From contig WJMH01000012.1 of NCBI GenBank assembly GCA_014728045.1, positions 63,239-127,238 on the forward strand: a stretch of DNA of 64,000 nt, written 5' to 3'. This DNA is from Candidatus Omnitrophota bacterium. GTDB lineage: Bacteria; Omnitrophota; Gorgyraeia; Tantalellales; Tantalellaceae. The notes under the pieces were generated by a model. It did no database searches, had not been told where the DNA came from, and saw only the letters and a list, made by a program, of their open reading frames with translations. Shown here one piece after another: positions 1 through 64,000 of this stretch. Numbering within the stretch: the stretch's first letter is position 1; each line of letters opens with the position of its first letter. The translations under genes were made by a program, and so were the position numbers.

Positions 1-2
1 AG

Positions 3-911
3 ATGGACCAAGAAACGTTTATTCAGAGGCTGGCCAAGCAGAAGACATCCTATCTATTCATTGCTTTGCCCGCCATCCTTTTCTTTATCTTCCAGCTGGC
101 CCCCGTATTCATTTCCTTTTTCTGGTCTTTTACCAAGTATGATGTTGTACACGCGCCGCGTTTCGTGGGACTTGCCAACTACAAGAACATACTCTTCGAC
201 GATCCCCTTTTCTGGAAGGCGATCAGGAACACGGTTTTGTATGTTATAGGCGTTGTGCCGATCGGTGTGTGCATATCGCTCATGCTGGCGGTGGCCATAG
301 ACCAGAAGATCAAGTTCAAGAACTTCTTTAAATCGATCTTCTTTCTTCCGACGGTGACCGCAATAGTGGCCGTATCGGTCATATGGAAATGGTTGTACGC
401 GGGTGAGAAATACGGTCTGTTCAATTATTTTCTTCTGAAACTGGGGTTCCAGCCGATAGACTGGCTCGCCAGTCCCACCTGGACGCTGCCCTCGATAATG
501 ATAATGTCCATATGGGCCGGTGTGGGATACAACATGATTCTTTTTCTGGCGGGGCTCCAGACCATACCGCATGTCATGTACGAGGCGGCCGAGATCGACG
601 GGGCTGGTTTCTGGAAAAAGTTCTTCAACGTGACGCTTCCGCTTTTGAAGCCGACCATAGTATTCGTAAGCATGATGAGCTTCATATTCAGTTTTCAGGT
701 CTTCGAGCAGGTGTACATAATGACCGGCGGGCAGGGAGGAATAGGAGGAGTACTTAACAGTGGCCTTACCATAGTCGCGTACCTTTATGATAAGGGTTTC
801 CAGAAATTCCAGATGGGTTACGCCTCGGCTCTGGCATATATAATTTTTCTTTTGATCTTCATCCTTACGATGATCAATAAGAGGCTTATGAAAAGTAACG
901 TGGAATATTGA
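3..911 (+). CDS. carbohydrate ABC transporter permease (MalF/UgpA-type)
   Basis: Six TM segments. EAA loop 'EAAEIDGAGFWKKFFNVTLPLLKP' typical of sugar ABC permeases. ATG lies at nt 3, so the N-terminus may be complete. Confidence 0.85.
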   Translation: MDQETFIQRLAKQKTSYLFIALPAILFFIFQLAPVFISFFWSFTKYDVVHAPRFVGLANYKNILFDDPLFWKAIRNTVLYVIGVVPIGVCISLMLAVAIDQKIKFKNFFKSIFFLPTVTAIVAVSVIWKWLYAGEKYGLFNYFLLKLGFQPIDWLASPTWTLPSIMIMSIWAGVGYNMILFLAGLQTIPHVMYEAAEIDGAGFWKKFFNVTLPLLKPTIVFVSMMSFIFSFQVFEQVYIMTGGQGGIGGVLNSGLTIVAYLYDKGFQKFQMGYASALAYIIFLLIFILTMINKRLMKSNVEY

Positions 912-939
912 TATTGTTACGGAAAGGGAACAACAAAAC

Positions 940-1788
940 ATGGGACATGAAGTAGGTATCAGGAAAGATTCACTCACCGTAAAGACATTCATATACATGT
1001 TTCTGATAGCCGGTGCTCTGACGATGGCAGTTCCGTATGTGTGGATGTTCATCACTTCCATCAAACCGTTGTCGGAGATACAGTCCTATCCTCCCAGCTT
1101 CATCGTGAAGAATCCGACACTGGAGCCGTACAGGGACCTTTTCAAGATGGTTCCCATGGTAAGGTATCTGTTCAACAGCCTTTTTGTCGCCGGGTCGATA
1201 ACCCTGTTCAATGTTTTCGCGACCTCTCTTGCCGGTTACGCCTTCGCCAAGCACAAGTTCTGGGGCAGGGACAAGCTTTTCTTCATATTCCTGGGTTCAC
1301 TGATGATACCCTGGCAGGTCAATATCATCCCGGGGTTCGTCATAGTCAAGAAACTCGGCTGGCTAAACACCTACAGGGGGCTTATAATACCCTCGATGGC
1401 ATGGTGCGCTTTCGGTATATTCCTCAACAGGCAGTACATATACAGTATACCCGACGACCTGATCGACGCGGCCAAGATAGACGGCTGCAGTGAATTCATG
1501 ATTTACCGGAACGTGATACTTCCTCTTATCAAACCGGTCGTGGCGACACTGGCCATATTCACGTTCCTGCAGCAGTGGAACAATTTTGTATGGCCGCTGG
1601 TCATAATACATACAAGCGACATGAGGACGATACCTCTGGCGCTGGCTGTACTTACCGGACAGTTCGGCGCGAATTTCGCGATGGTGATGGCAGGAGCCGT
1701 TATTGCCACACTGCCCATGCTCGTCGTATATCTGATGTTCCAGAAGTACATAATCAAAGGTATAGCGATGACGGGCCTTAAAGGATAA
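940..1788 (+). CDS. carbohydrate ABC transporter permease (MalG/UgpE-type)
   Basis: EAA motif 'DAAKIDGCSEFMIYRNVILPLIKP' and TM topology. Immediately downstream of the first permease. Confidence 0.85.
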   Translation: MGHEVGIRKDSLTVKTFIYMFLIAGALTMAVPYVWMFITSIKPLSEIQSYPPSFIVKNPTLEPYRDLFKMVPMVRYLFNSLFVAGSITLFNVFATSLAGYAFAKHKFWGRDKLFFIFLGSLMIPWQVNIIPGFVIVKKLGWLNTYRGLIIPSMAWCAFGIFLNRQYIYSIPDDLIDAAKIDGCSEFMIYRNVILPLIKPVVATLAIFTFLQQWNNFVWPLVIIHTSDMRTIPLALAVLTGQFGANFAMVMAGAVIATLPMLVVYLMFQKYIIKGIAMTGLKG

Positions 1789-1803
1789 AATAGAAAGGAT
1801 AAA

Positions 1804-3426
1804 ATGAAAAAACTCTCTTTATACTTCGTTTTTCTGATAATGATTTCACTTGTCGCGGCAGGCTGCGGCGGAGAGGCAAAGATGGAAGAGCCGGAGGCCG
1901 CTTCTGTCGAAGAGGTGACCGTCGAGACCGTTGAGGTGACCGAAGAAGGACCTCTGGTATATCTGGATGTCACTGATGCCGAAGCCTCAAGCTTTGACAA
2001 AACACCGGACTGGGCGCCCGAACCGAACCCGATGGCTCCCGTGGACGGGGATATGCTCACCCGCTGGTCAAGCGATTATACCGAAGGCGACCAGTGGATC
2101 TATTTCGATCTTGGGAGTAAAAAGGTCGTAAGTAACGTTATTGTTCGCTGGGAAAGGGCCTACGCCACCGATTACCAGATACTGGTATCCAACGACGCTG
2201 AGAACTGGACGATAGTATATGAGGTCAAGAACAGCCGCGGCGGGGACGTGGAAGCCGAGTTCGCTCCGGTCAAGTGCCGTTATGTTATGATTCTCGGCCA
2301 GGAAAGGGTCAACGAGGACTGGGGCATATCCATGTGGGAAGTCGAGATCTATGGTCCGCAGGATCGGAATCCTGAAGCCGACGTGACCAAACAGGAGTAT
2401 CTTTCCAGGGGTGACGACCTGAGCAAGAAGAAAGAGGCCGAAAAGGTTCTTTCAGGGCTTGCGGCCAAACCCGTGCCCATAAGCGAGCAGGAATTCCAGG
2501 AGGGTGTCGTATATACTTCCTGGATGGCCGAGGAGTTTACCAAACCTGTTTCCGACCTTACTCTGGCGGAGCTAAAAAAGATAGGGTATGATACGATAGC
2601 GATAATGGTACCCGCTTATCAGGAGGAGCTTAATTCCACTGAGATATTCACCAACGACTATCCGGGCGGCGACACGCCCACTGACGAGGCGCTCGTCCAT
2701 GCCATAAAGACATGCCACAGGATCGGTCTTAGGGTATTGCTGAAACCCCACGTTGATCCCAGAACGGACGAGGCGAGGATAAACATCATGCCTTCGGAGA
2801 AGTGGTTCGACAGTTACGAGAAGTTCGCTCTCAGATACGCCCGCATGGCGCAGGAGAACGGTGTTGAAATTTATTCTGTGGGTACCGAACTGGAGGCGAC
2901 CACTTTCTCGGCGTGGGCGCACAGGTGGGACCAGATCATCGCCAAGGTCAAGGAAGTATATGACGGTCTGCTGACGTATTCAGCGAACTGGACCGAATAC
3001 AAGGAGGTCCCTTTCTGGGACAAGATGGATTTCATAGGGTTGGACGCGTATTTCCCGCTGGCTGAGGTGGATAACCCTTCCCAGGAAGACTTGGTGCTGG
3101 CATGGGAGGCGATCGCCGATGAAATAGAGACCTGGCTCGGTGAAAGAGGGCTTACCGGAAAGGGCGTGATCCTAACGGAGATAGGATATCCTTCGGCTGA
3201 GGGTGCAGCGCGCCAGCCGTGGGTGGCAATATCCAGTGTCGAGGATCAGCAGGCCCAGGCGGACTGTCTTGACGCCACTTTCGAGGTGTTGACAAAAAGG
3301 CCCTGGTTCAAAGGTTATTATATCTGGCAGTACTTTCCGCAGGAAAGATGGAGCCCTCTCGGGTTCACCGTCAAGGGAAAGAAAGCCGAAGAAATAATTA
3401 AAAAGTGGCTTGAAAAAGTCGAATAA
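1804..3426 (+). CDS. lipoprotein: F5/8 type C (discoidin/CBM32-like) domain fused to a TIM-barrel clan GH-A-like glycoside hydrolase
   Basis: Signal peptide plus lipobox 'AAGCGG'. Discoidin-like block 'WSSDY...WIYFDLG...WEVEIYG'. C-terminal barrel with candidate acid/base 'VGTELE' and nucleophile 'LTEIGYPS'. Paralog of 5111-6244. Confidence 0.55.
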   Translation: MKKLSLYFVFLIMISLVAAGCGGEAKMEEPEAASVEEVTVETVEVTEEGPLVYLDVTDAEASSFDKTPDWAPEPNPMAPVDGDMLTRWSSDYTEGDQWIYFDLGSKKVVSNVIVRWERAYATDYQILVSNDAENWTIVYEVKNSRGGDVEAEFAPVKCRYVMILGQERVNEDWGISMWEVEIYGPQDRNPEADVTKQEYLSRGDDLSKKKEAEKVLSGLAAKPVPISEQEFQEGVVYTSWMAEEFTKPVSDLTLAELKKIGYDTIAIMVPAYQEELNSTEIFTNDYPGGDTPTDEALVHAIKTCHRIGLRVLLKPHVDPRTDEARINIMPSEKWFDSYEKFALRYARMAQENGVEIYSVGTELEATTFSAWAHRWDQIIAKVKEVYDGLLTYSANWTEYKEVPFWDKMDFIGLDAYFPLAEVDNPSQEDLVLAWEAIADEIETWLGERGLTGKGVILTEIGYPSAEGAARQPWVAISSVEDQQAQADCLDATFEVLTKRPWFKGYYIWQYFPQERWSPLGFTVKGKKAEEIIKKWLEKVE

Positions 3427-3447
3427 AACAAGAAGGAGGATGTTAAC

Positions 3448-4038
3448 ATGAAGAAAGTAGCATTAACTCTAGCGGTATTAGGCCTTCTGTTCGCTGGTAC
3501 GGCCGTACATGCACAGGAACAAACTGTTCTTTTCAGTTTTGAGGATGGTTTGCAGGGATGGGAGATCCCGGACTGGGCCTACGAGAAACCTGATCACGTC
3601 CAGAAGGAGATAAGCCCTTCTGCTGATTTCGCCAGCGAAGGCGCTCAGAGCCTGAAGATGGACGTGGAATACCCGGGCGGAAGATGGACAGGCGGGATAG
3701 TCGAGATAATGCAGTATTTCGACTGGACCGATTACAGCAAAATAGCCTGTGACATATATCTTCCCAAGGATGCTCCTCTGGGGCTGAGGGCTAAGATGAT
3801 ACTGACCGTGGGGGACAGCTGGAAATGGGTGGAGATGAGCCGTTCTTTCGGTCTCGTTCCCGGCCAATGGGTCACCCTTACGGCGGATATAACCCCGGGA
3901 AGCATTGACTGGAGAAGGATCCAGGTCGATGAATCTTTCCGCGCTGATATAAGAAAGATAGATATAAGGGTTGAGTCCAATAACAGGCCGGCTTATACCG
4001 GTCCGATCTATATCGATAACGTTCGCGTTATCAAGTGA
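3448..4038 (+). CDS. secreted beta-sandwich (CBM-like) protein, paralog A
   Basis: Signal peptide 'MKKVALTLAVLGLLFAGTAVHA'. About 45% identity by eye to the product of 4197-4913 over 'YLPKDAPLGL...DNVRV'. Confidence 0.4.
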   Translation: MKKVALTLAVLGLLFAGTAVHAQEQTVLFSFEDGLQGWEIPDWAYEKPDHVQKEISPSADFASEGAQSLKMDVEYPGGRWTGGIVEIMQYFDWTDYSKIACDIYLPKDAPLGLRAKMILTVGDSWKWVEMSRSFGLVPGQWVTLTADITPGSIDWRRIQVDESFRADIRKIDIRVESNNRPAYTGPIYIDNVRVIK

Positions 4039-4080
4039 TCCGGTTGACCTGTCATTATTGGGAAAGACCATGAAGCAAGA

Positions 4081-4123
4081 GGGCAGAGACCGGTGGATAG
4101 ACCGGTCTCTGCCTGCTGTTTTG
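4081..4123 (+). terminator. hairpin, possible intrinsic terminator or attenuator between the two CBM-like paralogs
   Basis: Perfect 13-bp stem GGGCAGAGACCGG/CCGGTCTCTGCC with a 6-nt loop, followed by TGCTGTTTTG. Confidence 0.4.
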
Positions 4124-4196
4124 ATGTGTTAACAGCTCCTTTTTGCAAGGCTATTAATAAAACAGGCAAGGTAGGGAAAAGGAAAGGAAAAAGAGA

Positions 4197-4913
4197 ATGA
4201 GTAAAATTCGTTTTAATGTTCCGGTTCTACTGGTGGCAACACTTCTTGTATTTACCGTTATGATAGCCGGTTGCGGCCCCCAGAAAGAGGAAGGTCCCGC
4301 CACCGGAGGTAAGACGATAAAAATATCGAAGAAAGCCGCCTCCCAGACCCAGATGCCGGAAAGGCCGACGCCTTCCACGGCGCCTATTACCGAGACAAGG
4401 ATCTACTACGATTTCGAAAGCGACCTTAACGGATGGGAAGTACCCATGTGGGCGCAGGGCAAGAGGGATCATATCGCCAAGAGCGCGGAGGTTTCCACGG
4501 AAGTGGCCTCCCACGGCAAAGGGAGCATGAAGATAGAGGCGGATTTCCCGGGAGGCATGTGGTCGGCGGCCCTGGTCGAGATACAGCAGTATCTTGACAT
4601 GAGCAATTACCGGGTGATAAGGGCAGATGTCTATCTTCCCCCGGATGCGCCGATGGGGCTTAACGCCAAGCTCATAATCACGGTGGGCGAGACCTGGAAG
4701 TTCGTCGAAATGAGCCGCAGTTATCCCTTGATACCGGGCGAATGGGTGACGATAAACGCCAGCATAGAACCAGGAAGCTACGACTGGAAGAGAGTGGTCC
4801 CGGACGAGAAATTCGCCGAGGATGTACGCAAAATAGCCGTAAGGATAGAATCTAACAAGAAACCTAAGTACACCGGTTCTGTATTCGTGGATAATATCAG
4901 GGTTGGCAGATAG
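4197..4913 (+). CDS. secreted or membrane-anchored beta-sandwich (CBM-like) protein, paralog B
   Basis: N-terminal hydrophobic anchor with lipobox-like 'IAGCG', a Pro/Thr-rich linker, and a C-terminal domain paralogous to 3448-4038. Confidence 0.4.
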   Translation: MSKIRFNVPVLLVATLLVFTVMIAGCGPQKEEGPATGGKTIKISKKAASQTQMPERPTPSTAPITETRIYYDFESDLNGWEVPMWAQGKRDHIAKSAEVSTEVASHGKGSMKIEADFPGGMWSAALVEIQQYLDMSNYRVIRADVYLPPDAPMGLNAKLIITVGETWKFVEMSRSYPLIPGEWVTINASIEPGSYDWKRVVPDEKFAEDVRKIAVRIESNKKPKYTGSVFVDNIRVGR

Positions 4914-5110
4914 TATCCGCTGATAGATATATCCATTTTGGTCGGTTTGCTGTTACGGAACGGACTTGTTAGCCCGGGGAGAGGTCCTGTAAGGATCTTT
5001 CGTGATCTGTGATATATTCTTTTTTTTGCCCGGTTAGTTTCTACATTTATAATCCGGGCGGAAGAAGTTTAAAAAACGTTTGAAAAATCATTCTACGAAA
5101 GGAAAAGATC

Positions 5111-6244
5111 ATGCCTAAGAAAAAATCCCAAGAGAAACCGAAAGAGAAAGGACAGGCCAAAACAGCGGCAAAAAAATCTTCCAAAAACCTTTTTCTGAAG
5201 GTGTTGATACCCGTTGTCGCGGTCGTAGTGGTTGCCGCGGCCGCATTCACACTTATCAAATTTGTGCCGCAGGGCACCGGAGTAAGGGCGGAGTTCCAGA
5301 AGGGGATAGGATACGTAACCTGGTCGCAGGGAGGCTACCTTACCGAAAATTCTGACGAGTCCCTAGCAAAGGCCAGCCAGATCGGGACCGAGTGGGTCAG
5401 CATTCTGGTCACCTGGTACCAGACGACGCCCTGGTCAGGTGATATACAGAGGACCTCCAAGACCCCTTCCGACGAAGCGGTGGTGCATGCCATACGCAAG
5501 GCACACGAGCTGGGTCTGAAGGTATGCCTCAAGATGCACCTGGATCTGTTGGATACCTCCGACGGCAGCTGGAGAGGCGAGATAGGCAGCATGAGGGAAT
5601 CCGAATGGGACGATTGGTTCAGGAAATATACCGAATATATCATGTATTACGCAAAGATGGCCGAAGAAGAGGATGTCGAGATGCTTTGCGTGGGGACGGA
5701 GCTGTCGACCACCGCCACAGCCAAGGGATATATGTGGGAAGACCTGATCAGGACCGTGAGGGGTTCTTTCTCGGGACTATTGGTATACGCGGCGCACTGG
5801 GACCGGTATCTTGATATCCGGTTCTGGCATATGCTCGACTTTGTCGGGATAAACGCGTATTTCCCGCTTACCGAAGAGATGGCCCCCAGTTACGATGAAT
5901 TGCGCGAGGGTTGGAGCAAATGGGTCGCGGAGATCGAGGATTTCCAGGAAAGAGTGGGTAAACCGATCATTTTCCCGGAGGCCGGTTGTAATTCCGCCGA
6001 CGGCGCGGCTATACGACCATGGGAACACATCCCAAGGAGCGAAGTAAATCTTCAGCTGCAGGCGGATTATTACAGGGCCCTCCTGGAGGAATTCTGGGAC
6101 AAGGAATGGTTCTACGGCCTGTACTGGTGGTACTGGGGCACTAACGCTAGCATGGGCGGTAAATATAACCGGGGTTTTACGCCGCAGAACAAGCCGGCCG
6201 AAGAGGTCATACAGAAATGGTACTCCAAACCGGTTTCGAAGTAA
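5111..6244 (+). CDS. membrane-anchored TIM-barrel glycoside hydrolase (clan GH-A-like), paralog of the 1804-3426 catalytic domain
   Basis: Lys-rich N-terminus plus one TM helix. 'VGTELSTT' and 'IIFPEAGCNS' align to 'VGTELEAT' and 'ILTEIGYPS' in the paralog. Shared 'NAYFPL' motif. Confidence 0.5.
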   Translation: MPKKKSQEKPKEKGQAKTAAKKSSKNLFLKVLIPVVAVVVVAAAAFTLIKFVPQGTGVRAEFQKGIGYVTWSQGGYLTENSDESLAKASQIGTEWVSILVTWYQTTPWSGDIQRTSKTPSDEAVVHAIRKAHELGLKVCLKMHLDLLDTSDGSWRGEIGSMRESEWDDWFRKYTEYIMYYAKMAEEEDVEMLCVGTELSTTATAKGYMWEDLIRTVRGSFSGLLVYAAHWDRYLDIRFWHMLDFVGINAYFPLTEEMAPSYDELREGWSKWVAEIEDFQERVGKPIIFPEAGCNSADGAAIRPWEHIPRSEVNLQLQADYYRALLEEFWDKEWFYGLYWWYWGTNASMGGKYNRGFTPQNKPAEEVIQKWYSKPVSK

Positions 6245-6287
6245 ACTATCCAGCGTGTCGCTTGAAAATATGTGAAGGAGTATTCAC

Positions 6288-7547
6288 ATGAGGGAGTTCA
6301 TAGCAAAGGAGAATAGGCTCTCCGAGAAGGAGAGAAGGAACCTGAGCATTCTCGATGCCATACGCAGAGGAGGGGAGATATCCAGGGCGGAGATATCCAA
6401 AGTGACCGATCTGAATATCGTTACCGTTTCAAATTATGTCAGCAAGTACATAAAGAACAAGATCGTCTTTGAAACGGGTCTTGATATCTCCACCGGCGGA
6501 AGAAGGCCGGAGCTTCTCAAGCTGAACGGAGATTACGCCTACAGTATAGGCATAGACCTTGGTTCGCCTCATCTTACCATTGACGCGGCGGTCGTGGGGG
6601 TCCTGATGGATATGACCGGCAAGGTGATCGCCCAGGAGAAGGTCCCCAAGGAAAAGGAATCTTTCGAAAAGCTCACCGAGAGAGTGCTCGGCATGGTCGA
6701 CGACCTCATACGCAAATCAGGTGTTTCCCCTTCGGACATAAAGGGTATAGGCGTAGGCATATGGGGTGTTATCGACCGTTACCGGGGGATGGTGCGTTAC
6801 GCGGTCGAGAACGAACAGATCGTAAGTTATACTAACCTCCTGAGCCAGCTGGAGGCCAGGTTTGACGCCCCGACGCTTATCGAGCATGATGCCACATTGG
6901 CAGCTTTCGGGGAAAGATGGTCGGGTATTGGTGCCGGGAGTTCTGCATCCAACCTGATTTTTCTGTGTTCCGATTCAAGCTGCGGGCTCGTCATAAAAGG
7001 GGATCTCTACTACGGAGCTACGAAGAGCGCAGGGGAGCTCAATCTGAATCCTCCTTATCCTGGGGAGGAATCAAGCCCGGACAAATGCTGGGCGAGTTAT
7101 GATTACGGATGCTGTCTGCGTTCCAGGGGGCTGGACCTTGGTATACCCGACCGGATCAGGAGTTATCTCGGGGAGCATCCCGGGGAAGGCAAGGCAATAA
7201 TGGAGGCCTGCGGCGGGGATGCTGAAAGAATAGATTTCAGGACCGCAATAGAGGCTGCCGAAAAAGGGGACGACCTTGCAAGACTGACCCTTGAGGATGC
7301 AGGGGACTATCTCGGCACCAAAATAGCTTTTTTGATAAACCTTTTTAACCCCGAGGTGGTCGTCGTCGGCAGGGGCATTGAGAAAGCGGGAGATATATTC
7401 TTCTCTTCGGTGCGCAGGGCCGTTAGAAAGTGGGGTTACGAAGAATCGGTAAAGGTCGTCAAGATACTACCGACCAGCCTGGGCGATAACGTTGTCAGTG
7501 TCGGCGCCGGAGCCCTGGTCATACAGAATCTATTCGCTGAAGTGTAA
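6288..7547 (+). CDS. ROK-family transcriptional regulator (NagC/XylR/Mlc-like)
   Basis: N-terminal winged HTH 'ISRAEISKVTDLNIVTVSNYV' followed by a sugar-kinase-like ROK fold with Gly-rich and Cys-containing segments. Confidence 0.7.
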   Translation: MREFIAKENRLSEKERRNLSILDAIRRGGEISRAEISKVTDLNIVTVSNYVSKYIKNKIVFETGLDISTGGRRPELLKLNGDYAYSIGIDLGSPHLTIDAAVVGVLMDMTGKVIAQEKVPKEKESFEKLTERVLGMVDDLIRKSGVSPSDIKGIGVGIWGVIDRYRGMVRYAVENEQIVSYTNLLSQLEARFDAPTLIEHDATLAAFGERWSGIGAGSSASNLIFLCSDSSCGLVIKGDLYYGATKSAGELNLNPPYPGEESSPDKCWASYDYGCCLRSRGLDLGIPDRIRSYLGEHPGEGKAIMEACGGDAERIDFRTAIEAAEKGDDLARLTLEDAGDYLGTKIAFLINLFNPEVVVVGRGIEKAGDIFFSSVRRAVRKWGYEESVKVVKILPTSLGDNVVSVGAGALVIQNLFAEV

Positions 7548-7563
7548 AGAGAAGGAGAGGAAC

Positions 7564-8799
7564 GTGTTGCTAAAAAAGATAATAACATCATTAATTCTGT
7601 CCGTTTTTGTTTTTTCATTATCCGGTTGTGGCGCAGGCGCGGAGAAAAAGGACCAGATAGTCATGTGGCTTGTAGGGTCCGAAGGCCAGGCCCAGACCAT
7701 AACCCAGCTCAGCAAGAAGTTCACCGAAAAGACCGGTGTCGAGGTCCTGTGCCAGGCCATATCCTGGGGCGATGCCCACAGCAAGTACCTTACTTCCATA
7801 GCCGGCGAAGTTACTCCCGACATAGGGACCATGGGGCTGACATGGGGCATGGAGTTCGGCGAACTGGGTGCCATGGTCAATTTGCGTGAAACTTACCCGG
7901 AAGACGTCGAAGAGCTTGAGACTAAGATATTCCCCAGCATCCTTGAATCCACCAGAGTGGGCGATAAAGTATACGGCATACCTTTTGACCTGTCGGTGCA
8001 GATCATGTACTACAGGAAAGATATGATACCGGAGCCACCCAGGACCTGGGATGATCTTCTCCAGACGATAAAGGGGCTGAAGTCAAAAGAGAAGGGAATG
8101 GTGTATGACTGGGGATCGCTTGAGTGGATAGGTTATTCTCCCTTCCTCTGGCAGTCGGGAGGAAGTTACTACAATGATGATTTCACTCAGGTGACGCTGG
8201 ATACCCCCGAGGCCGCGGAGGCCATGGGTTATTTTGCCAGTTTATATAAGGCGGGTATGCCGAAAACACAGGTTCCGCTCGAGCAGGGAATGAGGACGGG
8301 GGATTATCCTCTGGCGATATCGGGTAACTGGAAGATCGTGAGCCTTACCGTGGGTGCTCCCGAGCTGGAAGGCAAATGGGGCATAGCCATGCTTCCCAAG
8401 GGACCCACCGGCAAGCGCACCGCTTTCATCGGCGGAAGGATACTCGGTATATTCTCAAGATCCAAAATGAAGGACGAGGCATGGGAATTCATCAAGTTCC
8501 TTTTCAAGCCCGAGAACCAGATCAGGATATATGAGGATTCACTCGAGACAGAAGATTCGTATCTTCCTCCCAACATGGATACCTGGAGCGACCTGCCGAT
8601 GGACCAGGAATTTAAGCGCGTTCTGGTGAGCCAGGCCAAGGACGCCAAGGGACCACCGCCTGTTCTGGCCTGGGATTCAAGCACGAGATTCATTAACCAC
8701 GCCATACAGATGGTGGTATTAAAGGGCGCAGATCCGGCCGAACAGCTCGAGAAAGCTACTGTAAATATGCAGAAAGAACTTGAACAGAGAGGCAGATGA
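7564..8799 (+). CDS. ABC transporter extracellular solute-binding lipoprotein (family 1, sugar-type)
   Basis: GTG start after RBS GGAGAGG (the ORF track starts at 7492 inside the ROK gene). Lipobox 'LSGCGAG'. Typical SBP length and composition. Confidence 0.75.
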   Translation: MLLKKIITSLILSVFVFSLSGCGAGAEKKDQIVMWLVGSEGQAQTITQLSKKFTEKTGVEVLCQAISWGDAHSKYLTSIAGEVTPDIGTMGLTWGMEFGELGAMVNLRETYPEDVEELETKIFPSILESTRVGDKVYGIPFDLSVQIMYYRKDMIPEPPRTWDDLLQTIKGLKSKEKGMVYDWGSLEWIGYSPFLWQSGGSYYNDDFTQVTLDTPEAAEAMGYFASLYKAGMPKTQVPLEQGMRTGDYPLAISGNWKIVSLTVGAPELEGKWGIAMLPKGPTGKRTAFIGGRILGIFSRSKMKDEAWEFIKFLFKPENQIRIYEDSLETEDSYLPPNMDTWSDLPMDQEFKRVLVSQAKDAKGPPPVLAWDSSTRFINHAIQMVVLKGADPAEQLEKATVNMQKELEQRGR

Positions 8800-8822
8800 T
8801 CTAAGCGCGCATCACTTATCCA

Positions 8823-8855
8823 AAGGGCGGCTTTCTAAGCCGCCCTTTTTTTATA
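8823..8855 (+). terminator. intrinsic terminator after the uptake locus
   Basis: AAGGGCGGC-TTTCTAA-GCCGCCCTT followed by T8. Confidence 0.75.
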
Positions 8856-8988
8856 AATTACCTAGAAAAAACAACTTACAAAATACGTTAGTCAATAAAA
8901 AGCTAGTTTTTTTAGTTGATGTTAGGCTAAAAAATTGTTATTATGCATTAGGAGATAAAATATTCAGTAAAAGGCAAATTACGCATTT

Positions 8989-11715
8989 TTGGAAAGGCAG
9001 GATATGCACGGTGTAAGAGGAAGATCATGGTTCAGGATCGTAAGTCTTGTACTTGTACTCACGTTAATATTTTTTGATATAGCACAGGCGAGCCAGATAA
9101 ATATCCCCGAAGCAGCAGAAAAACTTTCCGCGGAACTCCCTTTTCAGACCGAGATAATGTCAAATGAAAAGGAAGCTGTCCGTAGATCGCTGTTCGCGGA
9201 TATGAAACTGCTCGCATCAGCGCAGAATATCGCCAAATATCTTCTTGAGGACAGGCTGCCACTGGAACATCTCGAAGCGGTAATATCACGTGAAACGGGC
9301 CAGATCATAGGTGGGATAGATCTATCCAAGGTCAATTTTTCCCCAGATAAGAAGGTCGTCATAATCCCGTGCGTCTGTTCGGGACATAAATGCCTAATAC
9401 AGGTGGCACTTAAGGATGAACTTCCCCGGGATGGGCTCTCTGGTCAGAAATGGGTAGCATCTGCCAAGTATTTGATCTATGTTTCTTTCGGGGAAAAAGA
9501 AGAGTCAAAAAAGACAAAAAGCGAAAAGACCCCCCCGGCAAAGACCCCCCCTGATAATACCGGTTCCAGGAAGGGAAAACATAATCTAACCGCCCGTAAT
9601 TGCTACAGGGCGATGTACTGCTTAAGGCCGGTCACGATCGCTGTGACCGTGGTATTCGGATGGATCTATCTGGTCCACGGCATGACCGACCCCATGAAGT
9701 TGCTTTCATGGGCGATCATCAACGTTCTGGCCTTTACGACCGCCTATTACTGGTACATGGGAAGGGATATACGTTCTTCCATGATAGAAGTGGGGGTTCC
9801 GGAAGACAAGGCTCTTGATGAGCCGGTCTCCAACACCGAAGGGTTTCTGCATCATGCTTTCAACCATCTCAGTAAAATGGAACAGAGCAGCGTGCTCAAG
9901 CACGAGGTCCTGAAGTGGCATCCTCTCGGGATGGTCTTCATGACGCCTATTCCGAGCTTGCTTCTGGCCCCTTATTTCTGGTTCGCGATCGACAGGTTCT
10001 ATAATATCTCTTCGATGTACGCGGGGATAGACCATAATAATCCCGAGAGCATTTACGAGTACGCCCAGCTGGGTTACCCCAAAATAAGGGCTTTCGCTAT
10101 CGAGAGGTCCTGGCAGATAGAAGATATAGACAAAATGGGCAGGCTTTTCGTTCTAGCCTACGGCAGGGACAGTGAACTGGCCGAGCCGGCTATTCATAAG
10201 CTGTTCAATTCCGGTAATGTCGAGAAGATAAGGGAATACTCCAAACAGTGTATGATGGCCTATGCCGACAAGGTCTTTGATGTATGCCATGTAAGGGCCA
10301 TACTCGTCAGGGACTGCATGCAGGGTGAAATCAAAGAAAAACTGGCGGAGAAGCTGGCCGAGCATGTGACCACCTGGGAGGATTTTAAGAGGGTCGTGGC
10401 CCTTATAGATCACCATTATGAGCGGAAAGCTCCTTGTTTCACGAAGCTGCACGCGATGGCAGAAACACCGGGTGAGATAGAAAAACTTTTTCTCGGTGAA
10501 AGGATCTTCTCTAAATTCGGGAAAATACGACGCCACAAGGAAGTCCATGTAGATCCCAAATATGAAAGAGATGCTTCATATAAACTGGCACGCGCGGTTG
10601 CTGAAGTCTACGGCATGAGTGAACTTACCGGCGGCCAGCTGGAAGATGTACTTATTGCCGTCAAGGACGTTGTTTCGTTCCACCAGGCCAGGAAACCCGC
10701 GTATACATTCGTAGAGGAACTCGCCGAAAACCCGAACGACCTTAAAAGGAGCATACTGGCCCAGGGAGGGCTTATCCCCAGCCGGAAGAGCGAAGCGGAA
10801 CAGAAGCCCATTCCCGGGGAAGAAGAGGTGGAGCTTCCGGCCAACAACAACCGGGAAAAACTTATCAATGCCTGTAACGACATGGTCGCGATCCTTGCCT
10901 TGAGAAGCGATATAACCAGAGAATTCATGGGGAACGAAACTAATACGGACATTGTTTTCACGGCCGAGGCGCTGCTGGCTGATCTTGAGAGGATACGAGA
11001 GACGGGGGAGGCCCCGATCCTTTTTACGGAAGCTGTCATGGAGGTCGAGAGGACCTTGAGGGAGAATCTGCGGGAATTTGAGTCAGCGGGTCTTGTCTCA
11101 TCCATCATAACGCTCGCAAGAAAGGCCAGGAGAGAGGACAGAAACCTTATTATCGGCGTTGAGACCGCCTGGATACCGGGTTCGGAGCGGGCCACAATGC
11201 AGCACATGGCGATAAATCCCCTTATCACCGATATCAAATCCCTGGGATCGAAACTTAGGTCCATCGGCCTTGATAACGTTATCATAGTGCATGATAAAAG
11301 GGATTATCTTGCCCACCAAGTCATATGGCAGACCACAAAGGATGGCCCCAATAGCGATTATTCCAATGTGGTCATACTTGCTTCTCAGGATACCATAAAC
11401 TCTAAGGCTTTCGATCCTTTACGCAGCACCCGGACGGAGCAAAAGGCTTTTCTTGCCGGTGTCGACCACAGCGAGCTTGACGCTTTCACCGAGAAGAGTA
11501 CTGAAGATTACACGCAGATAAGGATACGCTTGGTGCAGATGCTGGCGCTCGCTCTTGAGTTGGCATCCGGGCAGAGTGCGCCGGAGCTCCCGATCATACG
11601 CGAATATAACAAGACGCTCAGGACTGTCATATTCCTTCCCGGGGCGGAGCCGATGGATTTCAGGGAATTGCAGAGGCTTTACAGAGCGCAGCAGAAAGCC
11701 CTTGAGGCGGCGTAA
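8989..11715 (+). CDS. large orphan membrane protein (908 aa), function unknown
   Basis: Signal or anchor helix, then about 190 aa of extracytoplasmic region with a 'KTPPAKTPP' repeat, then 3-4 TM helices, then roughly 560 aa of helical cytoplasmic region. No catalytic motif recognised. Preceded by a 130-bp AT-rich region. Confidence 0.55.
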   Translation: MERQDMHGVRGRSWFRIVSLVLVLTLIFFDIAQASQINIPEAAEKLSAELPFQTEIMSNEKEAVRRSLFADMKLLASAQNIAKYLLEDRLPLEHLEAVISRETGQIIGGIDLSKVNFSPDKKVVIIPCVCSGHKCLIQVALKDELPRDGLSGQKWVASAKYLIYVSFGEKEESKKTKSEKTPPAKTPPDNTGSRKGKHNLTARNCYRAMYCLRPVTIAVTVVFGWIYLVHGMTDPMKLLSWAIINVLAFTTAYYWYMGRDIRSSMIEVGVPEDKALDEPVSNTEGFLHHAFNHLSKMEQSSVLKHEVLKWHPLGMVFMTPIPSLLLAPYFWFAIDRFYNISSMYAGIDHNNPESIYEYAQLGYPKIRAFAIERSWQIEDIDKMGRLFVLAYGRDSELAEPAIHKLFNSGNVEKIREYSKQCMMAYADKVFDVCHVRAILVRDCMQGEIKEKLAEKLAEHVTTWEDFKRVVALIDHHYERKAPCFTKLHAMAETPGEIEKLFLGERIFSKFGKIRRHKEVHVDPKYERDASYKLARAVAEVYGMSELTGGQLEDVLIAVKDVVSFHQARKPAYTFVEELAENPNDLKRSILAQGGLIPSRKSEAEQKPIPGEEEVELPANNNREKLINACNDMVAILALRSDITREFMGNETNTDIVFTAEALLADLERIRETGEAPILFTEAVMEVERTLRENLREFESAGLVSSIITLARKARREDRNLIIGVETAWIPGSERATMQHMAINPLITDIKSLGSKLRSIGLDNVIIVHDKRDYLAHQVIWQTTKDGPNSDYSNVVILASQDTINSKAFDPLRSTRTEQKAFLAGVDHSELDAFTEKSTEDYTQIRIRLVQMLALALELASGQSAPELPIIREYNKTLRTVIFLPGAEPMDFRELQRLYRAQQKALEAA

Positions 11716-11740
11716 GCCCGAGCGGGATGTTTGAGGATAA

Positions 11741-11777
11741 TAAAAAAAGGAGGCTTGTACAAGCCTCCTTTTTTTAT
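11741..11777. terminator. bidirectional intrinsic terminator between convergent genes
   Basis: A7-GGAGGCTTGTACAAGCCTCC-T8. Confidence 0.8.
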
Positions 11778-11793
11778 TATATAAGCGGGTATT

Positions 11794-12696
11794 TTAGAAA
11801 AGTATCTGCACCTTCGCGATGTATTCCCACGCTGCGCTAACGCGCCTGAACCTTTCGCTGGTTCCGTCGCCGCGTCCCCATGCGGTCTGTCCAAGCTGAA
11901 GCTCGAGGTTAAGACTGGACTGAGCTCCTTTTTTAACACTGGAGAAGCCTTTTCCCAGGAGGTTTATAATGGGGCCGGCGCGCCAGGTAATGGTGTCTTT
12001 ACGCACTCCCGTTCCCTGATGGGAAAGCCTCACATCCAGCTCGCCTTTCAACATGAGCCAGTCAAAGGGGGAGATGCCGCCTTCGAGGAACATGGGAAAA
12101 TAATTCGCGAAATCTGCATTGACCCCCGTATCGATCTGCCAGAAATAACCGAACTCACCGGACACGTAAGCAGGTTTTTTGAACACTGTGAAGGATTTTC
12201 CCACAAGGCCCCGCAGTTCCACGCCGTTACCGTATTCAAACAGGTCGGGCTGTTGGACCACATCGGGGTTTCCCGGATGGATGTAGAACTTGAGCTGTCC
12301 GGCAGCCACGACGGGTTTATCCATGAATTTGTATTTTATGCCGGGTTGTATCTGCTTGAAGCCTTCGTGCTTGGCTTTTTGGCTATTGAACTGCGCGGTG
12401 CTGAAATCGTTCTTCCAGTGGCTCCAGGTATAGGGGATATTGAGCAGGATGTTCAGGTTATCGTTGAAGCCGAACTCAAATTTCTGCTCGAGGTCGTATA
12501 TCTCCGATATCCCGCCGTGGTCCCAACGGCTCCTGTCACCGTTCTCATCGAACGCTCTTTTGGAGACAAAATAACGGAAAAACGTTTCTGTCCAGAGCTT
12601 GTTCTTTTTTAGTGTCCATGGTCCCGCGTGGGAGACCTCAGGCATCAGAAGAGCGACAAAGAGTGCCGCAGTAATGAAGAAAGCCGTTCTTTTCAT
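11794..12696 (-). CDS. outer-membrane beta-barrel protein (putative porin or channel)
   Basis: Signal peptide 'MKRTAFFITAALFVALLMPEVSHA'. Alternating amphipathic strands. C-terminal '...KVQILF' ends in Phe, typical of OMP beta-barrels. Confidence 0.5.
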   Translation of the reverse strand: MKRTAFFITAALFVALLMPEVSHAGPWTLKKNKLWTETFFRYFVSKRAFDENGDRSRWDHGGISEIYDLEQKFEFGFNDNLNILLNIPYTWSHWKNDFSTAQFNSQKAKHEGFKQIQPGIKYKFMDKPVVAAGQLKFYIHPGNPDVVQQPDLFEYGNGVELRGLVGKSFTVFKKPAYVSGEFGYFWQIDTGVNADFANYFPMFLEGGISPFDWLMLKGELDVRLSHQGTGVRKDTITWRAGPIINLLGKGFSSVKKGAQSSLNLELQLGQTAWGRGDGTSERFRRVSAAWEYIAKVQILF

Positions 12697-12725
12697 TGAA
12701 ATACCCCCTTGATTTATTCCCGAAA

Positions 12726-12992
12726 TTATCTGCTTAATCCGAAAAGAGCCGCGAACCAGGCCATAATGCTTGCCTGGCCTTTTTGTTCATCAAGTATGGA
12801 TTTAACGTCATTGGGCGAGAGGATGCCTTTTTCGGTCATGATGGCGCCGATTTCCTTGTGCTGCTGGTGCTTTTGTTCGTATTCCTTTTGTATGCGCAGC
12901 GCCTCTTTTACCTCATCCTCTGATGCAAGACCGCGTCCCACAGCGATTTCGCCGAATTTCTTGGTCTTCTTTTTCCTTAAAAATTCAAACAT
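12726..12992 (-). CDS. small protein with two tandem MshEN/GspE-N-like (putative c-di-GMP-binding) motifs and a C-terminal hydrophobic tail
   Basis: 'KFGEIAVGRGLASEDEVKEALRIQ' and 'EIGAIMTEKGILSPNDVKSILDEQ' both fit the 24-residue RLGxxLxxxGxIxxxxLxxALxxQ pattern. Lies upstream of the OMP in the same minus-strand operon. Confidence 0.45.
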   Translation of the reverse strand: MFEFLRKKKTKKFGEIAVGRGLASEDEVKEALRIQKEYEQKHQQHKEIGAIMTEKGILSPNDVKSILDEQKGQASIMAWFAALFGLSR

Positions 12993-13163
12993 ACATGCCT
13001 TTTTATAATAGTAATAAAAAATATATTATTTGCCAAATAGTATATATGTTTTAAAGCCTTAAGTCAAGAAAAGCCTGCTCAAGCGCCTTTTGAAAAGAAG
13101 GGTTGACTTAAACGCATATTATAATATATTATTCTATGACTATAGGCTGGAAGAGGTGATCAA

Positions 13164-14003
13164 ATGAGTTACATAAAGACGGGTTTATTGCTGGTCGTAA
13201 TGACCTTCATTCTGATGTGGGTCGGAAGTCTCGTGGCAGGCCCCAGAGGCGTTATTATAGCTTTTATTGTAGCCATGGTGCTCAACGGGGTCAGTTACTG
13301 GTACAGTGACAAGATAGTGCTGAAGATGTACAACGCCAGGCCGTTATCATCCCGGGAGAACGCCGATATCTATTCGGTGGTGGAAGAGCTCAGCTCCAGG
13401 GCAGATATACCCGCACCCAGGGTATATATAACGGACGTTGCCGTTCCCAACGCTTTCGCGACCGGAAGAGACCCCGACAATGCCGCTTTATGCCTTACCA
13501 GGGGGCTTGTGGAATTACTGGACAAGGAGGAGCTTAAGGGCGTCATCTCCCACGAGCTTTCGCATATCAAACACCGAGATACCCTTATCATGACGGTCAC
13601 CGCGGCCATGGCGAGCGCGATAATGATGGCTGTTTACATGGCCAGATGGGCGGCCATTCTCGGCGGGTTTTCCAGGGAGAGGAATGACTCGGGTAACATC
13701 ATAGGATTATTGGCCGTAAGCATATTTGCCCCGATAGCCGCCCTTATAGTCCAGCTGGCCATATCCCGTTCGCGGGAATACGCCGCTGATACAAGGGGAG
13801 CCGAGATAGCCGGTTCCCCCGAGGGGCTCGCCAGGGCCCTGGAACAGATGGCCCGGGGCAATGAACGCACCAGATTCGACGCGGCGCCCCAGACTCAACA
13901 CCTGTTCATCGTCAAGCCGTCCGCGAATAATTTCGTTGCCAACCTGTTCAGCACGCATCCGCCTGTGGCCGAACGGGTCAAAAGACTCAGGAGCATGGCC
14001 TAA
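13164..14003 (+). CDS. htpX: HtpX-like M48 zinc metalloprotease
   Basis: Two N-terminal TM helices. Zincin motif 'HELSHIKHRD'. Two further TM helices. Length typical of HtpX. Confidence 0.85.
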   Translation: MSYIKTGLLLVVMTFILMWVGSLVAGPRGVIIAFIVAMVLNGVSYWYSDKIVLKMYNARPLSSRENADIYSVVEELSSRADIPAPRVYITDVAVPNAFATGRDPDNAALCLTRGLVELLDKEELKGVISHELSHIKHRDTLIMTVTAAMASAIMMAVYMARWAAILGGFSRERNDSGNIIGLLAVSIFAPIAALIVQLAISRSREYAADTRGAEIAGSPEGLARALEQMARGNERTRFDAAPQTQHLFIVKPSANNFVANLFSTHPPVAERVKRLRSMA

Positions 14004-15607
14004 TGCGTGGATCCAAATTTATTCTGATATTGATAGCTGTTATGCTGTTTCTGTATTTTTTCGGGCTGGGGGATATGCCCCTTACCGATCCGGATGAGAC
14101 TTTTTACGCCCAGACGGCAAAGGAGATGCTCGAAGCTGATGAGTGGGTCACTCCCATGATATTCGGCAAGCCGCAGTTCGAAAAACCCGTGCTTTACTAT
14201 CTTCTTATAGTTCTGAGTTATATGGTTTTCGGGGTTGGTGAGTTCGCAGCGAGATTCCCTTCGGCGGTTTTCGGTATTCTGGGCGTTCTGGGGGTTTATT
14301 TTTTCGGAAGGCTCCTTTTTTCGCCGCTCTGCGGGTTCCTTTCGGGGATGGTCATGGCGACCTGCGTACAGTATCTCGTCCTCGCCAGAGGTTGCGTAAC
14401 GGACATGGTGCTCTTGGTCTTTATCCTGTACACGCTTTTATTCTTTCTGATGGGATGGATGGGTAAGGGCAGGGGATATTTCTATCTCGCTTCGGTAGCT
14501 GCGGCCCTGGCGGTACTCACGAAGGGTCCGATCGGTCTATTTCTCCCCGGTCTCACGGTATTATTATTCATCCTTTTGACCAGGCAGTGGAAAAGGTTCC
14601 CGGAGATACCGCTTTTGCGGTGCATTCTCCTGCTTCTGCTGGTAAGTTTGCCCTGGTATATCGCGGTTTACCGTATGCACGGGTCGGCCTTTGTTGATGA
14701 ATTCTTCGGTTTTCATAACGTTACGCGTTTTCTGGTTCCGGAGCACAGGATAGGCACGTCGCCGTACTTCTACATACCGGTCATCCTGGGAGGGTTCTTC
14801 CCCTGGAGCACTTTTCTTCTTTTCGGTGCGTGGAACATGTGGAGACACCCCCATCCAGGATCAGCGGACTCGCGGGCAGGGAATTACAGGCTGTTCCTCT
14901 TATTATGGTTTCTTGTGGTGTTCCTTTTCTTCTCTTCATCCAGCACGAAACTCGTCACTTACATTTTTCCGCTTTTTCCGGTACTAGCGTTAGTTGCCGG
15001 GAGGTTTTGGGAGAGGTTCATCACTAGCTCGGACGAGGATGAACGAACGTCTTTTTTCATGAAGATATCCTTCTGGATCCTCGTTGGATCATCCCCGGTC
15101 GCGGCTGCCGGCGCCGTTTTTCTGGTTAGATATGAATACGCGACCACCTCAGCAGTCCAGGGCACGATAATGGCCTCCGTTCTTTATCTTCTGGCCATTA
15201 TCGTTTCGGCACTTTTCTTTCTCAAAAGGCGCAGAATGGCCTCTTTCGGCGCCATCGCTTCTTCGGTATTGGTCTGCGCTTTACCCGTGGTCTGGTTCAT
15301 TCTCCCGGTCGTGGGTGTACATGAATCCAGCAAGGAACTTTCTCTTAAGGTCAGGGAGCTCGCCTCTTCCGATGAAGCGGTGGGGGGCGAATGTGATCAC
15401 CGCCGTGGGATAGCCTTCTACTCGGGCAGGACCGATATGACGGATATACATCCTCATCAGGCCCTCAGGGATTTTTTCTCCAGGAAGGAGAGAGTGTGGG
15501 GTATAATACAGCAGAAGCATTACCGTAACCTGAAGGCAGAGATGCCCGGAAAGGTGTCCGAGCCGGTGGCCAGTTCGGGAGAATATGTTCTTATAACGAA
15601 TGAATAG
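14003..15607 (+). CDS. ArnT/PMT-family (GT39/GT83) polyprenyl-phosphate-sugar-dependent glycosyltransferase
   Basis: Multi-TM protein with N-terminal 'DPDETFYAQTAKEM' loop motif characteristic of ArnT/PMT enzymes. Start overlaps the htpX stop (TAATG). Confidence 0.75.
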   Translation: MRGSKFILILIAVMLFLYFFGLGDMPLTDPDETFYAQTAKEMLEADEWVTPMIFGKPQFEKPVLYYLLIVLSYMVFGVGEFAARFPSAVFGILGVLGVYFFGRLLFSPLCGFLSGMVMATCVQYLVLARGCVTDMVLLVFILYTLLFFLMGWMGKGRGYFYLASVAAALAVLTKGPIGLFLPGLTVLLFILLTRQWKRFPEIPLLRCILLLLLVSLPWYIAVYRMHGSAFVDEFFGFHNVTRFLVPEHRIGTSPYFYIPVILGGFFPWSTFLLFGAWNMWRHPHPGSADSRAGNYRLFLLLWFLVVFLFFSSSSTKLVTYIFPLFPVLALVAGRFWERFITSSDEDERTSFFMKISFWILVGSSPVAAAGAVFLVRYEYATTSAVQGTIMASVLYLLAIIVSALFFLKRRRMASFGAIASSVLVCALPVVWFILPVVGVHESSKELSLKVRELASSDEAVGGECDHRRGIAFYSGRTDMTDIHPHQALRDFFSRKERVWGIIQQKHYRNLKAEMPGKVSEPVASSGEYVLITNE

Positions 15608-15616
15608 GTAGAATAT

Positions 15617-16321
15617 ATGAACGATAGCCCCAGCGTATCCTTTGTCTTACCCATGTACAATGAGAGCGCCAATATCACCGCGTCCATACGCAAGATCAAG
15701 TCCATCGCCCCGGAGATGACCCCGGATCACGAGATAATCATAGCCGATGACGCATCCACGGATGGAAGCGCCGATATCGTTGAAAGTATCTCGCGGAAGG
15801 ACTCAAGCGTAAAGCTTATCAGGCTGCCGGAGAATACGATGTTCGGAGGTGCGTTCGCCGCGGGTTTCAAAGCAGCCAGCAAGGACGTTATCATGTACAT
15901 GGACGCGGATATGCCCGTCGGGGAGGAAGATATAAAAAGGTCCTTTCCCCTGATAAAGAATGCCCACATAGTTACTGGCTACAGCAAGGTAAAAAAAGGG
16001 GACACCCTCAAGAGGAAGATAATATCTGTCGGGTACAATCTTCTGGTCAGATCGCTTTTTCGTCTGGATATACGTGATATCAATTCCGGCTATAAGATAG
16101 TCAGGAGGGAACTGGTGGAGGATATGCAATTCATCTCCCGCAGCCCTTTCGTGGACGTTGAGCTTTTCCTGCACGCCAAAAGAAAAGGCGCCAGAGTGGA
16201 ACAGTATCCTCTGGTCTTTACCTCCCGTCCGGGAGGTAAGTCCTACATCGCCAGGATCCCCGTAATATGGGCGACCTTCTGCGATATGATCAAGGTGAGG
16301 GCCCTTACCCTGAAAGGTTGA
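15617..16321 (+). CDS. GT2 polyprenyl-phosphate glycosyltransferase (ArnC/DPM1-like)
   Basis: 'SFVLPMYNESANI', 'IIADDASTDGS' and 'YMDADM' (DXD) motifs of GT2 family. Confidence 0.8.
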   Translation: MNDSPSVSFVLPMYNESANITASIRKIKSIAPEMTPDHEIIIADDASTDGSADIVESISRKDSSVKLIRLPENTMFGGAFAAGFKAASKDVIMYMDADMPVGEEDIKRSFPLIKNAHIVTGYSKVKKGDTLKRKIISVGYNLLVRSLFRLDIRDINSGYKIVRRELVEDMQFISRSPFVDVELFLHAKRKGARVEQYPLVFTSRPGGKSYIARIPVIWATFCDMIKVRALTLKG

Positions 16322-16325
16322 ACGC

Positions 16326-17180
16326 ATGAAAGCGCTTATCATAAACGCCGATGATGTCGGCCTCTCAAAAGAGATAAATGAAGCAGCAAGAAAGTGTTAT
16401 CTTGAAAAAGTGATAACGGGGGTGAGCTTACTTGCCTGCGGGGAGAGCTTCAGTGATGCCGCAAGCATGCTGCATGGGGTGGGCAGGACTAACGTGGGCG
16501 CTCATCTTGTTCTTACCGGGGACTTTAAACCCTGCACCAGTGATCTTTCCCGTATAAGGACGCTCGTCCCCGGAGGGCGGTTCCCTGCCGGCTATAAGGC
16601 GTTCGCCGCGAGGTATTTGCTGGGAGCGGTTTCCGCTGACGAAGTGTATGAAGAGACCACCGCGCAGGTAAAAAAAATAAAAGAGGCGGGGCTTCAGGTT
16701 ACGCATATAGACAGCCACGAGCATGTTCACATGTTCCCGGAGATTCTCCGGACAGTTATCGCGGTGGCGCTCGATAACGGTATCCCTTATGTAAGGCTTC
16801 CCAGGGAGAGTTCGAAAGTGGTTATCACCGCCTTTTCACCAAAGGACCTTTTGCGCCACGCGGGGCTCAAGGTCTTCGCCTCCCATGCGCGAAGAGCGAT
16901 GAACGCTTTAGAGGTCTATCATAACGATTATTTCTGGGGACATTTCCATGCGGGCAGGCTCGATAACGGTATCCTCAGTTTTATCGTAAATAACCTCGGC
17001 GAGGGGATCAATGAACTTGCTGTCCATCCGGGCGTTTTAACCCCGGAACTGGAGGAAAGGTCCTCCTGGCACCGTAATTCCCAGAAAGAGCTCACTGCCC
17101 TGATAGGGGGAAGTTGGAGAAGGTCCCTGGCAGACAGCGGGGTGCGGACGATATCCCATCTTGAAACGATGCATATCTAG
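16326..17180 (+). CDS. YdjC/ChbG/HpnK-family carbohydrate deacetylase
   Basis: 'MKALIINADDVGLS...' N-terminus and 'HIDSHEHVH' metal-binding block typical of YdjC-like deacetylases. Confidence 0.75.
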   Translation: MKALIINADDVGLSKEINEAARKCYLEKVITGVSLLACGESFSDAASMLHGVGRTNVGAHLVLTGDFKPCTSDLSRIRTLVPGGRFPAGYKAFAARYLLGAVSADEVYEETTAQVKKIKEAGLQVTHIDSHEHVHMFPEILRTVIAVALDNGIPYVRLPRESSKVVITAFSPKDLLRHAGLKVFASHARRAMNALEVYHNDYFWGHFHAGRLDNGILSFIVNNLGEGINELAVHPGVLTPELEERSSWHRNSQKELTALIGGSWRRSLADSGVRTISHLETMHI

Positions 17181-17199
17181 ACCGGGATCCGGCTTGGAT

Positions 17200-17236
17200 A
17201 AAAAAAGCGCCCGCTTACTGTAAGCGGGCGCTTTTA
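17200..17236. terminator. bidirectional intrinsic terminator
   Basis: A7-GCGCCCGCTTA-CTG-TAAGCGGGCGC-T4, between convergent genes. Confidence 0.8.
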
Positions 17237-17255
17237 CCTTAGGTGATTAAGGTTA

Positions 17256-17459
17256 TTATTCAGATTTGATCAAAGCTATGACTGCCAGAAGCAGAATGCA
17301 TGCGGTTCCCGAAAGCATTCCCACGGCGGTGAAACCCTCGCCGAAAAAGGGCAGTTCCGTAAAACCCATTATGCTTTCTTCACCGATGAATCTTGCTATA
17401 ACAGTGTAGGCGAAAAGAACAGTGCCTATTATCGCTAAAAGGTTGCCGAGTGTTTTCAT
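17256..17459 (-). CDS. small two-TM membrane protein, unknown
   Basis: 67-aa ORF with two hydrophobic helices and a good context. Weak support. Confidence 0.3.
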   Translation of the reverse strand: MKTLGNLLAIIGTVLFAYTVIARFIGEESIMGFTELPFFGEGFTAVGMLSGTACILLLAVIALIKSE

Positions 17460-17574
17460 GATTCCTTACCCCCCCTTATTGTCTGTCAACTCAATATGGT
17501 CGCTTATCCCTTAATGGCAAATATACCATGTACGAAAATCAAAGTCAAAACAATAATGGAGCTTGGATGGATGA

Positions 17575-17661
17575 TGGTGCGGGCGAAGGGACTCGAACCC
17601 CCATGGAGTTTCCCCCATATGGACCTGAACCATACGCGTCTGCCAATTCCGCCACGCCCGC
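17575..17661 (-). tRNA. tRNA-Leu (anticodon CAG)
   Basis: Reverse complement folds as a cloverleaf: acceptor GCGGGCG/CGCCCGC, anticodon loop TTCAGGT, long variable arm, TTCGAGT T-loop, encoded CCA. Confidence 0.85.
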
Positions 17662-17693
17662 ACATCAATTGGTATTGACAATTAATCTAGAGG

Positions 17694-17722
17694 ATTATAC
17701 TATAAATGGAGATTACCGTCAA
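17694..17722 (-). promoter_or_regulatory. sigma70-like promoter for tRNA-Leu (TTGACG-N17-TATAAT on the minus strand)
   Basis: -35 is the complement of 17717-17722; -10 is the complement of 17694-17699. Predicted TSS about 25 nt upstream of the tRNA 5' end. A TTGACA-N17-TACTAT element on the + strand (17675-17703) overlaps it and faces smpB. Confidence 0.4.
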
Positions 17723-17806
17723 TTACGGTATAAATATATAGTGAAATATTTATCTTCACATATGGATGATAAATGAGTTTAATTATGTTATAATAAAGCT
17801 AGAATC

Positions 17807-18265
17807 ATGCCAAAAGAAAACACAAGTGTGGTAACTAACCGTCAGGCATACCGCGATTTTCATATAGAGAAGACTTATGAAGCCGGGTTGGAGCTCTTTG
17901 GTAATGAAGTAAAATCCCTGAGGACGGGAAACGCGAACTTAAAGGGTAGTTTCTGCAGGATAGAAGGGGGCGAGATATTCGTTCACAACATGCATATAAG
18001 CCCTTATGACTTCTCTTCCGATGAAACCGACCCTGTGAGGCCGAGAAAGCTCCTGCTGCACCGAGCGCAGATAAGGAGTCTTGGTATAAAGCTCGCGCAG
18101 CAGGGTTATACCCTGGTACCTCTAAAGGTTTATTTCAAGCGGGGGTACGCCAAGATGGAGATAGGGCTCGGCAAGGGTAAGAAACTTTACGATAAAAGGC
18201 AGGCCCTTAAGGAAAAACAGGTAAAGCGCGAAATGGACCGCATAATGCGGCATAAGAGAAGATAG
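17807..18265 (+). CDS. smpB: SsrA-binding protein SmpB
   Basis: Full-length similarity to SmpB ('GNEVKSLRTGNANLKGSFC...', C-terminal basic tail 'KRQALKEKQVKREMDRIMRHKRR'). Confidence 0.9.
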   Translation: MPKENTSVVTNRQAYRDFHIEKTYEAGLELFGNEVKSLRTGNANLKGSFCRIEGGEIFVHNMHISPYDFSSDETDPVRPRKLLLHRAQIRSLGIKLAQQGYTLVPLKVYFKRGYAKMEIGLGKGKKLYDKRQALKEKQVKREMDRIMRHKRR

Positions 18266-18276
18266 CTCTTTGATAT

Positions 18277-18662
18277 GGGGGTGACAGGACTCGACGTGTT
18301 CTTTAGGTCTTGGAGCAGCATGCAGAGGTTCCAGGTGGCCTCTTTAAAAACCTGGAAAACAATAAACGCAGACTACAATCCAGTAGCCGAAGCCGAGTCT
18401 ATCTTGGCTGAGGATGCGTTAAATGTTCCCTCTATGATGGGAACTGGTTCATTAGTTGGCGCCTTGGCCATCTAAATAGGACCTAAACTAACAAGGACTG
18501 CTGTAGTGATTTCTCCTAGCTTCAGCCAGTATCAGGAGAATGCTCCCGGAAGGTTCCCCGTCTATCGGGTCTTCCCGGAAAAGATCAATAGGTAGACTAA
18601 GCATGTAGATACTCCTCGGTCAAAGTTCCCGGACCCGGGTTCGAATCCCGGCACCTCCACCA
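18277..18662 (+). ncRNA. ssrA: tmRNA (ssrA)
   Basis: 5' GGGGGUGACAGGACUCGACG and 3' GGUUCGAAUCCCGGCACCUCCACCA form a tRNA-like acceptor and T-arm. Resume codon GCA lies about 95 nt from the 5' end. Tag ORF runs to UAA at 18476-18478. Immediately follows smpB. Confidence 0.85.
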
Positions 18663-18709
18663 ATTTTTCCAAGCATAAAGCCGATTTCCATCAGGGAGTC
18701 GGCTTTTTT
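18644..18709 (+). repeat. 66-bp direct repeat, copy 1 (tmRNA 3' end plus terminator)
   Basis: Identical to 20207-20272 ('AATCCCGGCACCTCCACCAATTTTTCCAAGCATAAAGCCGATTTCCATCAGGGAGTCGGCTTTTTT'). Confidence 0.85.
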
Positions 18710-18710
18710 A
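18676..18710 (+). terminator. intrinsic terminator of ssrA
   Basis: AAGCCGA-N14-TCGGCTT followed by T6. A second copy sits at 20239-20272 inside the downstream repeat. Confidence 0.6.
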
Positions 18711-20206
18711 TAAATCATTATAACGATGTATGCATAATTACGCATTTTACGTAATCCTGGGGATGCAGGTTAGGACTTGAGGGGTGAACAAAAATGGAGT
18801 GTATTCCAAATTAGTTGATCTATTTTGGAAATAATCGAGATTAGATATGCTGGATCGCTTTTTATGCGGAAAAAACAAGTAAATCTTGCATTTTTATAAG
18901 TTTTAAGTATACTTAAAATATATATAAAAAATAAAGGAGTTTTAAGTATGATTAAAGAATATATTAAAAGAAAACACTATCTTGATAAGGTTTCTTCTTT
19001 TATTGATAAAGATATCATTAAGGTGATCGTCGGACAGCGCCGAGTAGGGAAAAGTTACTTGTTATACCAGATAATGGATATCATCAGGGATAAAGGTGTG
19101 AAAGCCGGAAATATAATTTATATAAATAAAGAACTACATGATTTCGATGATATTAATACTTATAAAGACCTTTTGGAGTACATAGAGGGAAGGATAAAAA
19201 ATAAAAGAAAACATTATGTTTTTCTTGATGAGGTTCAGGAAATAGAAAAATTTGAAAAAGCTTTGGAAAGTATGCAGGCCTCAGGCAAGTATGATATTTA
19301 CTGCACAGGCAGTAACGCGAATCTACTTTCCGGTGAATTGGCTACTCACCTTAGCGGGCGATATGTCGAAATTAAAGTTTATGGTCTTTCATATCCTGAA
19401 TTCCTTAATTTTCATAAATTGAATAATGATCAGGAATCTCTTTTAAAGTACATCAGGTACGGTGGCCTTCCGTTCTTGATCAATCTGGAGTTCAAGGATG
19501 AGATCATCTATGAATACCTTAAGAATATTTACAGTACGATCCTTTTCAAGGACATCGTGAAAAGACATTCGATACGGAATGTAGCATTCTTAGAACGCCT
19601 GGTTGAATATCTGGCCGATAATACGGGTTCTTTGGTTTCGGCGAAAAGCATAAGTGATTTTTTAAAATCCCAGAAGATAAAACTTTCCCCCAATATTGTA
19701 TTGGATTACTTATCCTTCTTATCGTCTGCTTTTTTTGTGTTTAAAGTCCAAAGGTCTGATGTAGCAGGCAAAAAGATATTTGAGATCGGCGAAAAATATT
19801 ATTTCGAAGATCTTGGGTTAAGACATTCTGTAGTCGGATATAAACAGGTAGATATCAATAAAGTCCTGGAAAATCTTGTTTTTCTTCATCTAAAGATCTC
19901 CGGATACAAGATAACTGTGGGAAAGTTAAAAGATAAAGAAATCGATTTTGTATGCACTAGAGGCGGGGAAAAGTTATATGTACAGGTAGCATATCTAATA
20001 GATAGCCAGAAGATCATAGACAGGGAATTCGGAAATCTTTTAAAAATAGAAGATAATTATCCGAAACTTGTAGTTTCAATGGACGAGGTGGGGGGAGATA
20101 AATACAAAGGAATTGAGCAGGTTAATATAAGAAAGTTCTTAGGTAGTTTACTTTAGAAAACAGAAAAAACGTGGTGAAATGCCCCAGTTGAGCACGAAAA
20201 TAGGAA
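18710..20206 (+). mobile_element. AT-rich islet inserted at the tmRNA 3' end, bounded by 66-bp direct repeats; no integrase
   Basis: Duplication of the tmRNA terminus and lower GC than the flanks. Single cargo gene. Confidence 0.5.
18948..20156 (+). CDS. AAA-family ATPase with C-terminal DUF4143 (COG1373-type)
   Basis: Walker A 'GQRRVGKSYLL'. Walker B 'VFLDEVQ'. C-terminal block '...KEIDFVCTRGGEKLYVQVAY...' resembling DUF4143, possibly a PD-(D/E)xK-like fold. Confidence 0.7.
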   Translation: MIKEYIKRKHYLDKVSSFIDKDIIKVIVGQRRVGKSYLLYQIMDIIRDKGVKAGNIIYINKELHDFDDINTYKDLLEYIEGRIKNKRKHYVFLDEVQEIEKFEKALESMQASGKYDIYCTGSNANLLSGELATHLSGRYVEIKVYGLSYPEFLNFHKLNNDQESLLKYIRYGGLPFLINLEFKDEIIYEYLKNIYSTILFKDIVKRHSIRNVAFLERLVEYLADNTGSLVSAKSISDFLKSQKIKLSPNIVLDYLSFLSSAFFVFKVQRSDVAGKKIFEIGEKYYFEDLGLRHSVVGYKQVDINKVLENLVFLHLKISGYKITVGKLKDKEIDFVCTRGGEKLYVQVAYLIDSQKIIDREFGNLLKIEDNYPKLVVSMDEVGGDKYKGIEQVNIRKFLGSLL

Positions 20207-20272
20207 AATCCCGGCACCTCCACCAATTTTTCCAAGCATAAAGCCGATTTCCATCAGGGAGTCGGCTTTTTT
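20207..20272 (+). repeat. 66-bp direct repeat, copy 2
   Basis: Identical to 18644-18709. Confidence 0.85.
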
Positions 20273-20351
20273 CTGTATATTATTAGTGCGCGCAAAGATC
20301 CAACAGCCATCGGGCGGATACAAGAAACAAATGGCGTTAGCTCCGTGAAAG

Positions 20352-21980
20352 ATGTTATACTTATATGACATGAAAAGCGGCAGAAGATTGTTGTTCCAGT
20401 TCCTCGTAATAACGCTTATCTATCTCGTGTTCGCTTTACCTAAGATGGATCAGCCGGTCACTGATGATGAGATCTACGAAATAAATAATGTCCGGCTTAT
20501 CATTGCCGGGGAAAAACCCGTAGAGTTCATTCCTTCGATTTACAACTGGGCGCTTGTTCCTTTTGTGAGGGGCTTCAACGAGCGGGTTCTGTCCGTCAGG
20601 ATGCTGGGATTATTGTGCGCATTTGCCTCTTTGGGACTTCTTCTGGTCCTTGCCAGAGGAGTCTTCGGAGAACATGATCCCAGGGTCATGGCCGCGGGCG
20701 TGTTCCTGGCCACGAGCCCCTTGTTCGTTCAGGGCAGTCTGCTCGTCCATGTTGACAGCACGTTGCTCGTAACGGCGGTTTTGTTATGGATGGTATGCCT
20801 GACGGAATTTCTGGAGGGGGGCACATTTATCCGGCGGCTCCTTCTTCTCGCGTCACTGACATTCACGCTTTTGTGCAAGTTCAGCACGCCACTATTGATA
20901 CTTCCGTTCACCCTGGGCTTTGTGTTTCTGAAAAGAAGAAAACTATTTTTCAATTATTTCCTGATCTGCGTGTTGTCGGTGTTCTCATTCTGTGCTTTAT
21001 GGTGGCTTCTCTGCCAGTTGAACACGCTTTCCTTCGGCGCTCCCTTCATCGGACTTCTTGAAAGGGGCAGGATGTATTTATCCGCGGCGGGACTTAAAAC
21101 CATACTTAATAACATGGTGATATTCTGCGCGTGGGCCTCGCCGTATCTGGTGATCGGTTCGTTTTTAATGGTTCTCTCGCTCATTAGGGATCACCCCCTC
21201 ATCAGAGACAAGCTTCTTCTTGTCGGTATTACGGCTTGTTCTATTCTGCTATATCTTGCAGTAAGCCCTATAAACCATGGATTCCCCAAATATATCCTTC
21301 CGGGGATACCTCTTATAGGCTTATTCCTCTCCGGGAATTATCTGAGAGGTATCGGCCGGGAGCGATCCAAATACCTCGCTTTGCTTCTGGGGTGCGCGGC
21401 GTATTTGATAATGATGCAGTACGATCCCGTATATCTCATAAGATTCAAATTAAGGGACATTCTGGCTTATGGAGGCGGAACGGGCATATTATACGGGCAG
21501 CTCTTTTGGCAGTCTTTGGTGTATTTGCTGCCGCTGCTTTTGTTTTTCTTTTTACGTAGGCGCATTAGGGTTCCTTTGGGCGCGGCTCTGGTCATTTTAA
21601 TAATATCCTTTAATGTTTCACTCGCGTCAAAACAGGCCCTGGCCCGGTATCAGACCAATTACAGCTATGGACAGGAGGGAGCAGAAGAACTTGAGGCTTT
21701 TCTTGATAAGAATGTGCGTGAAAGAGACAAGATAATTGCAACAAAAGAGGTGCTTTATCTCTTGGGTCGGACAGATAGTTTTTATTCGGTCAGCTTCTGG
21801 AGAAACCCTGAAGACTTTTTAGATGCCCTCAAAAGATCCCGATTCCTGGTCGTAAGCACACCTTCCCACAGCATGTATTTTTTCAGAAATGTCCTGAATG
21901 CTCCCGAAGTGCGGGATTACCTGGATAAGAACTATCGCGTTAAACGGATGGGCACTTTCATTATATACCAGAGAAGATAA
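20352..21980 (+). CDS. polytopic membrane protein, probable ArnT/PMT-like glycosyltransferase
   Basis: About 12 TM helices. N-terminal 'PKMDQPVTDDEIYEINNV' loop resembles the DE-x-Y motif of GT39/GT83. C-terminal soluble domain. Confidence 0.4.
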   Translation: MLYLYDMKSGRRLLFQFLVITLIYLVFALPKMDQPVTDDEIYEINNVRLIIAGEKPVEFIPSIYNWALVPFVRGFNERVLSVRMLGLLCAFASLGLLLVLARGVFGEHDPRVMAAGVFLATSPLFVQGSLLVHVDSTLLVTAVLLWMVCLTEFLEGGTFIRRLLLLASLTFTLLCKFSTPLLILPFTLGFVFLKRRKLFFNYFLICVLSVFSFCALWWLLCQLNTLSFGAPFIGLLERGRMYLSAAGLKTILNNMVIFCAWASPYLVIGSFLMVLSLIRDHPLIRDKLLLVGITACSILLYLAVSPINHGFPKYILPGIPLIGLFLSGNYLRGIGRERSKYLALLLGCAAYLIMMQYDPVYLIRFKLRDILAYGGGTGILYGQLFWQSLVYLLPLLLFFFLRRRIRVPLGAALVILIISFNVSLASKQALARYQTNYSYGQEGAEELEAFLDKNVRERDKIIATKEVLYLLGRTDSFYSVSFWRNPEDFLDALKRSRFLVVSTPSHSMYFFRNVLNAPEVRDYLDKNYRVKRMGTFIIYQRR

Positions 21981-22268
21981 ATAAGCAGCATTCAGATACT
22001 GACCGGCAAACAGGATTTTTGCTTTCATATTTATACATACCCCGGGTTATTTTGACTATTGATATAAAAGTGGAAAAAAGTCAGTGAAAAGGGGAATTAA
22101 GCACTTTGTTATCAATATTCACTTCAAATATACTGGTTATATAATAATACGACAATATACGAACATGTGCCTCCGGCAACTACTTGCGTAGGGGAGTGAT
22201 TTTTGAGGGGCCATGGGAAGAGGAGATAATATGCTTGATCTGAACAAGAAGATCATGAAGCCCGAAAA

Positions 22269-24320
22269 GTGCCTGAGGTGTTCAAAGTGAACATGAGAAT
22301 GAGCATAAGGAAAAAACTGGCGATCTTGATCCTGACAGCGATTCTCTTGACCACGGGAACGGGTATCGGTTTAGGTTATTTCTTCGGTTTCAGGCTTTTG
22401 CGGAATACCATAGCCATGGATTACGTTAAGATGTCCGATCTTCTCAGCGAACATATGAGCCTTAAGATCAACGACCTGGTAAAGGAAATGACCGTATATT
22501 TATCAGCGCCCCAGATGATCCGTCAGATAAAGGAAACGAACAGGCAATACACGGACGGGGATTCAACTGACAAGATGTTCGCATATATGGACAAGCAGTG
22601 GCAGTTAGTTCCGGAAGATGACACATTTTTCCAGCGTTACATAAGTAGCGAAACAGGGACGGAACTTAAAGTCATAACGCAGAAGGATCCCGAACTGGAG
22701 GAAGTGCTGCTAACCGACAGAAAAGGCGGACTGGTCGCATCTTCGGGCATAACGAGCGATTTTTATCAGGGTGATGAAACTTGGTGGCAGAAAGCTTTTT
22801 CCGGCGGAGAGGGCAAGGTTTTCATAGAGGGCATTACCTACGATGAGTCGGTCGGCAAACTGGCGCTTTCGATAGCGATCCCGCTGAAAGAGGGGAAAGA
22901 ACTCCTAGGTGTCGCCAAGGTGGTGGTAAATTCGAAAAGATTCCTTGAACCCCTGGAAAGATTCCACATAGGGAAGACGGGTCACGCGGTTCTGACGGAT
23001 GATGAGGGTGTTATCATATACCACATTGGCATGGAGCCTTTTGAGAACAGGATTTTGGATGAGAAAGCATTCCGAAAGTTTGTTTCCACTCCCCAGAAGT
23101 GGGCGGTGATACGCTCACCGCATATCCACGAAAGAGATATGCTCTTGGCTTTTTCCAGGATCGATAACAGCTATCTGGAGCAAAGCGGCCTGGGGCTGAT
23201 AATACTGATCGACAAGGAAACGCGTGAAGCCTATATGCCATTGCGCAAACTTATTCTGCAGATGTTCCTTGTCACGGGTATGTTGATCCTTTTTTGGATA
23301 CCTCTCGGACTTCTTTTCGGGAACTTCCTCGTCAAACCCTTAAGAAAACTCCATGAAGCTACCGAACATGTTCAAAGAGGGGAAATGGACTACCCGATAC
23401 ACGTAAGAACCGGTGATGAGATAGAACAGCTTGCCAGTTCCTTCAAGTACATGGTATCAAGGATAAGGGCCAGGGAAAGTGAACTTAAGGATGTTAACGA
23501 GTCCCTGGAGCAAAAAATAGAGGACAGGACGCATGAACTCAAAAGATCCCAGCAGAAATTGCAACAGAAGAACAAGGAGCTTGAGGAGAAGGTGAAAGAG
23601 CTGGAGCAGACCCAGAAGATGCTGGTCCAGACCGAGAAACTTTCTTCTCTGGGAAAGCTCATCGGCGAAATGGCCCATGAGGTCAATAACCCCCTGCAGG
23701 CGATATACGGCAGGGCCCAGCTTTCTCTCATGGAGGAGATAGAGAGTGATCAGCTCAAAAAAAACTTCAAGATCATAGAAGAGCAGTGTTCCCGGGCCAA
23801 GGATATCATTAGGCGCCTTTTGGATTTTTCCAAGCCTTCAAAAGGAGAAACGACCCAGATAAATATAACTGATGTCATGGAAGATACGCTGAAACTGATA
23901 GAGCACCAGTATTCGCTTGAGAACGTGAACATTAAAAAAAACTATTCATCAGAAGACCTGCAGGTGGAGGTGGACAAGAACCAGATAGAGGAGGTATTCT
24001 TCAACATAGTGAAGAATTCCTCCGAAGCGATGGATAGGGGAGGGGACATAGCGGTAACCACCACTAAAGAAGGCGATATGGCGCGTGTCGAAATACGGGA
24101 TACCGGGCCGGGCATGTCCGATGATGAGCTCGAAAAGATATTTGACCCCTTTTATACTACCAAGGAGAAGGGGACCGGTCTGGGGCTTTCCATCTGTTTC
24201 GGTATAGTGAAGGATCACGGTGGTAACCTTAAATATGAGAGTGAACCCGGCAAGGGAACAACGGCCACAGTCTTTTTGCCGCTGAAAGGGAAAAGTCATG
24301 AAGAGAATACTTCTGGTTGA
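22269..24320 (+). CDS. sensor histidine kinase (periplasmic Cache-like sensor, HAMP, coiled coil, HisKA, HATPase_c)
   Basis: Two TM helices flank about 290 aa of periplasmic domain. H-box 'HEVNNPL'. N, G1 and G2 boxes ('DTGPGM', 'GTGLGL'). The true start may be the ATG at 22293. Confidence 0.85.
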   Translation: MPEVFKVNMRMSIRKKLAILILTAILLTTGTGIGLGYFFGFRLLRNTIAMDYVKMSDLLSEHMSLKINDLVKEMTVYLSAPQMIRQIKETNRQYTDGDSTDKMFAYMDKQWQLVPEDDTFFQRYISSETGTELKVITQKDPELEEVLLTDRKGGLVASSGITSDFYQGDETWWQKAFSGGEGKVFIEGITYDESVGKLALSIAIPLKEGKELLGVAKVVVNSKRFLEPLERFHIGKTGHAVLTDDEGVIIYHIGMEPFENRILDEKAFRKFVSTPQKWAVIRSPHIHERDMLLAFSRIDNSYLEQSGLGLIILIDKETREAYMPLRKLILQMFLVTGMLILFWIPLGLLFGNFLVKPLRKLHEATEHVQRGEMDYPIHVRTGDEIEQLASSFKYMVSRIRARESELKDVNESLEQKIEDRTHELKRSQQKLQQKNKELEEKVKELEQTQKMLVQTEKLSSLGKLIGEMAHEVNNPLQAIYGRAQLSLMEEIESDQLKKNFKIIEEQCSRAKDIIRRLLDFSKPSKGETTQINITDVMEDTLKLIEHQYSLENVNIKKNYSSEDLQVEVDKNQIEEVFFNIVKNSSEAMDRGGDIAVTTTKEGDMARVEIRDTGPGMSDDELEKIFDPFYTTKEKGTGLGLSICFGIVKDHGGNLKYESEPGKGTTATVFLPLKGKSHEENTSG

Positions 24321-24666
24321 TGATGAGAAACAGATCCTGGAGACCATGCGCAGATTCCTGGAGAAGAAGGGTTTCGAGACAGTGACCGCTTCCAGCGGGA
24401 AGGAGGCGCTGGAGGTAGTGGATTCCGGAGAGAAGCCCGATGTGGGGGTCTTTGACATAAAGATGCCGGGGATGAACGGTTTTGAATGCCTGAAGAAGAT
24501 CAGGGAAAAGGGTATTGATTTTCCTGTGATATTCCTGACGGGCTCGCTTAACAAGATGGCGCATATGGATGAGCTTAGAGCTGTCGGGTGTACTACCGAA
24601 GACATGGTGCACAAGCCCATAGACATGAACGTAATCATGGAAGAGATAAACAAAAAAACTGGTTAA
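24298..24666 (+). CDS. single-domain response regulator (receiver only)
   Basis: 'ILLVDDE', phospho-acceptor 'VFDIKMPGMNG', 'FLTG'. Overlaps the kinase stop. Confidence 0.8.
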   Translation: MKRILLVDDEKQILETMRRFLEKKGFETVTASSGKEALEVVDSGEKPDVGVFDIKMPGMNGFECLKKIREKGIDFPVIFLTGSLNKMAHMDELRAVGCTTEDMVHKPIDMNVIMEEINKKTG

Positions 24667-24674
24667 AAAGGGAG

Positions 24675-25052
24675 ATGGAAAAGATGAAGGCGAAGATACT
24701 TGTTGTCGATGACGAAAAAACCATCCGGGATATACTGGAAACCTTTCTTGAGAAAAAAGGGTATGAAGTGGCCACCGCCGCAACAGCGGAGGAATGCCTG
24801 GAGAAGCTCAAGAACGAGAAGCCTAAGATAATACTTCTGGACATAAGGCTGCCGGGCATGAGCGGGGTAGAGGCCATAAAGAAGATACGCCGGATCGACG
24901 AAAATGTCGGGGTGATCATGGCAACGGCCGTGCTTGACGAGGAAGTCGCGAAAAAGACCATCGAAATGGGCGCAGCCGACTATATCGTGAAGCCCTTTGA
25001 TCTTGATTACCTGGAAAAGACGCTCACTGTTAAACTGGCCAGCATGGTCTAG
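24675..25052 (+). CDS. single-domain response regulator (receiver only)
   Basis: 'ILVVDDEK', 'LLDIRLPGMSG', 'IMATA'. Start taken at 'MEKMKAKIL'; the ORF track begins upstream at 24588. Confidence 0.8.
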   Translation: MEKMKAKILVVDDEKTIRDILETFLEKKGYEVATAATAEECLEKLKNEKPKIILLDIRLPGMSGVEAIKKIRRIDENVGVIMATAVLDEEVAKKTIEMGAADYIVKPFDLDYLEKTLTVKLASMV

Positions 25053-25208
25053 AGGCCACTCGAGGACGAGGCGAATCGCGTTTTTCGGATAAAAGTGATC
25101 AGAATGGACTTACCGGACGGACTTTATATAAATAGCATGGAAATCCGGGATCTCTTGGGGTGAGGAGAAGTTGTATTTGTTTTTTTGTGATGAACTTGAG
25201 GAGTTAAA

Positions 25209-27350
25209 ATGAGTGAAAAAGTAAAAGATCCTGTATGCGGCATGGAAATAGAGAAAAAAGAGGCTGTGAAGGCGGAAAAAGATGAGAAGACATATTACTT
25301 CTGCAGCGAGGACTGTAAGAAAGCTTTTTTGTCCGAAGGGGAAGAAGGCGGATCTGGTAAAGGGCACCAGCATCATGGAGAAGGTGACCACGCTTCGCAC
25401 CACGCCCATATGGTGAAGGACTTCCGGAAAAGATTCTGGATCTCGCTGGGAGCGAGTGTGCCCGTACTGGTCTTATCGCCCCTGATCCAGTCGTTCCTGG
25501 GATACAGCTTGGAATTCACGGGTGATTCTTTAGTCCTTCTCGGCATTTCGACGTTCATTTATTTTTACGGCGGCTGGCCTTTTTTGAAGGGGCTTTTTGA
25601 CGAATTCAGGAAAAGACAGCCGGGTATGATGACCCTGATAGCTCTTGCCGTTTCGGTCGCTTACTTTTACAGCGCATCGGTGGTTCTGGGCGTGAGGGGC
25701 AAGGTCTTTTTCTGGGAGCTGGTGACCCTGATCGATGTAATGCTCCTGGGCCACTGGATAGAGATGCGGTCGGTAATGGGCGCTTCAAAAGCCCTTGAGG
25801 AATTGGCCAAGCTTATGCCCCAGGAAGCCCATCGCCTGGAAGAGGGAGATTCAACGGAGGACGTTAAGATAGCGGAACTTGAAAAGGGTGACAAAGTGCT
25901 TGTCAAGCCCGGGGAAAAGGTGCCGGTTGACGGAAAGGTCCTGGAGGGCTCTTCCGACGTCAATGAAGCTATGCTTACCGGCGAATCTAAACCCGTTGAC
26001 AAAAAGAAGGGGGATAAGGTGATGGGAGGGTCCGTCAACGGAAGCGGTTCCCTCACTGTCAAGGTGGAGAAGACCGGCGAGGACTCCTATCTTTCTCAGG
26101 TCGTTGATATGGTTAAAAAGGCCAGCGAAAGTAAATCCAGGGCTCAGGGTTTCGCCGACAAGGCCGCTTTCTGGCTTACCGTGATAGCCATAACCGCCGG
26201 GGTGTTAACACTGGCCGGCTGGCTTATCTACGGCAAGGAATTCGTTTTTGCTCTTGAACGCATGGTGACGGTGATGGTCATTACCTGTCCCCACGCTCTG
26301 GGGCTTGCCATACCGCTGGTGATAGCGGTCATAACCGGGATCTCCGCGAGTAACGGTCTTCTTATCAGGAACAGGACGCAGTTCGAATCGGCAAAAGACC
26401 TCCAGATGATAGTTTTTGACAAGACCGGAACGCTTACAAAGGGCCAGTTCGGTGTCTCCGATATTGTTTCCGTCGGCGAGTGGGACGAGAATGATCTCTT
26501 GGCCAGGGCGGGCGCAATTGAAGTGAACTCCGAGCATACGATAGCCCGGGGTATAGTGAATAAGACCAAAGAGAAGGAGCTTTCGCTGGAAAAGGCTGAA
26601 AAGTTCAAGGCCCTTCCGGGCAAAGGGGCCAAAGCCCTCGTCTCCGGAGAGGAGATCTATGTGGGTAACAGGGGTGTCCTCAAAGAAGCCGGAGCAGATC
26701 CGGGAAAGGCCGATAAAGAAGCTGAGCGGCTGGCCTCGGAGGGTAAGACAGTGGTATTGGTCGCCTCCGGCGGAAATGTGCAGGGAGTGATAGCGCTTTC
26801 TGACGAAATAAGGGAAGGCTCCAGGGACGCGGTAAAGGCCCTGAAAGAACGCGGGCTGGAAGTGGCGATGATCACCGGGGACAATGAACAGACCGCAAGT
26901 TACGTTGCCGGCGAACTGGGTCTGGATGATTATTTTGCAGAGGTCCTGCCGGATAAAAAATCCGAGAAGATAAAAGAGCTGCAAGATCGGGGCAAGATGG
27001 TAGCAATGGTCGGTGACGGCGTTAATGACGCTCCCGCGCTGGCTCAGGCCGATGTAGGTATAGCAATAGGCGCGGGTACGGATGTCGCGGTGGAGTCGGC
27101 CGATATCGTGCTAGTTGAGAGCGATCCGGGAAGTGTTCTTGATATCCTTTCGCTGTCGCGCATTGCACGGAGAAAAACAGTGCAGAACCTGGCGTGGGCT
27201 ACCGGTTATAATATTTTCGCTATTCCGCTCGCCGCCGGAGTTCTTTACGGGTACGGCATAATACTGCCGCCGGCTGTCGGCGCGCTTATCATGTCTATGA
27301 GCACGGTGATAGTCGCGGTCAACGCCAAACTCGTTTCATTCAATAAATGA
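25209..27350 (+). CDS. P1B-type heavy-metal ATPase, CopB-like (N-terminal YHS/TRASH domain, His-rich stretch, CPH motif)
   Basis: 'DPVCGMEI...YYFCSEDC' (YHS domain). 'HQHHGEGDHASHHAH'. TM 'CPH'. 'DKTGTLT', 'GDGVNDAPAL'. Confidence 0.85.
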   Translation: MSEKVKDPVCGMEIEKKEAVKAEKDEKTYYFCSEDCKKAFLSEGEEGGSGKGHQHHGEGDHASHHAHMVKDFRKRFWISLGASVPVLVLSPLIQSFLGYSLEFTGDSLVLLGISTFIYFYGGWPFLKGLFDEFRKRQPGMMTLIALAVSVAYFYSASVVLGVRGKVFFWELVTLIDVMLLGHWIEMRSVMGASKALEELAKLMPQEAHRLEEGDSTEDVKIAELEKGDKVLVKPGEKVPVDGKVLEGSSDVNEAMLTGESKPVDKKKGDKVMGGSVNGSGSLTVKVEKTGEDSYLSQVVDMVKKASESKSRAQGFADKAAFWLTVIAITAGVLTLAGWLIYGKEFVFALERMVTVMVITCPHALGLAIPLVIAVITGISASNGLLIRNRTQFESAKDLQMIVFDKTGTLTKGQFGVSDIVSVGEWDENDLLARAGAIEVNSEHTIARGIVNKTKEKELSLEKAEKFKALPGKGAKALVSGEEIYVGNRGVLKEAGADPGKADKEAERLASEGKTVVLVASGGNVQGVIALSDEIREGSRDAVKALKERGLEVAMITGDNEQTASYVAGELGLDDYFAEVLPDKKSEKIKELQDRGKMVAMVGDGVNDAPALAQADVGIAIGAGTDVAVESADIVLVESDPGSVLDILSLSRIARRKTVQNLAWATGYNIFAIPLAAGVLYGYGIILPPAVGALIMSMSTVIVAVNAKLVSFNK

Positions 27351-27484
27351 TATCTGGCCGTACGCGTCACTCGCGAGGTCTGTTCTTACTACATTAAATA
27401 TTTAACTATTTGTTCGGCAGATGATAGAATAAAGCCGCTGTCCGGACCCGAAGGGTCACGTAGTGTTCAAAGGGGTGTTACTGA

Positions 27485-28303
27485 ATGAATAAAAAGGACT
27501 TGGGCGCGTTAAAGGAAAAGGCGCGGCAATACCGGAAGCAGATCCTCAAGGTCGTATCCGCTGCCGGCAGCGGACATCCGGGAGGGTCCCTCTCAGCAGT
27601 TGAGATACTCACCAGCCTTTACTGCTACAAGATGAGGCACGATCCCGCGCGGCCCGGCTGGCGCATGAGGGACAGGTTCATCATGTCCAAGGGGCATGCT
27701 TCACCGGCTCTATATGTCACGCTGGCGGACCGGGGGTTTTTCTCCGAGGAAGAACTGGCTACATTCAGGAAGATCGACAGCCGTCTTCAGGGGCATGTGC
27801 ACACGAGCGTTCCGGGTGTTGAGCTTTCAACCGGGTCCCTGGGCCAGGGGCTTTCGGTCGCGAACGGTGTCGCCCTGGCGGCCAAGATCCGGAAGAAGGA
27901 TTTTAAGGTTTATTGTCTACTGGGCGACGGTGAGATCCAGGAAGGCCAGATATGGGAAGCGGCCATGACCGCGCCCCAGCATGAACTGGATAACCTGTGC
28001 GCGATCCTAGACGCCAATGGACTGCAACAGAACGAACCGGTCGCCAAGGTGAAGGACCTGGAACCATTGGCGGACAAATGGAAGGATTTCGGCTGGAACG
28101 TTCTGGAGGTTGACGGCCACGACCTGGGCGAGTTGACCGATGCCCTGGACCAAAGCGGGTTGGTCAAGGGCAGGCCCACTTTTATCATTGCCCGGACGGT
28201 CAAGGGCAAGGGGGTTTCCTTCATGGAGGGTAAGACCGAATGGCACGGTAAAGCGCCCGAAAAGGAGGAGCTGGAAAAGGCTCTCGAAGAACTCGGGTTT
28301 TAG
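27485..28303 (+). CDS. tkt: transketolase, N-terminal (TPP-binding) subunit
   Basis: 'GSGHPGGSLS', 'GDGEIQEGQIWEA', about 270 aa, followed directly by the C-terminal subunit gene. Confidence 0.85.
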   Translation: MNKKDLGALKEKARQYRKQILKVVSAAGSGHPGGSLSAVEILTSLYCYKMRHDPARPGWRMRDRFIMSKGHASPALYVTLADRGFFSEEELATFRKIDSRLQGHVHTSVPGVELSTGSLGQGLSVANGVALAAKIRKKDFKVYCLLGDGEIQEGQIWEAAMTAPQHELDNLCAILDANGLQQNEPVAKVKDLEPLADKWKDFGWNVLEVDGHDLGELTDALDQSGLVKGRPTFIIARTVKGKGVSFMEGKTEWHGKAPEKEELEKALEELGF

Positions 28304-28317
28304 CGGGAAGGTACCGG

Positions 28318-29268
28318 ATGGAACAGAAGAAAGCTACAAGGGATGCTTTCGGGGAAGCTATTCTCCGGATGGGCAGGGAAAACGAGGATATCGTGGTGCT
28401 TTCGGCCGATCTTGAGGATTCGACGCGGACAGAATCTTTCAAGAACGAATTCCCCGAAAGGTTCTTCAATCTAGGCATAGCAGAACAGGACCTTTTGGGT
28501 ACGGCCGCGGGGCTTTCCATGGAAGGCCTAATACCCTTCGCATGTTCTTTCGCGGTTTTTATCACTAACCAGGCTTACGGTATACTCCGCATCTCGATCT
28601 GCTATGACAACAGGAACGTTAAGATCATCGGTTCCCATGCAGGTATAACCGTGGGTCCTGATGGGGCGACCGCCCAGTGCCTGGAGGACCTGGCGATAAC
28701 CCGCGTTTTGCCGAACCTCACGGTTCTCTCGCCCTGTGACGCGGTAGAGGCGACCAAAGCGACAGAAGCCATGGCAGGTATAAGAGGTCCGGTTTATATG
28801 CGTCTTGGAAGAACGGCTTTTCCGGTGATAACCGCTGAGCGGGACGCGTTCGAGATAGGTAAGGCCAACGTTATGCGTGAGGGTAAGGATGTCGCGGTGT
28901 TAGCAACAGGGCTTATGGTATCGGAATCACTGAAGGCGGCCCGCATGCTCTCCGAGGAAGGTATTGAGGCACGGGTTATCAATATCCATACCGTTAAACC
29001 CATTGATGAGGATGAGATAATACGCGCGGCCCGTGAGACCGCAGCGGTGGTAACGGCAGAAGAGCACCAGGTGCACGGAGGTCTGGGCAGCGCTGTCGCG
29101 GAAGTACTCGCCTGTCATTCCCCGGTCCCGGTTGAAATGATAGCGGTCAGGGATATCTTCGGCGAATCGGGGCAGCCGGAAGAACTTCTTGCTAAATACC
29201 ATCTTACCGACACGGATATAGCCGAAGCCTGCAGGAGGGTTCTCCGGAGGAAGAAAGAAATTGGATAA
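28318..29268 (+). CDS. tkt: transketolase, C-terminal (pyrimidine-binding) subunit
   Basis: Typical split-transketolase second half ('FNLGIAEQDLLGTAAGLS', C-terminal domain). Confidence 0.85.
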   Translation: MEQKKATRDAFGEAILRMGRENEDIVVLSADLEDSTRTESFKNEFPERFFNLGIAEQDLLGTAAGLSMEGLIPFACSFAVFITNQAYGILRISICYDNRNVKIIGSHAGITVGPDGATAQCLEDLAITRVLPNLTVLSPCDAVEATKATEAMAGIRGPVYMRLGRTAFPVITAERDAFEIGKANVMREGKDVAVLATGLMVSESLKAARMLSEEGIEARVINIHTVKPIDEDEIIRAARETAAVVTAEEHQVHGGLGSAVAEVLACHSPVPVEMIAVRDIFGESGQPEELLAKYHLTDTDIAEACRRVLRRKKEIG

Positions 29269-29313
29269 ATCGAGCGAGGTCCAGTTATTAAGCTGAACGG
29301 AATGTAATCGGAG

Positions 29314-29889
29314 GTGAAAATGAAAGTTCCTTTACAGATCAGTTTCAGAGGTATACCCGCCAGTGATGATATCAAGGCCCTGGTGGAGGAGAAGACGGGC
29401 AAACTGGAAGAGGTGTGTGACCATATCAATAGCTGCAGGGTCGCCATTGAAAAGACGCAGGAGCACCAGGAAAGAGGAAACCCCTACAGGGTGCGCCTTG
29501 ATATCACCGTCACGCCCGGTCATGAAATAGCCGTAAGGAGAGAGCCCAGCAGGGGGGACCTTCATAAACCTCTTGAATTCGTCGTCCGTGACGCTTTCCA
29601 CGCCGCGCGGGGACAGCTGATCGAACTTACCGACCGCCAGAGGCGCGAGGTGAAAACCCATCCGCACCAGCAGGCCAACGCGCTGGTCTCCAAGGTCTTC
29701 ACCGACCAGGGATACGGTTTCTTGGAGACTATAGACGGACGGGAAATATATTTTCACCAGAACAGTGTTCTGAATAACGGTTTTGAACGCTTGAAACCGG
29801 GGACCGCTGTTCGTTACGTCGAGGAAGAGGGCCAGAAGGGGCCCCAGGCGAGCACGGTGCATATCATTGAACAGATATCCGACCTTTAA
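29314..29889 (+). CDS. fusion protein: ribosome hibernation factor-like (HPF/RaiA, S30AE) domain plus cold-shock (CSD/OB) domain
   Basis: N-terminus aligns with short HPF ('VPLQISFRGIPASDDIKALVEEKTGKLEE...'). C-terminus matches the CSD consensus ('GYGFLETIDGREIYFHQNSV...GFERLKPGTAVRYVEEEGQKGPQASTVHI'). Confidence 0.6.
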   Translation: MKMKVPLQISFRGIPASDDIKALVEEKTGKLEEVCDHINSCRVAIEKTQEHQERGNPYRVRLDITVTPGHEIAVRREPSRGDLHKPLEFVVRDAFHAARGQLIELTDRQRREVKTHPHQQANALVSKVFTDQGYGFLETIDGREIYFHQNSVLNNGFERLKPGTAVRYVEEEGQKGPQASTVHIIEQISDL

Positions 29890-29897
29890 TCTCAAAT

Positions 29898-30626
29898 ATG
29901 AAGATAAGATTTCTGGGCACCAGAGGCTATATAAAGCCCCGGTCGTCATCGCATAAGATGCACAGCTGCATGATGGTGTCCTATTACACTACACGCCTTT
30001 TGGTGGACTGCGGCGAGGACTGGCTCGGACGGGTTGAGGAACTCTCCCCGGACGCTATAGTTCTCACGCACGCGCATCCTGACCACGCGTGGGGGCTTAA
30101 ACGATGTGCGCCCTGCCCCGTGCATGCTACCGCCGAAACCTGGGAGGAGATTAAGGATTTTGATGTCGCAGAGAATAACCGCAGGAAGATCTCCCCTGGA
30201 AGGAAGAAGACCATTGGCAGGCTGAGCGTTAAAGCTTTTACCGTCGAACATTCCACGCGCTGCCCCGCGGTCGGATACAGGATAGAAGCGGGTGATAGCA
30301 AGATATTTTACGCGCCCGATCTGGTCTATATCCATGACAGGGAAAAAGCGCTTAAGGGGATAGATCTTTACATCGGTGACGGGGCCACCCTCAAAAGCCC
30401 AATGGTCAGAAAAAGAGGGAACAGGCTCATCGGGCATGTTCCGGTTAGAACGCAGCTTACCTGGTGCGCTAAGGAAAATGTCCCCCGAGCAGCTATCACG
30501 CACTGCGGCTCCGGTATCGTTAAAGCCGACCCCCGAAAGCTCGCCAATGATCTGAGAAAAATGGCTGATGAAAGAGGCGTCGAAGCTTTTATAGCAAAAG
30601 ACGGCATGGAACTTGTGCTGAGGTGA
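29898..30626 (+). CDS. MBL-fold metallo-hydrolase
   Basis: 'HAHPDHAWGL' HxHxDH motif. Confidence 0.7.
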   Translation: MKIRFLGTRGYIKPRSSSHKMHSCMMVSYYTTRLLVDCGEDWLGRVEELSPDAIVLTHAHPDHAWGLKRCAPCPVHATAETWEEIKDFDVAENNRRKISPGRKKTIGRLSVKAFTVEHSTRCPAVGYRIEAGDSKIFYAPDLVYIHDREKALKGIDLYIGDGATLKSPMVRKRGNRLIGHVPVRTQLTWCAKENVPRAAITHCGSGIVKADPRKLANDLRKMADERGVEAFIAKDGMELVLR

Positions 30627-30824
30627 GCGGTATCGTCCCTTCCCGGAAAGAGGTGCTTTACCCCCCAGGAGTATTCCGGCGCGCGGTAGAATAAAGTCAG
30701 TAAAAAGTGGATTCTGCCAATTGCCTGCGGGTAAGTAATCTATAATAATATTATTAAAAGATTTTCAGCGGCGGATTGATCATTTTGGGATGTTAACGGA
30801 TCTATCGATAGGGGTGTATAAGGG

Positions 30825-31517
30825 ATGAAAGAGAATATCAAGATAGTTCAGCACGGAAGCGGGACGTTTTCCGACAGAAGCCATGCGGGCAAGATGCTGG
30901 CGGAAGCTCTAAAGGATTACGATCTGGAGGATCCGTTGATATTGGGCATACCAAGGGGCGGAGTGGTAGTGGCCGAGGAAGTTGCCGATTCGCTCGGTTC
31001 GCAACTCGATATAGTCCTTTCGAGCAAACTGGCAGCACCGGTCAATCCGGAACTGGCCATCGGTGCCGTCAGTGAAACCGGAAAGGTATTTATGGATCCC
31101 CGCCTCTCTTCGAGAGAATGGCCCGAAGGGTATATCGAGTCGGAGAAGAGAGAAAAAATGGGAAAGATCGAGCGCCGCAGGGAGATTTTCCGTAAGGCAA
31201 GGCCCAAAGCGCGGATGGAAGGAAGGACCCTGGTGGTGGTCGATGACGGCCTGGCCACGGGTTCCACGATGGAAGCGGCTCTGTGGGGAGCACGGCAGGA
31301 AAGGCCTTCAAAACTCATAGCCGCTGTTCCCGTCGCATCGGAAAGCGCCCTGGGAAGGATAAGCGAGGCTGCCGACCAGGTCCTGTGTGTCCGCCTTCCG
31401 AGCCTCTTCATGGCGGTAAGCCAGTTTTACGCGAACTTTCCGCAGACCACCGATGAGGAAGTTATTGAAATACTCAAAAAAGCTAGTACGAAGGAGAAGA
31501 AAGGCAATGGACCTTGA
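30825..31517 (+). CDS. phosphoribosyltransferase-domain protein
   Basis: PRPP-binding loop 'LVVVDDGLATGSTM'. Confidence 0.65.
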   Translation: MKENIKIVQHGSGTFSDRSHAGKMLAEALKDYDLEDPLILGIPRGGVVVAEEVADSLGSQLDIVLSSKLAAPVNPELAIGAVSETGKVFMDPRLSSREWPEGYIESEKREKMGKIERRREIFRKARPKARMEGRTLVVVDDGLATGSTMEAALWGARQERPSKLIAAVPVASESALGRISEAADQVLCVRLPSLFMAVSQFYANFPQTTDEEVIEILKKASTKEKKGNGP

Positions 31518-31911
31518 TAAGAGGGCAATGGATATTTTCAGGAGGACCGGATACGCATTTATAGCCACTTCTTCCAACGGAGTTTCTCACCTGGCCGTTA
31601 CAAGCGGACTTGATTTCACCGGTCGAGGCGGAATAGTGGTAAGTGAATGGTTCTGCCCGAGAACTCTTGAGAACCTGGAGGTTAATCCCTGGCTCTCTAT
31701 CGTTATTTGGGACCCCGAGGAGGATAAGGGGGTACAGATATATGGACGCAAAAAAGATCTAAAGGAAACAGAGGTGCTTGACGGTCAACCGGCGACGATG
31801 GAGAGGAACCGGCATATTCCGCAAGTCAATAGCTCCCTCTCCATAGAGGTCGAGCGCGTGAGCGAATTCGTCAAAGGACCGCACAGTGACGACCGTATAA
31901 GGGGGAAGTGA
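31507..31911 (+). CDS. small FMN-binding split-barrel (PNPOx-like) protein, tentative
   Basis: Start taken at 'MDLDKRAMD', overlapping the upstream stop. Size and composition only; weak. Confidence 0.3.
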   Translation: MDLDKRAMDIFRRTGYAFIATSSNGVSHLAVTSGLDFTGRGGIVVSEWFCPRTLENLEVNPWLSIVIWDPEEDKGVQIYGRKKDLKETEVLDGQPATMERNRHIPQVNSSLSIEVERVSEFVKGPHSDDRIRGK

Positions 31912-32570
31912 TGAAAAATAATATAATAGAGATAAATGTCGATAAGGGCGTGCTCAAGGGCGAATTGAACATACCGGAGAGAGCCCGACAGTTAATACTT
32001 TTTGCGCACGGAAGCGCCAGCGGATGGCAGAGCCCGAGGAACAGACATGTTGCTTCCCGTTTCCAGAAGGAAGGATATGCCACCTTGCTTTTTGACCTTC
32101 TTACCGGAGAGGAAGCGCGTGAGGATGCGGTAAACGCCAATTTCAGGTTCAATATAGCTCTTTTGTCGCAGAGGATGAAACAGGCCACGCGGTGGGCATC
32201 CGCTTTGCCGGAGGCTTCCGGTGTGGAGATAGCCTATTTCGGTTCAAGTACGGGTGTAGCCGCGGCTATAATCTCTGCTGTCGAGCTTGAAGGGAAGATC
32301 ACCTCTCTGGTATCAAGAGGTGGAAGGTCCGATATGGCAGAAGAACATTTACCGAACCTTAAAAGCCCCATTCTTTTCGTGGTAGGAGGCAATGACCCCG
32401 TGGTGATGGATATTAACCGCAGGTCCGCCAAGAAGTTGACCTGCGAAAACAGTATAGAGGTAATAGAAGGGGCATCCCATCTATTTGAGGAGCCCGGGGC
32501 GCTGGACAGGGTCGCGGAACTGGCAGCCGACTGGTATGCTCGGCACCCCGGGACCGTAAAGAGTAAATAA
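31908..32570 (+). CDS. alpha/beta hydrolase (dienelactone hydrolase family)
   Basis: 'ILFAHGSASG', nucleophile elbow 'GSSTG', C-terminal 'ASHLFEEPG'. Confidence 0.6.
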   Translation: MMKNNIIEINVDKGVLKGELNIPERARQLILFAHGSASGWQSPRNRHVASRFQKEGYATLLFDLLTGEEAREDAVNANFRFNIALLSQRMKQATRWASALPEASGVEIAYFGSSTGVAAAIISAVELEGKITSLVSRGGRSDMAEEHLPNLKSPILFVVGGNDPVVMDINRRSAKKLTCENSIEVIEGASHLFEEPGALDRVAELAADWYARHPGTVKSK

Positions 32571-32680
32571 CACGCTTGGAACCGGGAAAATTCTCCGGTG
32601 TCTAAGAGGATATCGATAATATGCTTTTTCCGGTATCCGCCTTTGCGAAGAAACCGGAACAAAAGAAAAGGAGCGTTCTA

Positions 32681-33052
32681 ATGAAGAATAAGTTTTTTAT
32701 TTTGGTATTCATAATAGCTGTAATGGTCGCGTTCTTGAGCCCGGCGGTGATTTCATCAGCGGACGATGATTCATCAAGGCTCCTGAAAAGAGGACTTTTG
32801 GGGGCCGGAGCAGGCGCGGCGGGCAGCGCCGCCGGCGGCGGCAACGTCGGCACAGGTGCTTTGGTCGGAGCGGGAGTGAACGTTGTCGGAGGAGCCTTGC
32901 TGGATTCAATGACCGGCGAAAAAGTAAGGGACGCCGACGAAGTTCAGAAAATGGATCCCCAGGCCGCCTACAAGAGGGGATACAAGGACGGTTACAATAA
33001 CGGCTACAAAGCGGGCTACAAAGAAGGTATACAGGAAAATATGCCGAAATAG
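32681..33052 (+). CDS. secreted glycine-rich (glycine-zipper-like) small protein
   Basis: Signal peptide. 'GLLGAGAGAAGSAAGGGNVGTGALVGAGVNVVGGALL'. Tyr/Lys-rich C-terminal repeats 'GYKDGYNNGYKAGYKEG'. Confidence 0.35.
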   Translation: MKNKFFILVFIIAVMVAFLSPAVISSADDDSSRLLKRGLLGAGAGAAGSAAGGGNVGTGALVGAGVNVVGGALLDSMTGEKVRDADEVQKMDPQAAYKRGYKDGYNNGYKAGYKEGIQENMPK

Positions 33053-33242
33053 GTTTAGTCTGGCAGCTTACGGGTGAAAGGATCCTGAAGTATTACCCGG
33101 CACGGCCGCTTCTGTCCGGAAAAGCTCATCCGGAACGTGCTTTCCAGATGTTAAACTTGACAGAACTGGCCTGCCCATTATAGTTAATATTATGGGAAGG
33201 GCCCCCATTATTTATTTCGGATGCGGGTAATAGACGTAATAT

Positions 33243-33692
33243 ATGGAGAAAGATAAATTCAATATCACAGAAGCTGTGGTCCGGAGGGCTGATGCCGGGG
33301 ACCAGGAATACATAAACGAGAAGCTTGAAAAATATCTTTTGGATCGGGAAGACCCCGATTGGCGCAACTTCTATGTGGTCAAATATAAAGATAGAACCGT
33401 CGGTTTCGGAAGGATTATAGATCACGGTGCGTATCTGGAACTTGCTTCTATCGGGGTGGATTATTATTTTCGGGGAAAAGACATAGGGACCAGATTGACA
33501 AGGTTCCTTGTAAAAGAGGCGAAGAAAACGGCGCCTGGTAAGGAAGTTTATCTTGTAACGCACATACCGGGGTATTTCAGAAGGGCCGGCTTCAAAGAAA
33601 TAAAAGGCCCGGGTCCCGAAGAACTGGAGTATAAGCGCCATAATAAATGCAAGCTTGACGCTTCGCGGATTAAGATCATGAAACTATCCTGA
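33243..33692 (+). CDS. GNAT-family N-acetyltransferase
   Basis: Acetyl-CoA-binding-like block 'RGKDIGTRLTRFLVKEAKK' and overall GNAT length. Confidence 0.55.
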   Translation: MEKDKFNITEAVVRRADAGDQEYINEKLEKYLLDREDPDWRNFYVVKYKDRTVGFGRIIDHGAYLELASIGVDYYFRGKDIGTRLTRFLVKEAKKTAPGKEVYLVTHIPGYFRRAGFKEIKGPGPEELEYKRHNKCKLDASRIKIMKLS

Positions 33693-33711
33693 ACCGGCAA
33701 AGGAGGTCGAT

Positions 33712-34002
33712 ATGGGTTTACGCGAGGAACAGAAAAACAAGGTCGAAGCTCAGATCAAGGAATGGGACGCCAAGATCGAAGAACTCAAAGCTAAAGCCGC
33801 ACAGGTCACATCCGATAACAAGATCGAATACTTCAGGCAGATAGAAAAGCTGGAGAACAAGAGGGACGCGGTAAAGAAGGATCTGGAGGAAATGGTCTCT
33901 TCGGGTGAGGACAAGGTGGAGCTGTTCAAGGAAAAACTTGATGCCGCCGTGGAGGAGGCCAAAGGCATACTGGAAGGTATCGCTTCAATGTTCGGCAGGT
34001 GA
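33712..34002 (+). CDS. small coiled-coil protein, unknown
   Basis: Heptad-rich, highly charged 96-aa ORF. Confidence 0.3.
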   Translation: MGLREEQKNKVEAQIKEWDAKIEELKAKAAQVTSDNKIEYFRQIEKLENKRDAVKKDLEEMVSSGEDKVELFKEKLDAAVEEAKGILEGIASMFGR

Positions 34003-34031
34003 GCGCACCGTTCATCATCCGGGGATTTATC

Positions 34032-34655
34032 ATGGTACAAGATAAAAAAAGCACTTTTGGCACAAGATTGCGCAGGTACCTGATCTCAGGTATCGCTACG
34101 GTTCTGCCCCTGTTTATAACCTTTTACATAATAGGGTTCCTATTTCACCTAGCCAACAGGTTCATGGGAAGATATATCAACGATTTTCTCGTGGCGAATT
34201 ACGGATTTTCAATACCGGGACTGGGGTTGTTGCTTCTTGTTGCCGTAACGGTATTTATCGGGGCTTTCGTGAGCAATTTCGTAGGGCGAAAGCTTTTCAG
34301 CCTTGCTGAAAGATTCTTCTACAAAACCCCGGTCGTGGCGAACATATACCCATCGGCCAAGAAACTTTCCGACTTTCTTTTCAAGGAGGAAGAAAAAAAG
34401 AAGTTCAGGAAAGTGGTGCTGGTGGAATATCCCGCACCAGGTTCTTATTCAATAGGATTTCTGACCAATAAGGGCATAGATGAGTTCAACCGCAAGACCG
34501 GCAAAGAGCTGATCACGGTACTGGTGCCGCTATCGCCCATGCCGTATTCCGGGCTGCTTCTTATCTTACCTAAAGAAAAGCTGCTGGAAGTGGATATGAC
34601 GATAAACGAGGCCCTTAAACTGGTCGTTTCCAGCGGAGTTGTTGTCCCTGAATAA
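34032..34655 (+). CDS. DUF502-family membrane protein
   Basis: Two N-terminal TM helices 'ISGIATVLPLFITFYIIGFLF', then a soluble domain. Start chosen at the internal Met of the ORF. Confidence 0.5.
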   Translation: MVQDKKSTFGTRLRRYLISGIATVLPLFITFYIIGFLFHLANRFMGRYINDFLVANYGFSIPGLGLLLLVAVTVFIGAFVSNFVGRKLFSLAERFFYKTPVVANIYPSAKKLSDFLFKEEEKKKFRKVVLVEYPAPGSYSIGFLTNKGIDEFNRKTGKELITVLVPLSPMPYSGLLLILPKEKLLEVDMTINEALKLVVSSGVVVPE

Positions 34656-34687
34656 ATAAAGCCCTGAAAAGCTAGAAAGGTTTAAAC

Positions 34688-36940
34688 ATGTGGACGAAAT
34701 GGCTTCCATGGAGACTCATAATAAGGATATTGGCCAAGGAGCACGGGTTTATAGACCCGTTCCAGCTTCTCTCGCGTCTTACCACAATGGCGCAGCCTTC
34801 GGAAGTTCTGGCGCCGGTGGAACTCTTGCGTCTTGCGGCAGTACTTCATGCCAGGGGGCTTATAAACAGCCAGGTCATACAGAATAACCTTGACTGGTTA
34901 TGGCCTTACTGGGTGCAGAAACAGTTCGATCCCGCCAGCAGGTCATTTGTCCCGAGAGCTTTTTCCCTTACGCATATCAATCTCACTCACAGGAACTGGA
35001 CAGCCGTAGGTATACCCGGCGTGGAACAGATGCCTATAGTCGACCCCAGGGGGCTGGTAACCCCTCTTTATGACGGGTGGTCCATTGACAGCTGGCTTGT
35101 TGGCGAAGACGGCTACAGGTTAGTCCCTTCAAGAGCGCTCCGGGTGTGCCAGAAGCTTGAAATGCTGGAGAACCTGTCGGTCATGACCGATTCCGTGGAG
35201 GGGAAGAACTACCTCACCCAGAGGGTGGAGGTCGAGAACGAAAAAGGAGAGAACATTTGCAGGATAAGGCTCACTGGCAGCACTGAAAAGGAAGCTTATC
35301 TTGTGGTCTCCTTGAGGCCCTGTAACCCGGAAGGTATAAGCTTTATTCACGAGGTATCCATGATCCCATCGGGATGGCTGGTCAACAAGAAGAACAGGAT
35401 CGTTTTCGAGAACACACCGGACGGCCGGATCTTCTCCGAATATGCCCGGGGGGATGTTTTCAATGATCTATTCAGATGGGACCAGAAGCAAAATATAACC
35501 TGTAATGTGGGGCTCTGCACCGCCGCGGCGCTTTTCAAGATCGAACCCGGCGGTGAAAGAGATATAACCGTGAGCGTGCCTCTGGGAGAGGAAGAGGACA
35601 GATCCGGTAAGGGCGTTGGGATCATCCAGGAAAAATGGAAGGATACTGTCTCGGGGGTCACCAGACTTGAAATTCCCGATGAAAAAATAAAATATCTCTA
35701 TGATGCATCAATAAGGAACCTCATACTGCTTTCTCCTGAGAAGATCTACGCGGGTCCCTTTACCTATAAGCAGTTCTGGTTCAGGGACGCGGCCTACGCT
35801 CTTAACGCCATGCTGTCGGTGAACCTGAAAGAAAGGGCGCGTAATATCATTGACGCTTTTCCAAAGATGCAGACCCCTACGGGTTATTTCAGGTCCCAGG
35901 ACGGCGAATGGGATTCCAACGGGCAGGTCCTCTGGTCGATGAAAAGATACTCGGAACTTACCGGCAGGGCGCCCGAAGAGTCCTGGCGCAGGTCCATAGC
36001 CAGCGCCGTCAGGTGGATACACCGGAAAAGATCATCCAGGAAGCAGGATCCCAAATGCTCGGGGCTTTTCCCCGCGGGTTTCAGCGCCGAACATTTCGGT
36101 CCGAATGATTTTTACTACTGGGACGACTTCTGGGGAGTGGCGGGCCTCGAGGCGGGAGAGCTTATGGCCGGGATGACCGGCAACAAGGCCCTTGCCGAGG
36201 AGTGCCGCGTTGAAAAGGGATCTTTCCTCAAGGCGATAAACGAAAGCATCTCCAAAACGCAGAAGGAAGAGGGCATATCGACCGTTCCGGCCTCTCCCTT
36301 CAGGCGCATGGATTCAAGCGCAGTGGGTACGATGGTCGCGGGTTACCCCCTTAAGATATACGGTCCGCGGGAGAAGGCCATACTGGATACCGCTGATTTC
36401 CTCATTGAAAAGGATTTCTTGAACGGGCTTTTCTTCCATGAAATAGCTCATTCGGGTGTGAACATATATTTGAGCCTGCAGATAGCACAGGTCCTCCTGA
36501 GGGCGGGGGATACAAGGTTCATCGGCATCATGGACGCGGCAGGCGAGATCGCCTCCGACACCGGCCAGTGGCCCGAAGCCATACATCCCTGGACAGGCGG
36601 GGGATGCATGGGTGACGGACAGCATTTATGGGCGGCCGCAGAGTGGGTGATGATGGTACGCAACTGTTTCATAACAGAAGAAAAGGATAAGCTCGTCCTC
36701 TGTTCCGGGATCCGGGACGAATGGCTGGCCGAGGGCAACAGGCTCTTTTTCGGACCCGCTCCGACGCCTTTCGGAGATTGCAGTATAGAGATCGCCTGTT
36801 TCGGGGGAAAGATCAGCGTAGGACTTGACGCGGACTGGCGGGGGAAGAGGCCGGAAGTGGAAGTACGGTTACCCGGCCGGCCCGCCGTGCACATGGGCGA
36901 GGGGAGCGATACCGTCCAGATAGAGGCAGGTGCGGAATGA
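34688..36940 (+). CDS. (alpha/alpha)6-barrel glycoside hydrolase (GDE/GH63/GH15-like)
   Basis: 'FWFRDAAYALNAML', 'YYWDDFWGVAGL', 'QWPEAIHPWTGGGCMGDGQHLWAAAEW' resemble amylo-1,6-glucosidase and GH63 barrels. Confidence 0.5.
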   Translation: MWTKWLPWRLIIRILAKEHGFIDPFQLLSRLTTMAQPSEVLAPVELLRLAAVLHARGLINSQVIQNNLDWLWPYWVQKQFDPASRSFVPRAFSLTHINLTHRNWTAVGIPGVEQMPIVDPRGLVTPLYDGWSIDSWLVGEDGYRLVPSRALRVCQKLEMLENLSVMTDSVEGKNYLTQRVEVENEKGENICRIRLTGSTEKEAYLVVSLRPCNPEGISFIHEVSMIPSGWLVNKKNRIVFENTPDGRIFSEYARGDVFNDLFRWDQKQNITCNVGLCTAAALFKIEPGGERDITVSVPLGEEEDRSGKGVGIIQEKWKDTVSGVTRLEIPDEKIKYLYDASIRNLILLSPEKIYAGPFTYKQFWFRDAAYALNAMLSVNLKERARNIIDAFPKMQTPTGYFRSQDGEWDSNGQVLWSMKRYSELTGRAPEESWRRSIASAVRWIHRKRSSRKQDPKCSGLFPAGFSAEHFGPNDFYYWDDFWGVAGLEAGELMAGMTGNKALAEECRVEKGSFLKAINESISKTQKEEGISTVPASPFRRMDSSAVGTMVAGYPLKIYGPREKAILDTADFLIEKDFLNGLFFHEIAHSGVNIYLSLQIAQVLLRAGDTRFIGIMDAAGEIASDTGQWPEAIHPWTGGGCMGDGQHLWAAAEWVMMVRNCFITEEKDKLVLCSGIRDEWLAEGNRLFFGPAPTPFGDCSIEIACFGGKISVGLDADWRGKRPEVEVRLPGRPAVHMGEGSDTVQIEAGAE

Positions 36941-38226
36941 ACATACTGATGATGACCAATACATACGTGCCCATTGTGGGCGGTATAGAACGGTCAATCG
37001 AGGACTTTTCCTCTGAATACCGGTCCATGGGACATAAGGTTCTCATAGTCGCCCCGAGTTTCAAAAATATGCCTGAAGAGGAAGAGGGGGTCTTTAGGAT
37101 CCCCGCCATACAGAACTTCAACGGAACCGATTTTTCGGTAGAGGTGCCTGTTCCCGGAAGATTGGAAGGTGTGCTTGAGCGGTTCTCTCCTGATATTGTC
37201 CATTCGCACCATCCTTTTCTCGTGGGTGACACGGCCCTGAGGATATCCGCCAATCGCAAGATACCCATAGTTTTTACTCACCACACGCGTTATGAGATGA
37301 ACACACATTATGTGCCCGGTGATTCGGAGGCTCTTAAGAAATTCGTCGTGGAGCTCTCGGTCGGCTATTGCAATCTTTGCGACGAGGTGATAGCGCCCAG
37401 TGAAAGCATAGAAGATCTTTTGAGGGAGCGCGGCGTGGAGACGGAAATAGTTACCATACCAACCGGCATAAAAGTGTCTGAATTCTCCCGAGGTGACGGG
37501 GATGCCTCCAGAAAGAAGCTCGGTATACCGCCTGAAGCCTTCTGTGTCGGATACCTGGGCAGGATAGCCCAGGAGAAGAACATGCTTTATCTGATGGATG
37601 AGGTCGCGCCTTTTCTGAGTGATGAGGCGCGAGCGCATTTTCTGCTCGTGGGTGGCGGGGACCTTGTTGATGAACTGAAGGAGAAGGCTCGCAGCATGGG
37701 TATTTCACAGAGGACGCATTTTGCGGGTTTACTCAAAGGGCAGGATAAGATCGATGCATATCATGCCATGGATGTACTGGTCTTCTCCTCCAAGAGCGAG
37801 ACGCAGGGGTTGGTCCTTGCCGAAGCCATGGCCTCGGGAGTGCCTGTTATAGGGATCGACGCCCCGGGAGTGCGGGAAGTCATAGATTCCGGGAACAACG
37901 GATTTCTGGTGGGGAACGGCGAAAGAGGCTCTTTCGCGGGGAGGCTCAAAGAGTTGCTTGAAATGGATGAGAGAAGCAGGGATTCTTTCCGCAAAGCCGC
38001 TTTTTCAACGGCTGAGAAGTTCGCTTACACGAAAAGCGTCGAAAGGACCCTGGATACATATAAGCGGGCCATAGCGCGTAAACGCCCACGCAGGAATACT
38101 GACCGGAGCACGTGGGCTTCTTCAAAAAGAGCGATACAGAAAGAGATGCAGATAATAACCAACGTGGTCAAATCCGCGGGGGCGATATTCAATCCCAAAA
38201 AGGATGAACATGAAGCCGGAAAGTGA
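36937..38226 (+). CDS. GT4-family glycosyltransferase
   Basis: GT-B fold. 'GGIERSIEDF', C-terminal 'ETQGLVLAEAMASGVPVIG' (E-x7-E region). Confidence 0.75.
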   Translation: MNILMMTNTYVPIVGGIERSIEDFSSEYRSMGHKVLIVAPSFKNMPEEEEGVFRIPAIQNFNGTDFSVEVPVPGRLEGVLERFSPDIVHSHHPFLVGDTALRISANRKIPIVFTHHTRYEMNTHYVPGDSEALKKFVVELSVGYCNLCDEVIAPSESIEDLLRERGVETEIVTIPTGIKVSEFSRGDGDASRKKLGIPPEAFCVGYLGRIAQEKNMLYLMDEVAPFLSDEARAHFLLVGGGDLVDELKEKARSMGISQRTHFAGLLKGQDKIDAYHAMDVLVFSSKSETQGLVLAEAMASGVPVIGIDAPGVREVIDSGNNGFLVGNGERGSFAGRLKELLEMDERSRDSFRKAAFSTAEKFAYTKSVERTLDTYKRAIARKRPRRNTDRSTWASSKRAIQKEMQIITNVVKSAGAIFNPKKDEHEAGK

Positions 38227-39865
38227 CAACGGACAGAAAATACTTAAAGGAAAAAGTATCAGTAAAGGATATTCAACAGGCAGTGCTTTTCTCTACCAGG
38301 ACATTCTTTCAAGGAACCTCCATTATTACAGCATAGAGAAGGAGGATGTCTCCAGGGAGCTCGCCAGGATAAAAGAGGCCTTCGGAAGAGTTCTTGAGGA
38401 CATTGAAAGCCTGGAGAAGAACGTTAAGGACGAGCTTGGCAGGGAACAGGCGGGTATCTTTAAAGCCCACGCTGAGATACTCAAGGACAAGGTTCTGCTC
38501 GAAGACATAGAGAAGGAACTTAAGACCGAACTGGTGAACGCAGAGCACGCCGTAAAGAACGTTTTCCGAAGGTGGGCGAACAAGTTCCGCGCCGCCAAGA
38601 ACGAAATGGTGAAGAGCAAGGCGGAAGATATGGAGGACCTGAGCAGGAAGGTCCTTTGCTCTTTCATGAGATGCGAAGTGAATATCCTGGAGAACATACC
38701 GCCGGGAAGCGTGATAGTGGCCAGGAGGCTACTGCCTTCCGATACGGTCAGGCTAAAAAGAAAGAACGTGAATGGCATAGTGGTCGAACAGGGAAGCCCT
38801 GTTTCCCACAGCGCGATCATAGCCAGATCGCTGGGTATACCCGGGGTCGCCGAGGTAAAGGGTGCTTTGGGGGAGATAAATCGCGGCGATGAACTTATCC
38901 TCGACGGGTATAAAGGTACGGTGATAAAGAACCCAACCGGCAAGGAAAAGACTTTTTACGGGGAAGTGATCGATAAAGAGAAAAAAGTGCAGGAAAAGCT
39001 CATAAAAAAAGCCGGGAATATAGCAAAAACACGCGACGAAAAGCTCATAAAGGTCTATGCTAATATCGCTTCTGTTGAAGATGTCAAGGTGGCGGTGAGC
39101 AGGGGCTGCGACGGTATAGGCCTGTTGAGGATAGAGCAGCTTTACATGTATTCCAAGATACTTCCCGATGAGAAGTATCTGGTCAAGAACCTTTCAAGGA
39201 TACTTAAACCCGCAGAAAATAAGCTCGTCACTCTGAGACTTCTGGATATAGGCGCTGATAAGCAGCTGCCATATATCGACATAGAGGATGAGCCCAGCCC
39301 AGTACTGGGTCTCAGGGGCGTCAGACTGCTTTTAAAGTACAAGAACCTGCTAATGACACAGCTGAAGGCCGCGTATATACTATCCAAGGACCACCAGATA
39401 AGGCTTCTGGTTCCGATAGTCACGTTCCATCAGGAGATAGAAGAGCTCAGGCAGATCGCCACTGAATGCAAGAGGCAGTTGAAGATCCGTTATGGCCTGA
39501 AGCGCAAAGATATCCCCATAGGGGCCATGATAGAGACCCCGGCTGCCGTGGAGAACATAGAAAAGATCGCCGATGTTTCCGATTTTCTGAGCATAGGCAC
39601 CAACGACCTTGTGCAGTACTCGGTGGCGGCGGGGCGGGACAACCCGAACGTGTCGGAGTATTACGAAAAAGGGTCTGACCTTGCAATGAAATACATACAC
39701 AGGGTACGCAGATCAGCGGCGAGGCATGGAATAGAATGCAGCGTCTGCGGGGAGATGGCCAGTGAACTGAAATGGATAAAACCGCTTATCGATGTCGGTA
39801 TCAATGTCCTGAGCGTTTCCCCTTATCTGATACCTTTGATAAAGGACAGTATAAGAAAGATATGA
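38204..39865 (+). CDS. PEP-utilising enzyme, Enzyme I (PtsI)-like paralog without GAF domain
   Basis: N-terminal '[16 protein letters not shown]', phospho-His region '[19 protein letters not shown]', '[11 protein letters not shown]', 'CGEMA'. Architecture matches EI; overlaps the GT4 stop. Confidence 0.7.
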
Positions 39866-39908
39866 AGACCCTGCTATTAGCGGGAACCGCGAAGAATATG
39901 GAGGCCGG

Positions 39909-40997
39909 ATGAATAGAAGCGCTGTTCGGGTGACGATCGGCATCCTGGGGGTGATCGCTCTTGTCGCCTTTTTTAACGGACGCCGGACCAATACCGCAAC
40001 AGGTGGAAGGAGAGGGATTAATATGGATAAAGCGACTTTTGCCGGAGGATGTTTCTGGTGTATGGAGCCCGCCTTCGAACAGCTGGACGGGGTCTCTGAG
40101 GTGATCGCCGGCTATACAGGCGGCAGAGTGAAGGATCCCACTTATGAAGAGGTTTCCGGAGGGGACACCGGCCATTACGAGGCGGTACAGGTTATTTACG
40201 ATCCTTCGAGAGTTTCATACCGGCAGCTGCTCGATGTGTTCTGGAAACAGATAGATCCGACCGATACCGGCGGACAGTTCGCCGACAGGGGAGCGCAGTA
40301 TAAGACCGCCGTTTTTTATCATGATGAGGAGCAGAAGCGCCTTGCCGAAGAGTCCAGAGATGAACTTGAGGCCTCTGGCAAGTTCCAGGAACCTGTCGCC
40401 ACGAAGATAATCGAAGCTTCCGAATTCTATGAAGCCGAGGAATACCACCAGGACTATTACAGGAAGAACCCGCGGGCGTACGGCTCCTACAAGAAAGGGT
40501 CCGGGAGGAAAGATTATCTTGAAGAGAAATGGGGAGGCGAGAAAAAGACCCGGGATTACGAAAAACCCTCGAAGGCTGAACTTAAGGAGAAGCTGACAGC
40601 TCTCCAGTGCAGTGTGACGCAGGAAGGGGCCACTGAAAGGCCTTTCCAGAACGAGTACTGGGACAACAAAAAGCCGGGTATTTACGTGGATGTCGTTTCC
40701 GGAGAGCCGCTTTTCAGTTCCCTCGACAAGTTCGAGTCGGGCACGGGATGGCCGAGTTTTACCAGGCCGCTGGAACCCGGTAACATCGTGGAGGTAGAGG
40801 ATAGAGGCCTTTTGACCGTAAGGACGGAGGTAAGGAGCAGAAAGGCTGATTCTCATCTCGGTCATGTCTTCGAGGACGGTCCCGAGCCCACAGGTCTGAG
40901 GTACTGCATAAATTCGGCAGCACTCAGGTTCATCCCCAAGGAGGACTTGGAAAAAGAGGGCTACGGAGAATACAAGGAGCTGTTCGATCAGAAATGA
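39909..40997 (+). CDS. msrAB: membrane-anchored bifunctional methionine sulfoxide reductase MsrA-MsrB
   Basis: N-terminal TM, MsrA '[10 protein letters not shown]', MsrB 'GWPSF' and '[10 protein letters not shown]'. Confidence 0.85.
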
Positions 40998-41308
40998 AGA
41001 AATGCCCCCGATGCAAGAGGACCTATGACGCTTCTTGGGATGTTTGCCTGTACTGCCGCGAGGAACTCGCTCCGGCGGAAGAGATAGCGGGCGAATATTA
41101 TCTGGGCGACCTGGTCTCGCCCAGAGACAGGTTCCTCATCGTCATGTATTCGCTTTTACTCATCCTGATGACGCCACTATTGATCCTGCTCATCTATATA
41201 ACCTATTTCAGTAATCTGGAACTGGGTTTCCGCAAGAGCGAGGAGGGCCAGCTCCGCCAGGCCATTTATTTCGAGGAAGAGGAGGAGAAAAAGAAGGCAG
41301 ATAAGTGA
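40994..41308 (+). CDS. small zinc-ribbon plus TM protein, unknown
   Basis: '[18 protein letters not shown]', followed by a hydrophobic helix and an acidic tail. Confidence 0.35.
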
Positions 41309-41390
41309 GGCGGCCTGAAATGGACTTCACGGCCATCAGGCGCGCAGTTTGTTCTTTATCCTTTAGCATTTATACATTATAATATCAACC

Positions 41391-42194
41391 ATGACTTCAA
41401 CCAGAAATAGACCCATAGGCATATTCGATTCCGGTATAGGCGGTCTTACGGTCGTAAGGAGCGTCAGAAGATACCTGCCGGATGAGGATATCGTATATTT
41501 CGGGGATACCGCACGTGTGCCTTACGGTAATAAATCTAAATCGACGGTTATACGCTTCTCCCGTGAAGTAATGGATTTTATGATCTCTAAAAAGGTCAAA
41601 ATGGTGATAGTCGCGTGCAACACCGCATCCAGTCTCAGTCTGGCCTCGCTGAAGAGGAATTACAAGATACCTGTCATCGGTGTTATCACCCCCGGTGCGG
41701 AAGAGGCTATCAAGTTTTCCAGTAACAGGAGGATCGGGGTAATAGGTACCAACTCGACCGTTGCCAGCGGAGCCTATCAGAAGGCCATAAACAAGATAGA
41801 CCGCAGATACAAGGTCTTCAGCAAGAGCTGTCCTCTTTTCGTGCCGCTGGTGGAGAACAGGTTCTTTGCTGACCCCATTACCCGGCACGTGGCGCGCCTT
41901 TATCTGAACGGCCTTAAGAAGAAGAACATCAGCTCTCTAATACTGGGATGTACGCATTATCCGCTGCTTAAAGGTATTATCGGGCAGGTCATGGGCGAAG
42001 TAAAACTGGTAGATTCATCTATAGCCGTGGCCAAGTACGCCAAAAGATCCCTTAAACAGAACGATCTCCGTCCGCAAAGGCGCCGCCGGAAAGGCAAAGC
42101 CAGATTCTACGTCAGCGACGACCCGGAAGGGTTCAAAAGGTCCGCTGGCATATTCCTTAGAAAAAGCATAAAGGTGAGCAAGGTAACCATATGA
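41391..42194 (+). CDS. murI: glutamate racemase
   Basis: 'IGIFDSGIGGLTV', 'VVACNTAS', 'LGCTHYPLL'. Confidence 0.85.
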   Translation: MTSTRNRPIGIFDSGIGGLTVVRSVRRYLPDEDIVYFGDTARVPYGNKSKSTVIRFSREVMDFMISKKVKMVIVACNTASSLSLASLKRNYKIPVIGVITPGAEEAIKFSSNRRIGVIGTNSTVASGAYQKAINKIDRRYKVFSKSCPLFVPLVENRFFADPITRHVARLYLNGLKKKNISSLILGCTHYPLLKGIIGQVMGEVKLVDSSIAVAKYAKRSLKQNDLRPQRRRRKGKARFYVSDDPEGFKRSAGIFLRKSIKVSKVTI

Positions 42195-43039
42195 GCACGA
42201 GGCAAGTGGATGTCGCCAGAGTCTCCGATGCCGTGGAGGAACTGTTCCTCAGGGCCAACACGGTCCTGAGGAAAGACGTGACAAAGGCGTTGAAAGACCT
42301 ATACGAAAAGGAACAGAAGCCTCTTCCGAAAAAGATGCTGGGAGTTCTTCTTGAGAATCGCGACATAGCCGAAAAGAAGAATATACCCATCTGCCAGGAT
42401 ACCGGTGTTGCGGTCGTTTTCTTGAAGGTCGGCAGGAGCGTGGCCTTTACTGGCGGGGAACTTATGGATGCGGTGGATGCGGGTGTCCGCCGTGCATACG
42501 AAAAGGGCGGTCTTCGCAAGTCCGTCGTCGAAGATCCGGTTCTCAGGGGGAATACCGGTACTAATACGCCCGCTTTCGTGCATGCCGAGATCGTTCCCGG
42601 GGACAAGATCGGGATAACGGCCATGCCCAAGGGGTTCGGCAGCGAGAATAAAAGCGTGCTCTGCATGCTAGACCCTACAAGTGGAGAGGATGCCATAACC
42701 GATCTTTGCGTCGAGTCCGTCCGAAGCACCGGTCCTGATGCCTGCCCTCCTTATGTTCTTGGTGTGGGTATAGGCGCTACGGCGGATCTATGCTGTCTTC
42801 TCGCCAAAAAGGCTCTCTTAAGAGATGTTGATTCAAGTAATCCGGCCCAACACCTGGGGCGGCTTGAACAAGCTATCAAGGAGGAAGTGAACCGGCTCGG
42901 GATAGGGGTGATGGGGCTTGGAGGGATTTCAACGGTCATGGGCGTTAATATCGAAGCGGCCCCGACTCATATAGCCGGCCTTCCCGTGGCCATAAACCTG
43001 TCGTGCCATGCACTTCGCAGCGCGGATATGGTCATTTAA
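42191..43039 (+). CDS. class I fumarate hydratase / Fe-S hydro-lyase, alpha (catalytic) subunit
   Basis: 'CQDTGVAVVF' motif and size of the split FumA/TtdA type. Confidence 0.8.
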   Translation: MSTRQVDVARVSDAVEELFLRANTVLRKDVTKALKDLYEKEQKPLPKKMLGVLLENRDIAEKKNIPICQDTGVAVVFLKVGRSVAFTGGELMDAVDAGVRRAYEKGGLRKSVVEDPVLRGNTGTNTPAFVHAEIVPGDKIGITAMPKGFGSENKSVLCMLDPTSGEDAITDLCVESVRSTGPDACPPYVLGVGIGATADLCCLLAKKALLRDVDSSNPAQHLGRLEQAIKEEVNRLGIGVMGLGGISTVMGVNIEAAPTHIAGLPVAINLSCHALRSADMVI

Positions 43040-43048
43040 AAGGGTAAC

Positions 43049-43585
43049 ATGAAAAGAATAAGCGCTCCATTACAGAAAGATCAGATAAAAGACCTGAAGC
43101 CTGGTGAAGAGGTCCTCTTGGCGGGGACGGTTTATACGGCGCGCGACCAGGCGCATAAGCGCATGGCACTTGCTCTGGAGAAGAAAGAGGCCCTGCCGCT
43201 TGAACTTGACGGGCAAGTCATCTTCTACTGCGGGCCAACGCCTCCGGGCGAAAGGGTCATAGGCTCCTGCGGGCCCACCACATCCAGTCGGATGGATCCG
43301 TTCACTCCGGCCATCCTGCGGGCGGGCGTTAAAGGCCTGATAGGAAAGGGGAAGCGTTCCCCTGAAGTCGCAAGAGCCATAAAGGAGAAGGGAGCGGTGT
43401 ATTTTATCGCACCCGGCGGCGCGGGCGCGTACCTCAGCGAGAGAGTGAGGCAGAGCCGTGTGGTCGCTTTCGAAGGCCTGGGGACCGAGGCGATATACAT
43501 GCTCGAGGTGGAGGATTTTCCTCTGGTGGTCGGTATAGACAGCCAGGGAAGGGATATTTACGCGAAGGAAGAAGGGGAACAATGA
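43049..43585 (+). CDS. class I fumarate hydratase / Fe-S hydro-lyase, beta subunit
   Basis: Swivelling beta/beta/alpha domain ('[13 protein letters not shown]', 'GPTTSSRMD'). Adjacent to the alpha subunit gene. Confidence 0.8.
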
Positions 43586-44304
43586 GAAGAGGCGGAAGAA
43601 CAGCGGTAAGTTTAAGAAAGGTCAATGTAGTTACCGATTATATCAAGTATCCGGAAGGTTCCTGTCTTTTTGAGCTGGGCAACACGCGCGTCATCTGCAC
43701 GGCCAGCATCGAGGACGGGGTGCCGTTATTTTTGAGGGGGCAGGGAACCGGATGGATAACCTCCGAATATTCGATGCTGCCAAGGTCCTGCCAGAAGCGG
43801 ATCTCCAGAGAATCCACCAAAGGCAGAAAGAGCGGCAGGACCCACGAGATACAGCGGCTTATAGGCCGTTCCCTGAGGGGAGTGGTGGACCTGGACGCTT
43901 TGGGTGAACGGACCATATGGATGGATTGCGACGTGATACAGGCTGACGGGGGCACGCGGTGCGCCAGCATAACGGGCAGCTTCATAGCTCTCTGCATGGC
44001 GCTGGAGAAGTTAAAAAAGCGCGGTATTTTTGACAGGCTTCCTCTGAGGCATTTCCTTGCGGCGGTGAGCGTGGGTGTTGTGGACGGCAAGAGCCTGCTT
44101 GACCTTGATTATGATGAAGATTCCCGGGCGGAGGTAGACATGAACGTTGTAATGACCGATTCGGGCAAGTTCGTGGAAGTCCAGGGTACCGCCGAAAGGG
44201 AGCCCTTCAGCCAGTCGGTGATGGATGAATTGATGAAACTAGCCAGGAGAGGCGTGAAAAAACTCATCAAAGAACAGAAGTTAGCACTGAAAGGAGTGGT
44301 TTGA
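43582..44304 (+). CDS. rph: ribonuclease PH
   Basis: '[42 protein letters not shown]...' is a full-length RNase PH match. Confidence 0.9.
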
Positions 44305-44915
44305 TGCTGGAGATACTTGTGGCTACGCATAACAAGAACAAAAGGCGCGAGATAAGCGCGCTTCTGAGCGGATATAGAAAGAAGACCAAGGTCAAGAACC
44401 TGGATGACCTTAATACCCAGCCTCCCATGATAGTTGAGAACGGCAAGACGTTCCGCCAGAACGCCGTGAAAAAAGCGGTAACTGTTTCAAAATATTTCAA
44501 CGGTCTGGTGGTTGCGGACGATTCCGGTCTTGAGGTGAACGCCCTGGGCGGTAAACCCGGGGTACGTTCGGCGAGGTTCGCCAGGGCCAAAGCCACCGAT
44601 CTTGAGAATAACCAGAAGCTTTTGAAGCTTCTTGAGAAGATGCCTAAAAAGGATCGCAAGGCCAGGTTCGTATGCAATATCGCGCTTGCCGCAGGTGGCA
44701 TCCTTCTTGAAACTTTTGAAGGTACAATTGACGGCAGGATAGTAAGCAGCCCCAGGGGCGAGAACGGGTTTGGTTACGATCCGCTTTTCGTGCCCGAAGA
44801 CCATGACAAGACCTTCGCTGAGATGGCGCCCGCGTACAAGAACAAGATCAGCCACAGGGGAAGGGCTCTGCGTAAGATGAAGAGAGTGCTCAAAAAATAC
44901 GTGGAGGCGAACTAG
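44301..44915 (+). CDS. rdgB: non-canonical purine NTP pyrophosphatase (RdgB/Ham1)
   Basis: '[10 protein letters not shown]', '[10 protein letters not shown]', 'GYDPLF'. Translationally coupled to rph. Confidence 0.85.
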
Positions 44916-44918
44916 CCT

Positions 44919-46532
44919 TTATTTGGTCCATCTGGGCTCTTCCAGAGTTCCCGTCAGGCGTGTTTTTCCCAGGAACCTTCCGAAACTCACGATAGCGTTC
45001 CTGAGCGCTGTCGTCCATTCCTGATCCTCTGCGGAAGGGTCGAGGAGGCGGTTCTCGAAAACCAGATCGAGTCTGCCGTCAAAGTCCACGTACCCTTCGC
45101 TGTTTATGGTTATGTCTTCACCGTGAAGGATCAGGTCATCCGTTTCGACGCGGCGGTTCTTTATCCTGAAACTCATTGACGCGCTGTCGATCTTTACCGG
45201 TTTTATGGCCGGGACCACTGCCTGCGCGGCTATATACACGTCTCCGAGTAGGGGGGTGAGTATAGGCATTGGCCCCAGGTCCGCTTCGGAGATCTTCACG
45301 CTGCCACTTCCGGAAAAAGTACTGGTCTCTTTCGCGTATCCGCTCAGTTCAAGCCCCAGATGGAAATTGCCGTAGATGTTCCCCTTATTACCCGTAAGAT
45401 CGCCCATGAGCCTGCCGAAATCCAGATCGTTAAGGCTTATATCCAGCATGAAGGGAAGATCCCTGTCCGCCAGGTCCATCTTAAGGCCCCCGCCCAGAAC
45501 GCCCCCGTAAATCACGCCGTTAATAAGCGGTATATGCAGCCTGCCGCCTGTCACGGTGGGCTTGGCCGAGAGCTCTTTTATGCGGAGCTTGTCTATTTTA
45601 AGGTCCGTAGCCGAGACGGTAGATCGTATCTGCCAATTTTCCGGGAGCATGCCGGTCACTGCCAGGAAAAGGTTGATCCTTACTCGTCCTTTCATGGGAT
45701 GCGCTCTTGCGAACCTGCCGATCTCACCGGGCATTTCCGGGAAGGACTCCAGCTGGGTATTGACCGTTCCGTTAACGGAAAGCCTGAAATTCTCACCGAG
45801 AAGGTCAAGAGCTTCTCCCTTAAGGTCGAAGCGAAGGGTGTAGAACATGCCCCTGAACTCTTCTATCAGAAGATCCGTCCGGTTCACCACCAATCGAGAA
45901 GTGAAACCGAGGTTACGCGACCGCACGGAAAGATCATAGGCAGACCTTTCTTTCTCTTTTCGAGTGAAATCCGCCAGGTATTCGGTGTCTTTGCATTCAA
46001 AGTGCAGCTTTCCGCTGGTTATGGTCCCCCGATCCATTTCAAGGATACCGAAGATGTCCCGTAAGGTAAGCTCGGTGTTGCCGGCAACTGCTTCCAGTAT
46101 CGAGACAGACTCTATAAGATCGGTATCCGCCGCTTCGGCGTAAGTGGCCGCCTTTCGCGAAAGCGTGCGGAGGGTGAAGTTGGTTATGAGGTCCGTGGAA
46201 TGAAACCCCTCGACCACCAGCGTGGTCTTAAGGCGTTTCTCCCGTAATAGTTTCAGCATATCGACGGTTATCGTGACGCTGTTGATGTCCGCCAGAGTAT
46301 CCTCCGCCTCGTTCACTCCGGATATGGCAACGTGATCCAGAATGACGGATTGGAAGGGGAGGTAACGCACCGAACCTATGCGAACAGGCCTGTTAAGTGC
46401 CTCGGACATAAACCGGGTAGCCTCAAGGCGTATCCTCCTGTGGATATCCTCTTTGTTCACCGAATACACCGTGACCAGAGTTATGGCCGTAAGGAGGATT
46501 AATAATAAAAGGATTTTCAAGAAAGTTCTCAT
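44919..46532 (-). CDS. AsmA-family (outer-membrane assembly) protein, tentative
   Basis: N-terminal anchor 'MRTFLKILLLLILLTAITLV', a long beta-rich periplasmic region, C-terminal '...LTGTLEEPRWTK' typical of AsmA/TamB-like tails. Confidence 0.4.
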   Translation of the reverse strand: MRTFLKILLLLILLTAITLVTVYSVNKEDIHRRIRLEATRFMSEALNRPVRIGSVRYLPFQSVILDHVAISGVNEAEDTLADINSVTITVDMLKLLREKRLKTTLVVEGFHSTDLITNFTLRTLSRKAATYAEAADTDLIESVSILEAVAGNTELTLRDIFGILEMDRGTITSGKLHFECKDTEYLADFTRKEKERSAYDLSVRSRNLGFTSRLVVNRTDLLIEEFRGMFYTLRFDLKGEALDLLGENFRLSVNGTVNTQLESFPEMPGEIGRFARAHPMKGRVRINLFLAVTGMLPENWQIRSTVSATDLKIDKLRIKELSAKPTVTGGRLHIPLINGVIYGGVLGGGLKMDLADRDLPFMLDISLNDLDFGRLMGDLTGNKGNIYGNFHLGLELSGYAKETSTFSGSGSVKISEADLGPMPILTPLLGDVYIAAQAVVPAIKPVKIDSASMSFRIKNRRVETDDLILHGEDITINSEGYVDFDGRLDLVFENRLLDPSAEDQEWTTALRNAIVSFGRFLGKTRLTGTLEEPRWTK

Positions 46533-46593
46533 GACGGAGTAAGTATAACACAGTCAAGACCCGGCGGGCAAGTGGGCGCCAGGCCGGATAAAG

Positions 46594-46622
46594 TAAAAAA
46601 CCCGGCAAAGCCGGGTTTTTTA
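46594..46622 (-). terminator. intrinsic terminator after the minus-strand tRNA cluster (bidirectional hairpin)
   Basis: A6-CCCGGCAAAGCCGGG-T6. Confidence 0.7.
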
Positions 46623-46627
46623 CTGAA

Positions 46628-46704
46628 CTGGCACGCCCGACAGGATTCGAACCTGTGACCCTCTGCTTAGAAGGCAGATGCTCTATCCGGCTGAGCTACG
46701 GGCG
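46628..46704 (-). tRNA. tRNA-Arg (anticodon TCT)
   Basis: Cloverleaf in the reverse complement: anticodon loop CTTCTAA, T-loop TTCGAAT, encoded CCA. Confidence 0.85.
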
Positions 46705-46733
46705 CAATCGGTTAAATAACATATTGACTAATT

Positions 46734-46817
46734 CTGGTGCGGATGGAGGGACTCGAACCCCCACGGTAAAACCACTGGCTCCTAAGGCCAGCGCGTCTGC
46801 CAGTTCCGCCACATCCG
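46734..46817 (-). tRNA. tRNA-Leu (anticodon TAG)
   Basis: Anticodon loop CTTAGGA, long variable arm, TTCGAGT T-loop, CCA. Confidence 0.85.
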
Positions 46818-46827
46818 CTGATATCAT

Positions 46828-46906
46828 AATGGTCGGGAAGGTGGGATTCGAACCCACGACCCCCTGCTCCCAAAGCAGGTACGCTAGCCAAACTGCGCCA
46901 CTTCCC
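46828..46906 (-). tRNA. tRNA-Pro (anticodon TGG)
   Basis: Acceptor CGGGAAG/CTTCCCG, anticodon loop TTTGGGA, CCA. Confidence 0.85.
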
Positions 46907-47002
46907 GTTTGTAACCATATATAGCTCTAAGCACTTGCATTGATGAACAAGATTTATAATTATAACAACGTGATTTTTATAAGTCAACTCGCATTTTTTT
47001 AA

Positions 47003-47031
47003 TTGACTTAAGGCTTTCGAGCACATAGAAT
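47003..47031 (+). promoter_or_regulatory. sigma70-like promoter (TTGACT-N17-TAGAAT) for tRNA-His
   Basis: Hexamers at 47003-47008 and 47026-47031. The tRNA starts about 25 nt downstream. Confidence 0.35.
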
Positions 47032-47056
47032 AAGGATTCGTCTAGGTTATTCTTGT

Positions 47057-47133
47057 GGTGGGCGTAGCTCAGTTGGTAGAGCGCCTGACTGTGGCTCAGG
47101 TTGTCGTGGGTTCAAATCCCATCGCTCACCCCA
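47057..47133 (+). tRNA. tRNA-His (anticodon GTG), with G-1
   Basis: Extra 5' G, anticodon loop CTGTGGC, TTCAAAT T-loop, CCA. Confidence 0.85.
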
Positions 47134-47142
47134 TCTTAACGG

Positions 47143-47172
47143 AAAAGCCGGTCCTTCGGGCCGGCTTTTTTC
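47143..47172 (+). terminator. intrinsic terminator after tRNA-His
   Basis: AAGCCGG-TCCTTCGGG-CCGGCTT followed by T6. Confidence 0.75.
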
Positions 47173-47215
47173 GTTAATCCTTTCAAATACATATGTTCTA
47201 GGGTATAATACCGGC

Positions 47216-48625
47216 ATGTCATTGGAAAATAATATTAATCTTATAAGAAAAATAGAGGATCACCTTTCCGCACAAGTACCTATTCGCCTGGGCGTCAATA
47301 AAAAGAACGAACTTGCGCGGCTTGTCTATGAAATATGCCGCGGGCGTTCAGTGGAGCCGGAACAGGTGTTCATCCGTATAGACCTTGGCGGCATGGTCGA
47401 GAAAGGTAAGAACGGCCTCTTTCGCAGGATAAAAAAAGCTCTTCTCAAGTTGAGATATCCCTCTATGAGAGAGGGGGACGACCCGCATATCATGCCTTTT
47501 ACCGTCGATAAACCGGTGCCGGAGCCGGAGGCCTGGGATTTCAGGATCCTGCCGGAGAAAATATACGTGGAAAGGTCGGTCGAGAGCGTCGAATGGACCG
47601 GGTCTTTTCTCTCGCGCTTCCCGGAGGCAAGCGTGGATATTATAGACGATCCCGGGCAGATCCTGTCATCTTTCACCGGCAAATCCCAGGTCGAGCTTTA
47701 TAACGAAAGGTCCCGGCGGATCCTGGTCACGAAGAATAGATCCGGATACGTGAAACCCTGTCCCTGTACAAAGAACGTCCACAGGTGCGGTTACAACATA
47801 CTCAATCTGGGCTTCGGCTGCCCCATGGACTGTTCGTACTGTTACCTGCAGATGTACAGCAACTCACCATGGCTTGTGTTCCAGGCGAATGTTGATGATT
47901 ATCGCGCGCCGATAGAGGATTTCGATGCAAGGGTCGGCCGCAGGACGCGCATAGGTACGGGTGAATTCACCGATTCTCTCTATCTGGATAAGTATACCTC
48001 GTACTCCTCGTACCTCATACCCTTGTTCAGGCAGATGAGGAACCTTGTTCTTGAACTTAAGACGAAAACGGTCGATATCGAAAACGTTCTCAGGCACGAG
48101 CCCCATGATAACGTGGTGGTCTCCTGGTCCATCAACACAAGGAAGATGGCCCGGAAATACGAGAAAGGCGCCAGTTCGATCGATGAAAGAATACGGGCCG
48201 CTTCACGCGCCGCCGCAAGAGGGTTCAAAGTAGGTTTCCATTTTGACCCGATAATCTATTACGAAGGGTGGGAGGATGAGTACAGGCAAACCGTAGAAGA
48301 ACTGTTCTCGAACAGGGATATCCTAGAGAACACCGAATGGATGAGCCTGGGCACTTTACGTTATACTCCGGGTCTGAAGCAGGTCGCCGAGCAGAGGTTC
48401 GGGGAGAACCGGATGTATTACGCCGGGGAATTCTTTCTCGGCGCGGACGGAAAACTCAGGTATCCCGCCAGGCTCAGGAGCCTCATGTATAATAAAATGA
48501 TAGAATGGATAAGGGCTTATCCGACATCCGCCTGGATCTACCTGTGCATGGAGCCTGATGAGATATGGGGGGATACTCTGCTGGAGAAAAGCGATTATTC
48601 TTATGGTGCCAAGATAAGGGGGTAA
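47216..48625 (+). CDS. radical SAM protein of the SplB / DNA-photolyase-like (COG1533) type with about 100-aa N-terminal extension
   Basis: 'GFGCPMDCSYCYLQ' (CxxxCxxC with the YCY signature of the SplB family) preceded by 'CPCTKNVHRCGYN'. Confidence 0.5.
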   Translation: MSLENNINLIRKIEDHLSAQVPIRLGVNKKNELARLVYEICRGRSVEPEQVFIRIDLGGMVEKGKNGLFRRIKKALLKLRYPSMREGDDPHIMPFTVDKPVPEPEAWDFRILPEKIYVERSVESVEWTGSFLSRFPEASVDIIDDPGQILSSFTGKSQVELYNERSRRILVTKNRSGYVKPCPCTKNVHRCGYNILNLGFGCPMDCSYCYLQMYSNSPWLVFQANVDDYRAPIEDFDARVGRRTRIGTGEFTDSLYLDKYTSYSSYLIPLFRQMRNLVLELKTKTVDIENVLRHEPHDNVVVSWSINTRKMARKYEKGASSIDERIRAASRAAARGFKVGFHFDPIIYYEGWEDEYRQTVEELFSNRDILENTEWMSLGTLRYTPGLKQVAEQRFGENRMYYAGEFFLGADGKLRYPARLRSLMYNKMIEWIRAYPTSAWIYLCMEPDEIWGDTLLEKSDYSYGAKIRG

Positions 48626-48627
48626 AA

Positions 48628-49332
48628 ATGCGTTCAGTGAAGATATTGTTATCGGTCATGTTTTTTGCGGTCAATTGTTCTTTGGCTATCTCCCAGCCGG
48701 CCAGTCCGGAACCCGGAGAGATCGTGAAACTTCCTGAGCCCAGTCATGAAGGCAACGTGTCGGTGGAGGAGGCGATATACCAGCGCAAGTCAACAAGGAA
48801 TTTCTCGGACAGGGCGCTCACGCTAGATGAGGTTTCGCAGCTTCTCTGGGCCGCCGGGGGGAGTACCCATGATGGTCTGACCGGCCCGACCAGGTCCTAT
48901 CCTTCCGCCGGCGCTATTTATCCTCTTGAGATATACATTGTCGTAGGGGACGTGGTCGGTCTCAATAAGGGCATATATTCGTATGACTGGAGGAGACACC
49001 AGCTCGAACTGGTTAAAAAAGGCGATCTTCGCGATGAACTTTACAAGGCGGCTTTGTCCCAGAGAATGGTGCGCACGGCACCTCTTACGCTGGTGGTCAC
49101 TGCCCAGCATGCCAAGACCGCAAGAAGGTACGGCCAGCGAGGCGTCAACAGGTATGTGAGCATGGATACCGGTCACCTCGGACAGAATGTCCACCTGCAG
49201 GCGGAAAGCATGGGTCTGGGAACGGTTATGGTGGGCGCTTTCGTGGACAAAGAGGTAAGCAGGGTCCTGGGGACCGAAGAAGAGATGCCGGTTTACATTA
49301 TGCCGGTGGGGTATCCCTTGAAAAGATCATGA
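48628..49332 (+). CDS. SagB/ThcOx-type nitroreductase-family dehydrogenase with signal peptide
   Basis: Signal peptide 'MRSVKILLSVMFFAVNCSLAIS'. 'STRNFSDRALTLDEVSQLLWAAGG' and 'YPSAGAIYPLEIYIVVGD' match the SagB-type dehydrogenase domain. Confidence 0.55.
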   Translation: MRSVKILLSVMFFAVNCSLAISQPASPEPGEIVKLPEPSHEGNVSVEEAIYQRKSTRNFSDRALTLDEVSQLLWAAGGSTHDGLTGPTRSYPSAGAIYPLEIYIVVGDVVGLNKGIYSYDWRRHQLELVKKGDLRDELYKAALSQRMVRTAPLTLVVTAQHAKTARRYGQRGVNRYVSMDTGHLGQNVHLQAESMGLGTVMVGAFVDKEVSRVLGTEEEMPVYIMPVGYPLKRS

Positions 49333-50435
49333 TAAGAGCCGATCTTAAGCGCATAGACGCCGCTATAAGCGAACTGGCAAGGGAAATAGATTTTTATCCC
49401 CTGCTCACGCCCGTCAACCGTCTGGAGGAACAGGAGAAGTTCTTCTTGAACCTGGCGAGGGAGAAGGAATATAATCCCCGGTTCATTTATAAAAAGAAGG
49501 ATTTCACCGGAGAGAAGGACACTCTCCGGAGGATGCGCGATAGCCTGAGGGAAGAGGATCTTCTGGAGGGCATCTTCCGCCGCAAGATCGATTTCATGCT
49601 GACCGAGCAGGAGCTATTGGATTGCGGGGACTGGTCTTTCGGCGAAGTGGCGAAAAAGCTGCACGGCACCCCCGAAGAGGGCTGCATCGAAAAAGCGGCG
49701 GCCATACTGGAAAATAGCCTTCAAAGTGATTACGCCTTTCCCGAGGAAAGCGTTACCCCGGAAGAGATGGCGGGGGAACTCAGCGAATATATGCGCGGGA
49801 AAGGCCTTGAATGGAAGGTCAGGATAACCGATAAGATCATACCCAAGATAACCGTATCGGGCAAGGACAGGACGCTGTATATTAACTCCCGGATAAGATA
49901 TACCCGGGCCGAGGTGCAGAGATTAAAAGTGCATGAGATAGAGGTTCATGTATACAGGGGCGCTAACGGAGCTGTTCAGCCCTACAGGATATTCACCGAA
50001 GGCCTTGCCGGCTACAACGAGACCGAAGAGGGCCTGGCCGTTATGATGGAAGATGTATCGGGTTGTCTTGAAGTGGATACGCGCCAGATGAAGCTCTATG
50101 CCGGACGCTCTCTGTCTACGCATCTTTGCATGAGGGGCTCGTTCTACGAGGCTTACAGGGGTCTGGAAAGGTATTTTCCGGGTTATATGGCTTACCGTCT
50201 TGTCGAAAGGGCCAAAAGGGGCATTTCGGACACTTCGCTGAAAGGATGTTTGACGAAAGGATCACATTATATCAGCGGATGGATAAAACTTCGCAAGTAT
50301 GTTGAACAACACAAGGATTTGAGTATAATCTATGTTGGGAAGGTCAGAATGGAAGACGCCGGATCGTTAGAAGAACTTTTGCGTGAGAATCTGCTGAAAC
50401 CGGCGCAGTATTTCCCGGATTTCAGATGCGGATAA
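49329..50435 (+). CDS. DUF1704 / 'QEGLA-motif' family protein (MATCAP-like putative metallopeptidase)
   Basis: 'TEEGLAVMMEDVSG' (QEGLA-type motif) and 'VHEIEVHVYRG' (putative metal-binding H-E-x-x-x-H). Confidence 0.55.
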   Translation: MIRADLKRIDAAISELAREIDFYPLLTPVNRLEEQEKFFLNLAREKEYNPRFIYKKKDFTGEKDTLRRMRDSLREEDLLEGIFRRKIDFMLTEQELLDCGDWSFGEVAKKLHGTPEEGCIEKAAAILENSLQSDYAFPEESVTPEEMAGELSEYMRGKGLEWKVRITDKIIPKITVSGKDRTLYINSRIRYTRAEVQRLKVHEIEVHVYRGANGAVQPYRIFTEGLAGYNETEEGLAVMMEDVSGCLEVDTRQMKLYAGRSLSTHLCMRGSFYEAYRGLERYFPGYMAYRLVERAKRGISDTSLKGCLTKGSHYISGWIKLRKYVEQHKDLSIIYVGKVRMEDAGSLEELLRENLLKPAQYFPDFRCG

Positions 50436-51895
50436 GAGTTCCTGAAATGAAGAAAATAAGCGAATATCTTATTGAGAAATACGGCAAGTGGGGGTGGCTC
50501 GGGCAAAGAGCGCACGACGCCTGCGGGATAAACCGCATCCTTCCGCTGGATCTTATCATATGTTGTGATCACGGCAGGGAACTGCCCGTTTATTTCAGGC
50601 CGGAGGATGTTTATTCCGTGGAGGGCGGGACTGGTATACGCAGGGACTGGTCGAACGAGGACCTTAATGACAGCCTCAAGGGGGATCTTGGTCGCAGGAT
50701 AAGACGCAGGTTGGTGACGCAAGGCGGGAAAGTTAATCTGATCTGTTACAGGTCGGTAAGACGTCTTGAGAATGGAAAAGGCAGGTACAGAAATAATCCG
50801 CGCCTTCTCGCGGTCGCCCAGAGGATAAAAAAACGTTTCGACAACAAAGCTCTTCTGCACAGGAGCTTGCCCGGGCTTTCTCTTCCGCAGATACCCGGCA
50901 TCGTGGACAGGATCAGCAGGGCGGATTTCAAGAGGCTTCGAGAGGACCTCGAGCTTCCTTTCGTTATACAGTTCCCATACGGCTCCAGCGGGCACTATAC
51001 CTTTTTGATAAAAAGGCCGAAAGACCTGAAGAGCCTGGTGGAGCATCATCCTGAAGCCACCGCTCTCATCAGAAAGTATATTGACGGGTTTTCACTGAAC
51101 GTCAACGCTGTCGTACTTTCTTCCGGGAACGGCCCCAGAGTAATGTGTTCAGCCCCTTCGGTGCAGATGACAGGTATCCCCGAGTGCAGCAATTCCCCGG
51201 CGTCCTTCTGCGGGAACGATTATTCCGCGGCAAGGGACCTTGACCCTGCTCTTGTGCGTCAGGTCAAGAGCTATATGGAAACGATCGGCCGGTGGATGGC
51301 TTCTTCCGGGTTCAGGGGTCTTTTCGGCATGGATTTCGTGGTAAAGGACGGGACGGCATATCCGGTCGAGATAAACCCCAGGTTCCAGAACTCGACCTCT
51401 CTTTTGACGGTGCTTCATTCTTTATCAGCTAATCGAAAAGGAACGCTTTTCCTGTTGCACATAGCCGAATTCCTGCAGGATAAAGACGTTCTCCTAAGGC
51501 GTTATATAAAAGATTTTCCCGCAGAGGAACTCATGCGTCCGGTCGAGGGAAGCCAGCTTATCATACATAACCGTCTGGAAAAGAGACTGGTGACCGGTGA
51601 TCTCTTCCCGGGTGTCTACCGCCGGCAAAGAAAGGGCCTTAAGCACCTCAAGCAAGGCGCCTCACTGTGGGACTGCTCAGGGCCGGATGAATTTCTGCTG
51701 ACTTCGGGGGTGCCGGCTCCTTCACTTAGGGTAGAACCCAACGCGCCGGTCCTGAAGATACAGTCCCGGGGGAACCTGCTGGATATTTCCAATAAGAGGC
51801 GTCTTACTCCCGAGACCGCGAAAATAGTATCGCTAGTATACGAAAGGCTTTCGTTGAAAAAACCGGGCCGGGTAAAAACCGCCGAGCCCGCATGA
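50426..51895 (+). CDS. ATP-grasp-fold ligase (RimK / alpha-L-glutamate-ligase-like)
   Basis: 'FVIQFPYGSSGHYTFLI' flexible-loop region, 'GLFGMDFVVKDGTAYPVEINPRFQNS' (ATP-grasp E-x-N catalytic block). Confidence 0.55.
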   Translation: MRIRVPEMKKISEYLIEKYGKWGWLGQRAHDACGINRILPLDLIICCDHGRELPVYFRPEDVYSVEGGTGIRRDWSNEDLNDSLKGDLGRRIRRRLVTQGGKVNLICYRSVRRLENGKGRYRNNPRLLAVAQRIKKRFDNKALLHRSLPGLSLPQIPGIVDRISRADFKRLREDLELPFVIQFPYGSSGHYTFLIKRPKDLKSLVEHHPEATALIRKYIDGFSLNVNAVVLSSGNGPRVMCSAPSVQMTGIPECSNSPASFCGNDYSAARDLDPALVRQVKSYMETIGRWMASSGFRGLFGMDFVVKDGTAYPVEINPRFQNSTSLLTVLHSLSANRKGTLFLLHIAEFLQDKDVLLRRYIKDFPAEELMRPVEGSQLIIHNRLEKRLVTGDLFPGVYRRQRKGLKHLKQGASLWDCSGPDEFLLTSGVPAPSLRVEPNAPVLKIQSRGNLLDISNKRRLTPETAKIVSLVYERLSLKKPGRVKTAEPA

Positions 51896-51917
51896 TCTCA
51901 AAAGAAAAGGAAATCGC

Positions 51918-53495
51918 ATGATTGAACGTGACCCCAGATACTACGTCACAGGTTATGACGGGAGAGATCCCTATAAAGCCCCTTTTTACATCAACGCGTT
52001 AAGTTTTGACGGGGAGGAAGGGGGTTTCAACTGTTCCCTTATAGAGAAGTTCAACGAATTCATCAGGGGACATCGGATATCTTCATCCTGCCGCCTTGAA
52101 GGTTCTTTCAAAAAAGATTCCGTAAAGGTGCCTTCCAGGATAGTTGTGGTCAACGCTTCTCACGATGACCTGCCCACCTCTTATGAGACGGCCAGGATCT
52201 TTAATGATTTCTGCAGGGAGAAAGGCTATGCCGCCGAGGCCGTTGTGGTGAACACCCGGGAACACCTGCTTAAGGAGGTCAATGTCGATCCTGAGGAGAC
52301 TTTACTGGTCAGCCAGTGTGTTGACAAGAATGTATACAACGTTGCTCTGGCAGAAGAGCTGGCCCAGAAAGGTACGGTCACCGTCCCCGGCAGGGTCACC
52401 GCCCCGGGAAGCGTGTTCTCCGATAAGGACAGCACCTATCGGTTGCTTTCCGAGGAGGGAAGCGATTGGAGCAAGGTAGCAAGATATGTAAAGGTGCCCG
52501 TGGAGGGAAAGAGCGTCGAAGAGGTTGTTGATGAACTTTTCCAGGCGGTGGACGAGCTTGAACAGTTGACCGGGGATATTACATTCTTCGTTAAGCCTCA
52601 TGAAGGCGGCGGCGGACTGGGGGGTTTTCGCATAACCAAGGTGAAGGAGGGGTACATAATACCGGATCTATCCAAGGTTTCCGGGGACCTCTCCGAAATA
52701 CACCCGACCTTCATTGATTTCGACCTTTCCAGCGAGGCCAAATTAAGGGAGCTTTTGTGGATATACAGGCTTTTCGCAGGCAATGATAAAATGTCGGAAA
52801 ACTATTTGAAGGTTAAACTTCCCGTTATGAACAAGGACCAGACCGAAGCTATCGGTATCCTGAAAGAGTACCTCGCCGGCAGCGAGATAAAAAGGCACAA
52901 AAAACTTGCCGGTATGGTGCTCAGTCCGGAGAAAGCCCGCAGCACGCTGGTGGAGGCGATAAAGATCTTCGAAAAGAAGTTCTACAGAAGATATGTGCCG
53001 CTTGTTAACGAGCATATAGATTTCGGATTATGGGGATTGAGGGCCCATTACAGGCTTTCCACCGAAGGGCCCAGACTGGAGACGATGTATCACCGAATTT
53101 TCCAGCTCGGGTTCACCGAGGAAGGCCTGGGGTACGTGGGGTCGGATAATATCTCTAATAAACAGACCGGGGATCTTGAGATCACCAGGCTGGGACCGGT
53201 TAACCCGATAATGCTCGAGGCCATAGGAGGAGAGCAGGCGCTTTTTGATTCGCTGTTAAAGGGCGCAGAAGCTTTGGCCGAACTCAATGATCTTCTTGCG
53301 GATGAGGAGAAAGGATCCGTTCCGCTCAGGCTGCAGTTGGACCTGGCGACGATATCCCGCCGTATCGGAGAGGGCAATGCCGATACCGCACGGGGATTAT
53401 GCCTGGCCTCGCGCTGGTCTGATTTCGTGCGTAACGCCCGCCAGTGGCTTGAGGACAGCCTTGTGTATTATACAAAAGTAAAGGAGTCCGGTTGA
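51918..53495 (+). CDS. second ATP-grasp-like protein (tentative)
   Basis: 'ITFFVKPHEGGGGLGGFRI' Gly-rich loop reminiscent of ATP-grasp. The remainder is divergent. Confidence 0.35.
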   Translation: MIERDPRYYVTGYDGRDPYKAPFYINALSFDGEEGGFNCSLIEKFNEFIRGHRISSSCRLEGSFKKDSVKVPSRIVVVNASHDDLPTSYETARIFNDFCREKGYAAEAVVVNTREHLLKEVNVDPEETLLVSQCVDKNVYNVALAEELAQKGTVTVPGRVTAPGSVFSDKDSTYRLLSEEGSDWSKVARYVKVPVEGKSVEEVVDELFQAVDELEQLTGDITFFVKPHEGGGGLGGFRITKVKEGYIIPDLSKVSGDLSEIHPTFIDFDLSSEAKLRELLWIYRLFAGNDKMSENYLKVKLPVMNKDQTEAIGILKEYLAGSEIKRHKKLAGMVLSPEKARSTLVEAIKIFEKKFYRRYVPLVNEHIDFGLWGLRAHYRLSTEGPRLETMYHRIFQLGFTEEGLGYVGSDNISNKQTGDLEITRLGPVNPIMLEAIGGEQALFDSLLKGAEALAELNDLLADEEKGSVPLRLQLDLATISRRIGEGNADTARGLCLASRWSDFVRNARQWLEDSLVYYTKVKESG

Positions 53496-55198
53496 ATTCG
53501 GTCTACATAACAATATTTTCTATTCTGGTCTTGTGGGCGGCTTATCACTTTTACGGTAATTACATAGCCAGGAAGGTGTTCCGTGCCAGGAGGGACAACC
53601 CCGTGCCCAGCGAAGAGCTGAGAGACGATGTGGACTACGTGCCCACGAACAGGGAAGTGCTTTTCGGTCACCATTTCGCTTCGATAGCGGGTACCGGCCC
53701 CATTGTAGGACCCGCCATAGCCGTTATCTGGGGATGGGTGCCCGCGCTTATCTGGATACTGGTTGGTTCAATTTTCGCGGGCGCGGTTCATGACTACGCT
53801 TCCTTGATGATGTCCACCCGGAAAAAAGGCGTATCCATCGGTGAGCTCTCAAAAGGGGTCATCAGCCCACGGGTCAGGACGCTTTTTCTTTTCGTTATAC
53901 TGTTCGCCCTGTGGATAGTCGTCGCCATATTCGGGATGGTGATGGCGGTAATATTCAAGATGTACCCGCAAGCGGTGTTCCCGGTGTGGATACAGATACC
54001 GATAGCGGTATCTGTGGGATGGCTGGCGTACCGCAAAAAGTGGAATATGACGGTAATGTCCATCGTCGCGGTGGTCCTTATGTACGCGTCCATAATTGTC
54101 GGGGTCAGCATGCCGCTCAGCATGCCCGGACTTTTCGGTCTTACGCCCATGGCCATGTGGATAATAGTGCTTTTTATCTACGCGTACATAGCCTCGGTGT
54201 TGCCTGTCTGGACACTTTTACAACCACGCGATTACGTTAATTCGCACCAGCTGATAGTTGGTATAATTCTTATAGTGCTTGGTATCTTTTTCGCGCATCC
54301 GGTGATGGTCGCCCCGGCCGTACAGCTCGCGCCCGACGGGGCTCCGCCCATACTGCCGTTCCTTTTTATAACCATCGCCTGCGGGGCCATCAGCGGTTTT
54401 CATTCGCTGGTCAGTTCCGGCACCAGCTCAAAACAGCTGAAGAACGAGGAGGATGTTCATTTTGTGGCATACGGCGGCATGCTCGCAGAGGGCCTTGTCG
54501 GAGTGCTTGTTGTGGTGGCAGTGGCCGCGGGGATAGGTATTTTCGCGAAAACAGCCACCGGTGAGGTGCTGAGTGGAAGCGCCGCGTGGGAGTATCATTA
54601 CTCGAGCTGGGAAGCGGCTCGGGGGCTTACCGCGAAGGTAGCCGCTTTCGTTAACGGCTCGGCCAACATGCTTACGGCCCTGGGGATCCCGCTTGAGTAC
54701 GGACAGGCCGTTATTGGCGTTCTCATCGCTTCTTTTGCCGGTACTACTCTCGATACGGCCACCCGTATACAAAGGTACGTGGTGACGGAGCTGGCGGTCG
54801 ATTATAAAATCAAACCTATGCAGAAAAGGTATCCCGCGACTGCTCTTGTTGTCCTTGCCGCGGCGGCTCTTGCCTTCAGTGAAGGAAGCGGCAAGGGGGC
54901 GCTGCTTTTATGGCCGCTTTTCGGTATAAGCAACCAGCTTCTGGCGGGACTGGTTCTGCTTGTTGCGACGATATACATCATCAAGGAGGAGAGGACCAAT
55001 GCCTGGACAACAGGCGTACCGATGATATTCATGATAATCACATCCAGCTGGGCGATGACGGTAGGGCTTGTTAATTTCTATAATACGGGATCGCATCTCA
55101 GGTTCGTTATCGGCAGCATGCTGTTCCTGTTGGAGATATGGATGATAATCGAGGCGGTTTTATACCTTCAAAGAAGAAAGAAAGGCGAGCGCCTGTAG
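53492..55198 (+). CDS. cstA: carbon starvation protein A (CstA-family peptide/pyruvate transporter)
   Basis: Polytopic membrane protein. N-terminus 'VLWAAYHFYGNYIARKVF' and overall CstA architecture. Stop overlaps the downstream tRNA by about 10 nt. Confidence 0.8.
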   Translation: MNSVYITIFSILVLWAAYHFYGNYIARKVFRARRDNPVPSEELRDDVDYVPTNREVLFGHHFASIAGTGPIVGPAIAVIWGWVPALIWILVGSIFAGAVHDYASLMMSTRKKGVSIGELSKGVISPRVRTLFLFVILFALWIVVAIFGMVMAVIFKMYPQAVFPVWIQIPIAVSVGWLAYRKKWNMTVMSIVAVVLMYASIIVGVSMPLSMPGLFGLTPMAMWIIVLFIYAYIASVLPVWTLLQPRDYVNSHQLIVGIILIVLGIFFAHPVMVAPAVQLAPDGAPPILPFLFITIACGAISGFHSLVSSGTSSKQLKNEEDVHFVAYGGMLAEGLVGVLVVVAVAAGIGIFAKTATGEVLSGSAAWEYHYSSWEAARGLTAKVAAFVNGSANMLTALGIPLEYGQAVIGVLIASFAGTTLDTATRIQRYVVTELAVDYKIKPMQKRYPATALVVLAAAALAFSEGSGKGALLLWPLFGISNQLLAGLVLLVATIYIIKEERTNAWTTGVPMIFMIITSSWAMTVGLVNFYNTGSHLRFVIGSMLFLLEIWMIIEAVLYLQRRKKGERL

Positions 55199-55265
55199 CT
55201 CAGCTGGATAGAGCAACTGGCTTCGAACCAGTAGGTCGCAGGTTCAAGTCCTGCCGGGCGCGCCA
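55189..55265 (+). tRNA. tRNA-Arg (anticodon TCG)
   Basis: Acceptor GCGCCTG/CGGGCGC (one GU pair), anticodon loop CTTCGAA, T-loop TTCAAGT, CCA. Confidence 0.8.
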
Positions 55266-55281
55266 TAAAAAGGGGACAATA

Positions 55282-56934
55282 ATGAAAGTGACCATAGCGC
55301 AGATAGATCCGGTCATAGGAGATATTGACGGCAACCTTAAAAAGATCGTGGATGTTTTCTGTGACCATGCCAAGCGAACGGATCTTGTAGTCTTTCCGGA
55401 GCTATCTGTTACCGGATATCCTCCGCGTGACCTTTTGGAAAAGCCGGGTTTCATAGAAAAGGCGCAGGAAGCCCTGCGCGAACTCGAGCAGATCTCAGGC
55501 AAATATCCGACCAGTGGCATGATCGTCGGTTCGCCTGTACCTACCGGTAAAAAAACAGGCAAGGGGCTTTACAATTCAGCCGTTCTGATACATGGGGGAA
55601 AGGTGCTCGGCTCCAGCAGCAAGACGCTTCTTCCCGCCTATGATGTGTTTGACGAGACGCGCTACTTTGAGCCCGCTCCCGAGCCGGCTGTTATTCCATT
55701 CAAGGGGGAGATGCTGGGCATCTCCGTTTGCGAGGACATGTGGACGGCGGATGAGCTCTGGCCGAGAATGGTTTACGGGTGCGACCCGATCGAGAAACTT
55801 AAAGAAAACGGAGCGACGATACTCATCAACGTTTCGGCATCGCCTTTTTACGCGGGCAAGGAAAAGATCAGGTATGACCTTATAAAAAGCCATGCGATCA
55901 AACACGGCAAGCCTTTCATTTTCGTGAACCAGGTGGGTGGTAACGATGAGCTTGTCTTTGACGGCAGGAGCCTTTCGGTGGACGCGCAGGGTGAACCGCT
56001 CGCCGTGCTTTCACCTTTTACCGAACAAATCAAGACGGTGGATACATCTGGTCGGGCCAGCGAGGGAAGTTACTCCCCCCAGGATGAGATAGAATCCGTT
56101 TACCAGGCCCTGGTGCTGGGACTGACCGATTACATGTCCAAATGCGGTTTCAGGGAGGCGGTAATAGGCCTCTCGGGCGGGATAGATTCGGCCGTTGTCA
56201 GCTGTATAGCCGCCGACGCCATAGGGCCGGAGAACGTGCTGGGCATCACCATGCCTTCGGAATATACCTCAGAGGAAACCGAGAATTATTCTAAGCAGCT
56301 TGCCTCGAACCTGGGTATATCCTTCAGGGTGATACCAATTAACGATATATATACCTCCTATCTAAAAGCTCTTAAGAACGACATTGAGCCGGAGGATGAG
56401 ACAGACCTGGGTATAACCTTCCAGAACATACAGGCGAGGGTAAGGGGTAATATCCTGATGGCCTTTTCCAATCGGTACGGTCATCTTTTGCTCAGTACGG
56501 GCAATAAAAGCGAACTGGCCGTTGGATACTGCACGCTCTACGGTGATATGGCAGGAGGTCTTGCCCTTATATCCGATGTCCCCAAGACGATGATATACAA
56601 AATGGCTGGATATATAAACAGGAAAAAGAAGCTTATCCCGCAAGAGATAATCGACAGGCCTCCTTCTGCTGAGCTGAAGCCGGGGCAGCTGGACCAGGAT
56701 ACCCTGCCGCCTTATGATAAACTTGATGAGGTGCTTTACCGGTATCTGGACGAGGGAGAGTCCCCGAGAAAACTTATCTCCAGCGGTCTGGACGGAAAGC
56801 TCGTGAACTGGGTGGTAAGGAGCGTCAGCAGGAACGAGTATAAAAGAAGGCAGGCCCCTCCCGGGATCAAAGTGACCAGCAAGGCCTTCGGTTCAGGCAG
56901 GAGAATGCCAATTGCCGCCAGGTACACCGAATAA
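55282..56934 (+). CDS. nadE: glutamine-dependent NAD+ synthetase
   Basis: N-terminal CN-hydrolase domain ('MKVTIAQIDPVIGD') and C-terminal NAD synthetase P-loop 'SGGIDSAVV'. The ORF track start at 55138 runs through the tRNA and is rejected. Confidence 0.9.
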   Translation: MKVTIAQIDPVIGDIDGNLKKIVDVFCDHAKRTDLVVFPELSVTGYPPRDLLEKPGFIEKAQEALRELEQISGKYPTSGMIVGSPVPTGKKTGKGLYNSAVLIHGGKVLGSSSKTLLPAYDVFDETRYFEPAPEPAVIPFKGEMLGISVCEDMWTADELWPRMVYGCDPIEKLKENGATILINVSASPFYAGKEKIRYDLIKSHAIKHGKPFIFVNQVGGNDELVFDGRSLSVDAQGEPLAVLSPFTEQIKTVDTSGRASEGSYSPQDEIESVYQALVLGLTDYMSKCGFREAVIGLSGGIDSAVVSCIAADAIGPENVLGITMPSEYTSEETENYSKQLASNLGISFRVIPINDIYTSYLKALKNDIEPEDETDLGITFQNIQARVRGNILMAFSNRYGHLLLSTGNKSELAVGYCTLYGDMAGGLALISDVPKTMIYKMAGYINRKKKLIPQEIIDRPPSAELKPGQLDQDTLPPYDKLDEVLYRYLDEGESPRKLISSGLDGKLVNWVVRSVSRNEYKRRQAPPGIKVTSKAFGSGRRMPIAARYTE

Positions 56935-56947
56935 ATGGTCCTGGCAG

Positions 56948-56976
56948 TTGCAATTTTACGGCTTTCATGATATAAA
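56948..56976 (+). promoter_or_regulatory. sigma70-like promoter (TTGCAA-N17-TATAAA) upstream of the GH130 gene
   Basis: Hexamers at 56948-56953 and 56971-56976; RBS GGAG 8 nt before the ATG. Confidence 0.35.
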
Positions 56977-57019
56977 ATGCTCTACCTGAAAATATACCTC
57001 GACAAGAAAAGGAGTCATC

Positions 57020-57970
57020 ATGGCGAACGAAAGTGTCCTGAAAAGGTATAAGGGCAACCCCATAATCACCGCCAGCGCGGTACCCAGGGCCAACAGTATA
57101 CATAACAGCGCTGTAGTCCCTTTTGAAGACGGATATGCGGGGATATTCCGCGTGGACGAAATAGACTTCAATTTCACCATGCACGTGGGTTTCAGCAAGG
57201 ACGGTATCAAGTGGGATATAGAACCGGATATACTGAAGATGGAGTGCGACGACGAATATCTCAGGATAACCGACAGGACCTATGATCCCAGGCTTACAAA
57301 GATAGGCGATACGTATTATTTCACCTGGTGTCTGGATTCGCCCCAGGGGCCAGTGATAGGAATGGCAACCACCAAGGATTTCAAAAGGTTCGAACAGAAA
57401 GAGAACCTGACGCTGCCGGCGAACAGGAACTGCGTTATCTTCCCCCGGAAGATAAACGGTAAGTATGCCATGCTCAGCAGGCCGAGCGACAGAGGGCACA
57501 CTCCCTTCGGGGACATGTTCTTCTCCTCGAGCCCTGACCTTGTCAACTGGGGCTGTCACCGTTTCGTTTTCGGTACCACCAGGAGCAGCTGGCAATCCAC
57601 TAAGATAGGCCCCGGTCCGGCGCCGATAGAGACCGAGCATGGGTGGCTTCTGATCTACCACGGCGTTTGGACGAGCTGTAACGGCTACCTTTATTACGCC
57701 GGCGGGGCGATACTGGACCTTGAAGAACCCTGGAAGGTCCTTTACAGGACAAAGGATTACCTCCTTGCCCCTTCGGAACCGTATGAAAGGGTGGGGGATG
57801 TCCCTAACGTTGTCTTCCCCAGTTCGGCGATAGTCAATGACGGCACGATCCGTATTTATTACGGATGCGCCGATACATGTATATCCATAGCCGAGGGGGA
57901 GATCGAAGAAGTGATCGATTATATAAAGACCCATAGCTATGAAGCCACGGGAGGCTATAAAAGGGCTTGA
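57020..57970 (+). CDS. GH130-family glycosidase / beta-mannoside phosphorylase
   Basis: 'NPIITASAVP...NSAVVPFEDGYAGIFRVD' N-terminus and 5-bladed propeller-sized protein typical of GH130. Confidence 0.7.
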   Translation: MANESVLKRYKGNPIITASAVPRANSIHNSAVVPFEDGYAGIFRVDEIDFNFTMHVGFSKDGIKWDIEPDILKMECDDEYLRITDRTYDPRLTKIGDTYYFTWCLDSPQGPVIGMATTKDFKRFEQKENLTLPANRNCVIFPRKINGKYAMLSRPSDRGHTPFGDMFFSSSPDLVNWGCHRFVFGTTRSSWQSTKIGPGPAPIETEHGWLLIYHGVWTSCNGYLYYAGGAILDLEEPWKVLYRTKDYLLAPSEPYERVGDVPNVVFPSSAIVNDGTIRIYYGCADTCISIAEGEIEEVIDYIKTHSYEATGGYKRA

Positions 57971-58054
57971 GGGTTGAAGATACGTTATTAATATTATATT
58001 TATACTTGAATTTTTTTTTGACCCTGTGATATAATACGCTTCTAAAATAACGGT

Positions 58055-58130
58055 GCCCGCATAGCTCAGCTGGTAGAGCAACTGACTCTTAATCAGTGGG
58101 TCCAAGGTTCGAGCCCTTGTGCGGGTACCA
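58055..58130 (+). tRNA. tRNA-Lys (anticodon CTT)
   Basis: Anticodon loop CTCTTAA, T-loop TTCGAGC, CCA. Confidence 0.85.
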
Positions 58131-58164
58131 TCTTTTTCTTTATAAGAAATTGTACGCAAGTCGA

Positions 58165-58240
58165 GCGGGTGTAGCTCAGTTGGTAGAGCATCACGTTGCC
58201 AACGTGATTGTCGTCGGTTCGAGCCCGATCACCCGCTCCA
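58165..58240 (+). tRNA. tRNA-Gly (anticodon GCC)
   Basis: Acceptor GCGGGTG/CACCCGC, anticodon loop TTGCCAA, CCA. Confidence 0.85.
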
Positions 58241-58336
58241 TTTTTAGAAGACCTCTCTAGTTCAGGAGCTTTCCAGAAAAAATGTTTTAGGTGCGAATAT
58301 ATATTATTGTGGGATAAATAATAAATTAGGAGTGGC

Positions 58337-58810
58337 ATGAACATTATAGATTTACTCTCAAAAGACGCGATATCCGTGGACCTCCAATCGACCGAAAAGG
58401 AGGAGATAATCTCGGAACTGGTAGAACTGCTCGTTTCTTCAGGTTCCATCAAGAAACCGGACAAGGATCTGGTCCTGAAAAAACTTCAGGAAAGGGAGAT
58501 GCTCGGCTCTACGGGTATAGGAAAAGGGGTTGCTATTCCGCATGCCAAGTGCGCCAAGGTAAAGAAAATGGTAGCCGCTCTGGGGATCTCGAAGGAAGGA
58601 ACGGACTTCAAATCCCTGGACGGGGAAGCGACACATATTTTCTTTCTCCTTATAGCGCCGGGCGAGACTCCCGGTCCCCATCTTAAGGCGCTGGCCAAGA
58701 TATCACGTCTTTTGGACGACAAGTTCGTCAGGGACAGGCTGCTTTCGGCTTCATCGCCGCAGGAGATATTGAAGATAGTCAAAGACGAAGAACTTAAAAA
58801 AGTAGCCTGA
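58337..58810 (+). CDS. ptsN: PTS EIIA(Ntr)-type nitrogen regulatory protein
   Basis: 'GVAIPHAKC' active-site His region and EIIA fructose/Ntr-type fold length. Confidence 0.75.
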   Translation: MNIIDLLSKDAISVDLQSTEKEEIISELVELLVSSGSIKKPDKDLVLKKLQEREMLGSTGIGKGVAIPHAKCAKVKKMVAALGISKEGTDFKSLDGEATHIFFLLIAPGETPGPHLKALAKISRLLDDKFVRDRLLSASSPQEILKIVKDEELKKVA

Positions 58811-58829
58811 TCAGGATACAAGGATAAGC

Positions 58830-60080
58830 ATGAAGCGGCTAAAGTGGTTATATCCCGGGATGCTCATAAAGCGGTGGATATTCCTTACGGTCTTCGGGAT
58901 ACTTCTGGTCTCGATGGGGTTTGTGATAGTCATACTTGAACGCAACCCCGAGAACAAGGCCATAGCGGGCCTTGTCATTATCTCCGGTATACTTTGCGTG
59001 ATAATAGCCGTAAAGAGGATACTCAAGTCGCTCATGGCGGCCCTGGTGCCGGAGCCGGGACGGGCCGAGAACCTGCTGGTAGAGAAGATATATGAAAAAC
59101 GCATCCTGGAAAAAGGTCCCAAGATAGTCGTTGTCGGCGGCGGGACCGGGCTGTCCACCCTCTTGACGGGGCTTAAGCAGAAGACGAGCAACATTACCGC
59201 TATCGTCACGGTAGCCGATGACGGGGGCTCTAGTGGCAGACTGCGGGAAGAGTTCGACGTTCTGCCGCCGGGGGATATACGCAACTGTCTGGTGGCCCTT
59301 TCCGATTCAGAGGATTTGCTGGGCGCTCTTTTCCAGTTCAGGTTCAGTGAGGGCAGAGAGCTCAGGGGACATAATTTCGGGAATCTTTTCATTACCGCTC
59401 TTTCACAGGTTACGGGGGATTTCGCCAGGGCGATCAGGGAATCCAGCAAGGTCTTGGCCATAAGGGGCAACGTGGTGCCCGCTACTCTTGAAAAGGTCAG
59501 GCTTGTTGCCAAAAGGGAGGACGGCAAGGAGACGGTGGGGGAAAGCCGCATACGCGAAGAGGGCAACAGCCCCATCAACCGCCTGACGCTTACGCCTGAC
59601 GGGTGCGAAGCCGCAAGGGAATCCGTCGAGGCGATAAGAGAGGCCGATGCCATTATACTCGGCCCGGGCAGTCTTTACACGAGCGTAATGCCCAATCTGC
59701 TCATTGAAGGGATAAAGCGAGAGATAATCAGGTCAAAAGTGCCCAAGATATACATATGCAACGTAATGACCGAAGCGGGGGAGACGGACTATTATTCTGT
59801 AAGCGACCACGTGAGGGCGATCATAAAGCATACGCATCCGGCGATAATCAATTACTGCGTAGGGAATGTTTCACGGATCCCCAAGCCGTTGTATGAGAAA
59901 TACGCGAAGGAGAACAAGTTCCCGGTGAAGCTTGATGAGAACGACGAACGGTGGCTCAGACAAGAGAACATAACATTGGTCAAAGCGCACATAGCCAGCA
60001 TGAAAGAATTCGTCAGGCACGACACGCATAAATTGAGCGACGTGATCGTAAGGATATTGAACGAACACAAGAAAAAATGA
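58830..60080 (+). CDS. YvcK/CofD-family (UPF0052, gluconeogenesis factor-like) protein with N-terminal two-TM anchor
   Basis: 'KIVVVGGGTGLSTLL', 'VTVADDGGSSGRLR', 'GDIRNCLVAL' preceded by two hydrophobic helices. Confidence 0.75.
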   Translation: MKRLKWLYPGMLIKRWIFLTVFGILLVSMGFVIVILERNPENKAIAGLVIISGILCVIIAVKRILKSLMAALVPEPGRAENLLVEKIYEKRILEKGPKIVVVGGGTGLSTLLTGLKQKTSNITAIVTVADDGGSSGRLREEFDVLPPGDIRNCLVALSDSEDLLGALFQFRFSEGRELRGHNFGNLFITALSQVTGDFARAIRESSKVLAIRGNVVPATLEKVRLVAKREDGKETVGESRIREEGNSPINRLTLTPDGCEAARESVEAIREADAIILGPGSLYTSVMPNLLIEGIKREIIRSKVPKIYICNVMTEAGETDYYSVSDHVRAIIKHTHPAIINYCVGNVSRIPKPLYEKYAKENKFPVKLDENDERWLRQENITLVKAHIASMKEFVRHDTHKLSDVIVRILNEHKKK

Positions 60081-60087
60081 GGAACGC

Positions 60088-62097
60088 GTGAAAGCGGCAA
60101 AGTTCGCAATGGCGTTTCATTGCTATCAACCGGTCTTTAACTTTGTATCGGAATTTGAGAATGCGTATGAAAAGGCGTATCTGCCCCTTGTTGATACCCT
60201 GGGAGGATATCCCCGGGTCAGGGCGTCATTGCATTTTTCAGGTAATATGCTCGAATGGCTGGACGGGCGGCACCCGGATTATCTGGATAAGCTCAGGCTG
60301 CTGCTCGATCGGGACCAGATAGAGATACTGGGTGGAGGCTGTTACGAGCCGGTAATGGCCATAATACCCGAGCGGGACAGGGTGGAACAGCTCAGGCTGA
60401 CAGAAACCCTTATCCAAAGGCTCTTTGGAGTGAAGCCGGAAGGCGCATGGCTCGCCGAAAGGGTGTGGGACCCCTCCCTTGCGGACACACTTAGCGGAGC
60501 GGGGATCAAATACACGATAGTTGACGACCACCACCTGGAAATGGCGGGTTTCGGTGAAAAGGTGTTCGCGCCGTGCTTTACCAGCGGTGAAAAGGGCAGG
60601 GTGGCTTTATTCGCCTGCCTGAAAGCGCTCAGATATTCGATACCTTTCAGGCCTCCGCGGGCATCGATAGGGTACATGAAGAGTATCGCTGCCGCAAGAG
60701 GTGATGAACCCACGTGTTTCTTCTTCGCCGATGACGGCGAGAAGTTCGGTGCCTGGCCGCATACGTACAGATGGGTTCACAAGAGGGGATGGCTCAAGAG
60801 TTTTTTCGCTCTTTTACAGGATAATGCGTCATGGCTTGAGACGGTCAGATATTCTGATGTTCTCTCCAGCGTCGAATGCGAGGAAGTGGGCAATGTGCCG
60901 CCTTCAAGTTACGCAGAGATGATGGGCTGGAGCGGCGGGGACTTCAGGAACTTCCTCGGGAAATACCCCGAGGCGGACAGGATGCACAAAAGGATGCTTT
61001 CTGTGAGCGATGCTATAAACGCGCATGGAATCGCCTGCGAGAGAACCCGGGCCGCGAGGAAAGAGCTTTTCAAGGCACAGTCGAACTGTGCTTACTGGCA
61101 CGGCACTTTCGGCGGACTTTACCTGCCGCATCTTCGAAGCGGTGTGTACAGGCATCTGATAAGGGCGCAGGACATGATAGAGCCACCTGAAAGGGAAAAG
61201 CTCCGGAATTTCCAGTGCGTGGAAGTGGACCTCGGCTCCGCGGGCAGTGAGACCCTGCTGGGAAGCGGGCATCTGGACATTTATATAAGTCCCGGTGAAG
61301 GAGCTTCGGTAAGAGAGCTCGCCCACAAGGCTTCAAGCAGTAACCTGGTCAACACACTGACGCGTGTAAAGGAAAAGTACCATGATAAGCTGGGCAGGGG
61401 TTTTTCGCTCAGGGTGAGGAAGGCCAGAAGGGCCATTTTCCGGGGAGAGCACGCTGATATACATGACGTTCTAGGCGCGGCCGAGAAAGGCCTTAAAAAA
61501 CACCTGATCTATGATAATTATCGGAGGGGATCTTTTCTCTCGCATGTTTTCCTGGAAAAATTCCCGTGGAAGGACCTGGCTTCGGGTAGATCCGGATGCA
61601 GCAGCTTCCTCAAGGGGGGATATTCCTCCTCCGTGAGAACGCATAGTGGATTCATTACATGCGACCTTGCAAGGAGAAGCGTTGTCCCTTCAGCCGGTGG
61701 GGCATCTTGCGAGGTGGGGATGGCTAAACGCGTGATGCTTGGAGAAGGGCCGGCCGTGATGTTCTCTGAGAGGCTTGAAAAATATTCCTCCGGCAGATAT
61801 GATTTGAGGCATGCGGTGGAATTCAATTTTCTTGTCTGGGATAAAAAGGTGATTTCGCGTCAAAGGTTATTGCGAACGGATGCTTTATCGCTGAAAGACA
61901 TGTACTCGGGCACGGTGCTCGATTTTTACATGGACAAAAAATATACGGTCTATGCCAGACCGGTTTATACGGTCAACGAGACCGAAATAGGACTTAAGAA
62001 AATGTTCCAGGGGATATCCGTCTTCATAGGGAATGATATCGTCCTGGACGATCAGAGAGGATCGGATCGGATAAAAGTGACCATAGCGATAGGATAG
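60088..62097 (+). CDS. GH57-family alpha-glucan-active enzyme (amylase / glucanotransferase / branching type)
   Basis: 'AFHCYQPVFNF', 'HFSGNMLEWL', 'ILGGGCYEPVMAIIPERD', 'FFADDGEKFGAWPH' are conserved GH57 blocks. Confidence 0.7.
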   Translation: MKAAKFAMAFHCYQPVFNFVSEFENAYEKAYLPLVDTLGGYPRVRASLHFSGNMLEWLDGRHPDYLDKLRLLLDRDQIEILGGGCYEPVMAIIPERDRVEQLRLTETLIQRLFGVKPEGAWLAERVWDPSLADTLSGAGIKYTIVDDHHLEMAGFGEKVFAPCFTSGEKGRVALFACLKALRYSIPFRPPRASIGYMKSIAAARGDEPTCFFFADDGEKFGAWPHTYRWVHKRGWLKSFFALLQDNASWLETVRYSDVLSSVECEEVGNVPPSSYAEMMGWSGGDFRNFLGKYPEADRMHKRMLSVSDAINAHGIACERTRAARKELFKAQSNCAYWHGTFGGLYLPHLRSGVYRHLIRAQDMIEPPEREKLRNFQCVEVDLGSAGSETLLGSGHLDIYISPGEGASVRELAHKASSSNLVNTLTRVKEKYHDKLGRGFSLRVRKARRAIFRGEHADIHDVLGAAEKGLKKHLIYDNYRRGSFLSHVFLEKFPWKDLASGRSGCSSFLKGGYSSSVRTHSGFITCDLARRSVVPSAGGASCEVGMAKRVMLGEGPAVMFSERLEKYSSGRYDLRHAVEFNFLVWDKKVISRQRLLRTDALSLKDMYSGTVLDFYMDKKYTVYARPVYTVNETEIGLKKMFQGISVFIGNDIVLDDQRGSDRIKVTIAIG

Positions 62098-62376
62098 TTG
62101 ATGGAGATCAGAAAAGAAATAGTCGTTAAGAACAAGACCGGGCTTCACGCCAGGCCCGCTGCCTTGTTCGTTCAGATAGCTAATAAATACCAGAGCGACA
62201 TAACGATAATCAAGGATGACCAGGAGGTCAACGGGAAATCCATAATGGGTATACTTATGCTCGCCGCGGAAAAGGGTTCAAAGGTGACCATAGTGGCCAA
62301 TGGTGAGGATGCTGAGCATGCCGTTAAGGAGTTGGAAGAGATACTGCTTAACGACATGGAGCCTGAAAAATTCTGA
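62098..62376 (+). CDS. ptsH: phosphocarrier protein HPr
   Basis: '[13 protein letters not shown]' with active His, 92 aa. Confidence 0.85.
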
Positions 62377-62410
62377 ATAACAGGTGGCAGGAAGAAGAGG
62401 GGACTAATCT

Positions 62411-64000
62411 GATGGCTGATAATAAGAAGTCTTCCAAGAAGAAACAGATCCAGCTTAAGGGGATCCCGGCAGCGCCCGGTATCGCGATAGGAAAAGCTCA
62501 TGTTTTCGGCACGGAGGACATGATACCCCAGGAACGCAAGATATCCGAATCAGAGGTATCCGGCGAGATAGACAGGTTCAAGCGGGCTCTTGCCGAGACC
62601 AGGAAAGAGGTCCTTGCCATTGAAAGAAGGATCTCCAAGGAAATGGGGGTAGAGCACGGGAGTATATTCAGGGCGCATCTTCTGGTTCTCGAGGACAGCG
62701 TGCTCGTGCAGGAGGTCATCTCCCGCCTTAAAAAGAGGAAAAAGAATATCGAGACCATCTTCGCGGAAGTGCTCAATAAGTACATAAGCGTTCTGTCTTC
62801 GGCCAAGGACGAATACCTCAGGGACAGGGTAAGCGATATAACCGATGTGGGAAAAAGGATACTTCGCAACCTGATCGGAGCCGAAGAAAGGAGCATGGAA
62901 GGGCTTCACGATAAATCCATTATAATCTCCTATGACCTTTCTCCTTCGGATACTGCAATGATGCACAAAGGCCGGGTGATAGGCTTCGCTACCGATATTG
63001 GCGGCAGGACCTCACATACCGCCATCATGGCGAAATCCCTGGAGATACCCGCAGTGGTCGGGCTGGAATCCATTACCGACGTGGTCAAGAACGGCGACCA
63101 GGTGATACTTGACGGTACGCACGGTGTGGTCATAGTCAACCCCACCAAGAGATTTCTTGACAAATACCATAAGGAGAAGAAGAAGCTCGAGAATCTTGAA
63201 AAGGAACTCGTCGAGCTTAAGACCCTCCCCAGCGAAACGACCGATAACAAGAAGGTCACCGTTGCGGGTAATATAGAGCTTCCCGAGGACGTGGCAAGTG
63301 TCATCTCCCACGGCGCCGAAGGCATAGGTCTTTACAGGACCGAATATTTCTATATGAACCGGCGGGATCTGCCCAGCGAAGAGGAACAGTTCAACGCCTA
63401 CAAATCCGTGGCCCTCAGGATAAAACCCCATTGTGTCGTTATAAGGACCCTTGACCTGGGCGGGGATAAGTTCCTTTCGCAGCTTGAGGTCCCGAGGGAG
63501 ATGAACCCGTTCTTGGGGTGGAGGGCGATACGCTTCTGCCTCGCCAGACCTGATATCTTCAAAGCCCAGCTGAGGGCGATACTCAGGGCCTCGGCGTTCG
63601 GTAACCTTAAGCTGATGTATCCGATGATATCCGGTGTCGGGGAGCTCAGGCAGGCAAATATGCTCCTTTCGGAGGTTAAGGAAGATCTGCGCAAGGAAAA
63701 GGTCAAGTTCAATAAGGATATCCCGGTCGGGGCGATGATAGAAGTGCCCTCGGCTGCCATTACCAGTGACGTGCTGGCCAAGGAAGTCGATTTTTTCAGT
63801 ATCGGCACCAACGATCTGATCCAGTATTCACTGGCTGTTGACAGGGTGAACGAAAAGATAGCCTATCTTTATGAGCCCACTCATCCGGCTGTTCTTAACC
63901 TCATAAAGCAGGTGATAGACAACGGGCACAGTGAGAACATACCCGTGGCCCTGTGCGGTGAGATGGCGGGGGATATTTCGCTTACCATGATACTGCTCGG
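62411..64000 (+). CDS. ptsI: PTS Enzyme I (3'-truncated by window end)
   Basis: '[16 protein letters not shown]', '[21 protein letters not shown]', '[18 protein letters not shown]', 'CGEMAG'. Confidence 0.85.

Follow-up and report, generated by a model that had tools for sequence, protein, structure and literature searches.

A predicted compact, cargo-free member of an Omnitrophota family of long and giant proteins

Results

The locus and its transcription unit

The longest open reading frame in the window, the 64-kb stretch of DNA analyzed here, lies at 8989-11715 on the forward strand. An earlier note on this DNA had correctly called it the largest gene and had read it as a 908-aa protein starting from TTG. 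The reading frame exists, but the start was misplaced, as the true coding sequence begins at ATG 9004. This ATG is preceded by a conserved ribosome-binding site (consensus shared with ortholog L001, GGAAAGGyAGGAT), the start is kept in L001, and the 903-aa product is an exact match to an NCBI protein annotated as coming from a Candidatus Omnitrophica MAG. The features of the locus are listed in Table 1.

Table 1. Positions of features at the locus, numbered along the 64-kb window
Feature	Position (nt)	Strand	Residues, details and basis
Intrinsic terminator of upstream SBP gene	8822-8848	+	12-bp stem and T-run; -20.2 kcal/mol, z -5.9
Conserved promoter block	8895-8975	+	A/T-rich upstream tract, -35, -10 and start of 5' UTR; promoter scan
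-35 element TTGATG	8916-8921	+	17-nt spacer to -10; promoter scan
TG-extended -10 element TATTAT	8939-8944	+	Promoter scan
Ribosome-binding site GGAAAGGCAGG	8991-9001	+	Precedes ATG 9004; conserved in L001
Coding sequence	9004-11715	+	903 aa and stop; replaces TTG start at 8989
Sec-signal-peptide-like N-terminus	9004-9093	+	aa 1-30; basic n-region, hydrophobic core, A-Q-A|S; Kyte-Doolittle 2.17
N-module domain	9094-9513	+	aa 31-170, alpha+beta; family HMM E 1.6e-55; alignment A7
Hypervariable charged linker	9514-9579	+	aa 171-192; contains 15-bp duplication and both C7 runs
Membrane cassette	9559-10293	+	aa 186-430; repeatable module, hydropathy, alignment A6
H193-x-L-T-A	within 9559-10293	+	Alignment A6
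TM1	9619-9687	+	aa 206-228; hydropathy
TM2	9709-9771	+	aa 236-256; hydropathy
Loop with H283 and H300-E301...H306-x2-G-M	9850-9921	+	Alignment A6
Weak proline-rich hydrophobic stretch	9928-9990	+	aa 309-329; hydropathy; conserved helical part follows
Helical middle region	10294-10770	+	aa 431-589; coverage profile; all-helical in low-confidence model
C-module	10771-11712	+	aa 590-903; HMM E 3.7e-109; AlphaFold2
Three long helices of C-module	10840-11133	+	aa 613-710; AlphaFold2
Alpha/beta domain of C-module	11146-11712	+	aa 715-903; AlphaFold2
A-L-E-A-A-COOH terminus	11698-11712	+	C-terminal logo
Bidirectional intrinsic terminator	11737-11780	.	Common to convergent 300-aa gene; A7-GGAGGCTTG-TACA-CAAGCCTCC-T7

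The gene has its own promoter and a terminator on each side, which bears out the earlier description of an isolated transcription unit. Both terminators are strong, as had been claimed (z -5.9 upstream and z -8.8 downstream). The stem of the upstream terminator shows compensatory changes in L001 and in a second ortholog, L002, and this terminator insulates the unit on the 5' side. The downstream terminator folds equally well on both strands (-26 and -25.4 kcal/mol, z -8.8 and -8.6) and is therefore bidirectional, serving between convergent genes. The upstream region is indeed AT-rich, with a GC content of 0.34-0.37 across ~8850-9003 compared to ~0.51 elsewhere. Within it, the promoter block shares ~95% DNA identity with L001 across ~70 nt, although the two proteins are only 52% identical, and the -35 and -10 elements are retained in L002, whose protein is 36% identical. 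Rfam gave no match for an RNA element in this conserved 5' region, and the promoter accounts for its conservation.

Family membership

The protein had been described as an orphan, which turned out to be incorrect. Relatives were collected with phmmer from 1.84 billion cluster representatives, giving 493 matches at E <= 1e-3, of which 132 reach E <= 1e-30, and the best 150 of the 493 were inspected. The claim that no domain is recognizable held for curated models, since the whole protein had no match in Pfam, NCBIfam, PADLOC, PHROGs or PDB sequences. Remote homology searches led to no characterized family through Pfam, NCBIfam or PDB, and Foldseek gave no significant match for the C-terminal module (C-module). 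From the phmmer matches we defined a family of long proteins bookended by this C-module and an N-terminal module (N-module), and its profile HMMs were run against the open reading frames of the window. The 903-aa protein matched both (N-module, E 1.6e-55 across aa 9-193; C-module, E 3.7e-109) and was the one family member in the window. Among the 114 relatives of at least 800 aa, the N-module stands at the start in 99 and the C-module ends at the last residue in 113. Neither module occurs as an internal full copy in the family, so the idea that the giants are fusions of family units was rejected.

All members that could be placed taxonomically, by name and from 20 genome loci, belong to Candidatus Omnitrophota or to MAGs labeled Planctomycetia or Planctomycetota; these latter labels are loose. 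Several genomes carry multiple family copies, and tandem arrays occur. Relatives of 729-5572 aa carry HEAT repeats and cytoplasm-type enzymes between the modules, whereas the 903-aa protein has none. The cargo of the paralogs includes HEAT, APH, PHP, radical SAM, B12-binding, NAD-dependent epimerase, NDK-like, kinase, GT2 and PGM/PMM domains. The 903-aa protein gave zero Pfam or NCBIfam matches, and HEAT, HEAT_2 and HEAT_PBS found nothing in it at E up to 1. Judged from these comparisons of sequence, it belongs, as a compact and cargo-free member, to a multigene Omnitrophota family of long and giant proteins, with three modules (N-module, membrane cassette and C-module) that are absent from databases.

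Syntenic orthologs of the gene were found in five genomes, with a conserved promoter, when its neighborhood was compared. The orthologous proteins diverge much faster than the products of neighboring genes. The gene is real and under selection. One apparent standalone "C-module-only" gene, P0029, the one case examined, proved to be the tail of a ~2000-aa gene that a scaffold gap interrupts, and the other short C-module matches, which come from ~1-kb contigs, are probably fragments too. Word-index homology searches with the profiles returned only 4 proteins for A3 and none for A6, the cassette profile.

N-terminus and N-module

Signal peptides were called by inspection, using a basic n-region, a 12-16-residue core and small residues at -3/-1 as criteria. 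The N-terminus of the 903-aa protein (R5, R7, R11, core IVSLVLVLTLIFF, A-Q-A|S) has these Sec (type I) features. They recur in the family consensus, F(K/R)xISLxLIxxFIxLDISWA|YP, with values of 2.9 for K/R and 0.4 for D/E in the n-region and 2.5 for the h-region, a dominant [SA]xA|YP and an acidic mature start. The N-module that follows is ~140 aa long, is found family-wide and occupies the N-terminal position only. It had no consistent match in Pfam, searched with the alignment members at E up to 10, and no meaningful one in PDB. The ~190 exposed residues of the earlier note are thus better described, from the family HMM, as a variable linker preceded by a conserved family domain. An N-terminal helical hairpin at aa 62-84, which would return the chain to the cytoplasm and so reconcile the topology cues described below, was rejected, with a mean hydropathy of 0.90 and an acidic segment after it.

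Membrane cassette and topology

Hydropathy supported the description of the protein as membrane-associated. The membrane core had been given as 3-4 helices; two are clear, but the third hydrophobic stretch is weak. It has only ~14 hydrophobic residues in most cassette copies but is 21 residues long in the 903-aa protein, where it may span the membrane. The cassette gave 24 domain matches in 15 proteins, with at most three per protein. It is present in many, not all, members and recurs at intervals inside the giants. Across 12 long copies from 8 proteins, H300, E301, H306 and certain glycines are invariant and H193 and H283 nearly so, while the copies are otherwise just 18-26% identical to the 903-aa protein. 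The conserved positions are His, Glu, Gly, Tyr and Pro. Searches with the cassette at E up to 10 gave nothing consistent in Pfam and nothing meaningful in PDB, and the word index had no match for it.

The Skillet clade of the Lipocone superfamily has been reported in gigantic proteins of Omnitrophota (PMC12419801). Like Skillet, which is found alongside polysaccharide enzymes (PMC12419801), the cassette is a small helical membrane domain in giant Omnitrophota proteins. The Skillet signature consists of ExxQ in helix 3, a helix 4 Asp with a second Asp three residues upstream, and an Asp in helix 2 (PMC12419801). None of these residues is among the conserved cassette positions, and a Lipocone/Skillet identity was rejected because the signature is absent.

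In paralogs that lack the cassette, the N-module runs straight into soluble enzyme domains and later TMs are paired. From this junction, the paired TMs and the short third stretch, we infer that the N-module, the helical region and the C-module share one side of the membrane. The cues as to which side conflict. The N-terminus has the textbook look of a Sec signal that is cleaved, whereas the charge pattern of the hairpin, with K/R-rich flanks and a K/R-poor loop, and the cytoplasm-type cargo of the paralogs point to a cytoplasmic bulk. The bulk of the protein may face either side, at roughly even odds.

Helical middle and C-module

The region at aa 431-589 is common to the closest orthologs only; other relatives place HEAT repeats or enzymes there. 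A full-length AlphaFold2 model built with 3 sequences was discarded except for its rough secondary structure (pLDDT 41). For the C-module, AlphaFold2 predicted a three-helix bundle followed by an alpha/beta domain (pLDDT 89.7, pTM 0.86). The earlier description of a helical C-terminal domain of ~560 aa is therefore right in part, but the last ~190 aa are predicted to be alpha/beta. The C-module stands at the very C-terminus in nearly all of the best 150 of the 493 matches. Its final residues follow the pattern A-L-x-[AS]-A (...KALEAA in the 903-aa protein), with [AS][ALVM] ending 141 of 152 sequences, of which 118 have A at -5 and 129 have L at -4. An ssrA-like degradation tail was considered for this AL-x-AA terminus and set aside; the resemblance is weak, and the local tmRNA tag predicted by ARAGORN ends in ...GALAI.

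No structural or profile match to the C-module was found (Foldseek non-significant; Pfam, searched by alignment member at E up to 10, nothing consistent; PDB, nothing meaningful). The best Foldseek matches to the alpha/beta domain, all non-significant, were flavodoxin-like alpha/beta domains (SIS, type I periplasmic binding proteins and lumazine synthase). As in the ligand sites of such folds, conserved polar residues lie at the C-terminal ends of strands. The polar cluster comprises E/T/D following strand 1, Ser following strand 3, Asp following strand 4 and an R-S-T motif. Given this conserved polar cluster, the domain could equally be ligand-binding or catalytic.

C7 runs in the linker

Two runs of seven C were reported and are found exactly at 9530-9536 and 9545-9551, where they encode KTPPAKTPP. 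They lie in an imperfect 15-bp tandem duplication (units 9524-9538 and 9539-9553, 13 of 15 positions identical). The window contains three C/G runs of at least 7, compared to ~7.7 expected from base composition, and the duplication places two of these three 8 bp apart. A +/-1 slip in either run would truncate the protein at residue 183 or 194, just ahead of its first membrane helix, and a +1 change paired with a -1 change puts the frame back. The surrounding zone, aa 111-195, is the least conserved segment of the protein (26-27% identity to orthologs). P0002 and P0003, the aligned orthologs, have no KTPP repeat. At the DNA level, all C/G runs in the ortholog genes of L001 and L002 are shorter than 6, and the linker sequences of these genes bear no relation to this one. 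A scan of public metagenome contigs for the C-tract pattern gave 0 matches of any length, and the one copy of the exact gene on record has its C7 tracts in frame.

Discussion

Omnitrophota are uncultured, ultra-small and possibly predatory bacteria that encode the longest predicted proteins in biology. Their long and giant proteins are membrane-associated and multi-domain (West-Roberts et al. 2023, bioRxiv 10.1101/2023.11.21.568195; 2026 preprint, 10.64898/2026.06.07.730766; Seymour et al. 2023, PMC10066038). The content reported in these three sources is HEAT scaffolds, radical SAM, PGM/PMM, kinases and sugar-nucleotide enzymes, with a signal peptide as well as TM helices. The relatives found here resemble the reported giants in phylum, in a maximum length of at least 5572 aa, in kinds of content and in their occurrence in tandem with other very long genes. 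In contrast, the 903-aa protein is short and has no recognizable cargo. A description of the N-module, cassette or C-module was not found in West-Roberts et al. 2023, the 2026 preprint or Seymour et al. 2023. Since some neighboring giants have no C-module, the family is one among several. At least one large subfamily of long proteins, then, shares three modules that are new to domain databases and have no structural relative. The profiles A7 (N-module), A6 (cassette) and A3 would improve the annotation of hundreds of "hypothetical" proteins. The modules-only version of 903 aa is a conserved single-copy gene, tractable for studies of structure, localization and interaction.

The best explanation overall, which we would give an even chance of being right, is a membrane-held scaffold, adaptor or base subunit whose end modules are generic handles. 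The N-terminal signal would target the 903-aa protein to the inner membrane, where the cassette hairpin would hold it. The end modules would be handles for targeting, anchoring or assembly at a common membrane-associated machine or partner, not the business end. The 903-aa protein would then serve that system as a bare scaffold, adaptor or base subunit. The end modules have no homology to any characterized protein that would support a handle, docking or targeting role, and the polar cluster of the C-terminal alpha/beta domain would equally suit ligand binding or catalysis. The suggestion in the earlier note of a novel system component is supported as a possibility, in that the protein may be part of something new.

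It is possible, if somewhat unlikely, that the proteins are instead secreted or surface carriers of effectors. The signal would be cleaved, the whole protein exported, and the end modules would carry or anchor whatever lies between them, making the 903-aa protein an empty carrier. The cargo might end up on the cell surface or inside a prey or host cell. The conserved signal features of the family ([SA]xA|YP, basic n-region, acidic mature start), the locking of both end modules to the termini and the fast divergence of the gene relative to its neighbors are consistent with export, and surface or predatory roles have been proposed in the literature for Omnitrophota giant proteins. However, paralog cargo such as radical SAM, B12-binding, NAD-dependent epimerase, NDK-like, kinase and GT2 domains normally needs cytoplasmic cofactors, and the hairpin's charge pattern matches flanks that lie in the cytoplasm. 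No secretion genes adjoin the gene. MARTX toxins have conserved N- and C-terminal arms around exchangeable effector domains and use type I secretion without a Sec signal. The family resembles them in its conserved ends, variable modular middle and very large size, but it shows no sequence or fold similarity to them and no glycine-rich repeats, and an effector role here is speculation. Type V autotransporters and type IX cargo, both Sec-dependent, combine a signal peptide and a variable passenger with a conserved domain at the extreme C-terminus, an arrangement that the family shares. Unlike the type V beta-barrel or the type IX beta-sandwich CTD of ~80-100 aa, the C-module is ~300 aa of helices plus an alpha/beta domain, with no beta-barrel or beta-sandwich for sorting, and secretion genes matching either system are not found near the gene.

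To return to the membrane-held scaffold, a tentative and rather doubtful extension is that the three modules form a lineage-specific chassis that tethers, sorts or chains arbitrary cargo at the membrane, with the 903-aa protein as its minimal form. The terminus-locked N- and C-modules, the latter with its conserved free carboxy-terminus, would recognize a common partner or each other, and the repeatable two-helix cassette would carry a metal-binding His/Glu site. If this were true, the 903-aa protein would be a tractable entry to how Omnitrophota build and place giant proteins.

The His/Glu cluster of the cassette (H193, H283, H300-E301, H306) could also bind metal at the membrane surface for catalysis, making the protein a membrane-bound metalloenzyme with accessory end modules, although we consider this unlikely. 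One example of such an activity would be a peptidase for the processing of family members or of substrates in the envelope. The persistence of these residues in otherwise divergent cassettes favors this reading, and the recurrence of the cassette inside giants would suit self-processing. The H-E-x3-H of the relatives recalls the zinc motif of family M49 peptidases, which also counts in its favor. However, the 903-aa protein has H300-E301-x4-H306, one residue longer, and the combination that marks a zincin-type metallopeptidase (HExxH or the M49 HExxxH, a third ligand and profile similarity) is not found in it. Profile and sequence searches gave no peptidase or metalloenzyme similarity (Pfam and PDB, E up to 10), no second zincin motif was identified, and the cassette has no confident structure.

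Head-to-tail assembly, in which the N-terminal helix or N-module of one member docks on the C-terminal three-helix bundle or alpha/beta domain of another, so that separately encoded proteins would build a very long membrane-associated chain, has an analogy in the docking domains that link modular polyketide synthases. We regard it as quite improbable, since it is a purely architectural inference, the N-terminal helix resembles a cleavable signal peptide and the window has just one family member.

Finally, the earlier note proposed phase variation, in which C7 slippage would toggle a phase-variable envelope protein between its full length and a truncated N-terminal fragment. Contingency genes of Neisseria, Haemophilus and Campylobacter offer a parallel, with in-frame homopolymer C tracts around the 5' third of a membrane-protein gene, where a +/-1 change truncates the product. 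The in-frame runs with their truncating single and restoring paired changes, the scarcity of such runs in the window and the rapid divergence of the protein, as is often seen in exposed proteins, fit this picture. In those contingency loci, however, poly-G/C hypermutability usually occurs at lengths for which 7 is at or under the threshold. Since the tracts here are 7 long, stem from a single duplication in the least conserved segment, have no counterpart in the orthologs compared and gave no match of any length in public metagenome contigs, we consider phase variation highly improbable, and this lead can be set aside. Read from the sequences compared, the C7 runs look incidental, a side effect of the recent 15-bp duplication in a linker that evolves fast, and not a conserved switch.

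Relatives of the query protein

The product of this gene had been described as an orphan with no recognisable domain. No domain was found here either, as searches of the 903-aa query protein against Pfam, NCBIfam, PADLOC, PHROGs and PDB sequences all returned no match. A word-indexed search detected only two homologs, 52% identical. However, the protein is not an orphan: when 1.84 billion cluster representatives were searched exhaustively with phmmer, 493 relatives emerged at E <= 1e-3, of which 280 also pass E <= 1e-10 and 132 pass E <= 1e-30. In nearly all of the best 150 of these 493, the aligned part was query residues ~600-903. This part is the relatives' own extreme C-terminus, and the relatives range from ~200 to 5572 aa among the matches listed. 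The named members are "hypothetical protein" entries from Candidatus Omnitrophota MAGs. A pattern scan in which each GTDB species was represented by one genome confirmed 20 loci, all in Omnitrophota MAGs or in MAGs with the (loose) label Planctomycetia/Planctomycetota, and several genomes carried more than one copy. Within the searches made, the family was found only in Omnitrophota-type genomes.

Three shared modules

Profile analysis of 152 family sequences shows that the query is made of three family-wide modules. The N-module opens with a hydrophobic helix set in basic surroundings, which ends in [SA]-x-A|Y-P (family consensus F(K/R)xISLxLIxxFIxLDISWA|YP; query ...IFFDIAQA|SQ); behind it comes an alpha+beta domain of ~140 aa that carries conserved motifs. 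A membrane cassette and a C-module (aa 590-903) follow. The family HMMs matched the query with E-values of 1.6e-55 (N-module) and 3.7e-109 (C-module). Among listed matches of at least 800 aa, the N-module forms the start of 99 of 114 relatives, and the C-module forms the end, to the very last residue, of 113 of 114. No full internal copy of either module was present in the sequences analysed. The carboxy-terminus itself is conserved (n=152), with A at -5 in 118, L at -4 in 129, [AS] at -2 in 141 and A at -1 in 129. The listed proteins with both modules span 729-5572 aa with a median of 1619 aa, which places the query close to the smallest.

A ~45-aa helical motif of the C-module start (LFEIVE..NN.RA..V..AN) also occurs once further upstream in a few long relatives (P0067, P0105, P0024 and P0128). 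Relative P0029 was considered as a "C-module-only" protein, but it is the end of a ~2000-aa gene that a scaffold gap interrupts. In the public MAG locus L026, N-run gaps at 2782-2827, 7562-7599 and 13490-13569 break a ~2000-aa family gene into separate calls. Many short "C-module-only" database entries are probably fragments of this kind.

Between the modules, relatives carry HEAT repeats, APH-like kinase, PHP, DUF218, guanylate-kinase-like P-loop, HD, B12-binding, radical SAM, PEP-utilising, PIG-L, GT2 and GFO/IDH/MocA domains, NAD-dependent sugar epimerases/dehydratases and an NDK-like segment. The query lacks such cargo, and its residues 431-589 are a predicted helical stretch common only to it and its closest orthologs. 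The query belongs, as a compact member free of cargo, to a family whose defining traits are the terminus-locked N- and C-modules together with a membrane cassette that can repeat. Long modular membrane-associated proteins of Omnitrophota are a known kind, and their reported content resembles the cargo of the query's relatives (10.1101/2023.11.21.568195; PMC10066038; PMC12419801). No description of the shared end modules was found in the Omnitrophota long- and giant-protein papers (10.1101/2023.11.21.568195; 10.64898/2026.06.07.730766; PMC10066038) and, as far as searches of literature and databases show, neither the three shared modules nor their minimal form has been described.

We propose that the end modules may act as handles of a generic kind, by which proteins are targeted to, anchored at or assembled on a common partner. 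The query would then serve as a base subunit or a scaffold with nothing added, and a hairpin would tether it. This shifts the picture from an orphan with a possible switch to the putative minimal chassis of a lineage-specific giant-protein family, which is of moderate interest, testable and useful. The alternatives considered below are not all mutually exclusive.

Membrane topology

The lines of evidence on the side of the membrane conflict. The family N-terminus bears every feature of a cleaved Sec signal (n-region with K/R 2.9 and D/E 0.4, a core of hydropathy 2.5, an acidic mature start, and small residues at both -3 and -1), which favours export of the part that follows. In contrast, the charge pattern of 16 helix-pair relatives (K/R 0.9 in the inter-helix loop; 2.9 and 3.1 in the flanks) is that of a hairpin with cytoplasmic flanks, and the cargo is of a cytoplasmic, cofactor-dependent kind; both would favour a cytoplasmic bulk. 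An N-terminal hairpin to reconcile these data was rejected, as aa 62-84 are too polar and the next segment is acidic. A logic of exported carriers or effectors, comparable to that of MARTX toxins or of autotransporter/type IX cargo, agrees with the Sec-like N-terminus and is at odds with the hairpin charges and the cargo; we regard it as possible but rather unlikely.

In paralogs without a cassette, no helix separates the N-module from the enzymes that directly follow it, and helices further along are paired. This arrangement suggests that N-module, cargo and C-module probably share one membrane side. It speaks against the earlier note's division of the query into an exposed N-terminal and a cytoplasmic C-terminal part, unless a weak third hydrophobic stretch crosses the membrane; this stretch is 21 residues long in the query, but most copies have just about 14 hydrophobic residues there.

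The cassette and the C-module

Larger proteins contain up to three copies of the cassette. Its invariant or near-invariant residues are H193, G226, Y249, G264, G280, H283, H300-E301, H306, G309, P315 and Y339. The motifs H-x-(F/L)-T-A, G-Y-x-H-x-A and H-E-x3-H-x2-G-M would all lie on one membrane face, and together they make a plausible putative metal site. A membrane metalloenzyme centred on this His/Glu cluster is nevertheless a doubtful alternative to the scaffold reading: the cassette matched no peptidase or other family, and the query spacing, H-E-x4-H, is one residue longer than the H-E-x3-H of its relatives. The Skillet-clade Lipocone signature, reported in Omnitrophota giant proteins (PMC12419801), is absent from the conserved positions, and this identity was rejected.

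The C-module was modelled with AlphaFold2 from a 38-sequence alignment, and the model was confident (pLDDT 89.7, pTM 0.86). In the predicted fold, three long helices lead into a parallel alpha/beta domain, and the conserved terminus sits on a last helix. Foldseek found no significant PDB match (best E 0.014, TM about 0.2); the best non-significant matches were to flavodoxin-like folds of a generic type, among them SIS domains and sugar-binding proteins. The model had no match in BFVD, nor did C-module profiles match PDB sequences or member-by-member scans match Pfam. Flavodoxin-like folds bind ligands at C-terminal strand ends. Since near-invariant polar residues sit at these positions in the model (Ser after strand 3, Asp after strand 4), the C-module may be a ligand-binding or catalytic domain. 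An E/T/D-W-x-P-G loop after strand 1 is moderately conserved.

Relatives often stand in tandem with other very long genes. At several family loci (L023 1-1065; L004/L005 24821-26132; L003), family genes lie head to tail: the N-terminal family motif of one gene begins within about 150-230 bp of the preceding gene's C-module. Such genes also adjoin very long genes without a C-module (2011, 2971 and more than 7800 aa). Head-to-tail docking of the family proteins themselves is a further alternative, which we consider improbable.

Gene, promoter and conservation

The earlier observation on gene, terminators and tracts is confirmed with small corrections. The open reading frame is real and the longest in the 64-kb window, but its start moves to a downstream ATG, giving 903 rather than 908 aa; this ATG and its ribosome-binding site are both kept in ortholog locus L001, and the product exactly matches a deposited Candidatus Omnitrophica MAG protein. 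Folding energies support strong terminators on both sides, the downstream one common to the gene and its convergent neighbour. The AT-rich upstream region was also recovered, with GC of 0.34-0.37 over ~150 bp vs about 0.51 elsewhere.

Features of the window and of the query protein (positions are window-based unless marked aa)
Feature	Position	Strand	Details
Mannan-utilisation-like cluster	1-8799		kept in ortholog contigs
Upstream hairpin terminator	8822-8848	+	-20.2 kcal/mol, z -5.9
Conserved promoter region	8895-8975		DNA conservation; L001 4620-4700, L002 ~9850-9930
Promoter	within ~150 bp upstream region	+	TTGATG / 17 nt / TG-n-TATTAT; promoter scan
Longest ORF	8989-11715	+	
Ribosome-binding site	5' of ATG 9004	+	GGAAAGGCAGG; kept in L001
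Query gene	9004-11715	+	903 aa
Terminator-scan call	9523-9551	-	two G7 runs pairing via G-T wobble
C7 runs	9530-9536, 9545-9551	+	encode KTPPAKTPP
Membrane cassette	aa ~186-430		two hydrophobic helices; profile analysis
Downstream hairpin terminator	~11737-11780	both, equally stable	-26 kcal/mol, z -8.8
300-aa protein gene	11794-12696	-	convergent
88-aa protein gene	12726-12992	-	opposite strand to the query gene
YdjC-like ORF	end 17180		
Third C/G run >= 7	17469-17475		
tRNA-Leu	17575-17661		
smpB	17807-18265		
tmRNA	18277-18662	+	Rfam 162.8 bits
Overlapping permuted tmRNA	18568-18990		ARAGORN call

The gene has the same surroundings in the window, a JGI contig and loci L001, L002 and L006, five genomes in all. 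GH113 mannanase genes, a ROK regulator and a sugar-binding protein precede the gene; two opposite-strand genes follow, for a signal-peptide protein of 300 aa and a protein of 88 aa, and then PMT_2, GT2 and YdjC genes, with an M48 peptidase gene ahead of these in the window and the JGI contig. Over ~70 nt, the DNA of the promoter core shares about 95% identity with L001, and the -35 and -10 elements are still present in L002. Besides the A/T-rich tract upstream, ~25 nt at the start of the 5' UTR are conserved, so this region might hold an operator or UTR element; it matched no Rfam family. Whereas neighbours are 68-79% identical between syntenic genomes, the query protein is only 52% (L001) and 36% (L002) identical. 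By region, identity to L001 and L002 is 47% and 36% in the N-module, 46% and 26% in the cassette, 57% and 25% in the middle region and 60% and 46% in the C-module. The same slot, kept promoter and lower identity than the neighbours indicate a gene that is retained, expressed from a conserved promoter and fast-evolving.

The 300-aa and 88-aa proteins, always beside the query gene and 68-79% identical in syntenic genomes, had no meaningful Pfam match; the 300-aa protein has a signal peptide and an outer-membrane-barrel-like end (...VQILF). In the mannan-utilisation-like cluster, with its GH113 genes, ROK regulator and sugar-binding protein, two ORFs are ABC permease-like by position, and homolog contigs carry CBM/mannan-binding proteins.

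The C7 tracts

The two C7 runs, encoding PP dipeptides, are present as described, and had been proposed to make expression phase-variable. A +/-1 slip would lead to a stop at residue 183 or 194, and paired opposite slips restore the frame. However, both tracts derive from one imperfect 15-bp tandem duplication (13/15 identical) in the least conserved query segment (26-27% identity over aa 111-195), the KTPP repeat is absent in aligned orthologs P0002 and P0003, and the ortholog genes in L001 and L002 have no C/G run >= 6. A pattern scan of public metagenome contigs allowing 4-11 bases per tract found no copy at any tract length. Phase variation is therefore unsupported, and we consider it very improbable.

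C/G runs >= 7 number 3 in 64 kb vs about 7.7 expected, two being these tracts; the third lies between the YdjC-like ORF and tRNA-Leu. The minus-strand terminator call over the tracts is an artefact produced by the duplication and unlikely to be a signal. Further downstream, a tmRNA gene lies directly 3' of smpB, with a predicted tag (ARAGORN) ending ...GALAI; the overlapping permuted tmRNA was called by ARAGORN without Rfam support.

Follow-up and report, generated by a model that had tools for sequence, protein, structure and literature searches.

A 64,000-nucleotide stretch of an Omnitrophota contig (hereafter the window) raises the question of whether a very short gene can encode a second-messenger receptor and, if so, how that receptor relates to the outer-membrane protein encoded beside it. 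Only three c-di-GMP receptor modules are widespread, and one of them is MshEN, which to date is known chiefly from proteins where it is attached to an ATPase, a glycosyltransferase, or a signalling domain. The phylum Omnitrophota comprises ultra-small, uncultured bacteria, of which some may depend on a host, and to our knowledge its signalling is essentially unstudied. An earlier note, made from the letters alone, had picked out an 88-aa open reading frame (12726-12992, minus strand) with two MshEN-like repeats and an outer-membrane barrel gene after it (11794-12696, minus strand), and had suggested that the pair could be a second-messenger sensor gating a channel. Both open reading frames are indeed present, and the shorter product, hereafter the mini-protein, is made up of a basic N-terminus, two c-di-GMP motifs, and a hydrophobic tail.

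The strict MshEN motif spans 24 residues and occurs in tandem (RLGxx(L/V/I)(L/V/I)xxG(L/V/I)(L/V/I)xxxxLxxxLxxQ); its relaxed form reads [RKPN]hGxxhhxx[GAS]hhxxxxhxxxhxx[QNKRYWST] (Wang et al., 2016; PMC5013675). Motif I of the mini-protein (residues K12-Q35, KFGEIAVGRGLASEDEVKEALRIQ; 12888-12959, minus strand) agreed with the relaxed pattern at all 24 positions and was its sole exact match in the window when open reading frames of at least 60 codons were scanned in six frames. Motif II (residues E47-Q70, EIGAIMTEKGILSPNDVKSILDEQ; 12783-12854, minus strand), placed by column-by-column alignment with motif II of PilF GSPII-C and PilB, deviated from the relaxed pattern only at position 1, where E stands in place of a basic or P/N residue, and at position 7, where T occupies a core hydrophobic position. 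The motifs share 8 of 24 residues with each other and are joined by a charged spacer of 11 residues (K36-K46), compared with five in canonical MshEN. The two repeats that had been described as consecutive are thus both there, but they lie 11 residues apart.

We observed that NF053729.1, a curated NCBIfam model of the 53-residue binding domain, matched the mini-protein above its cut-off of 38 bits (41 bits; E = 1.2e-10), and the alignment of residues 12-70 took in the whole profile (1-53 of 53). The same model matched 19 of 19 members of a divergent mini-protein alignment. When a profile of the mini-protein family was run against PDB sequences, it retrieved PilF GSPII-C (301-360, E = 1.8e-10), PilB (E = 0.004), and MshE (5htl, E = 0.016), with the PilF and PilB motif columns in register with those of the mini-protein. 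Sub-threshold matches were also obtained to EpsG and NfrB, within their MshEN portions. As judged by these profiles, the mini-protein is an MshEN_N-type module that stands alone, in agreement with the earlier note. The check proposed there, a search with PF05157 (T2SSE_N), came back empty: the Pfam scan gave no such match at E ≤ 1 and returned only FumaraseC_C and DUF4388, both sub-threshold and spurious. We interpret this absence as a gap in model coverage rather than a refutation, and consider PF05157 unsuited as a refuting test here. PF05157, we presume, spans both halves of the domain, MshEN_N and MshEN_C/T2SSE_N1, and the T2SSE_N1 subdomain is absent from the mini-protein because the chain ends 18 residues after motif II. 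A practical lesson is that MshEN_N-only proteins are missed by Pfam T2SSE_N and detected by NCBIfam NF053729.

Short length, a weak Shine-Dalgarno sequence, the annotation 'hypothetical', and the resemblance to ATPase N-termini could all point to a non-functional leftover of a PilB/GspE N-terminus or to a chance open reading frame. However, we found 178 homologues of ∼85-95 aa (the source-named ones from Omnitrophota), nearly all of them 72-103 aa long among the matches listed. They are 40-100% identical and keep the start (MF.F), the stop, and a family-specific tail at the amino-acid level. Downstream of the mini-gene there is no ATPase remnant, the next gene being that of the outer-membrane protein. 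The conservation data already reject the leftover or chance reading, to which we assign a negligible probability.

In MshE and PilF, one c-di-GMP is held between the two motifs by backbone-NH groups, by Gln, and by hydrophobic stacking, contacts that residues 12-35 and 47-70 would supply in the mini-protein. Across 124 homologues, down to 40% overall identity, both Gly, both Gln, and the hydrophobic guanine-stacking positions were 92-100% conserved: F13 (122/124), G14 (122/124), L32 (119/124), and Q35 (123/124) in motif I, and I48 (116/124), G49 (124/124), L67 (118/124), and Q70 (124/124) in motif II. V28 and V63 were V, I, or L in 122-123 of the 124. Both motif Gln contact the ribose and phosphate of the ligand, not the protein core (PMC5013675), and because these side chains touch the ligand, their conservation is hard to explain by upkeep of the fold alone. 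Furthermore, the mini-protein has none of the XpsE-type inactivating substitutions (G to V/L, L to R/H/C, Q to V). VcMshEN_N alone (residues 1-62) binds c-di-GMP with a KD of 0.35 μM (PMC5013675). By way of analogy, deviations at motif position 1 are tolerated in proven binders: PilF GSPII-B carries K and L there and binds c-di-GMP at 6 nM, and PilF GSPII-C carries P, with an affinity close to that of MshEN (KD 500 nM). The spacer has 7 residues in PilF-C and PilB, and spacers of 7-11 residues were found in other MshEN_N-only proteins, so the 11-residue spacer lowers membership in the canonical MshEN form without excluding it. Overall, the conserved ligand contacts suggest that the mini-protein may bind c-di-GMP and probably represents a second-messenger receptor of a new, minimal kind.

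Many MshEN domains have lost c-di-GMP binding (Wang et al., PMC5013675), and the mini-protein might be another, a small protein-protein or membrane adaptor that has kept the MshEN_N helical scaffold, like the degenerate XpsE/GspE N-terminus. Such a loss would accord with the deviations of motif II at positions 1 and 7, a spacer of twice the canonical length, the unmatched Pfam T2SSE_N model, and the lack of a compact bundle in the AF2 model (see below). We nevertheless consider it unlikely, given that the Gly, Gln, and stacking positions persist where overall identity has fallen to 40%, that inactivating substitutions are absent, and that the curated c-di-GMP-motif model was passed. A regular-expression scan of the 64-kb window gave no convincing GGDEF, EAL, or HD-GYP signature, and Rfam, run over 11500-13400 to look for leaders such as a c-di-GMP riboswitch, returned only sub-threshold terminator-like noise. 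A ComFB-CheR protein has been noted in Omnitrophota by one paper.

We observed neither a signal peptide nor any other export signal in the mini-protein, whose N-terminus (MFEFLRKKKTKK) is basic with a net charge of +5. The short hydrophobic C-terminus reported earlier is real (ASIMAWFAALFGL; mean Kyte-Doolittle 1.9 over 13 residues) and forms part of a hydrophobic and aromatic tail, A74-R88 (ASIMAWFAALFGLSR; 12729-12773, minus strand), for which we propose a role as an in-plane membrane anchor or partner-docking peptide. Hydropathy of the tail was 1.9-2.15 over 11-13 residues and only 0.59 over 19; we rejected a transmembrane anchor on length, as a tail this short would not reach across a single membrane. 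A PEP-CTERM-like sorting signal and an OMP beta-signal were also rejected, on the lack of an N-terminal signal peptide, the non-alternating pattern, and the length. Within the close family, A78, W79, F80, A82, and F84 do not vary, and W79 and F84 recur in 111 and 117 of the 124 homologues. With no signal peptide and a tail of this length, the mini-protein is predicted to be cytoplasmic.

The AF2 monomer (pLDDT 71, pTM 0.49; pLDDT ∼41-51 over the last two ten-residue blocks, which take in the tail) had a continuous helix at residues 25-54; neither the five-residue spacer of MshEN, 11 residues being found at K36-K46, nor its compact four-helix bundle was seen. A Foldseek search of this model, modest in confidence and non-compact, against the PDB gave no significant match and no MshEN-like structure. 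Since the spacer is modelled as continuous helix, an antiparallel dimer is possible.

The downstream gene encodes a 300-aa outer-membrane protein (hereafter OMP) with a C-terminal F. Its signal peptide comprises residues 1-24 (12625-12696), and the mature protein starts with an invariant GPWTL. The predicted structure is a monomeric beta-barrel of 12 strands, with an invariant AGPWTL ∼10 residues ahead of strand 1 (AF2 pLDDT <50 for residues 21-26). This is the end of the chain that, in COG4313 channels, folds into the barrel lumen over ∼14 residues. No Pfam (E ≤ 1) or NCBIfam family was assigned to OMP, PF13557 was matched by none of 21 homologues at E ≤ 10, and neither Pfam on all 21 members nor the OMP family profile against PDB sequences gave a match. 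Judging from the model, OMP would belong to the COG4313/FapF/KdgM structural class. It is nonetheless only 12% identical to COG4313 channels (Pput2725, PDB 4rl8; SphA; TcpY), falls outside PF13557/COG4313 by sequence, and has sugar-related neighbours instead of hydrocarbon or sphingosine genes. It is also ∼70-90 residues longer than KdgM-family porins (KdgM/NanC/GalP), to which it has no sequence relationship. FapF has an N-terminal coiled-coil and a plug domain, whereas OMP has neither, only ∼10 mature residues preceding strand 1, and no fap genes accompany it. A lipid A hydrolase of the LpxR, PagL, or OMPLA type is disfavoured, as the mature protein has no invariant His or Ser and its Z score to LpxR was only 14.8.

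The mini-gene directly precedes the OMP gene on the minus strand, as had been noted, with a gap of 29 nt. Within this gap, a Shine-Dalgarno-like AAGGGGG (12704-12710, minus strand), read from the sequence, lies 7 nt upstream of the OMP ATG. A consensus scan placed a promoter-like site, TTGACT-17-TATACT (13039-13067, minus strand; 10/12, a consensus match only), upstream of the mini-gene, back to back with a plus-strand promoter-like site for htpX (13103-13130). At the other end, RNA folding supported the bidirectional terminator that had been proposed between the OMP gene and a convergent 908-aa open reading frame: the hairpin at 11741-11777, between the stops of the 908-aa frame (11715) and OMP (11794), had a folding energy of -25.4 kcal/mol (z = -7.96; 0 of 200 shuffles as stable), with an A-run upstream and a U-run (T in DNA) downstream. 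Co-transcription of the mini-gene and the OMP gene is therefore plausible from the layout of the locus.

The two genes were found side by side across Omnitrophota. The mini-gene preceded the OMP gene in 21 of 22 GTDB species loci, the contig of the 22nd ending first, and in loci L001-L012, L099, and L101. In a distant clade (40% and 31% identity), the order was SBP, OMP, mini-gene, HtpX, with gaps of 10-24 nt. Our survey of recurrence, which the earlier note had called for, thus bore the pairing out in every Omnitrophota locus with enough sequence except one, L013, where OMP is kept and only a truncated remnant of the mini-gene is left. As L039 has a 59-aa in-frame deletion variant of the mini-protein, these two loci indicate that the pairing is not absolutely obligatory.

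All loci compared come from one phylum, so that inheritance, and not selection, could account for some of the synteny. The genes might then be neighbours by descent only, within one Omnitrophota lineage, with the mini-protein serving a function unrelated to the barrel, such as regulation of HtpX or buffering of c-di-GMP. The wider neighbourhood is conserved too (PMT_2/GT2/YdjC on one side, SBP/ROK/GH113 on the other), HtpX stays next to the mini-gene in three different arrangements, and L013 holds OMP with a truncated mini-gene, all of which would fit descent. However, the pair remained adjacent and co-directional, with gaps of 10-75 nt, while its flanks changed to AAA_14 and a giant protein in L005, to agmatinase/ArgDC in L040, and, on the other side, to inserts that differ among loci (the 908-aa open reading frame, GH130, a group II intron with RT). 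The adjacency also outlasted a reversal of gene order at 31-40% identity. We therefore regard descent alone as improbable and, on gene order, take the mini-gene to be genuinely coupled to the beta-barrel gene.

The two genes lie only 29 nt apart, share a promoter and a terminator, and are neighbours in almost all complete loci, which might invite the idea that the mini-protein binds c-di-GMP and gates the barrel directly. Topology disfavours this. c-di-GMP signalling is cytoplasmic. The mini-protein has no export signal, and its hydrophobic stretch of 11-13 residues (0.59 in a 19-residue window) is too short to span a membrane, while the Sec signal peptide and OMP-type C-terminal F place the barrel beyond the inner membrane and the periplasm. 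An unexported sensor of a cytoplasmic ligand would be kept apart from the barrel by both. Direct gating is very improbable, and of the earlier interpretation it is the free-standing MshEN-type module coupled to a barrel gene that stands, and channel gating that is not supported.

We lean towards the explanation that the mini-protein is a minimal, free-standing MshEN_N-type c-di-GMP receptor in the cytoplasm, coupled to a co-transcribed outer-membrane channel via an inner-membrane partner. The conserved 13-residue aromatic/hydrophobic tail would stand in for the usual T2SSE_N1 and ATPase. Binding of c-di-GMP would lock the helices into a bundle, possibly across an antiparallel dimer, and would alter exposure of the tail, which could then dock onto the inner membrane or an inner-membrane protein. 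The level of c-di-GMP would in this way be linked to a function in envelope transport or remodelling that uses the 12-stranded channel, through a partner that may be, in order of preference, HtpX, an SBP-served transporter, or the PMT_2/GT2 glycosyl-transfer enzymes (14003-15607 and 15617-16321). In all this, the domain identity, the conserved contact residues, the barrel fold, and the conserved pairing of the genes are shown, whereas ligand binding, what the tail does, which partner is used, and what the channel carries are inferred.

The neighbours of the pair are HtpX, PMT_2, SBP, and ROK. An HtpX-type M48 inner-membrane protease (13164-14003, plus strand; PF01435, E = 3.4e-37) is the divergent neighbour in the window; it adjoins the mini-gene in half of the 22 species loci (11) and in L040, is co-directional in type-B loci L014-L016 and L100, and as the most recurrent inner-membrane neighbour is a candidate partner only. 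On the OMP side, a sugar-type solute-binding lipoprotein (SBP_bac_1/8; 7492-8799, plus strand; Pfam, context only) adjoins the OMP gene, or is separated from it only by the variable insert, in most type-A and all type-B loci. The 908-aa open reading frame, a variable insertion that some loci have and others lack, was rejected as a member of the system, and likewise the 343-aa gene after HtpX in type-B loci as a general partner, since it is absent from type-A loci, soluble, and without a Pfam family. Long proteins matching the mini-protein profile, searched for Rosetta-stone fusions, contained multiple MshEN_N repeats and a zinc-ribbon, and no partner domain. More speculatively, and unlikely in this specific form, the locus might encode an undescribed, Omnitrophota-specific c-di-GMP effector module, in which the receptor, possibly an antiparallel dimer with two inter-chain sites, docks by its tail on an inner-membrane protein (best HtpX or a sugar importer) and controls the biogenesis, turnover, or use of a new-family 12-stranded channel.

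Compared with MshEN_N of Vibrio cholerae MshE and GSPII-B/-C of Thermus thermophilus PilF (PDB 5htl, 6f8l, 8pdk), the mini-protein likewise has two tandem 24-residue helix-turn-helix motifs, the hG...G...h...h..Q signature, and a basic patch ahead of it, with significant homology at the profile level. Unlike them, it lacks T2SSE_N1 (MshEN_C) and the ATPase, totals 88 aa, has a spacer of 11 residues rather than 5 (7 in PilF-C and PilB), begins motif II with E, and adds a conserved hydrophobic C-terminal tail. The module is also used without T2SSE_N1 in the MshEN_N-only architectures (MshEN_N)2 (cce_1044), MshEN_N-AAA_31 (EpsG), and REC-MshEN_N (Bd2402) (Wang et al., 2016; PMC5013675, Supplementary Table 4). 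Eighteen of the 19 family members matched the EpsG N-terminus, and the 11-residue spacer recurs in (MshEN_N)2 proteins, P0141 and P0188 among them. Whereas cce_1044, EpsG, and Bd2402 are duplicated or fused to an output, the mini-protein is a single module linked to OMP, with a 15-residue tail as its possible output; we found this bare architecture with OMP association neither in that Supplementary Table 4 nor in the papers we searched. A cytoplasmic c-di-GMP receptor, putative here, is encoded with an outer-membrane barrel in NfrB-NfrA, BcsA-BcsC, PelD-PelB, and PgaCD-PgaA as well. NfrB uses an MshEN domain, whose region was weakly matched by 7 of the 19 family members. A receptor fused to or complexed with a processive synthase, and a large TPR-bearing porin in the same operon, as in the Nfr, Bcs, Pel, and Pga systems, was not found at this locus.

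If the mini-protein is a receptor, its bare 53-residue binding unit and 13-residue tail would show how little output an MshEN-type receptor can do with. Under the more speculative reading above, no smaller modular c-di-GMP receptor with an output the size of a peptide would be known. Its size makes it a tractable object for binding and structural studies. For Omnitrophota, the locus provides a candidate c-di-GMP receptor, and its pairing with a barrel outside any sequence family suggests that two genes now annotated 'hypothetical' serve an envelope function linked to c-di-GMP.

Both genes of interest lie on the minus strand. An 88-codon open reading frame (ORF), the mini-gene (12726-12992), comes first; 29 nt separate it from a 300-codon ORF, the barrel gene (11794-12696), whose ATG is preceded at 7 nt by the Shine-Dalgarno sequence AAGGGGG. 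A consensus-type match to a sigma-70-like site, TTGACT-17-TATACT (13067-13039, minus strand), lies upstream of the mini-gene, and between the barrel gene and a convergent 908-codon ORF there is a strong hairpin, bordered by A- and T-runs (about 11741-11777; -25.4 kcal/mol, z=-8). The earlier note had both genes and their positions right, and the terminator it placed between the barrel gene and the 908-codon ORF was found. An NCBI entry identical to the mini-protein is annotated as a hypothetical protein from a Candidatus Omnitrophica MAG.

Judged by sequence, the mini-protein is an MshEN_N module. T2SSE_N (PF05157), the profile put forward in the earlier note, was not matched in Pfam, where only sub-threshold FumaraseC_C and DUF4388 hits appeared; NCBIfam NF053729.1, though, covered residues 12-70 over its whole 53-position profile (41 bits, cut-off 38, E=1.2e-10). 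All 19 sequences of a two-subfamily alignment matched this model (best 4.6e-14); 18 of the 19 also touched the EpsG MshEN_N part and 7/19 the NfrB MshEN part. Against solved structures, the family profile found T. thermophilus PilF GSPII-C (301-360, E=1.8e-10), the N terminus of the type IV pilus ATPase PilB (E=0.004) and V. cholerae MshE (5htl, E=0.016), with the hG, G and L..Q columns in register. Two repeats of the MshEN pattern had been claimed: motif I (K12-Q35) conforms throughout to the relaxed census motif of Wang et al. (2016) and is the sole match to it when all six frames of the window are read for ORFs of 60 codons or more, whereas motif II (E47-Q70) departs from it twice, with E at position 1 and T at position 7.

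We consider it likely that the mini-protein binds c-di-GMP, a prediction resting chiefly on residue conservation. MshE grips its ligand through backbone NH groups (those of the motif Gly and of the residue after it), through two Gln, and through Leu triads supplied by both motifs (PMC5013675). The equivalent positions are almost invariant among 124 family members of 40-100% identity: F13 (122), G14 (122), L32 (119) and Q35 (123) in motif I, and I48 (116), G49 (124), L67 (118) and Q70 (124) in motif II, with V28 and V63 being V/I/L in 122-123 members. XpsE-type inactivating changes are absent from the mini-protein, and VcMshEN_N (1-62) alone binds c-di-GMP at 0.35 μM (PMC5013675). In PilF GSPII-B the two motifs open with K and L, yet it binds at 6 nM; GSPII-C, where they open with P, has an affinity close to that of MshEN (KD 500 nM). 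The main rival holds that the scaffold was kept and nucleotide binding lost. Counted against binding are the spacer between the motifs (K36-K46), at 11 residues longer than that of MshE (5) or of PilF-C and PilB (7); an AF2 model (pLDDT 71, pTM 0.49) with residues 25-54 as one continuous helix, not a hairpin; and a Foldseek search with that model, which found no MshEN-like structure. Were that helix truly continuous, motif I and motif II could meet only in an antiparallel dimer. Among other MshEN_N-only proteins (for example the profile-search relatives P0141, P0188 and P0142), spacer lengths of 7-11 residues are found repeatedly, so the long spacer is a feature of a subclass. We favor binding and regard its loss as unlikely.

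After Q70, a short linker leads into the C-terminal tail, ASIMAWFAALFGLSR, whose A78, W79, F80, A82 and F84 do not vary within the close family. The tail of the distant subfamily differs but is still aromatic (...FILKGLIYSIFHSxQPK), and other relatives carry FWSWVNVFFMLKRGV and similar tails. The hydrophobic run extends over 11-13 residues (Kyte-Doolittle 1.9-2.15); a 19-residue window reaches just 0.59, so the tail cannot span a bilayer. Its most plausible role is that of an in-plane membrane anchor or docking peptide. Because no N-terminal signal peptide was found either, the mini-protein is predicted to be cytoplasmic. Its N terminus (+5) resembles the basic patch of MshE (PMC5013675).

The barrel gene product (300 aa) begins with a signal peptide (...SHA|GPWTL); its mature N terminus, AGPWTL, is invariant, and its last residue is F or W. 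AF2 gave a confident 12-stranded barrel (pLDDT 81, pTM 0.78), a known structural class; none of 21 homologues had a sequence match in Pfam, NCBIfam or the PDB, and the sequence family is thus unmatched there. Since conserved E/K/D alternate in the strands and the mature protein has no invariant His or Ser, it is probably a channel rather than a lipid hydrolase. In Pput2725, ~14 N-terminal residues block the lumen (PMC4493636); AGPWTL may act likewise, in a region modeled with low confidence.

Scanning one genome per GTDB species yielded 22 loci of the mini-protein family (L019-L040), most labeled Candidatus Omnitrophota, several "uncultured Planctomycetia" and one Ca. Makaraimicrobium. The Planctomycetia titles stand on Omnitrophota-type loci (L021, L023, L030, L032, L034, L037) and, judged by locus content, are probably wrong. 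The barrel gene directly follows the mini-gene in 21 of the 22; the remaining contig ends first. The recurrence in other genomes that the earlier note had raised is thus borne out, and metagenome contigs (L001-L012, L099, L101) share the arrangement. Upstream flanks vary (HtpX/PMT_2/GT2/YdjC; PMT_2 alone; AAA_14 plus a 4505-aa protein; HtpX/agmatinase/ArgDC), and the downstream SBP/ROK/GH113 flank is at times preceded by an inserted 908-aa ORF, GH130 or group II intron. In a distant clade (identity 40% for the mini-protein and 31% for the barrel), the genes run SBP, OMP, mini-gene, HtpX and onward, co-directional with 4-24 nt gaps. Pairing exceptions are a truncated mini-gene remnant (MGLFGRKKTKKFDESTGTSRQIK..., ending in a stop) upstream of an intact barrel gene (L013, 4540-4626) and a 59-aa in-frame deletion variant in Ca. 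Makaraimicrobium thalassicum (L039, 5376-5555), in which the front half of motif I is fused to the back half of motif II, with the tail retained. A second rival, that the neighborhood was merely inherited, seems improbable; adjacency outlasts flank turnover and gene-order reversal, which is good evidence that the two genes are functionally coupled.

The distant clade has the positional order of the window with the pair transcribed in the opposite direction, and is not a simple block inversion. In L014 (5079-9759) and L100, the barrel, mini-gene, HtpX, a 343-aa soluble protein, agmatinase and pyruvoyl arginine decarboxylase genes are co-directional; in L040 (1224-4787), HtpX-agmatinase-ArgDC diverges from the pair. 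The giant 4505-aa protein and an AAA_14/DUF4143 ATPase precede the pair in L005 (1-5850), and the window, too, holds an AAA_14/DUF4143 gene, 6 kb away (18948-20156).

On the plus strand, HtpX (M48), PMT_2 (ArnT-like), GT2 (ArnC-like, 234 aa) and a YdjC-family deacetylase form one co-directional cluster (13164-17180), divergent from the mini-gene and kept in most related loci. It resembles the logic of Bordetella Lgm and enterobacterial Arn, in which an amino sugar is placed onto lipid A via an undecaprenyl-phosphate carrier. A plus-strand mannan-utilization cluster (1804-8799) comprises GH113 with an F5/8 type C domain, two Mann_GBD/CBM27 proteins, a second GH113, a 419-aa ROK protein and an SBP_bac_1/8 lipoprotein (LSGC lipobox), with no adjacent ABC permease or ATPase genes. 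The 908-aa ORF (8989-11715, plus strand) matches nothing in Pfam or NCBIfam; homologues occupy its slot in L008, L019, L021 and L033 only (much longer in the last two), and the slot holds GH130 in L010 and a group II intron reverse transcriptase in L099. The site between the barrel and SBP genes behaves as a variable insertion site.

The earlier note pictured a second-messenger sensor gating an outer-membrane channel. A sensor is likely; direct gating is topologically implausible because c-di-GMP is a cytoplasmic messenger, as the sensor itself would be cytoplasmic, and the barrel lies past the inner membrane and periplasm. As the best-supported model, we propose that the mini-protein is a membrane-peripheral minimal c-di-GMP receptor with output via its tail, that it would work through a partner in the inner membrane, and that it would be co-expressed with an outer-membrane channel serving one common process. 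HtpX, which adjoins the mini-gene in 11/22 species loci and all distant-clade loci, is a candidate partner, as are the importer served by the neighboring SBP and the divergent PMT_2/GT2/YdjC glycosyl-transfer set. SBP and ROK genes adjoin the barrel gene in both Omnitrophota clades, which would fit oligosaccharide uptake via a KdgM-like 12-stranded channel.

The MshEN domain is already known and has a curated NCBIfam model; Pfam appears to have none for the MshEN_N-only module. MshEN_N-only architectures listed by Wang et al. include (MshEN_N)2, MshEN_N-AAA_31, REC-MshEN_N and MshEN_N-M23, among others; neither a single module with a hydrophobic tail nor an association with an OMP is in that list (PMC5013675). 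Full-text searches for stand-alone MshEN, for Omnitrophota with c-di-GMP and for small MshEN_N proteins found no description of the family. An exhaustive profile search found related modules in 2,909 proteins, many multi-repeat. In many long proteins (P0142, P0143-P0158, others), 3-9 MshEN_N-like modules stand in tandem, zinc-ribbon segments are often present, and Pfam finds no domain save spurious FumaraseC_C and DUF4388 matches. P0141 and P0188 are (MshEN_N)2 proteins of 137-140 aa with the mini-protein's 11-residue spacer, and an (MshEN_N)2 gene in L017 adjoins a metallo-beta-lactamase-fold gene and an RND pump. What is new is the minimal architecture and its conserved genomic association, not a new principle: a clean, probable receptor of minimal size, found in an uncultured phylum and joined by a robust, unexplained link to an outer-membrane barrel that is itself unclassified.

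What the first reader, a model, noticed from the sequence alone, without database searches (positions are those of the whole stretch)
18644..20272. Minimal islet integrated into the 3' end of tmRNA, flanked by 66-bp perfect direct repeats and carrying a single COG1373-type AAA ATPase with DUF4143
- **Repeat structure.** The last 19 nt of ssrA plus its terminator (66 bp in total) occur twice as perfect direct repeats, at 18644-18709 and 20207-20272.
- **What lies between.** The roughly 1.5 kb between the copies is visibly AT-rich compared with the flanks. It holds one gene, for an ATPase (Walker A GQRRVGKSY, Walker B VFLDEV) whose C-terminal domain resembles DUF4143.
- **Interpretation.** This is the signature of site-specific integration into the ssrA 3' end, a classic island attachment site. 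No integrase remains, so the element is a decayed or satellite-type islet.
- **Why the cargo matters.** COG1373 ATPases are widespread, poorly characterised, and to my recollection have been listed among gene families enriched in defence islands. Their DUF4143 domain has been suggested to be nuclease-like. A single-gene cargo delivered to an integration hotspot is a reasonable candidate for an uncharacterised one-gene phage-defence or abortive-infection module.
Basis: partly seen in the sequence, partly recalled or inferred. Interest (0 to 1): 0.7.

Follow-up and report, generated by a model that had tools for sequence, protein, structure and literature searches.

The report
Single-gene mobile cassette behind tmRNA
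A 1.5-kb piece of foreign DNA carrying one self-regulated ATPase-nuclease gene (the very common but untested defence candidate PDC-S01) sits just behind the tmRNA gene between two perfect 66-base repeats, and relatives of this gene turn out to move between genomes in the same way, as bare promoter-plus-gene units.

Summary
A perfect 66-nt direct repeat (18644-18709 and 20207-20272; the last 19 nt of ssrA plus its terminator) brackets a low-GC 1497-bp insert with one ORF (18948-20156, AAA_14 + DUF4143).

- The repeat starts inside the tmRNA T-loop, a canonical integrase crossover site.
- A 91%-identical copy from another metagenome (L081) is also flanked by the ssrA core, so this is a real insertion at ssrA.
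- The insert has no integrase, and none of the ORFs examined within about 10 kb is one.

"Decayed island" is not the best reading.
- A 94%-identical copy (L082) has a different right flank.
- Across 160 homologue loci, near-identical genes share only about 55-170 bp upstream and 0-130 bp downstream.
- 22% of loci are bracketed by direct repeats of local host sequence, against 6% of control ORFs.
- The promoter-plus-ORF cassette itself is therefore the mobile unit. This resembles the "insertion with long target duplication" described for restriction-modification genes.

The cargo is already catalogued as PADLOC candidate PDC-S01. It combines an Orc1/Cdc6-like AAA+ domain, a probable winged helix and a restriction-endonuclease fold. 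Defence is unproven, and PDC-S01 was not among the candidates that protected E. coli in one published trial.

Verdict: a new member of known kinds, of moderate interest.

The parts
17807..18265 (+). smpB, the host gene upstream of ssrA
   Evidence: Pfam SmpB, 2.6e-56
18277..18662 (+). ssrA (tmRNA), intact; its 3' end lies inside the left repeat
   Evidence: RF00023, 162.8 bits, full model 1-374; ARAGORN
18644..18709 (+). Left copy of the 66-nt direct repeat: T-loop bases AAT, T-stem 3' strand, acceptor 3' strand, ACCA, then 47 nt with the terminator hairpin (18677-18706)
   Evidence: sequence; structure line
18710..18879 (+). Non-coding left arm of the insert. It is shared with L081 from 18750 and with L082 from 18787, and is absent from the 77%-identical cassette in L083.
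18886..18913 (+). Promoter-like TTGCAT, 16 nt, TATACT. This is my reading; the consensus scan did not call it because the -35 matches only 3 of 6.
   Evidence: Sequence; conserved in L081, L082 and L083; for the negative scan
18901..18918 (.). Perfect palindrome TTTTAAGTATACTTAAAA centred on the -10 hexamer; putative operator for autoregulation
   Evidence: (I5). A palindrome with arms of 8 nt or more occurs in 85% of 153 homologue upstream regions against 42% of shuffles, commonly ending 28-31 bp before the ATG.
18940..18957 (.). Second, imperfect copy of the palindrome (TTTTAAGTATGATTAAAG) overlapping the start codon
   Evidence: D3, I3; conserved GGAGTTTTAAnTATGATTAAA in L015, L081 and L083
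18948..20156 (+). PDC-S01 gene, 402 aa: AAA+ ATPase (about 1-160), helical lid (about 162-207), probable winged helix (about 212-290), restriction-endonuclease-fold domain (about 300-402)
20157..20206 (+). Non-coding right tail of the insert. It is shared with L081 throughout and with L082 to about 20182. It has no terminator of its own, so the right repeat supplies one.
20207..20272 (+). Right copy of the 66-nt repeat: displaced ssrA 3' fragment plus terminator (hairpin 20240-20269)
20352..21980 (+). Host gene downstream, a 542-aa membrane protein whose distant homologues carry PMT_2. It marks the far side of the insertion site.

Best explanation
Window 18710-20206 is a horizontally acquired, self-contained single-gene cassette inserted directly behind ssrA. 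It consists of its own promoter with a palindromic operator, the ORF, and short non-coding arms.

**How it got there (inferred).** Insertion happened by a single reciprocal recombination inside the tmRNA 3' end, between the chromosome and a circular form of the cassette. That circle carried the same 66 nt, meaning the ssrA end plus this lineage's own terminator. The result regenerates an intact, terminated ssrA on the left and leaves a displaced copy on the right. The crossover was catalysed either by a tyrosine integrase supplied in trans, acting at the T-loop core, or by homologous recombination over the 66-nt arm. I rate the two about equally likely.

**What the unit is (shown).** The cassette is not a remnant of a bigger island. 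In this gene family, promoter plus ORF is the unit that moves, and about a fifth of copies are bracketed by duplications of local host sequence. The same pattern has been described for restriction-modification genes as "insertion with long target duplication".

**What the protein does (inferred).** It has an Orc1/Cdc6-like AAA+ ATPase, a probable winged helix and a restriction-endonuclease-fold domain, and belongs to PADLOC candidate family PDC-S01. Most likely it is an ATP-dependent DNA-binding nuclease that represses its own promoter through the palindrome. It would act on DNA either as a stand-alone restriction- or abortive-infection-like defence, or as a selfish, restriction-enzyme-like gene.

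**Status of each step.** Shown: anatomy, foreign origin, family membership, folds and cassette-wise mobility. Inferred: the recombination route, autoregulation, nuclease activity and defence.
For: **Insertion at ssrA**
- Perfect 66-nt repeat that starts in the T-loop.
- GC of 0.28-0.38 against about 0.5 in the flanks.
- L081 carries a 91%-identical cassette between two ssrA cores of 22 and 16 nt. Its left core is not preceded by a tmRNA body, and its right core is followed by an 81%-identical terminator.

**No recombinase in cis**
- Only one ORF lies between the repeats.
- The 14 neighbouring ORFs scanned within about 10 kb comprise 11 with housekeeping-type Pfam domains and 3 with no Pfam hit; none is an integrase or transposase.

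**The cassette is the mobile unit**
- L082 (94% identical) shares only 18787-20182 and then diverges into an unrelated right flank.
- L083 (77.5% nt) shares only 18880-20156 and sits after nadE.
- Among 394 locus pairs with 85% or more gene identity, those that are not the same locus lose homology about 54-170 bp upstream and 0-130 bp downstream, although kilobases of flank are available.

**Flanking duplications in the family**
- Exact repeats of 20 nt or more: 10 of 62 homologue loci against 1 of 142 control ORFs.
- BLAST-level repeats: 29 of 134 against 11 of 183, odds ratio 4.3, p = 5e-5.
- The repeats are local host sequence: a tRNA-Lys 3' half, and the 3' or 5' ends of neighbouring genes, 24-1078 bp long.
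- In L075 (5 of 5) and L055 (4 of 4) the differences between the repeat copies are all synonymous. In L032, 960 identical bases are followed by a diverged stretch. This fits recombination between diverged alleles rather than a filled-in target duplication.

**Horizontal spread**
- 67-75% amino-acid identity across Omnitrophota, Patescibacteria, Desulfobacterota, Nitrospirota and Elusimicrobiota.
- Gene GC is below flank GC in nearly all loci.

**Protein**
- PDLC04787, 6e-153.
- E308, E331, Q346, R359, E360 and K373 are invariant and D333 nearly so.

**Operator**
-.

**Precedent**
- Furuta et al. 2010, PMC2853133.
Against: - **No empty site.** The downstream gene has no homologue above 34% identity, and the ssrA-terminator pattern was not found in metagenome contigs. 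Insertion polarity and the target duplication are therefore inferred, not seen.
- **No circular form.** None was found; the short cassette-length contigs are linear.
- **No helper integrase.** None is known, and the window cannot show the rest of the genome.
- **Most copies lack repeats.** Only about a fifth of family members have flanking repeats. Some of those repeats are dispersed intergenic repeats rather than target duplications (L002, L039, L041, L077).
- **The synonymous-difference signal is partial.** It holds for two loci; others are mixed.
- **The active site is atypical.** The canonical (D/E)xK lysine is not in place (beta-3 reads YVQVAY), so catalytic activity is not assured.
- **Defence is untested for this protein.** PDC-S01 was not among the four of eight candidates that protected E. 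coli B against T4, T5 or T7.
- **Model quality.** The full-length AF2 model is only moderate (pLDDT 67.9), and residues 258-301 are poorly predicted.
Confidence: 0.62

Rival explanations
1. Decayed remnant, or cis-mobilisable element (CIME), of a larger integrase-bearing island or prophage. That element integrated site-specifically at the ssrA T-loop and later lost everything except one cargo gene.
For: - The repeat boundary lies in the T-loop, a canonical crossover sublocation, and tmRNA is the most enriched island target (PMC4383910).
- L081 shows two ssrA cores, the left one following unrelated DNA, as in tandem arrays of elements at one att site.
- TGCATAA-like repeats in the left arms of the window and L081 could be arm-type binding sites.
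Against: - There are no gene fragments in the 238-bp and 50-bp arms.
- The near-identical cassette in L082 ends about 26 bp after the stop codon and continues into unrelated DNA.
- The family-wide minimal shared unit is promoter plus ORF, with repeats of many different host sequences. Independent decay would have to reach the same end-point many times.
- 47 nt of host-specific terminator are duplicated here but not in L081.
Confidence: 0.2
2. Selfish nuclease gene. The PDC-S01 protein itself provokes its own spread, for example by making double-strand breaks whose repair installs the cassette with a long duplication, or by post-segregational killing. This would match the virus-like life cycle proposed for restriction-modification systems. 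Defence would be secondary or absent.
For: - The same flanking-duplication pattern as restriction-modification genes, with no other mobility gene.
- Extreme abundance and inter-phylum transfer.
- Tight palindromic operators at the -10 hexamer and the start codon suggest a toxic product kept low.
- PDC-S01 was not among the candidates that protected in a phage test.
Against: - No conserved cassette ends or inverted repeats that a protein could recognise.
- Differences between repeat copies look like allelic divergence, which points to ordinary recombination with an imported arm.
- There is no partner methylase or antitoxin.
- There is no experimental hint of mobility.
- 78% of copies have no repeats.
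Confidence: 0.13
3. Assembly artefact. A free 1.56-kb circle, or DNA from another strain, sharing 66 nt with the chromosome was threaded into the contig by the assembler.
For: A 66-nt exact repeat is shorter than or close to the common k-mer sizes of metagenome assemblers, and the window comes from a metagenome-assembled genome (name given).
Against: - An independent assembly from another sample (L081) shows the same cassette joined to an ssrA core and terminator on the right.
- Many other assemblies show analogous repeat-flanked copies.
- Even if true, the element would still carry the att-like 66 nt.
Confidence: 0.04

Closest known systems
Genomic islands in tRNA/tmRNA genes (Islander definition; Hudson, Lau & Williams 2015, PMC4383910)
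   Same: There is an intact tmRNA gene regenerated at one end and a displaced 3' fragment in the same orientation at the other. The identity block starts in the T-loop. The content is low-GC and foreign.
   Different: There is no integrase, which Islander's filters require. The insert is only 1.5 kb with one gene. The identity block runs 47 nt past the gene end and copies the host's own terminator.
"Insertion with long target duplication" of restriction-modification genes (Furuta, Abe & Kobayashi 2010, PMC2853133)
   Same: A nuclease-type gene unit with no mobility gene is bracketed by direct repeats longer than 30 bp of local target sequence, at gene ends or tRNA genes. Repeat lengths vary, and flanking repeats are more frequent than for average genes.
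   Different: The cargo is a single AAA+/PD-(D/E)xK protein without a methylase. No empty site is available to prove the duplication. In some relatives the two repeat copies differ like alleles.
PADLOC phage-defence candidate PDC-S01 (COG1373; AAA_14 + DUF4143)
   Same: Full-length HMM match at 6e-153, with the same domain architecture of an ATPase fused to a PD-(D/E)xK domain.
   Different: Nothing differs at the family level. The family itself has no shown function.
Cis-mobilisable elements (CIMEs) and other integrase-less satellites that use a helper's integrase
   Same: att-like repeats flank a unit that lacks recombination genes. L081 suggests a tandem arrangement with another element at the same site.
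   Different: No helper is identified. Relatives use many unrelated target sequences, which a single helper integrase would not explain. This comparison rests on my knowledge of the CIME concept, not on a paper read here.
McrBC-type and Avs/STAND-type NTPase-plus-nuclease defence proteins
   Different: This is a single 402-aa chain with an Orc1/Cdc6-like core and a probable winged helix. There is no sensor repeat domain and no sequence-level relation.

Membership tests
tDNA-integrated genomic island (Islander criteria) | Intact tRNA or tmRNA gene at one end | tested here: met
   RF00023 full-length, 162.8 bits, at 18277-18662
tDNA-integrated genomic island (Islander criteria) | Displaced fragment of the same tDNA, in the same orientation, at the other end | tested here: met
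   20207-20225 equals the last 19 nt of ssrA, + strand
tDNA-integrated genomic island (Islander criteria) | Crossover at a canonical sublocation (anticodon loop, T-loop or junction) | tested here: met
   Identity starts at the 5th base of the T-loop. The L081 copies start at loop bases 2 and 7.
tDNA-integrated genomic island (Islander criteria) | Integrase gene inside the island | tested here: not met
   The only ORF is AAA_14/DUF4143. No integrase was found among the 14 ORFs scanned within about 10 kb.
PADLOC PDC-S01 | Match to a PDC-S01 profile over the full length | tested here: met
   PDLC04787, E = 6.1e-153, residues 1-399 on profile positions 6-407 of 412
PADLOC PDC-S01 | Protects against phage | not testable with these tools
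   The literature describes validation as pending (PMC12988326). PDC-S01 was not among the protective candidates in E. coli B against T4, T5 and T7.
PD-(D/E)xK nuclease superfamily | alpha-beta-beta-beta-alpha-beta core fold | tested here: met
PD-(D/E)xK nuclease superfamily | Catalytic motif: acidic residue at the start of beta-2 and (D/E)xK in beta-3 | tested here: inconclusive
   E308, E331, Q346, R359, E360 and K373 are invariant and D333 is present in at least 90% of sequences. Beta-3 reads YVQVAY with no lysine. A displaced active site of the NgoMIV/Cfr10I kind is possible but was not tested.
Insertion with long target duplication (Furuta 2010) | Direct repeats longer than 30 bp flanking a gene unit with no mobility gene | tested here: met
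   66 nt at 100% identity; a single non-mobility ORF
Insertion with long target duplication (Furuta 2010) | Empty site in a related genome that holds one copy of the repeat | tested here: inconclusive
   No close relative was found: best homologue of the downstream gene is 34% identical, and the DNA pattern gave 0 hits. An attempt at L075 failed because synteny is not conserved.
Classical transposon / insertion sequence | Conserved ends or terminal inverted repeats, and a short target duplication of fixed length | tested here: not met
   No conserved or inverted termini in 17 repeat-flanked cassettes. Repeat lengths run from 16 to 1078 bp.

The most novel reading that the evidence does not exclude
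PDC-S01 genes are not primarily host defence genes but autonomous selfish cassettes. The AAA+/winged-helix/nuclease protein would itself drive, or strongly stimulate, insertion of its promoter-plus-ORF unit with long duplications of whatever host sequence it lands in, including tRNA and tmRNA ends. No integrase or transposase would be needed. That would make it a new, recombinase-free kind of mobile element. It would also explain why PDC-S01 is among the most abundant "defence candidates" and why it is found embedded in other systems.
Probability: 0.1. Interest if true: 0.85.

Novelty: new member of a known kind. Interest (0 to 1): 0.45.

Why it matters
PDC-S01 is reported as the fourth most common "defence system" call in prokaryotes and the most frequent single locus in rumen genomes, yet nothing is known about what it does or how it spreads.

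This window gives a clean, minimal example: one gene, its own operator-controlled promoter, and perfect repeats at a textbook integration site. The comparison of 160 loci shows that the family travels as bare promoter-plus-gene cassettes, often with long duplications of host sequence.

That links it to an unexplained mode of gene mobility so far described for restriction-modification systems. It also yields testable items:
- the operator sequence;
- the putative active-site residues;
- a defined 1.4-kb mobile unit;
- a defined attachment sequence.

It also cautions against reading every PDC-S01 hit as immunity.

Tried and rejected
**Empty-site searches (all failed)**
- Homologues of the downstream 542-aa gene reach only 34% identity at best.
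- An exact or IUPAC DNA pattern for the ssrA end plus terminator gave 0 hits in metagenome contigs.
- For relative L075, the closest genomes do not keep the mutS / T9SS-gene synteny.
- The look-up of encoding contigs has no record of the window's own protein.

**Other searches that found nothing**
- Circular intermediates: cassette-length contigs (L085, L092-L094, L082) have no terminal overlap and are simply truncated copies of a fixed locus.
- Conserved cassette ends or inverted repeats: none.
- tRNA-fragment repeats at loci with an adjacent tRNA: none at the two such loci checked (L020, L021; the script stopped before the rest). Only L015 has one.
- Plasmid homologues (Acinetobacter, Bacteroides): no flanking repeats.
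- IMG/VR: the cassette's conserved 5' motif is absent. The single hit to the ssrA end is a phage-borne permuted tmRNA, not an attP next to an integrase.
- NCBIfam, PHROGs and PDB by sequence: no hits.

**Ideas considered and dropped**
- That the left arm is a relic of a permuted tmRNA. ARAGORN makes a "tmRNA*" call and there is a 31-bit Rfam hit. I rejected it because the hit is below threshold, rests mostly on the true ssrA 3' end, and is absent from L081 and L082.
- That the cassette is a mini-replicon, with an Orc/Cdc6-like initiator next to repeats flanking an AT-rich stretch. No evidence beyond fold resemblance, so I did not pursue it.

**Limited check**
- Scanning neighbours of repeat-flanked relatives for integrases is uninformative by design, because the repeat-bounded segments hold only the one gene. 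The Pfam summary of 62 neighbouring ORFs showed no recombinase among the 25 families listed out of 80.
Full report
**1.

The window contains exactly two copies of a 66-nt sequence, 100% identical, at 18644-18709 and 20207-20272. Its 16-nt core occurs nowhere else in 64 kb, against 0.03 expected by chance.

Rfam and ARAGORN place a full-length tmRNA at 18277-18662, directly after smpB (17807-18265). The repeat is therefore the last 19 nt of ssrA plus 47 nt that include the terminator hairpin. From the Rfam structure line, the T-loop is TTCGAAT at 18640-18646, so the repeat starts at the fifth loop base.

The 1497 bp in between are the only strongly AT-rich patch of the window: GC 0.28-0.38 against about 0.5. 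They hold one real ORF, 18948-20156, 402 aa, with Walker A and B motifs and the Pfam domains AAA_14 and DUF4143.

**2. It is an insertion at ssrA, seen independently elsewhere**

Two short contigs from other samples carry near-identical copies.

- **L081** is 91% identical over window 18750-20272.
  - On its right, the cassette abuts CCCGGCACCTCCACCA followed by a terminator only 81% identical to the window's. This is the ssrA end of a related host.
  - On its left, 266 bp further out than in the window, lies a second ssrA end (TCGAATCCCGGCACCTCCACCA). It is preceded by unrelated DNA, not by a tmRNA body.
  - In that genome the cassette therefore sits between two att-like cores, probably in tandem with another element, and the terminator is not duplicated.
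  - All three identity boundaries (window, L081 left, L081 right) fall inside the T-loop. This is one of the canonical crossover sublocations of tyrosine integrases, and tmRNA is their most enriched target (PMC4383910).
- **L082** is 94% identical. It shares only 18787-20182 and then continues into unrelated sequence with no ssrA core.

The same cassette thus exists with at least two different right-hand flanks.

**3. No recombinase, and not a decayed island**

Nothing but the ATPase gene lies between the repeats, and the 238-bp and 50-bp arms contain no ORF fragments.

Fourteen ORFs within about 10 kb were scanned against Pfam.
- Eleven carry housekeeping-type domains: M48 peptidase, glycosyltransferases, YdjC, SmpB, a histidine kinase, a response regulator, a P-type ATPase and transketolase.
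- Three have no Pfam hit.
- None is an integrase or transposase.

A classical attP would also not be expected to carry 47 nt identical to this lineage's own terminator. That part of the duplication must have arisen within this lineage. One route is a circle that had picked up core plus terminator by imprecise excision, followed by reintegration. Another is homologous recombination over the 66-nt arm. This step is inference.

**4. The family moves as promoter-plus-ORF cassettes**

The protein has thousands of close homologues, at 67-75% identity, in Omnitrophota, Patescibacteria, Desulfobacterota, Nitrospirota, Elusimicrobiota, Marinimicrobia and others. I fetched 160 loci.

- **(a) Composition.** Gene GC is below flank GC almost everywhere.
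- **(b) Sharp boundaries.** Among 394 locus pairs with 85% or more nucleotide identity in the gene, pairs that are not the same locus lose homology about 54-170 bp upstream of the ATG and 0-130 bp after the stop, although kilobases were available. One example is L142/L143: 98.8% identical, with 168 bp and 133 bp shared. The related Omnitrophota contig L083 shares only window 18880-20156, sits after nadE, and is followed by a defence-island-like region.
- **(c) A conserved palindrome.** Upstream regions carry a palindrome centred on the -10 hexamer, TTTTAAGTATACTTAAAA in the window at 18901-18918.
  - Arms of 8 nt or more occur in 85% of 153 upstream regions against 42% of shuffles.
  - Arms of 9 nt or more occur in 65% against 18%.
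  - The palindrome commonly ends 28-31 bp before the ATG, and its sequence differs between lineages.
  - A second, imperfect copy overlaps the start codon.
  - I read this as an autoregulated promoter. That is inference.
- **(d) Flanking repeats are enriched.**
  - Exact repeats of 20 nt or more within 600 bp on each side occur at 10 of 62 loci against 1 of 142 control ORFs.
  - With BLAST-level repeats the figures are 29 of 134 against 11 of 183, odds ratio 4.3, p = 5e-5.
  - In the tight cases the downstream copy starts 18-60 bp after the stop and the upstream copy ends 60-360 bp before the ATG.
- **(e) The repeats are local host sequence, different at each locus.**
  - The 3' half of tRNA-Lys from the anticodon loop (L015).
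  - The 3' ends of upstream genes (L075 mutS-like, L043, L048, L007).
  - The 5' ends of downstream genes (L055, L044).
  - A whole ORF of about 380 aa (L032, 1078 bp).
- **(f) No conserved ends.** The cassettes have no conserved termini or inverted repeats.
- **(g) Allele-like differences.** In L075, 5 of 5 differences between the repeat copies are synonymous, and in L055, 4 of 4. L044 and L007 show conservative replacements. In L032, 960 identical bases are followed by 17 clustered differences. At least in these loci the two copies differ like two functional alleles joined by a crossover, not like a freshly filled-in target duplication that later decayed. Other loci are mixed, and some repeats are dispersed intergenic repeats (L002, L039, L041, L077).

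**5. What this resembles**

Furuta, Abe and Kobayashi described restriction-modification gene units of all types, including a single mcrA gene. These units are inserted with long, variable target duplications of about 45 to about 420 bp in their tables (their cut-off was more than 30 bp), with no other mobility gene. The duplications often lie at gene ends or tRNA genes, and flanking repeats are more frequent than for average genes. The mechanism is unknown (PMC2853133).

The PDC-S01 cassettes, including the one in this window, fit that description. The ssrA and tRNA-Lys cases also fit integrase action in trans. I cannot separate the two routes with the data available.

**6. The protein**

PADLOC's PDC-S01 profile matches over the full length (6e-153). 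NCBIfam, PHROGs and PDB-by-sequence give nothing.

- **Separate model of residues 290-402** (pLDDT 78.3, pTM 0.74). It matches restriction endonucleases and relatives: R.BspD6I 8.6, NgoMIV 8.5, AF1548 8.5, XisH-like 2okf 8.4, HindIII 8.2, FokI 8.0, Can2 8.0, NucS 7.9, McrC 7.1, Hjc 6.7 and TnsA 6.0.
- **Literature.** This agrees with the listing of DUF4143 as a PD-(D/E)XK family of unknown function (PMC3424549).
- **Active site.** E308, E331, Q346, R359, E360 and K373 are invariant and D333 nearly so. However, beta-3 lacks the canonical lysine, so catalysis is plausible but unproven.

**7. Function**

PDC-S01 comes from PADLOC's list of untested candidates (10.1101/2024.01.29.577857). It is reported as the fourth most common defence call in prokaryotes, with validation pending (PMC12988326), and as the most frequent single locus in rumen genomes (PMC13356809).

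In one study it was among eight candidates tested in E. coli B against T4, T5 and T7 and was not among the four that protected.

My preferred reading is an ATP-dependent, DNA-binding nuclease under tight self-repression. It would act as a stand-alone restriction- or abortive-infection-like module. A selfish, restriction-enzyme-like gene whose nuclease activity favours its own retention or spread is a serious alternative.

**8. Verdict**

The finding is real and the site-specific flavour of the insertion is right. The cargo is a known candidate family, and the element is better described as a mobile single-gene cassette than as a decayed island.

As a specimen it is a new member of known kinds: a tmRNA-site islet, PDC-S01, and insertion with long target duplication. 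The family-level pattern of bare promoter-plus-ORF units, operator-controlled and often bracketed by host duplications, is the most useful product of this check. I found no description of it for PDC-S01 in the papers I could search.

The missing empty site and the unknown recombination enzyme are the main gaps.

Noticed in passing
L081 1964-2256: A group II intron 5' part (RF02001, 157.5 bits, at 2049-2221; GTGCGCCC begins at about 1966) starts 2-3 nt after the T-run of the ssrA terminator in the related host. From my own knowledge, this is the kind of site used by terminator-targeting (class C) group II introns.
   Followed up: partly
L183 6413-6715 (IMG/VR UViG_3300032151_000299): A phage-like contig with ribonucleotide reductase genes carries a permuted two-piece tmRNA (RF04321, 89.1 bits). 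The 32-nt 3' end of its acceptor piece is identical to window 18631-18662. No integrase was seen on the 7-kb contig.
   Followed up: partly
window 18568-18990 and 18759-18780: ARAGORN calls a second, permuted "tmRNA*", and Rfam gives a sub-threshold tmRNA_permuted hit (31.3 bits at 18631-18776). The left arm contains GGGGATGCAGG...GGACTTGA, which resembles a tmRNA 5' end and is kept in L081. L081 and L082 give no such Rfam hit, so it is probably an artefact of the true ssrA 3' end.
   Followed up: partly
window 18368-18475: From the position that Rfam aligns with the usual resume codon (GCA, 18368-18370), the tmRNA tag frame stays open for 35 codons (ADYNPVAEAESILAEDALNVPSMMGTGSLVGALAI*). ARAGORN reports only the last 16. 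This is either an unusually long tag or an uncertain resume point.
   Followed up: no
L083 9900-21209, compared with window 56934-57020: A related Omnitrophota contig is syntenic with window 52992-56920 (cstA, tRNA-Arg, nadE). After nadE it has a variable, defence-island-like region with two PDC-S01 genes, ATPase_2+DUF234, SLFN_AlbA_2, a Polbeta nucleotidyltransferase, a TnpB-like fragment and YhcG. The window has none of this after nadE.
   Followed up: partly
window 20166-20177; L081 about 1845-1868; L082 about 1417-1440: The 12-nt unit AAAACGTGGTGA just after the stop codon is single in the window but tandemly duplicated in L081 and L082.
   Followed up: no
L032 107-1184 and 2481-3558: A Bdellovibrionales homologue sits between two copies of a 1078-bp segment holding an ORF of about 380 aa. 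The first 960 bp are identical, followed by 17 clustered differences, and a third partial copy lies further downstream.
   Followed up: partly
plasmid collection (for example NZ_CP026423.1, 11444-12676): 224 plasmid records hold a homologue, at 52.8% identity or less among those listed. Of these, 173 are Acinetobacter plasmids at about 36% identity. No flanking repeats were seen in the two records examined.
   Followed up: partly
window 14003-15607 and 20352-21980: Two large PMT_2-type membrane glycosyltransferase-like genes lie on either side of the smpB-ssrA locus. The second gives no Pfam hit itself, but four of its five homologues (31-34% identity) carry PF13231.
   Followed up: no
L176 2935-2968 (Bacteroides plasmid pCACC737_6): The same type of palindrome (ATTCAATTATAATTGAAAT) precedes the Bacteroides homologue. 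That gene sits next to TonB-dependent-receptor (SusC-like) gene fragments, which hints at an insertion into a polysaccharide-utilisation locus.
   Followed up: no
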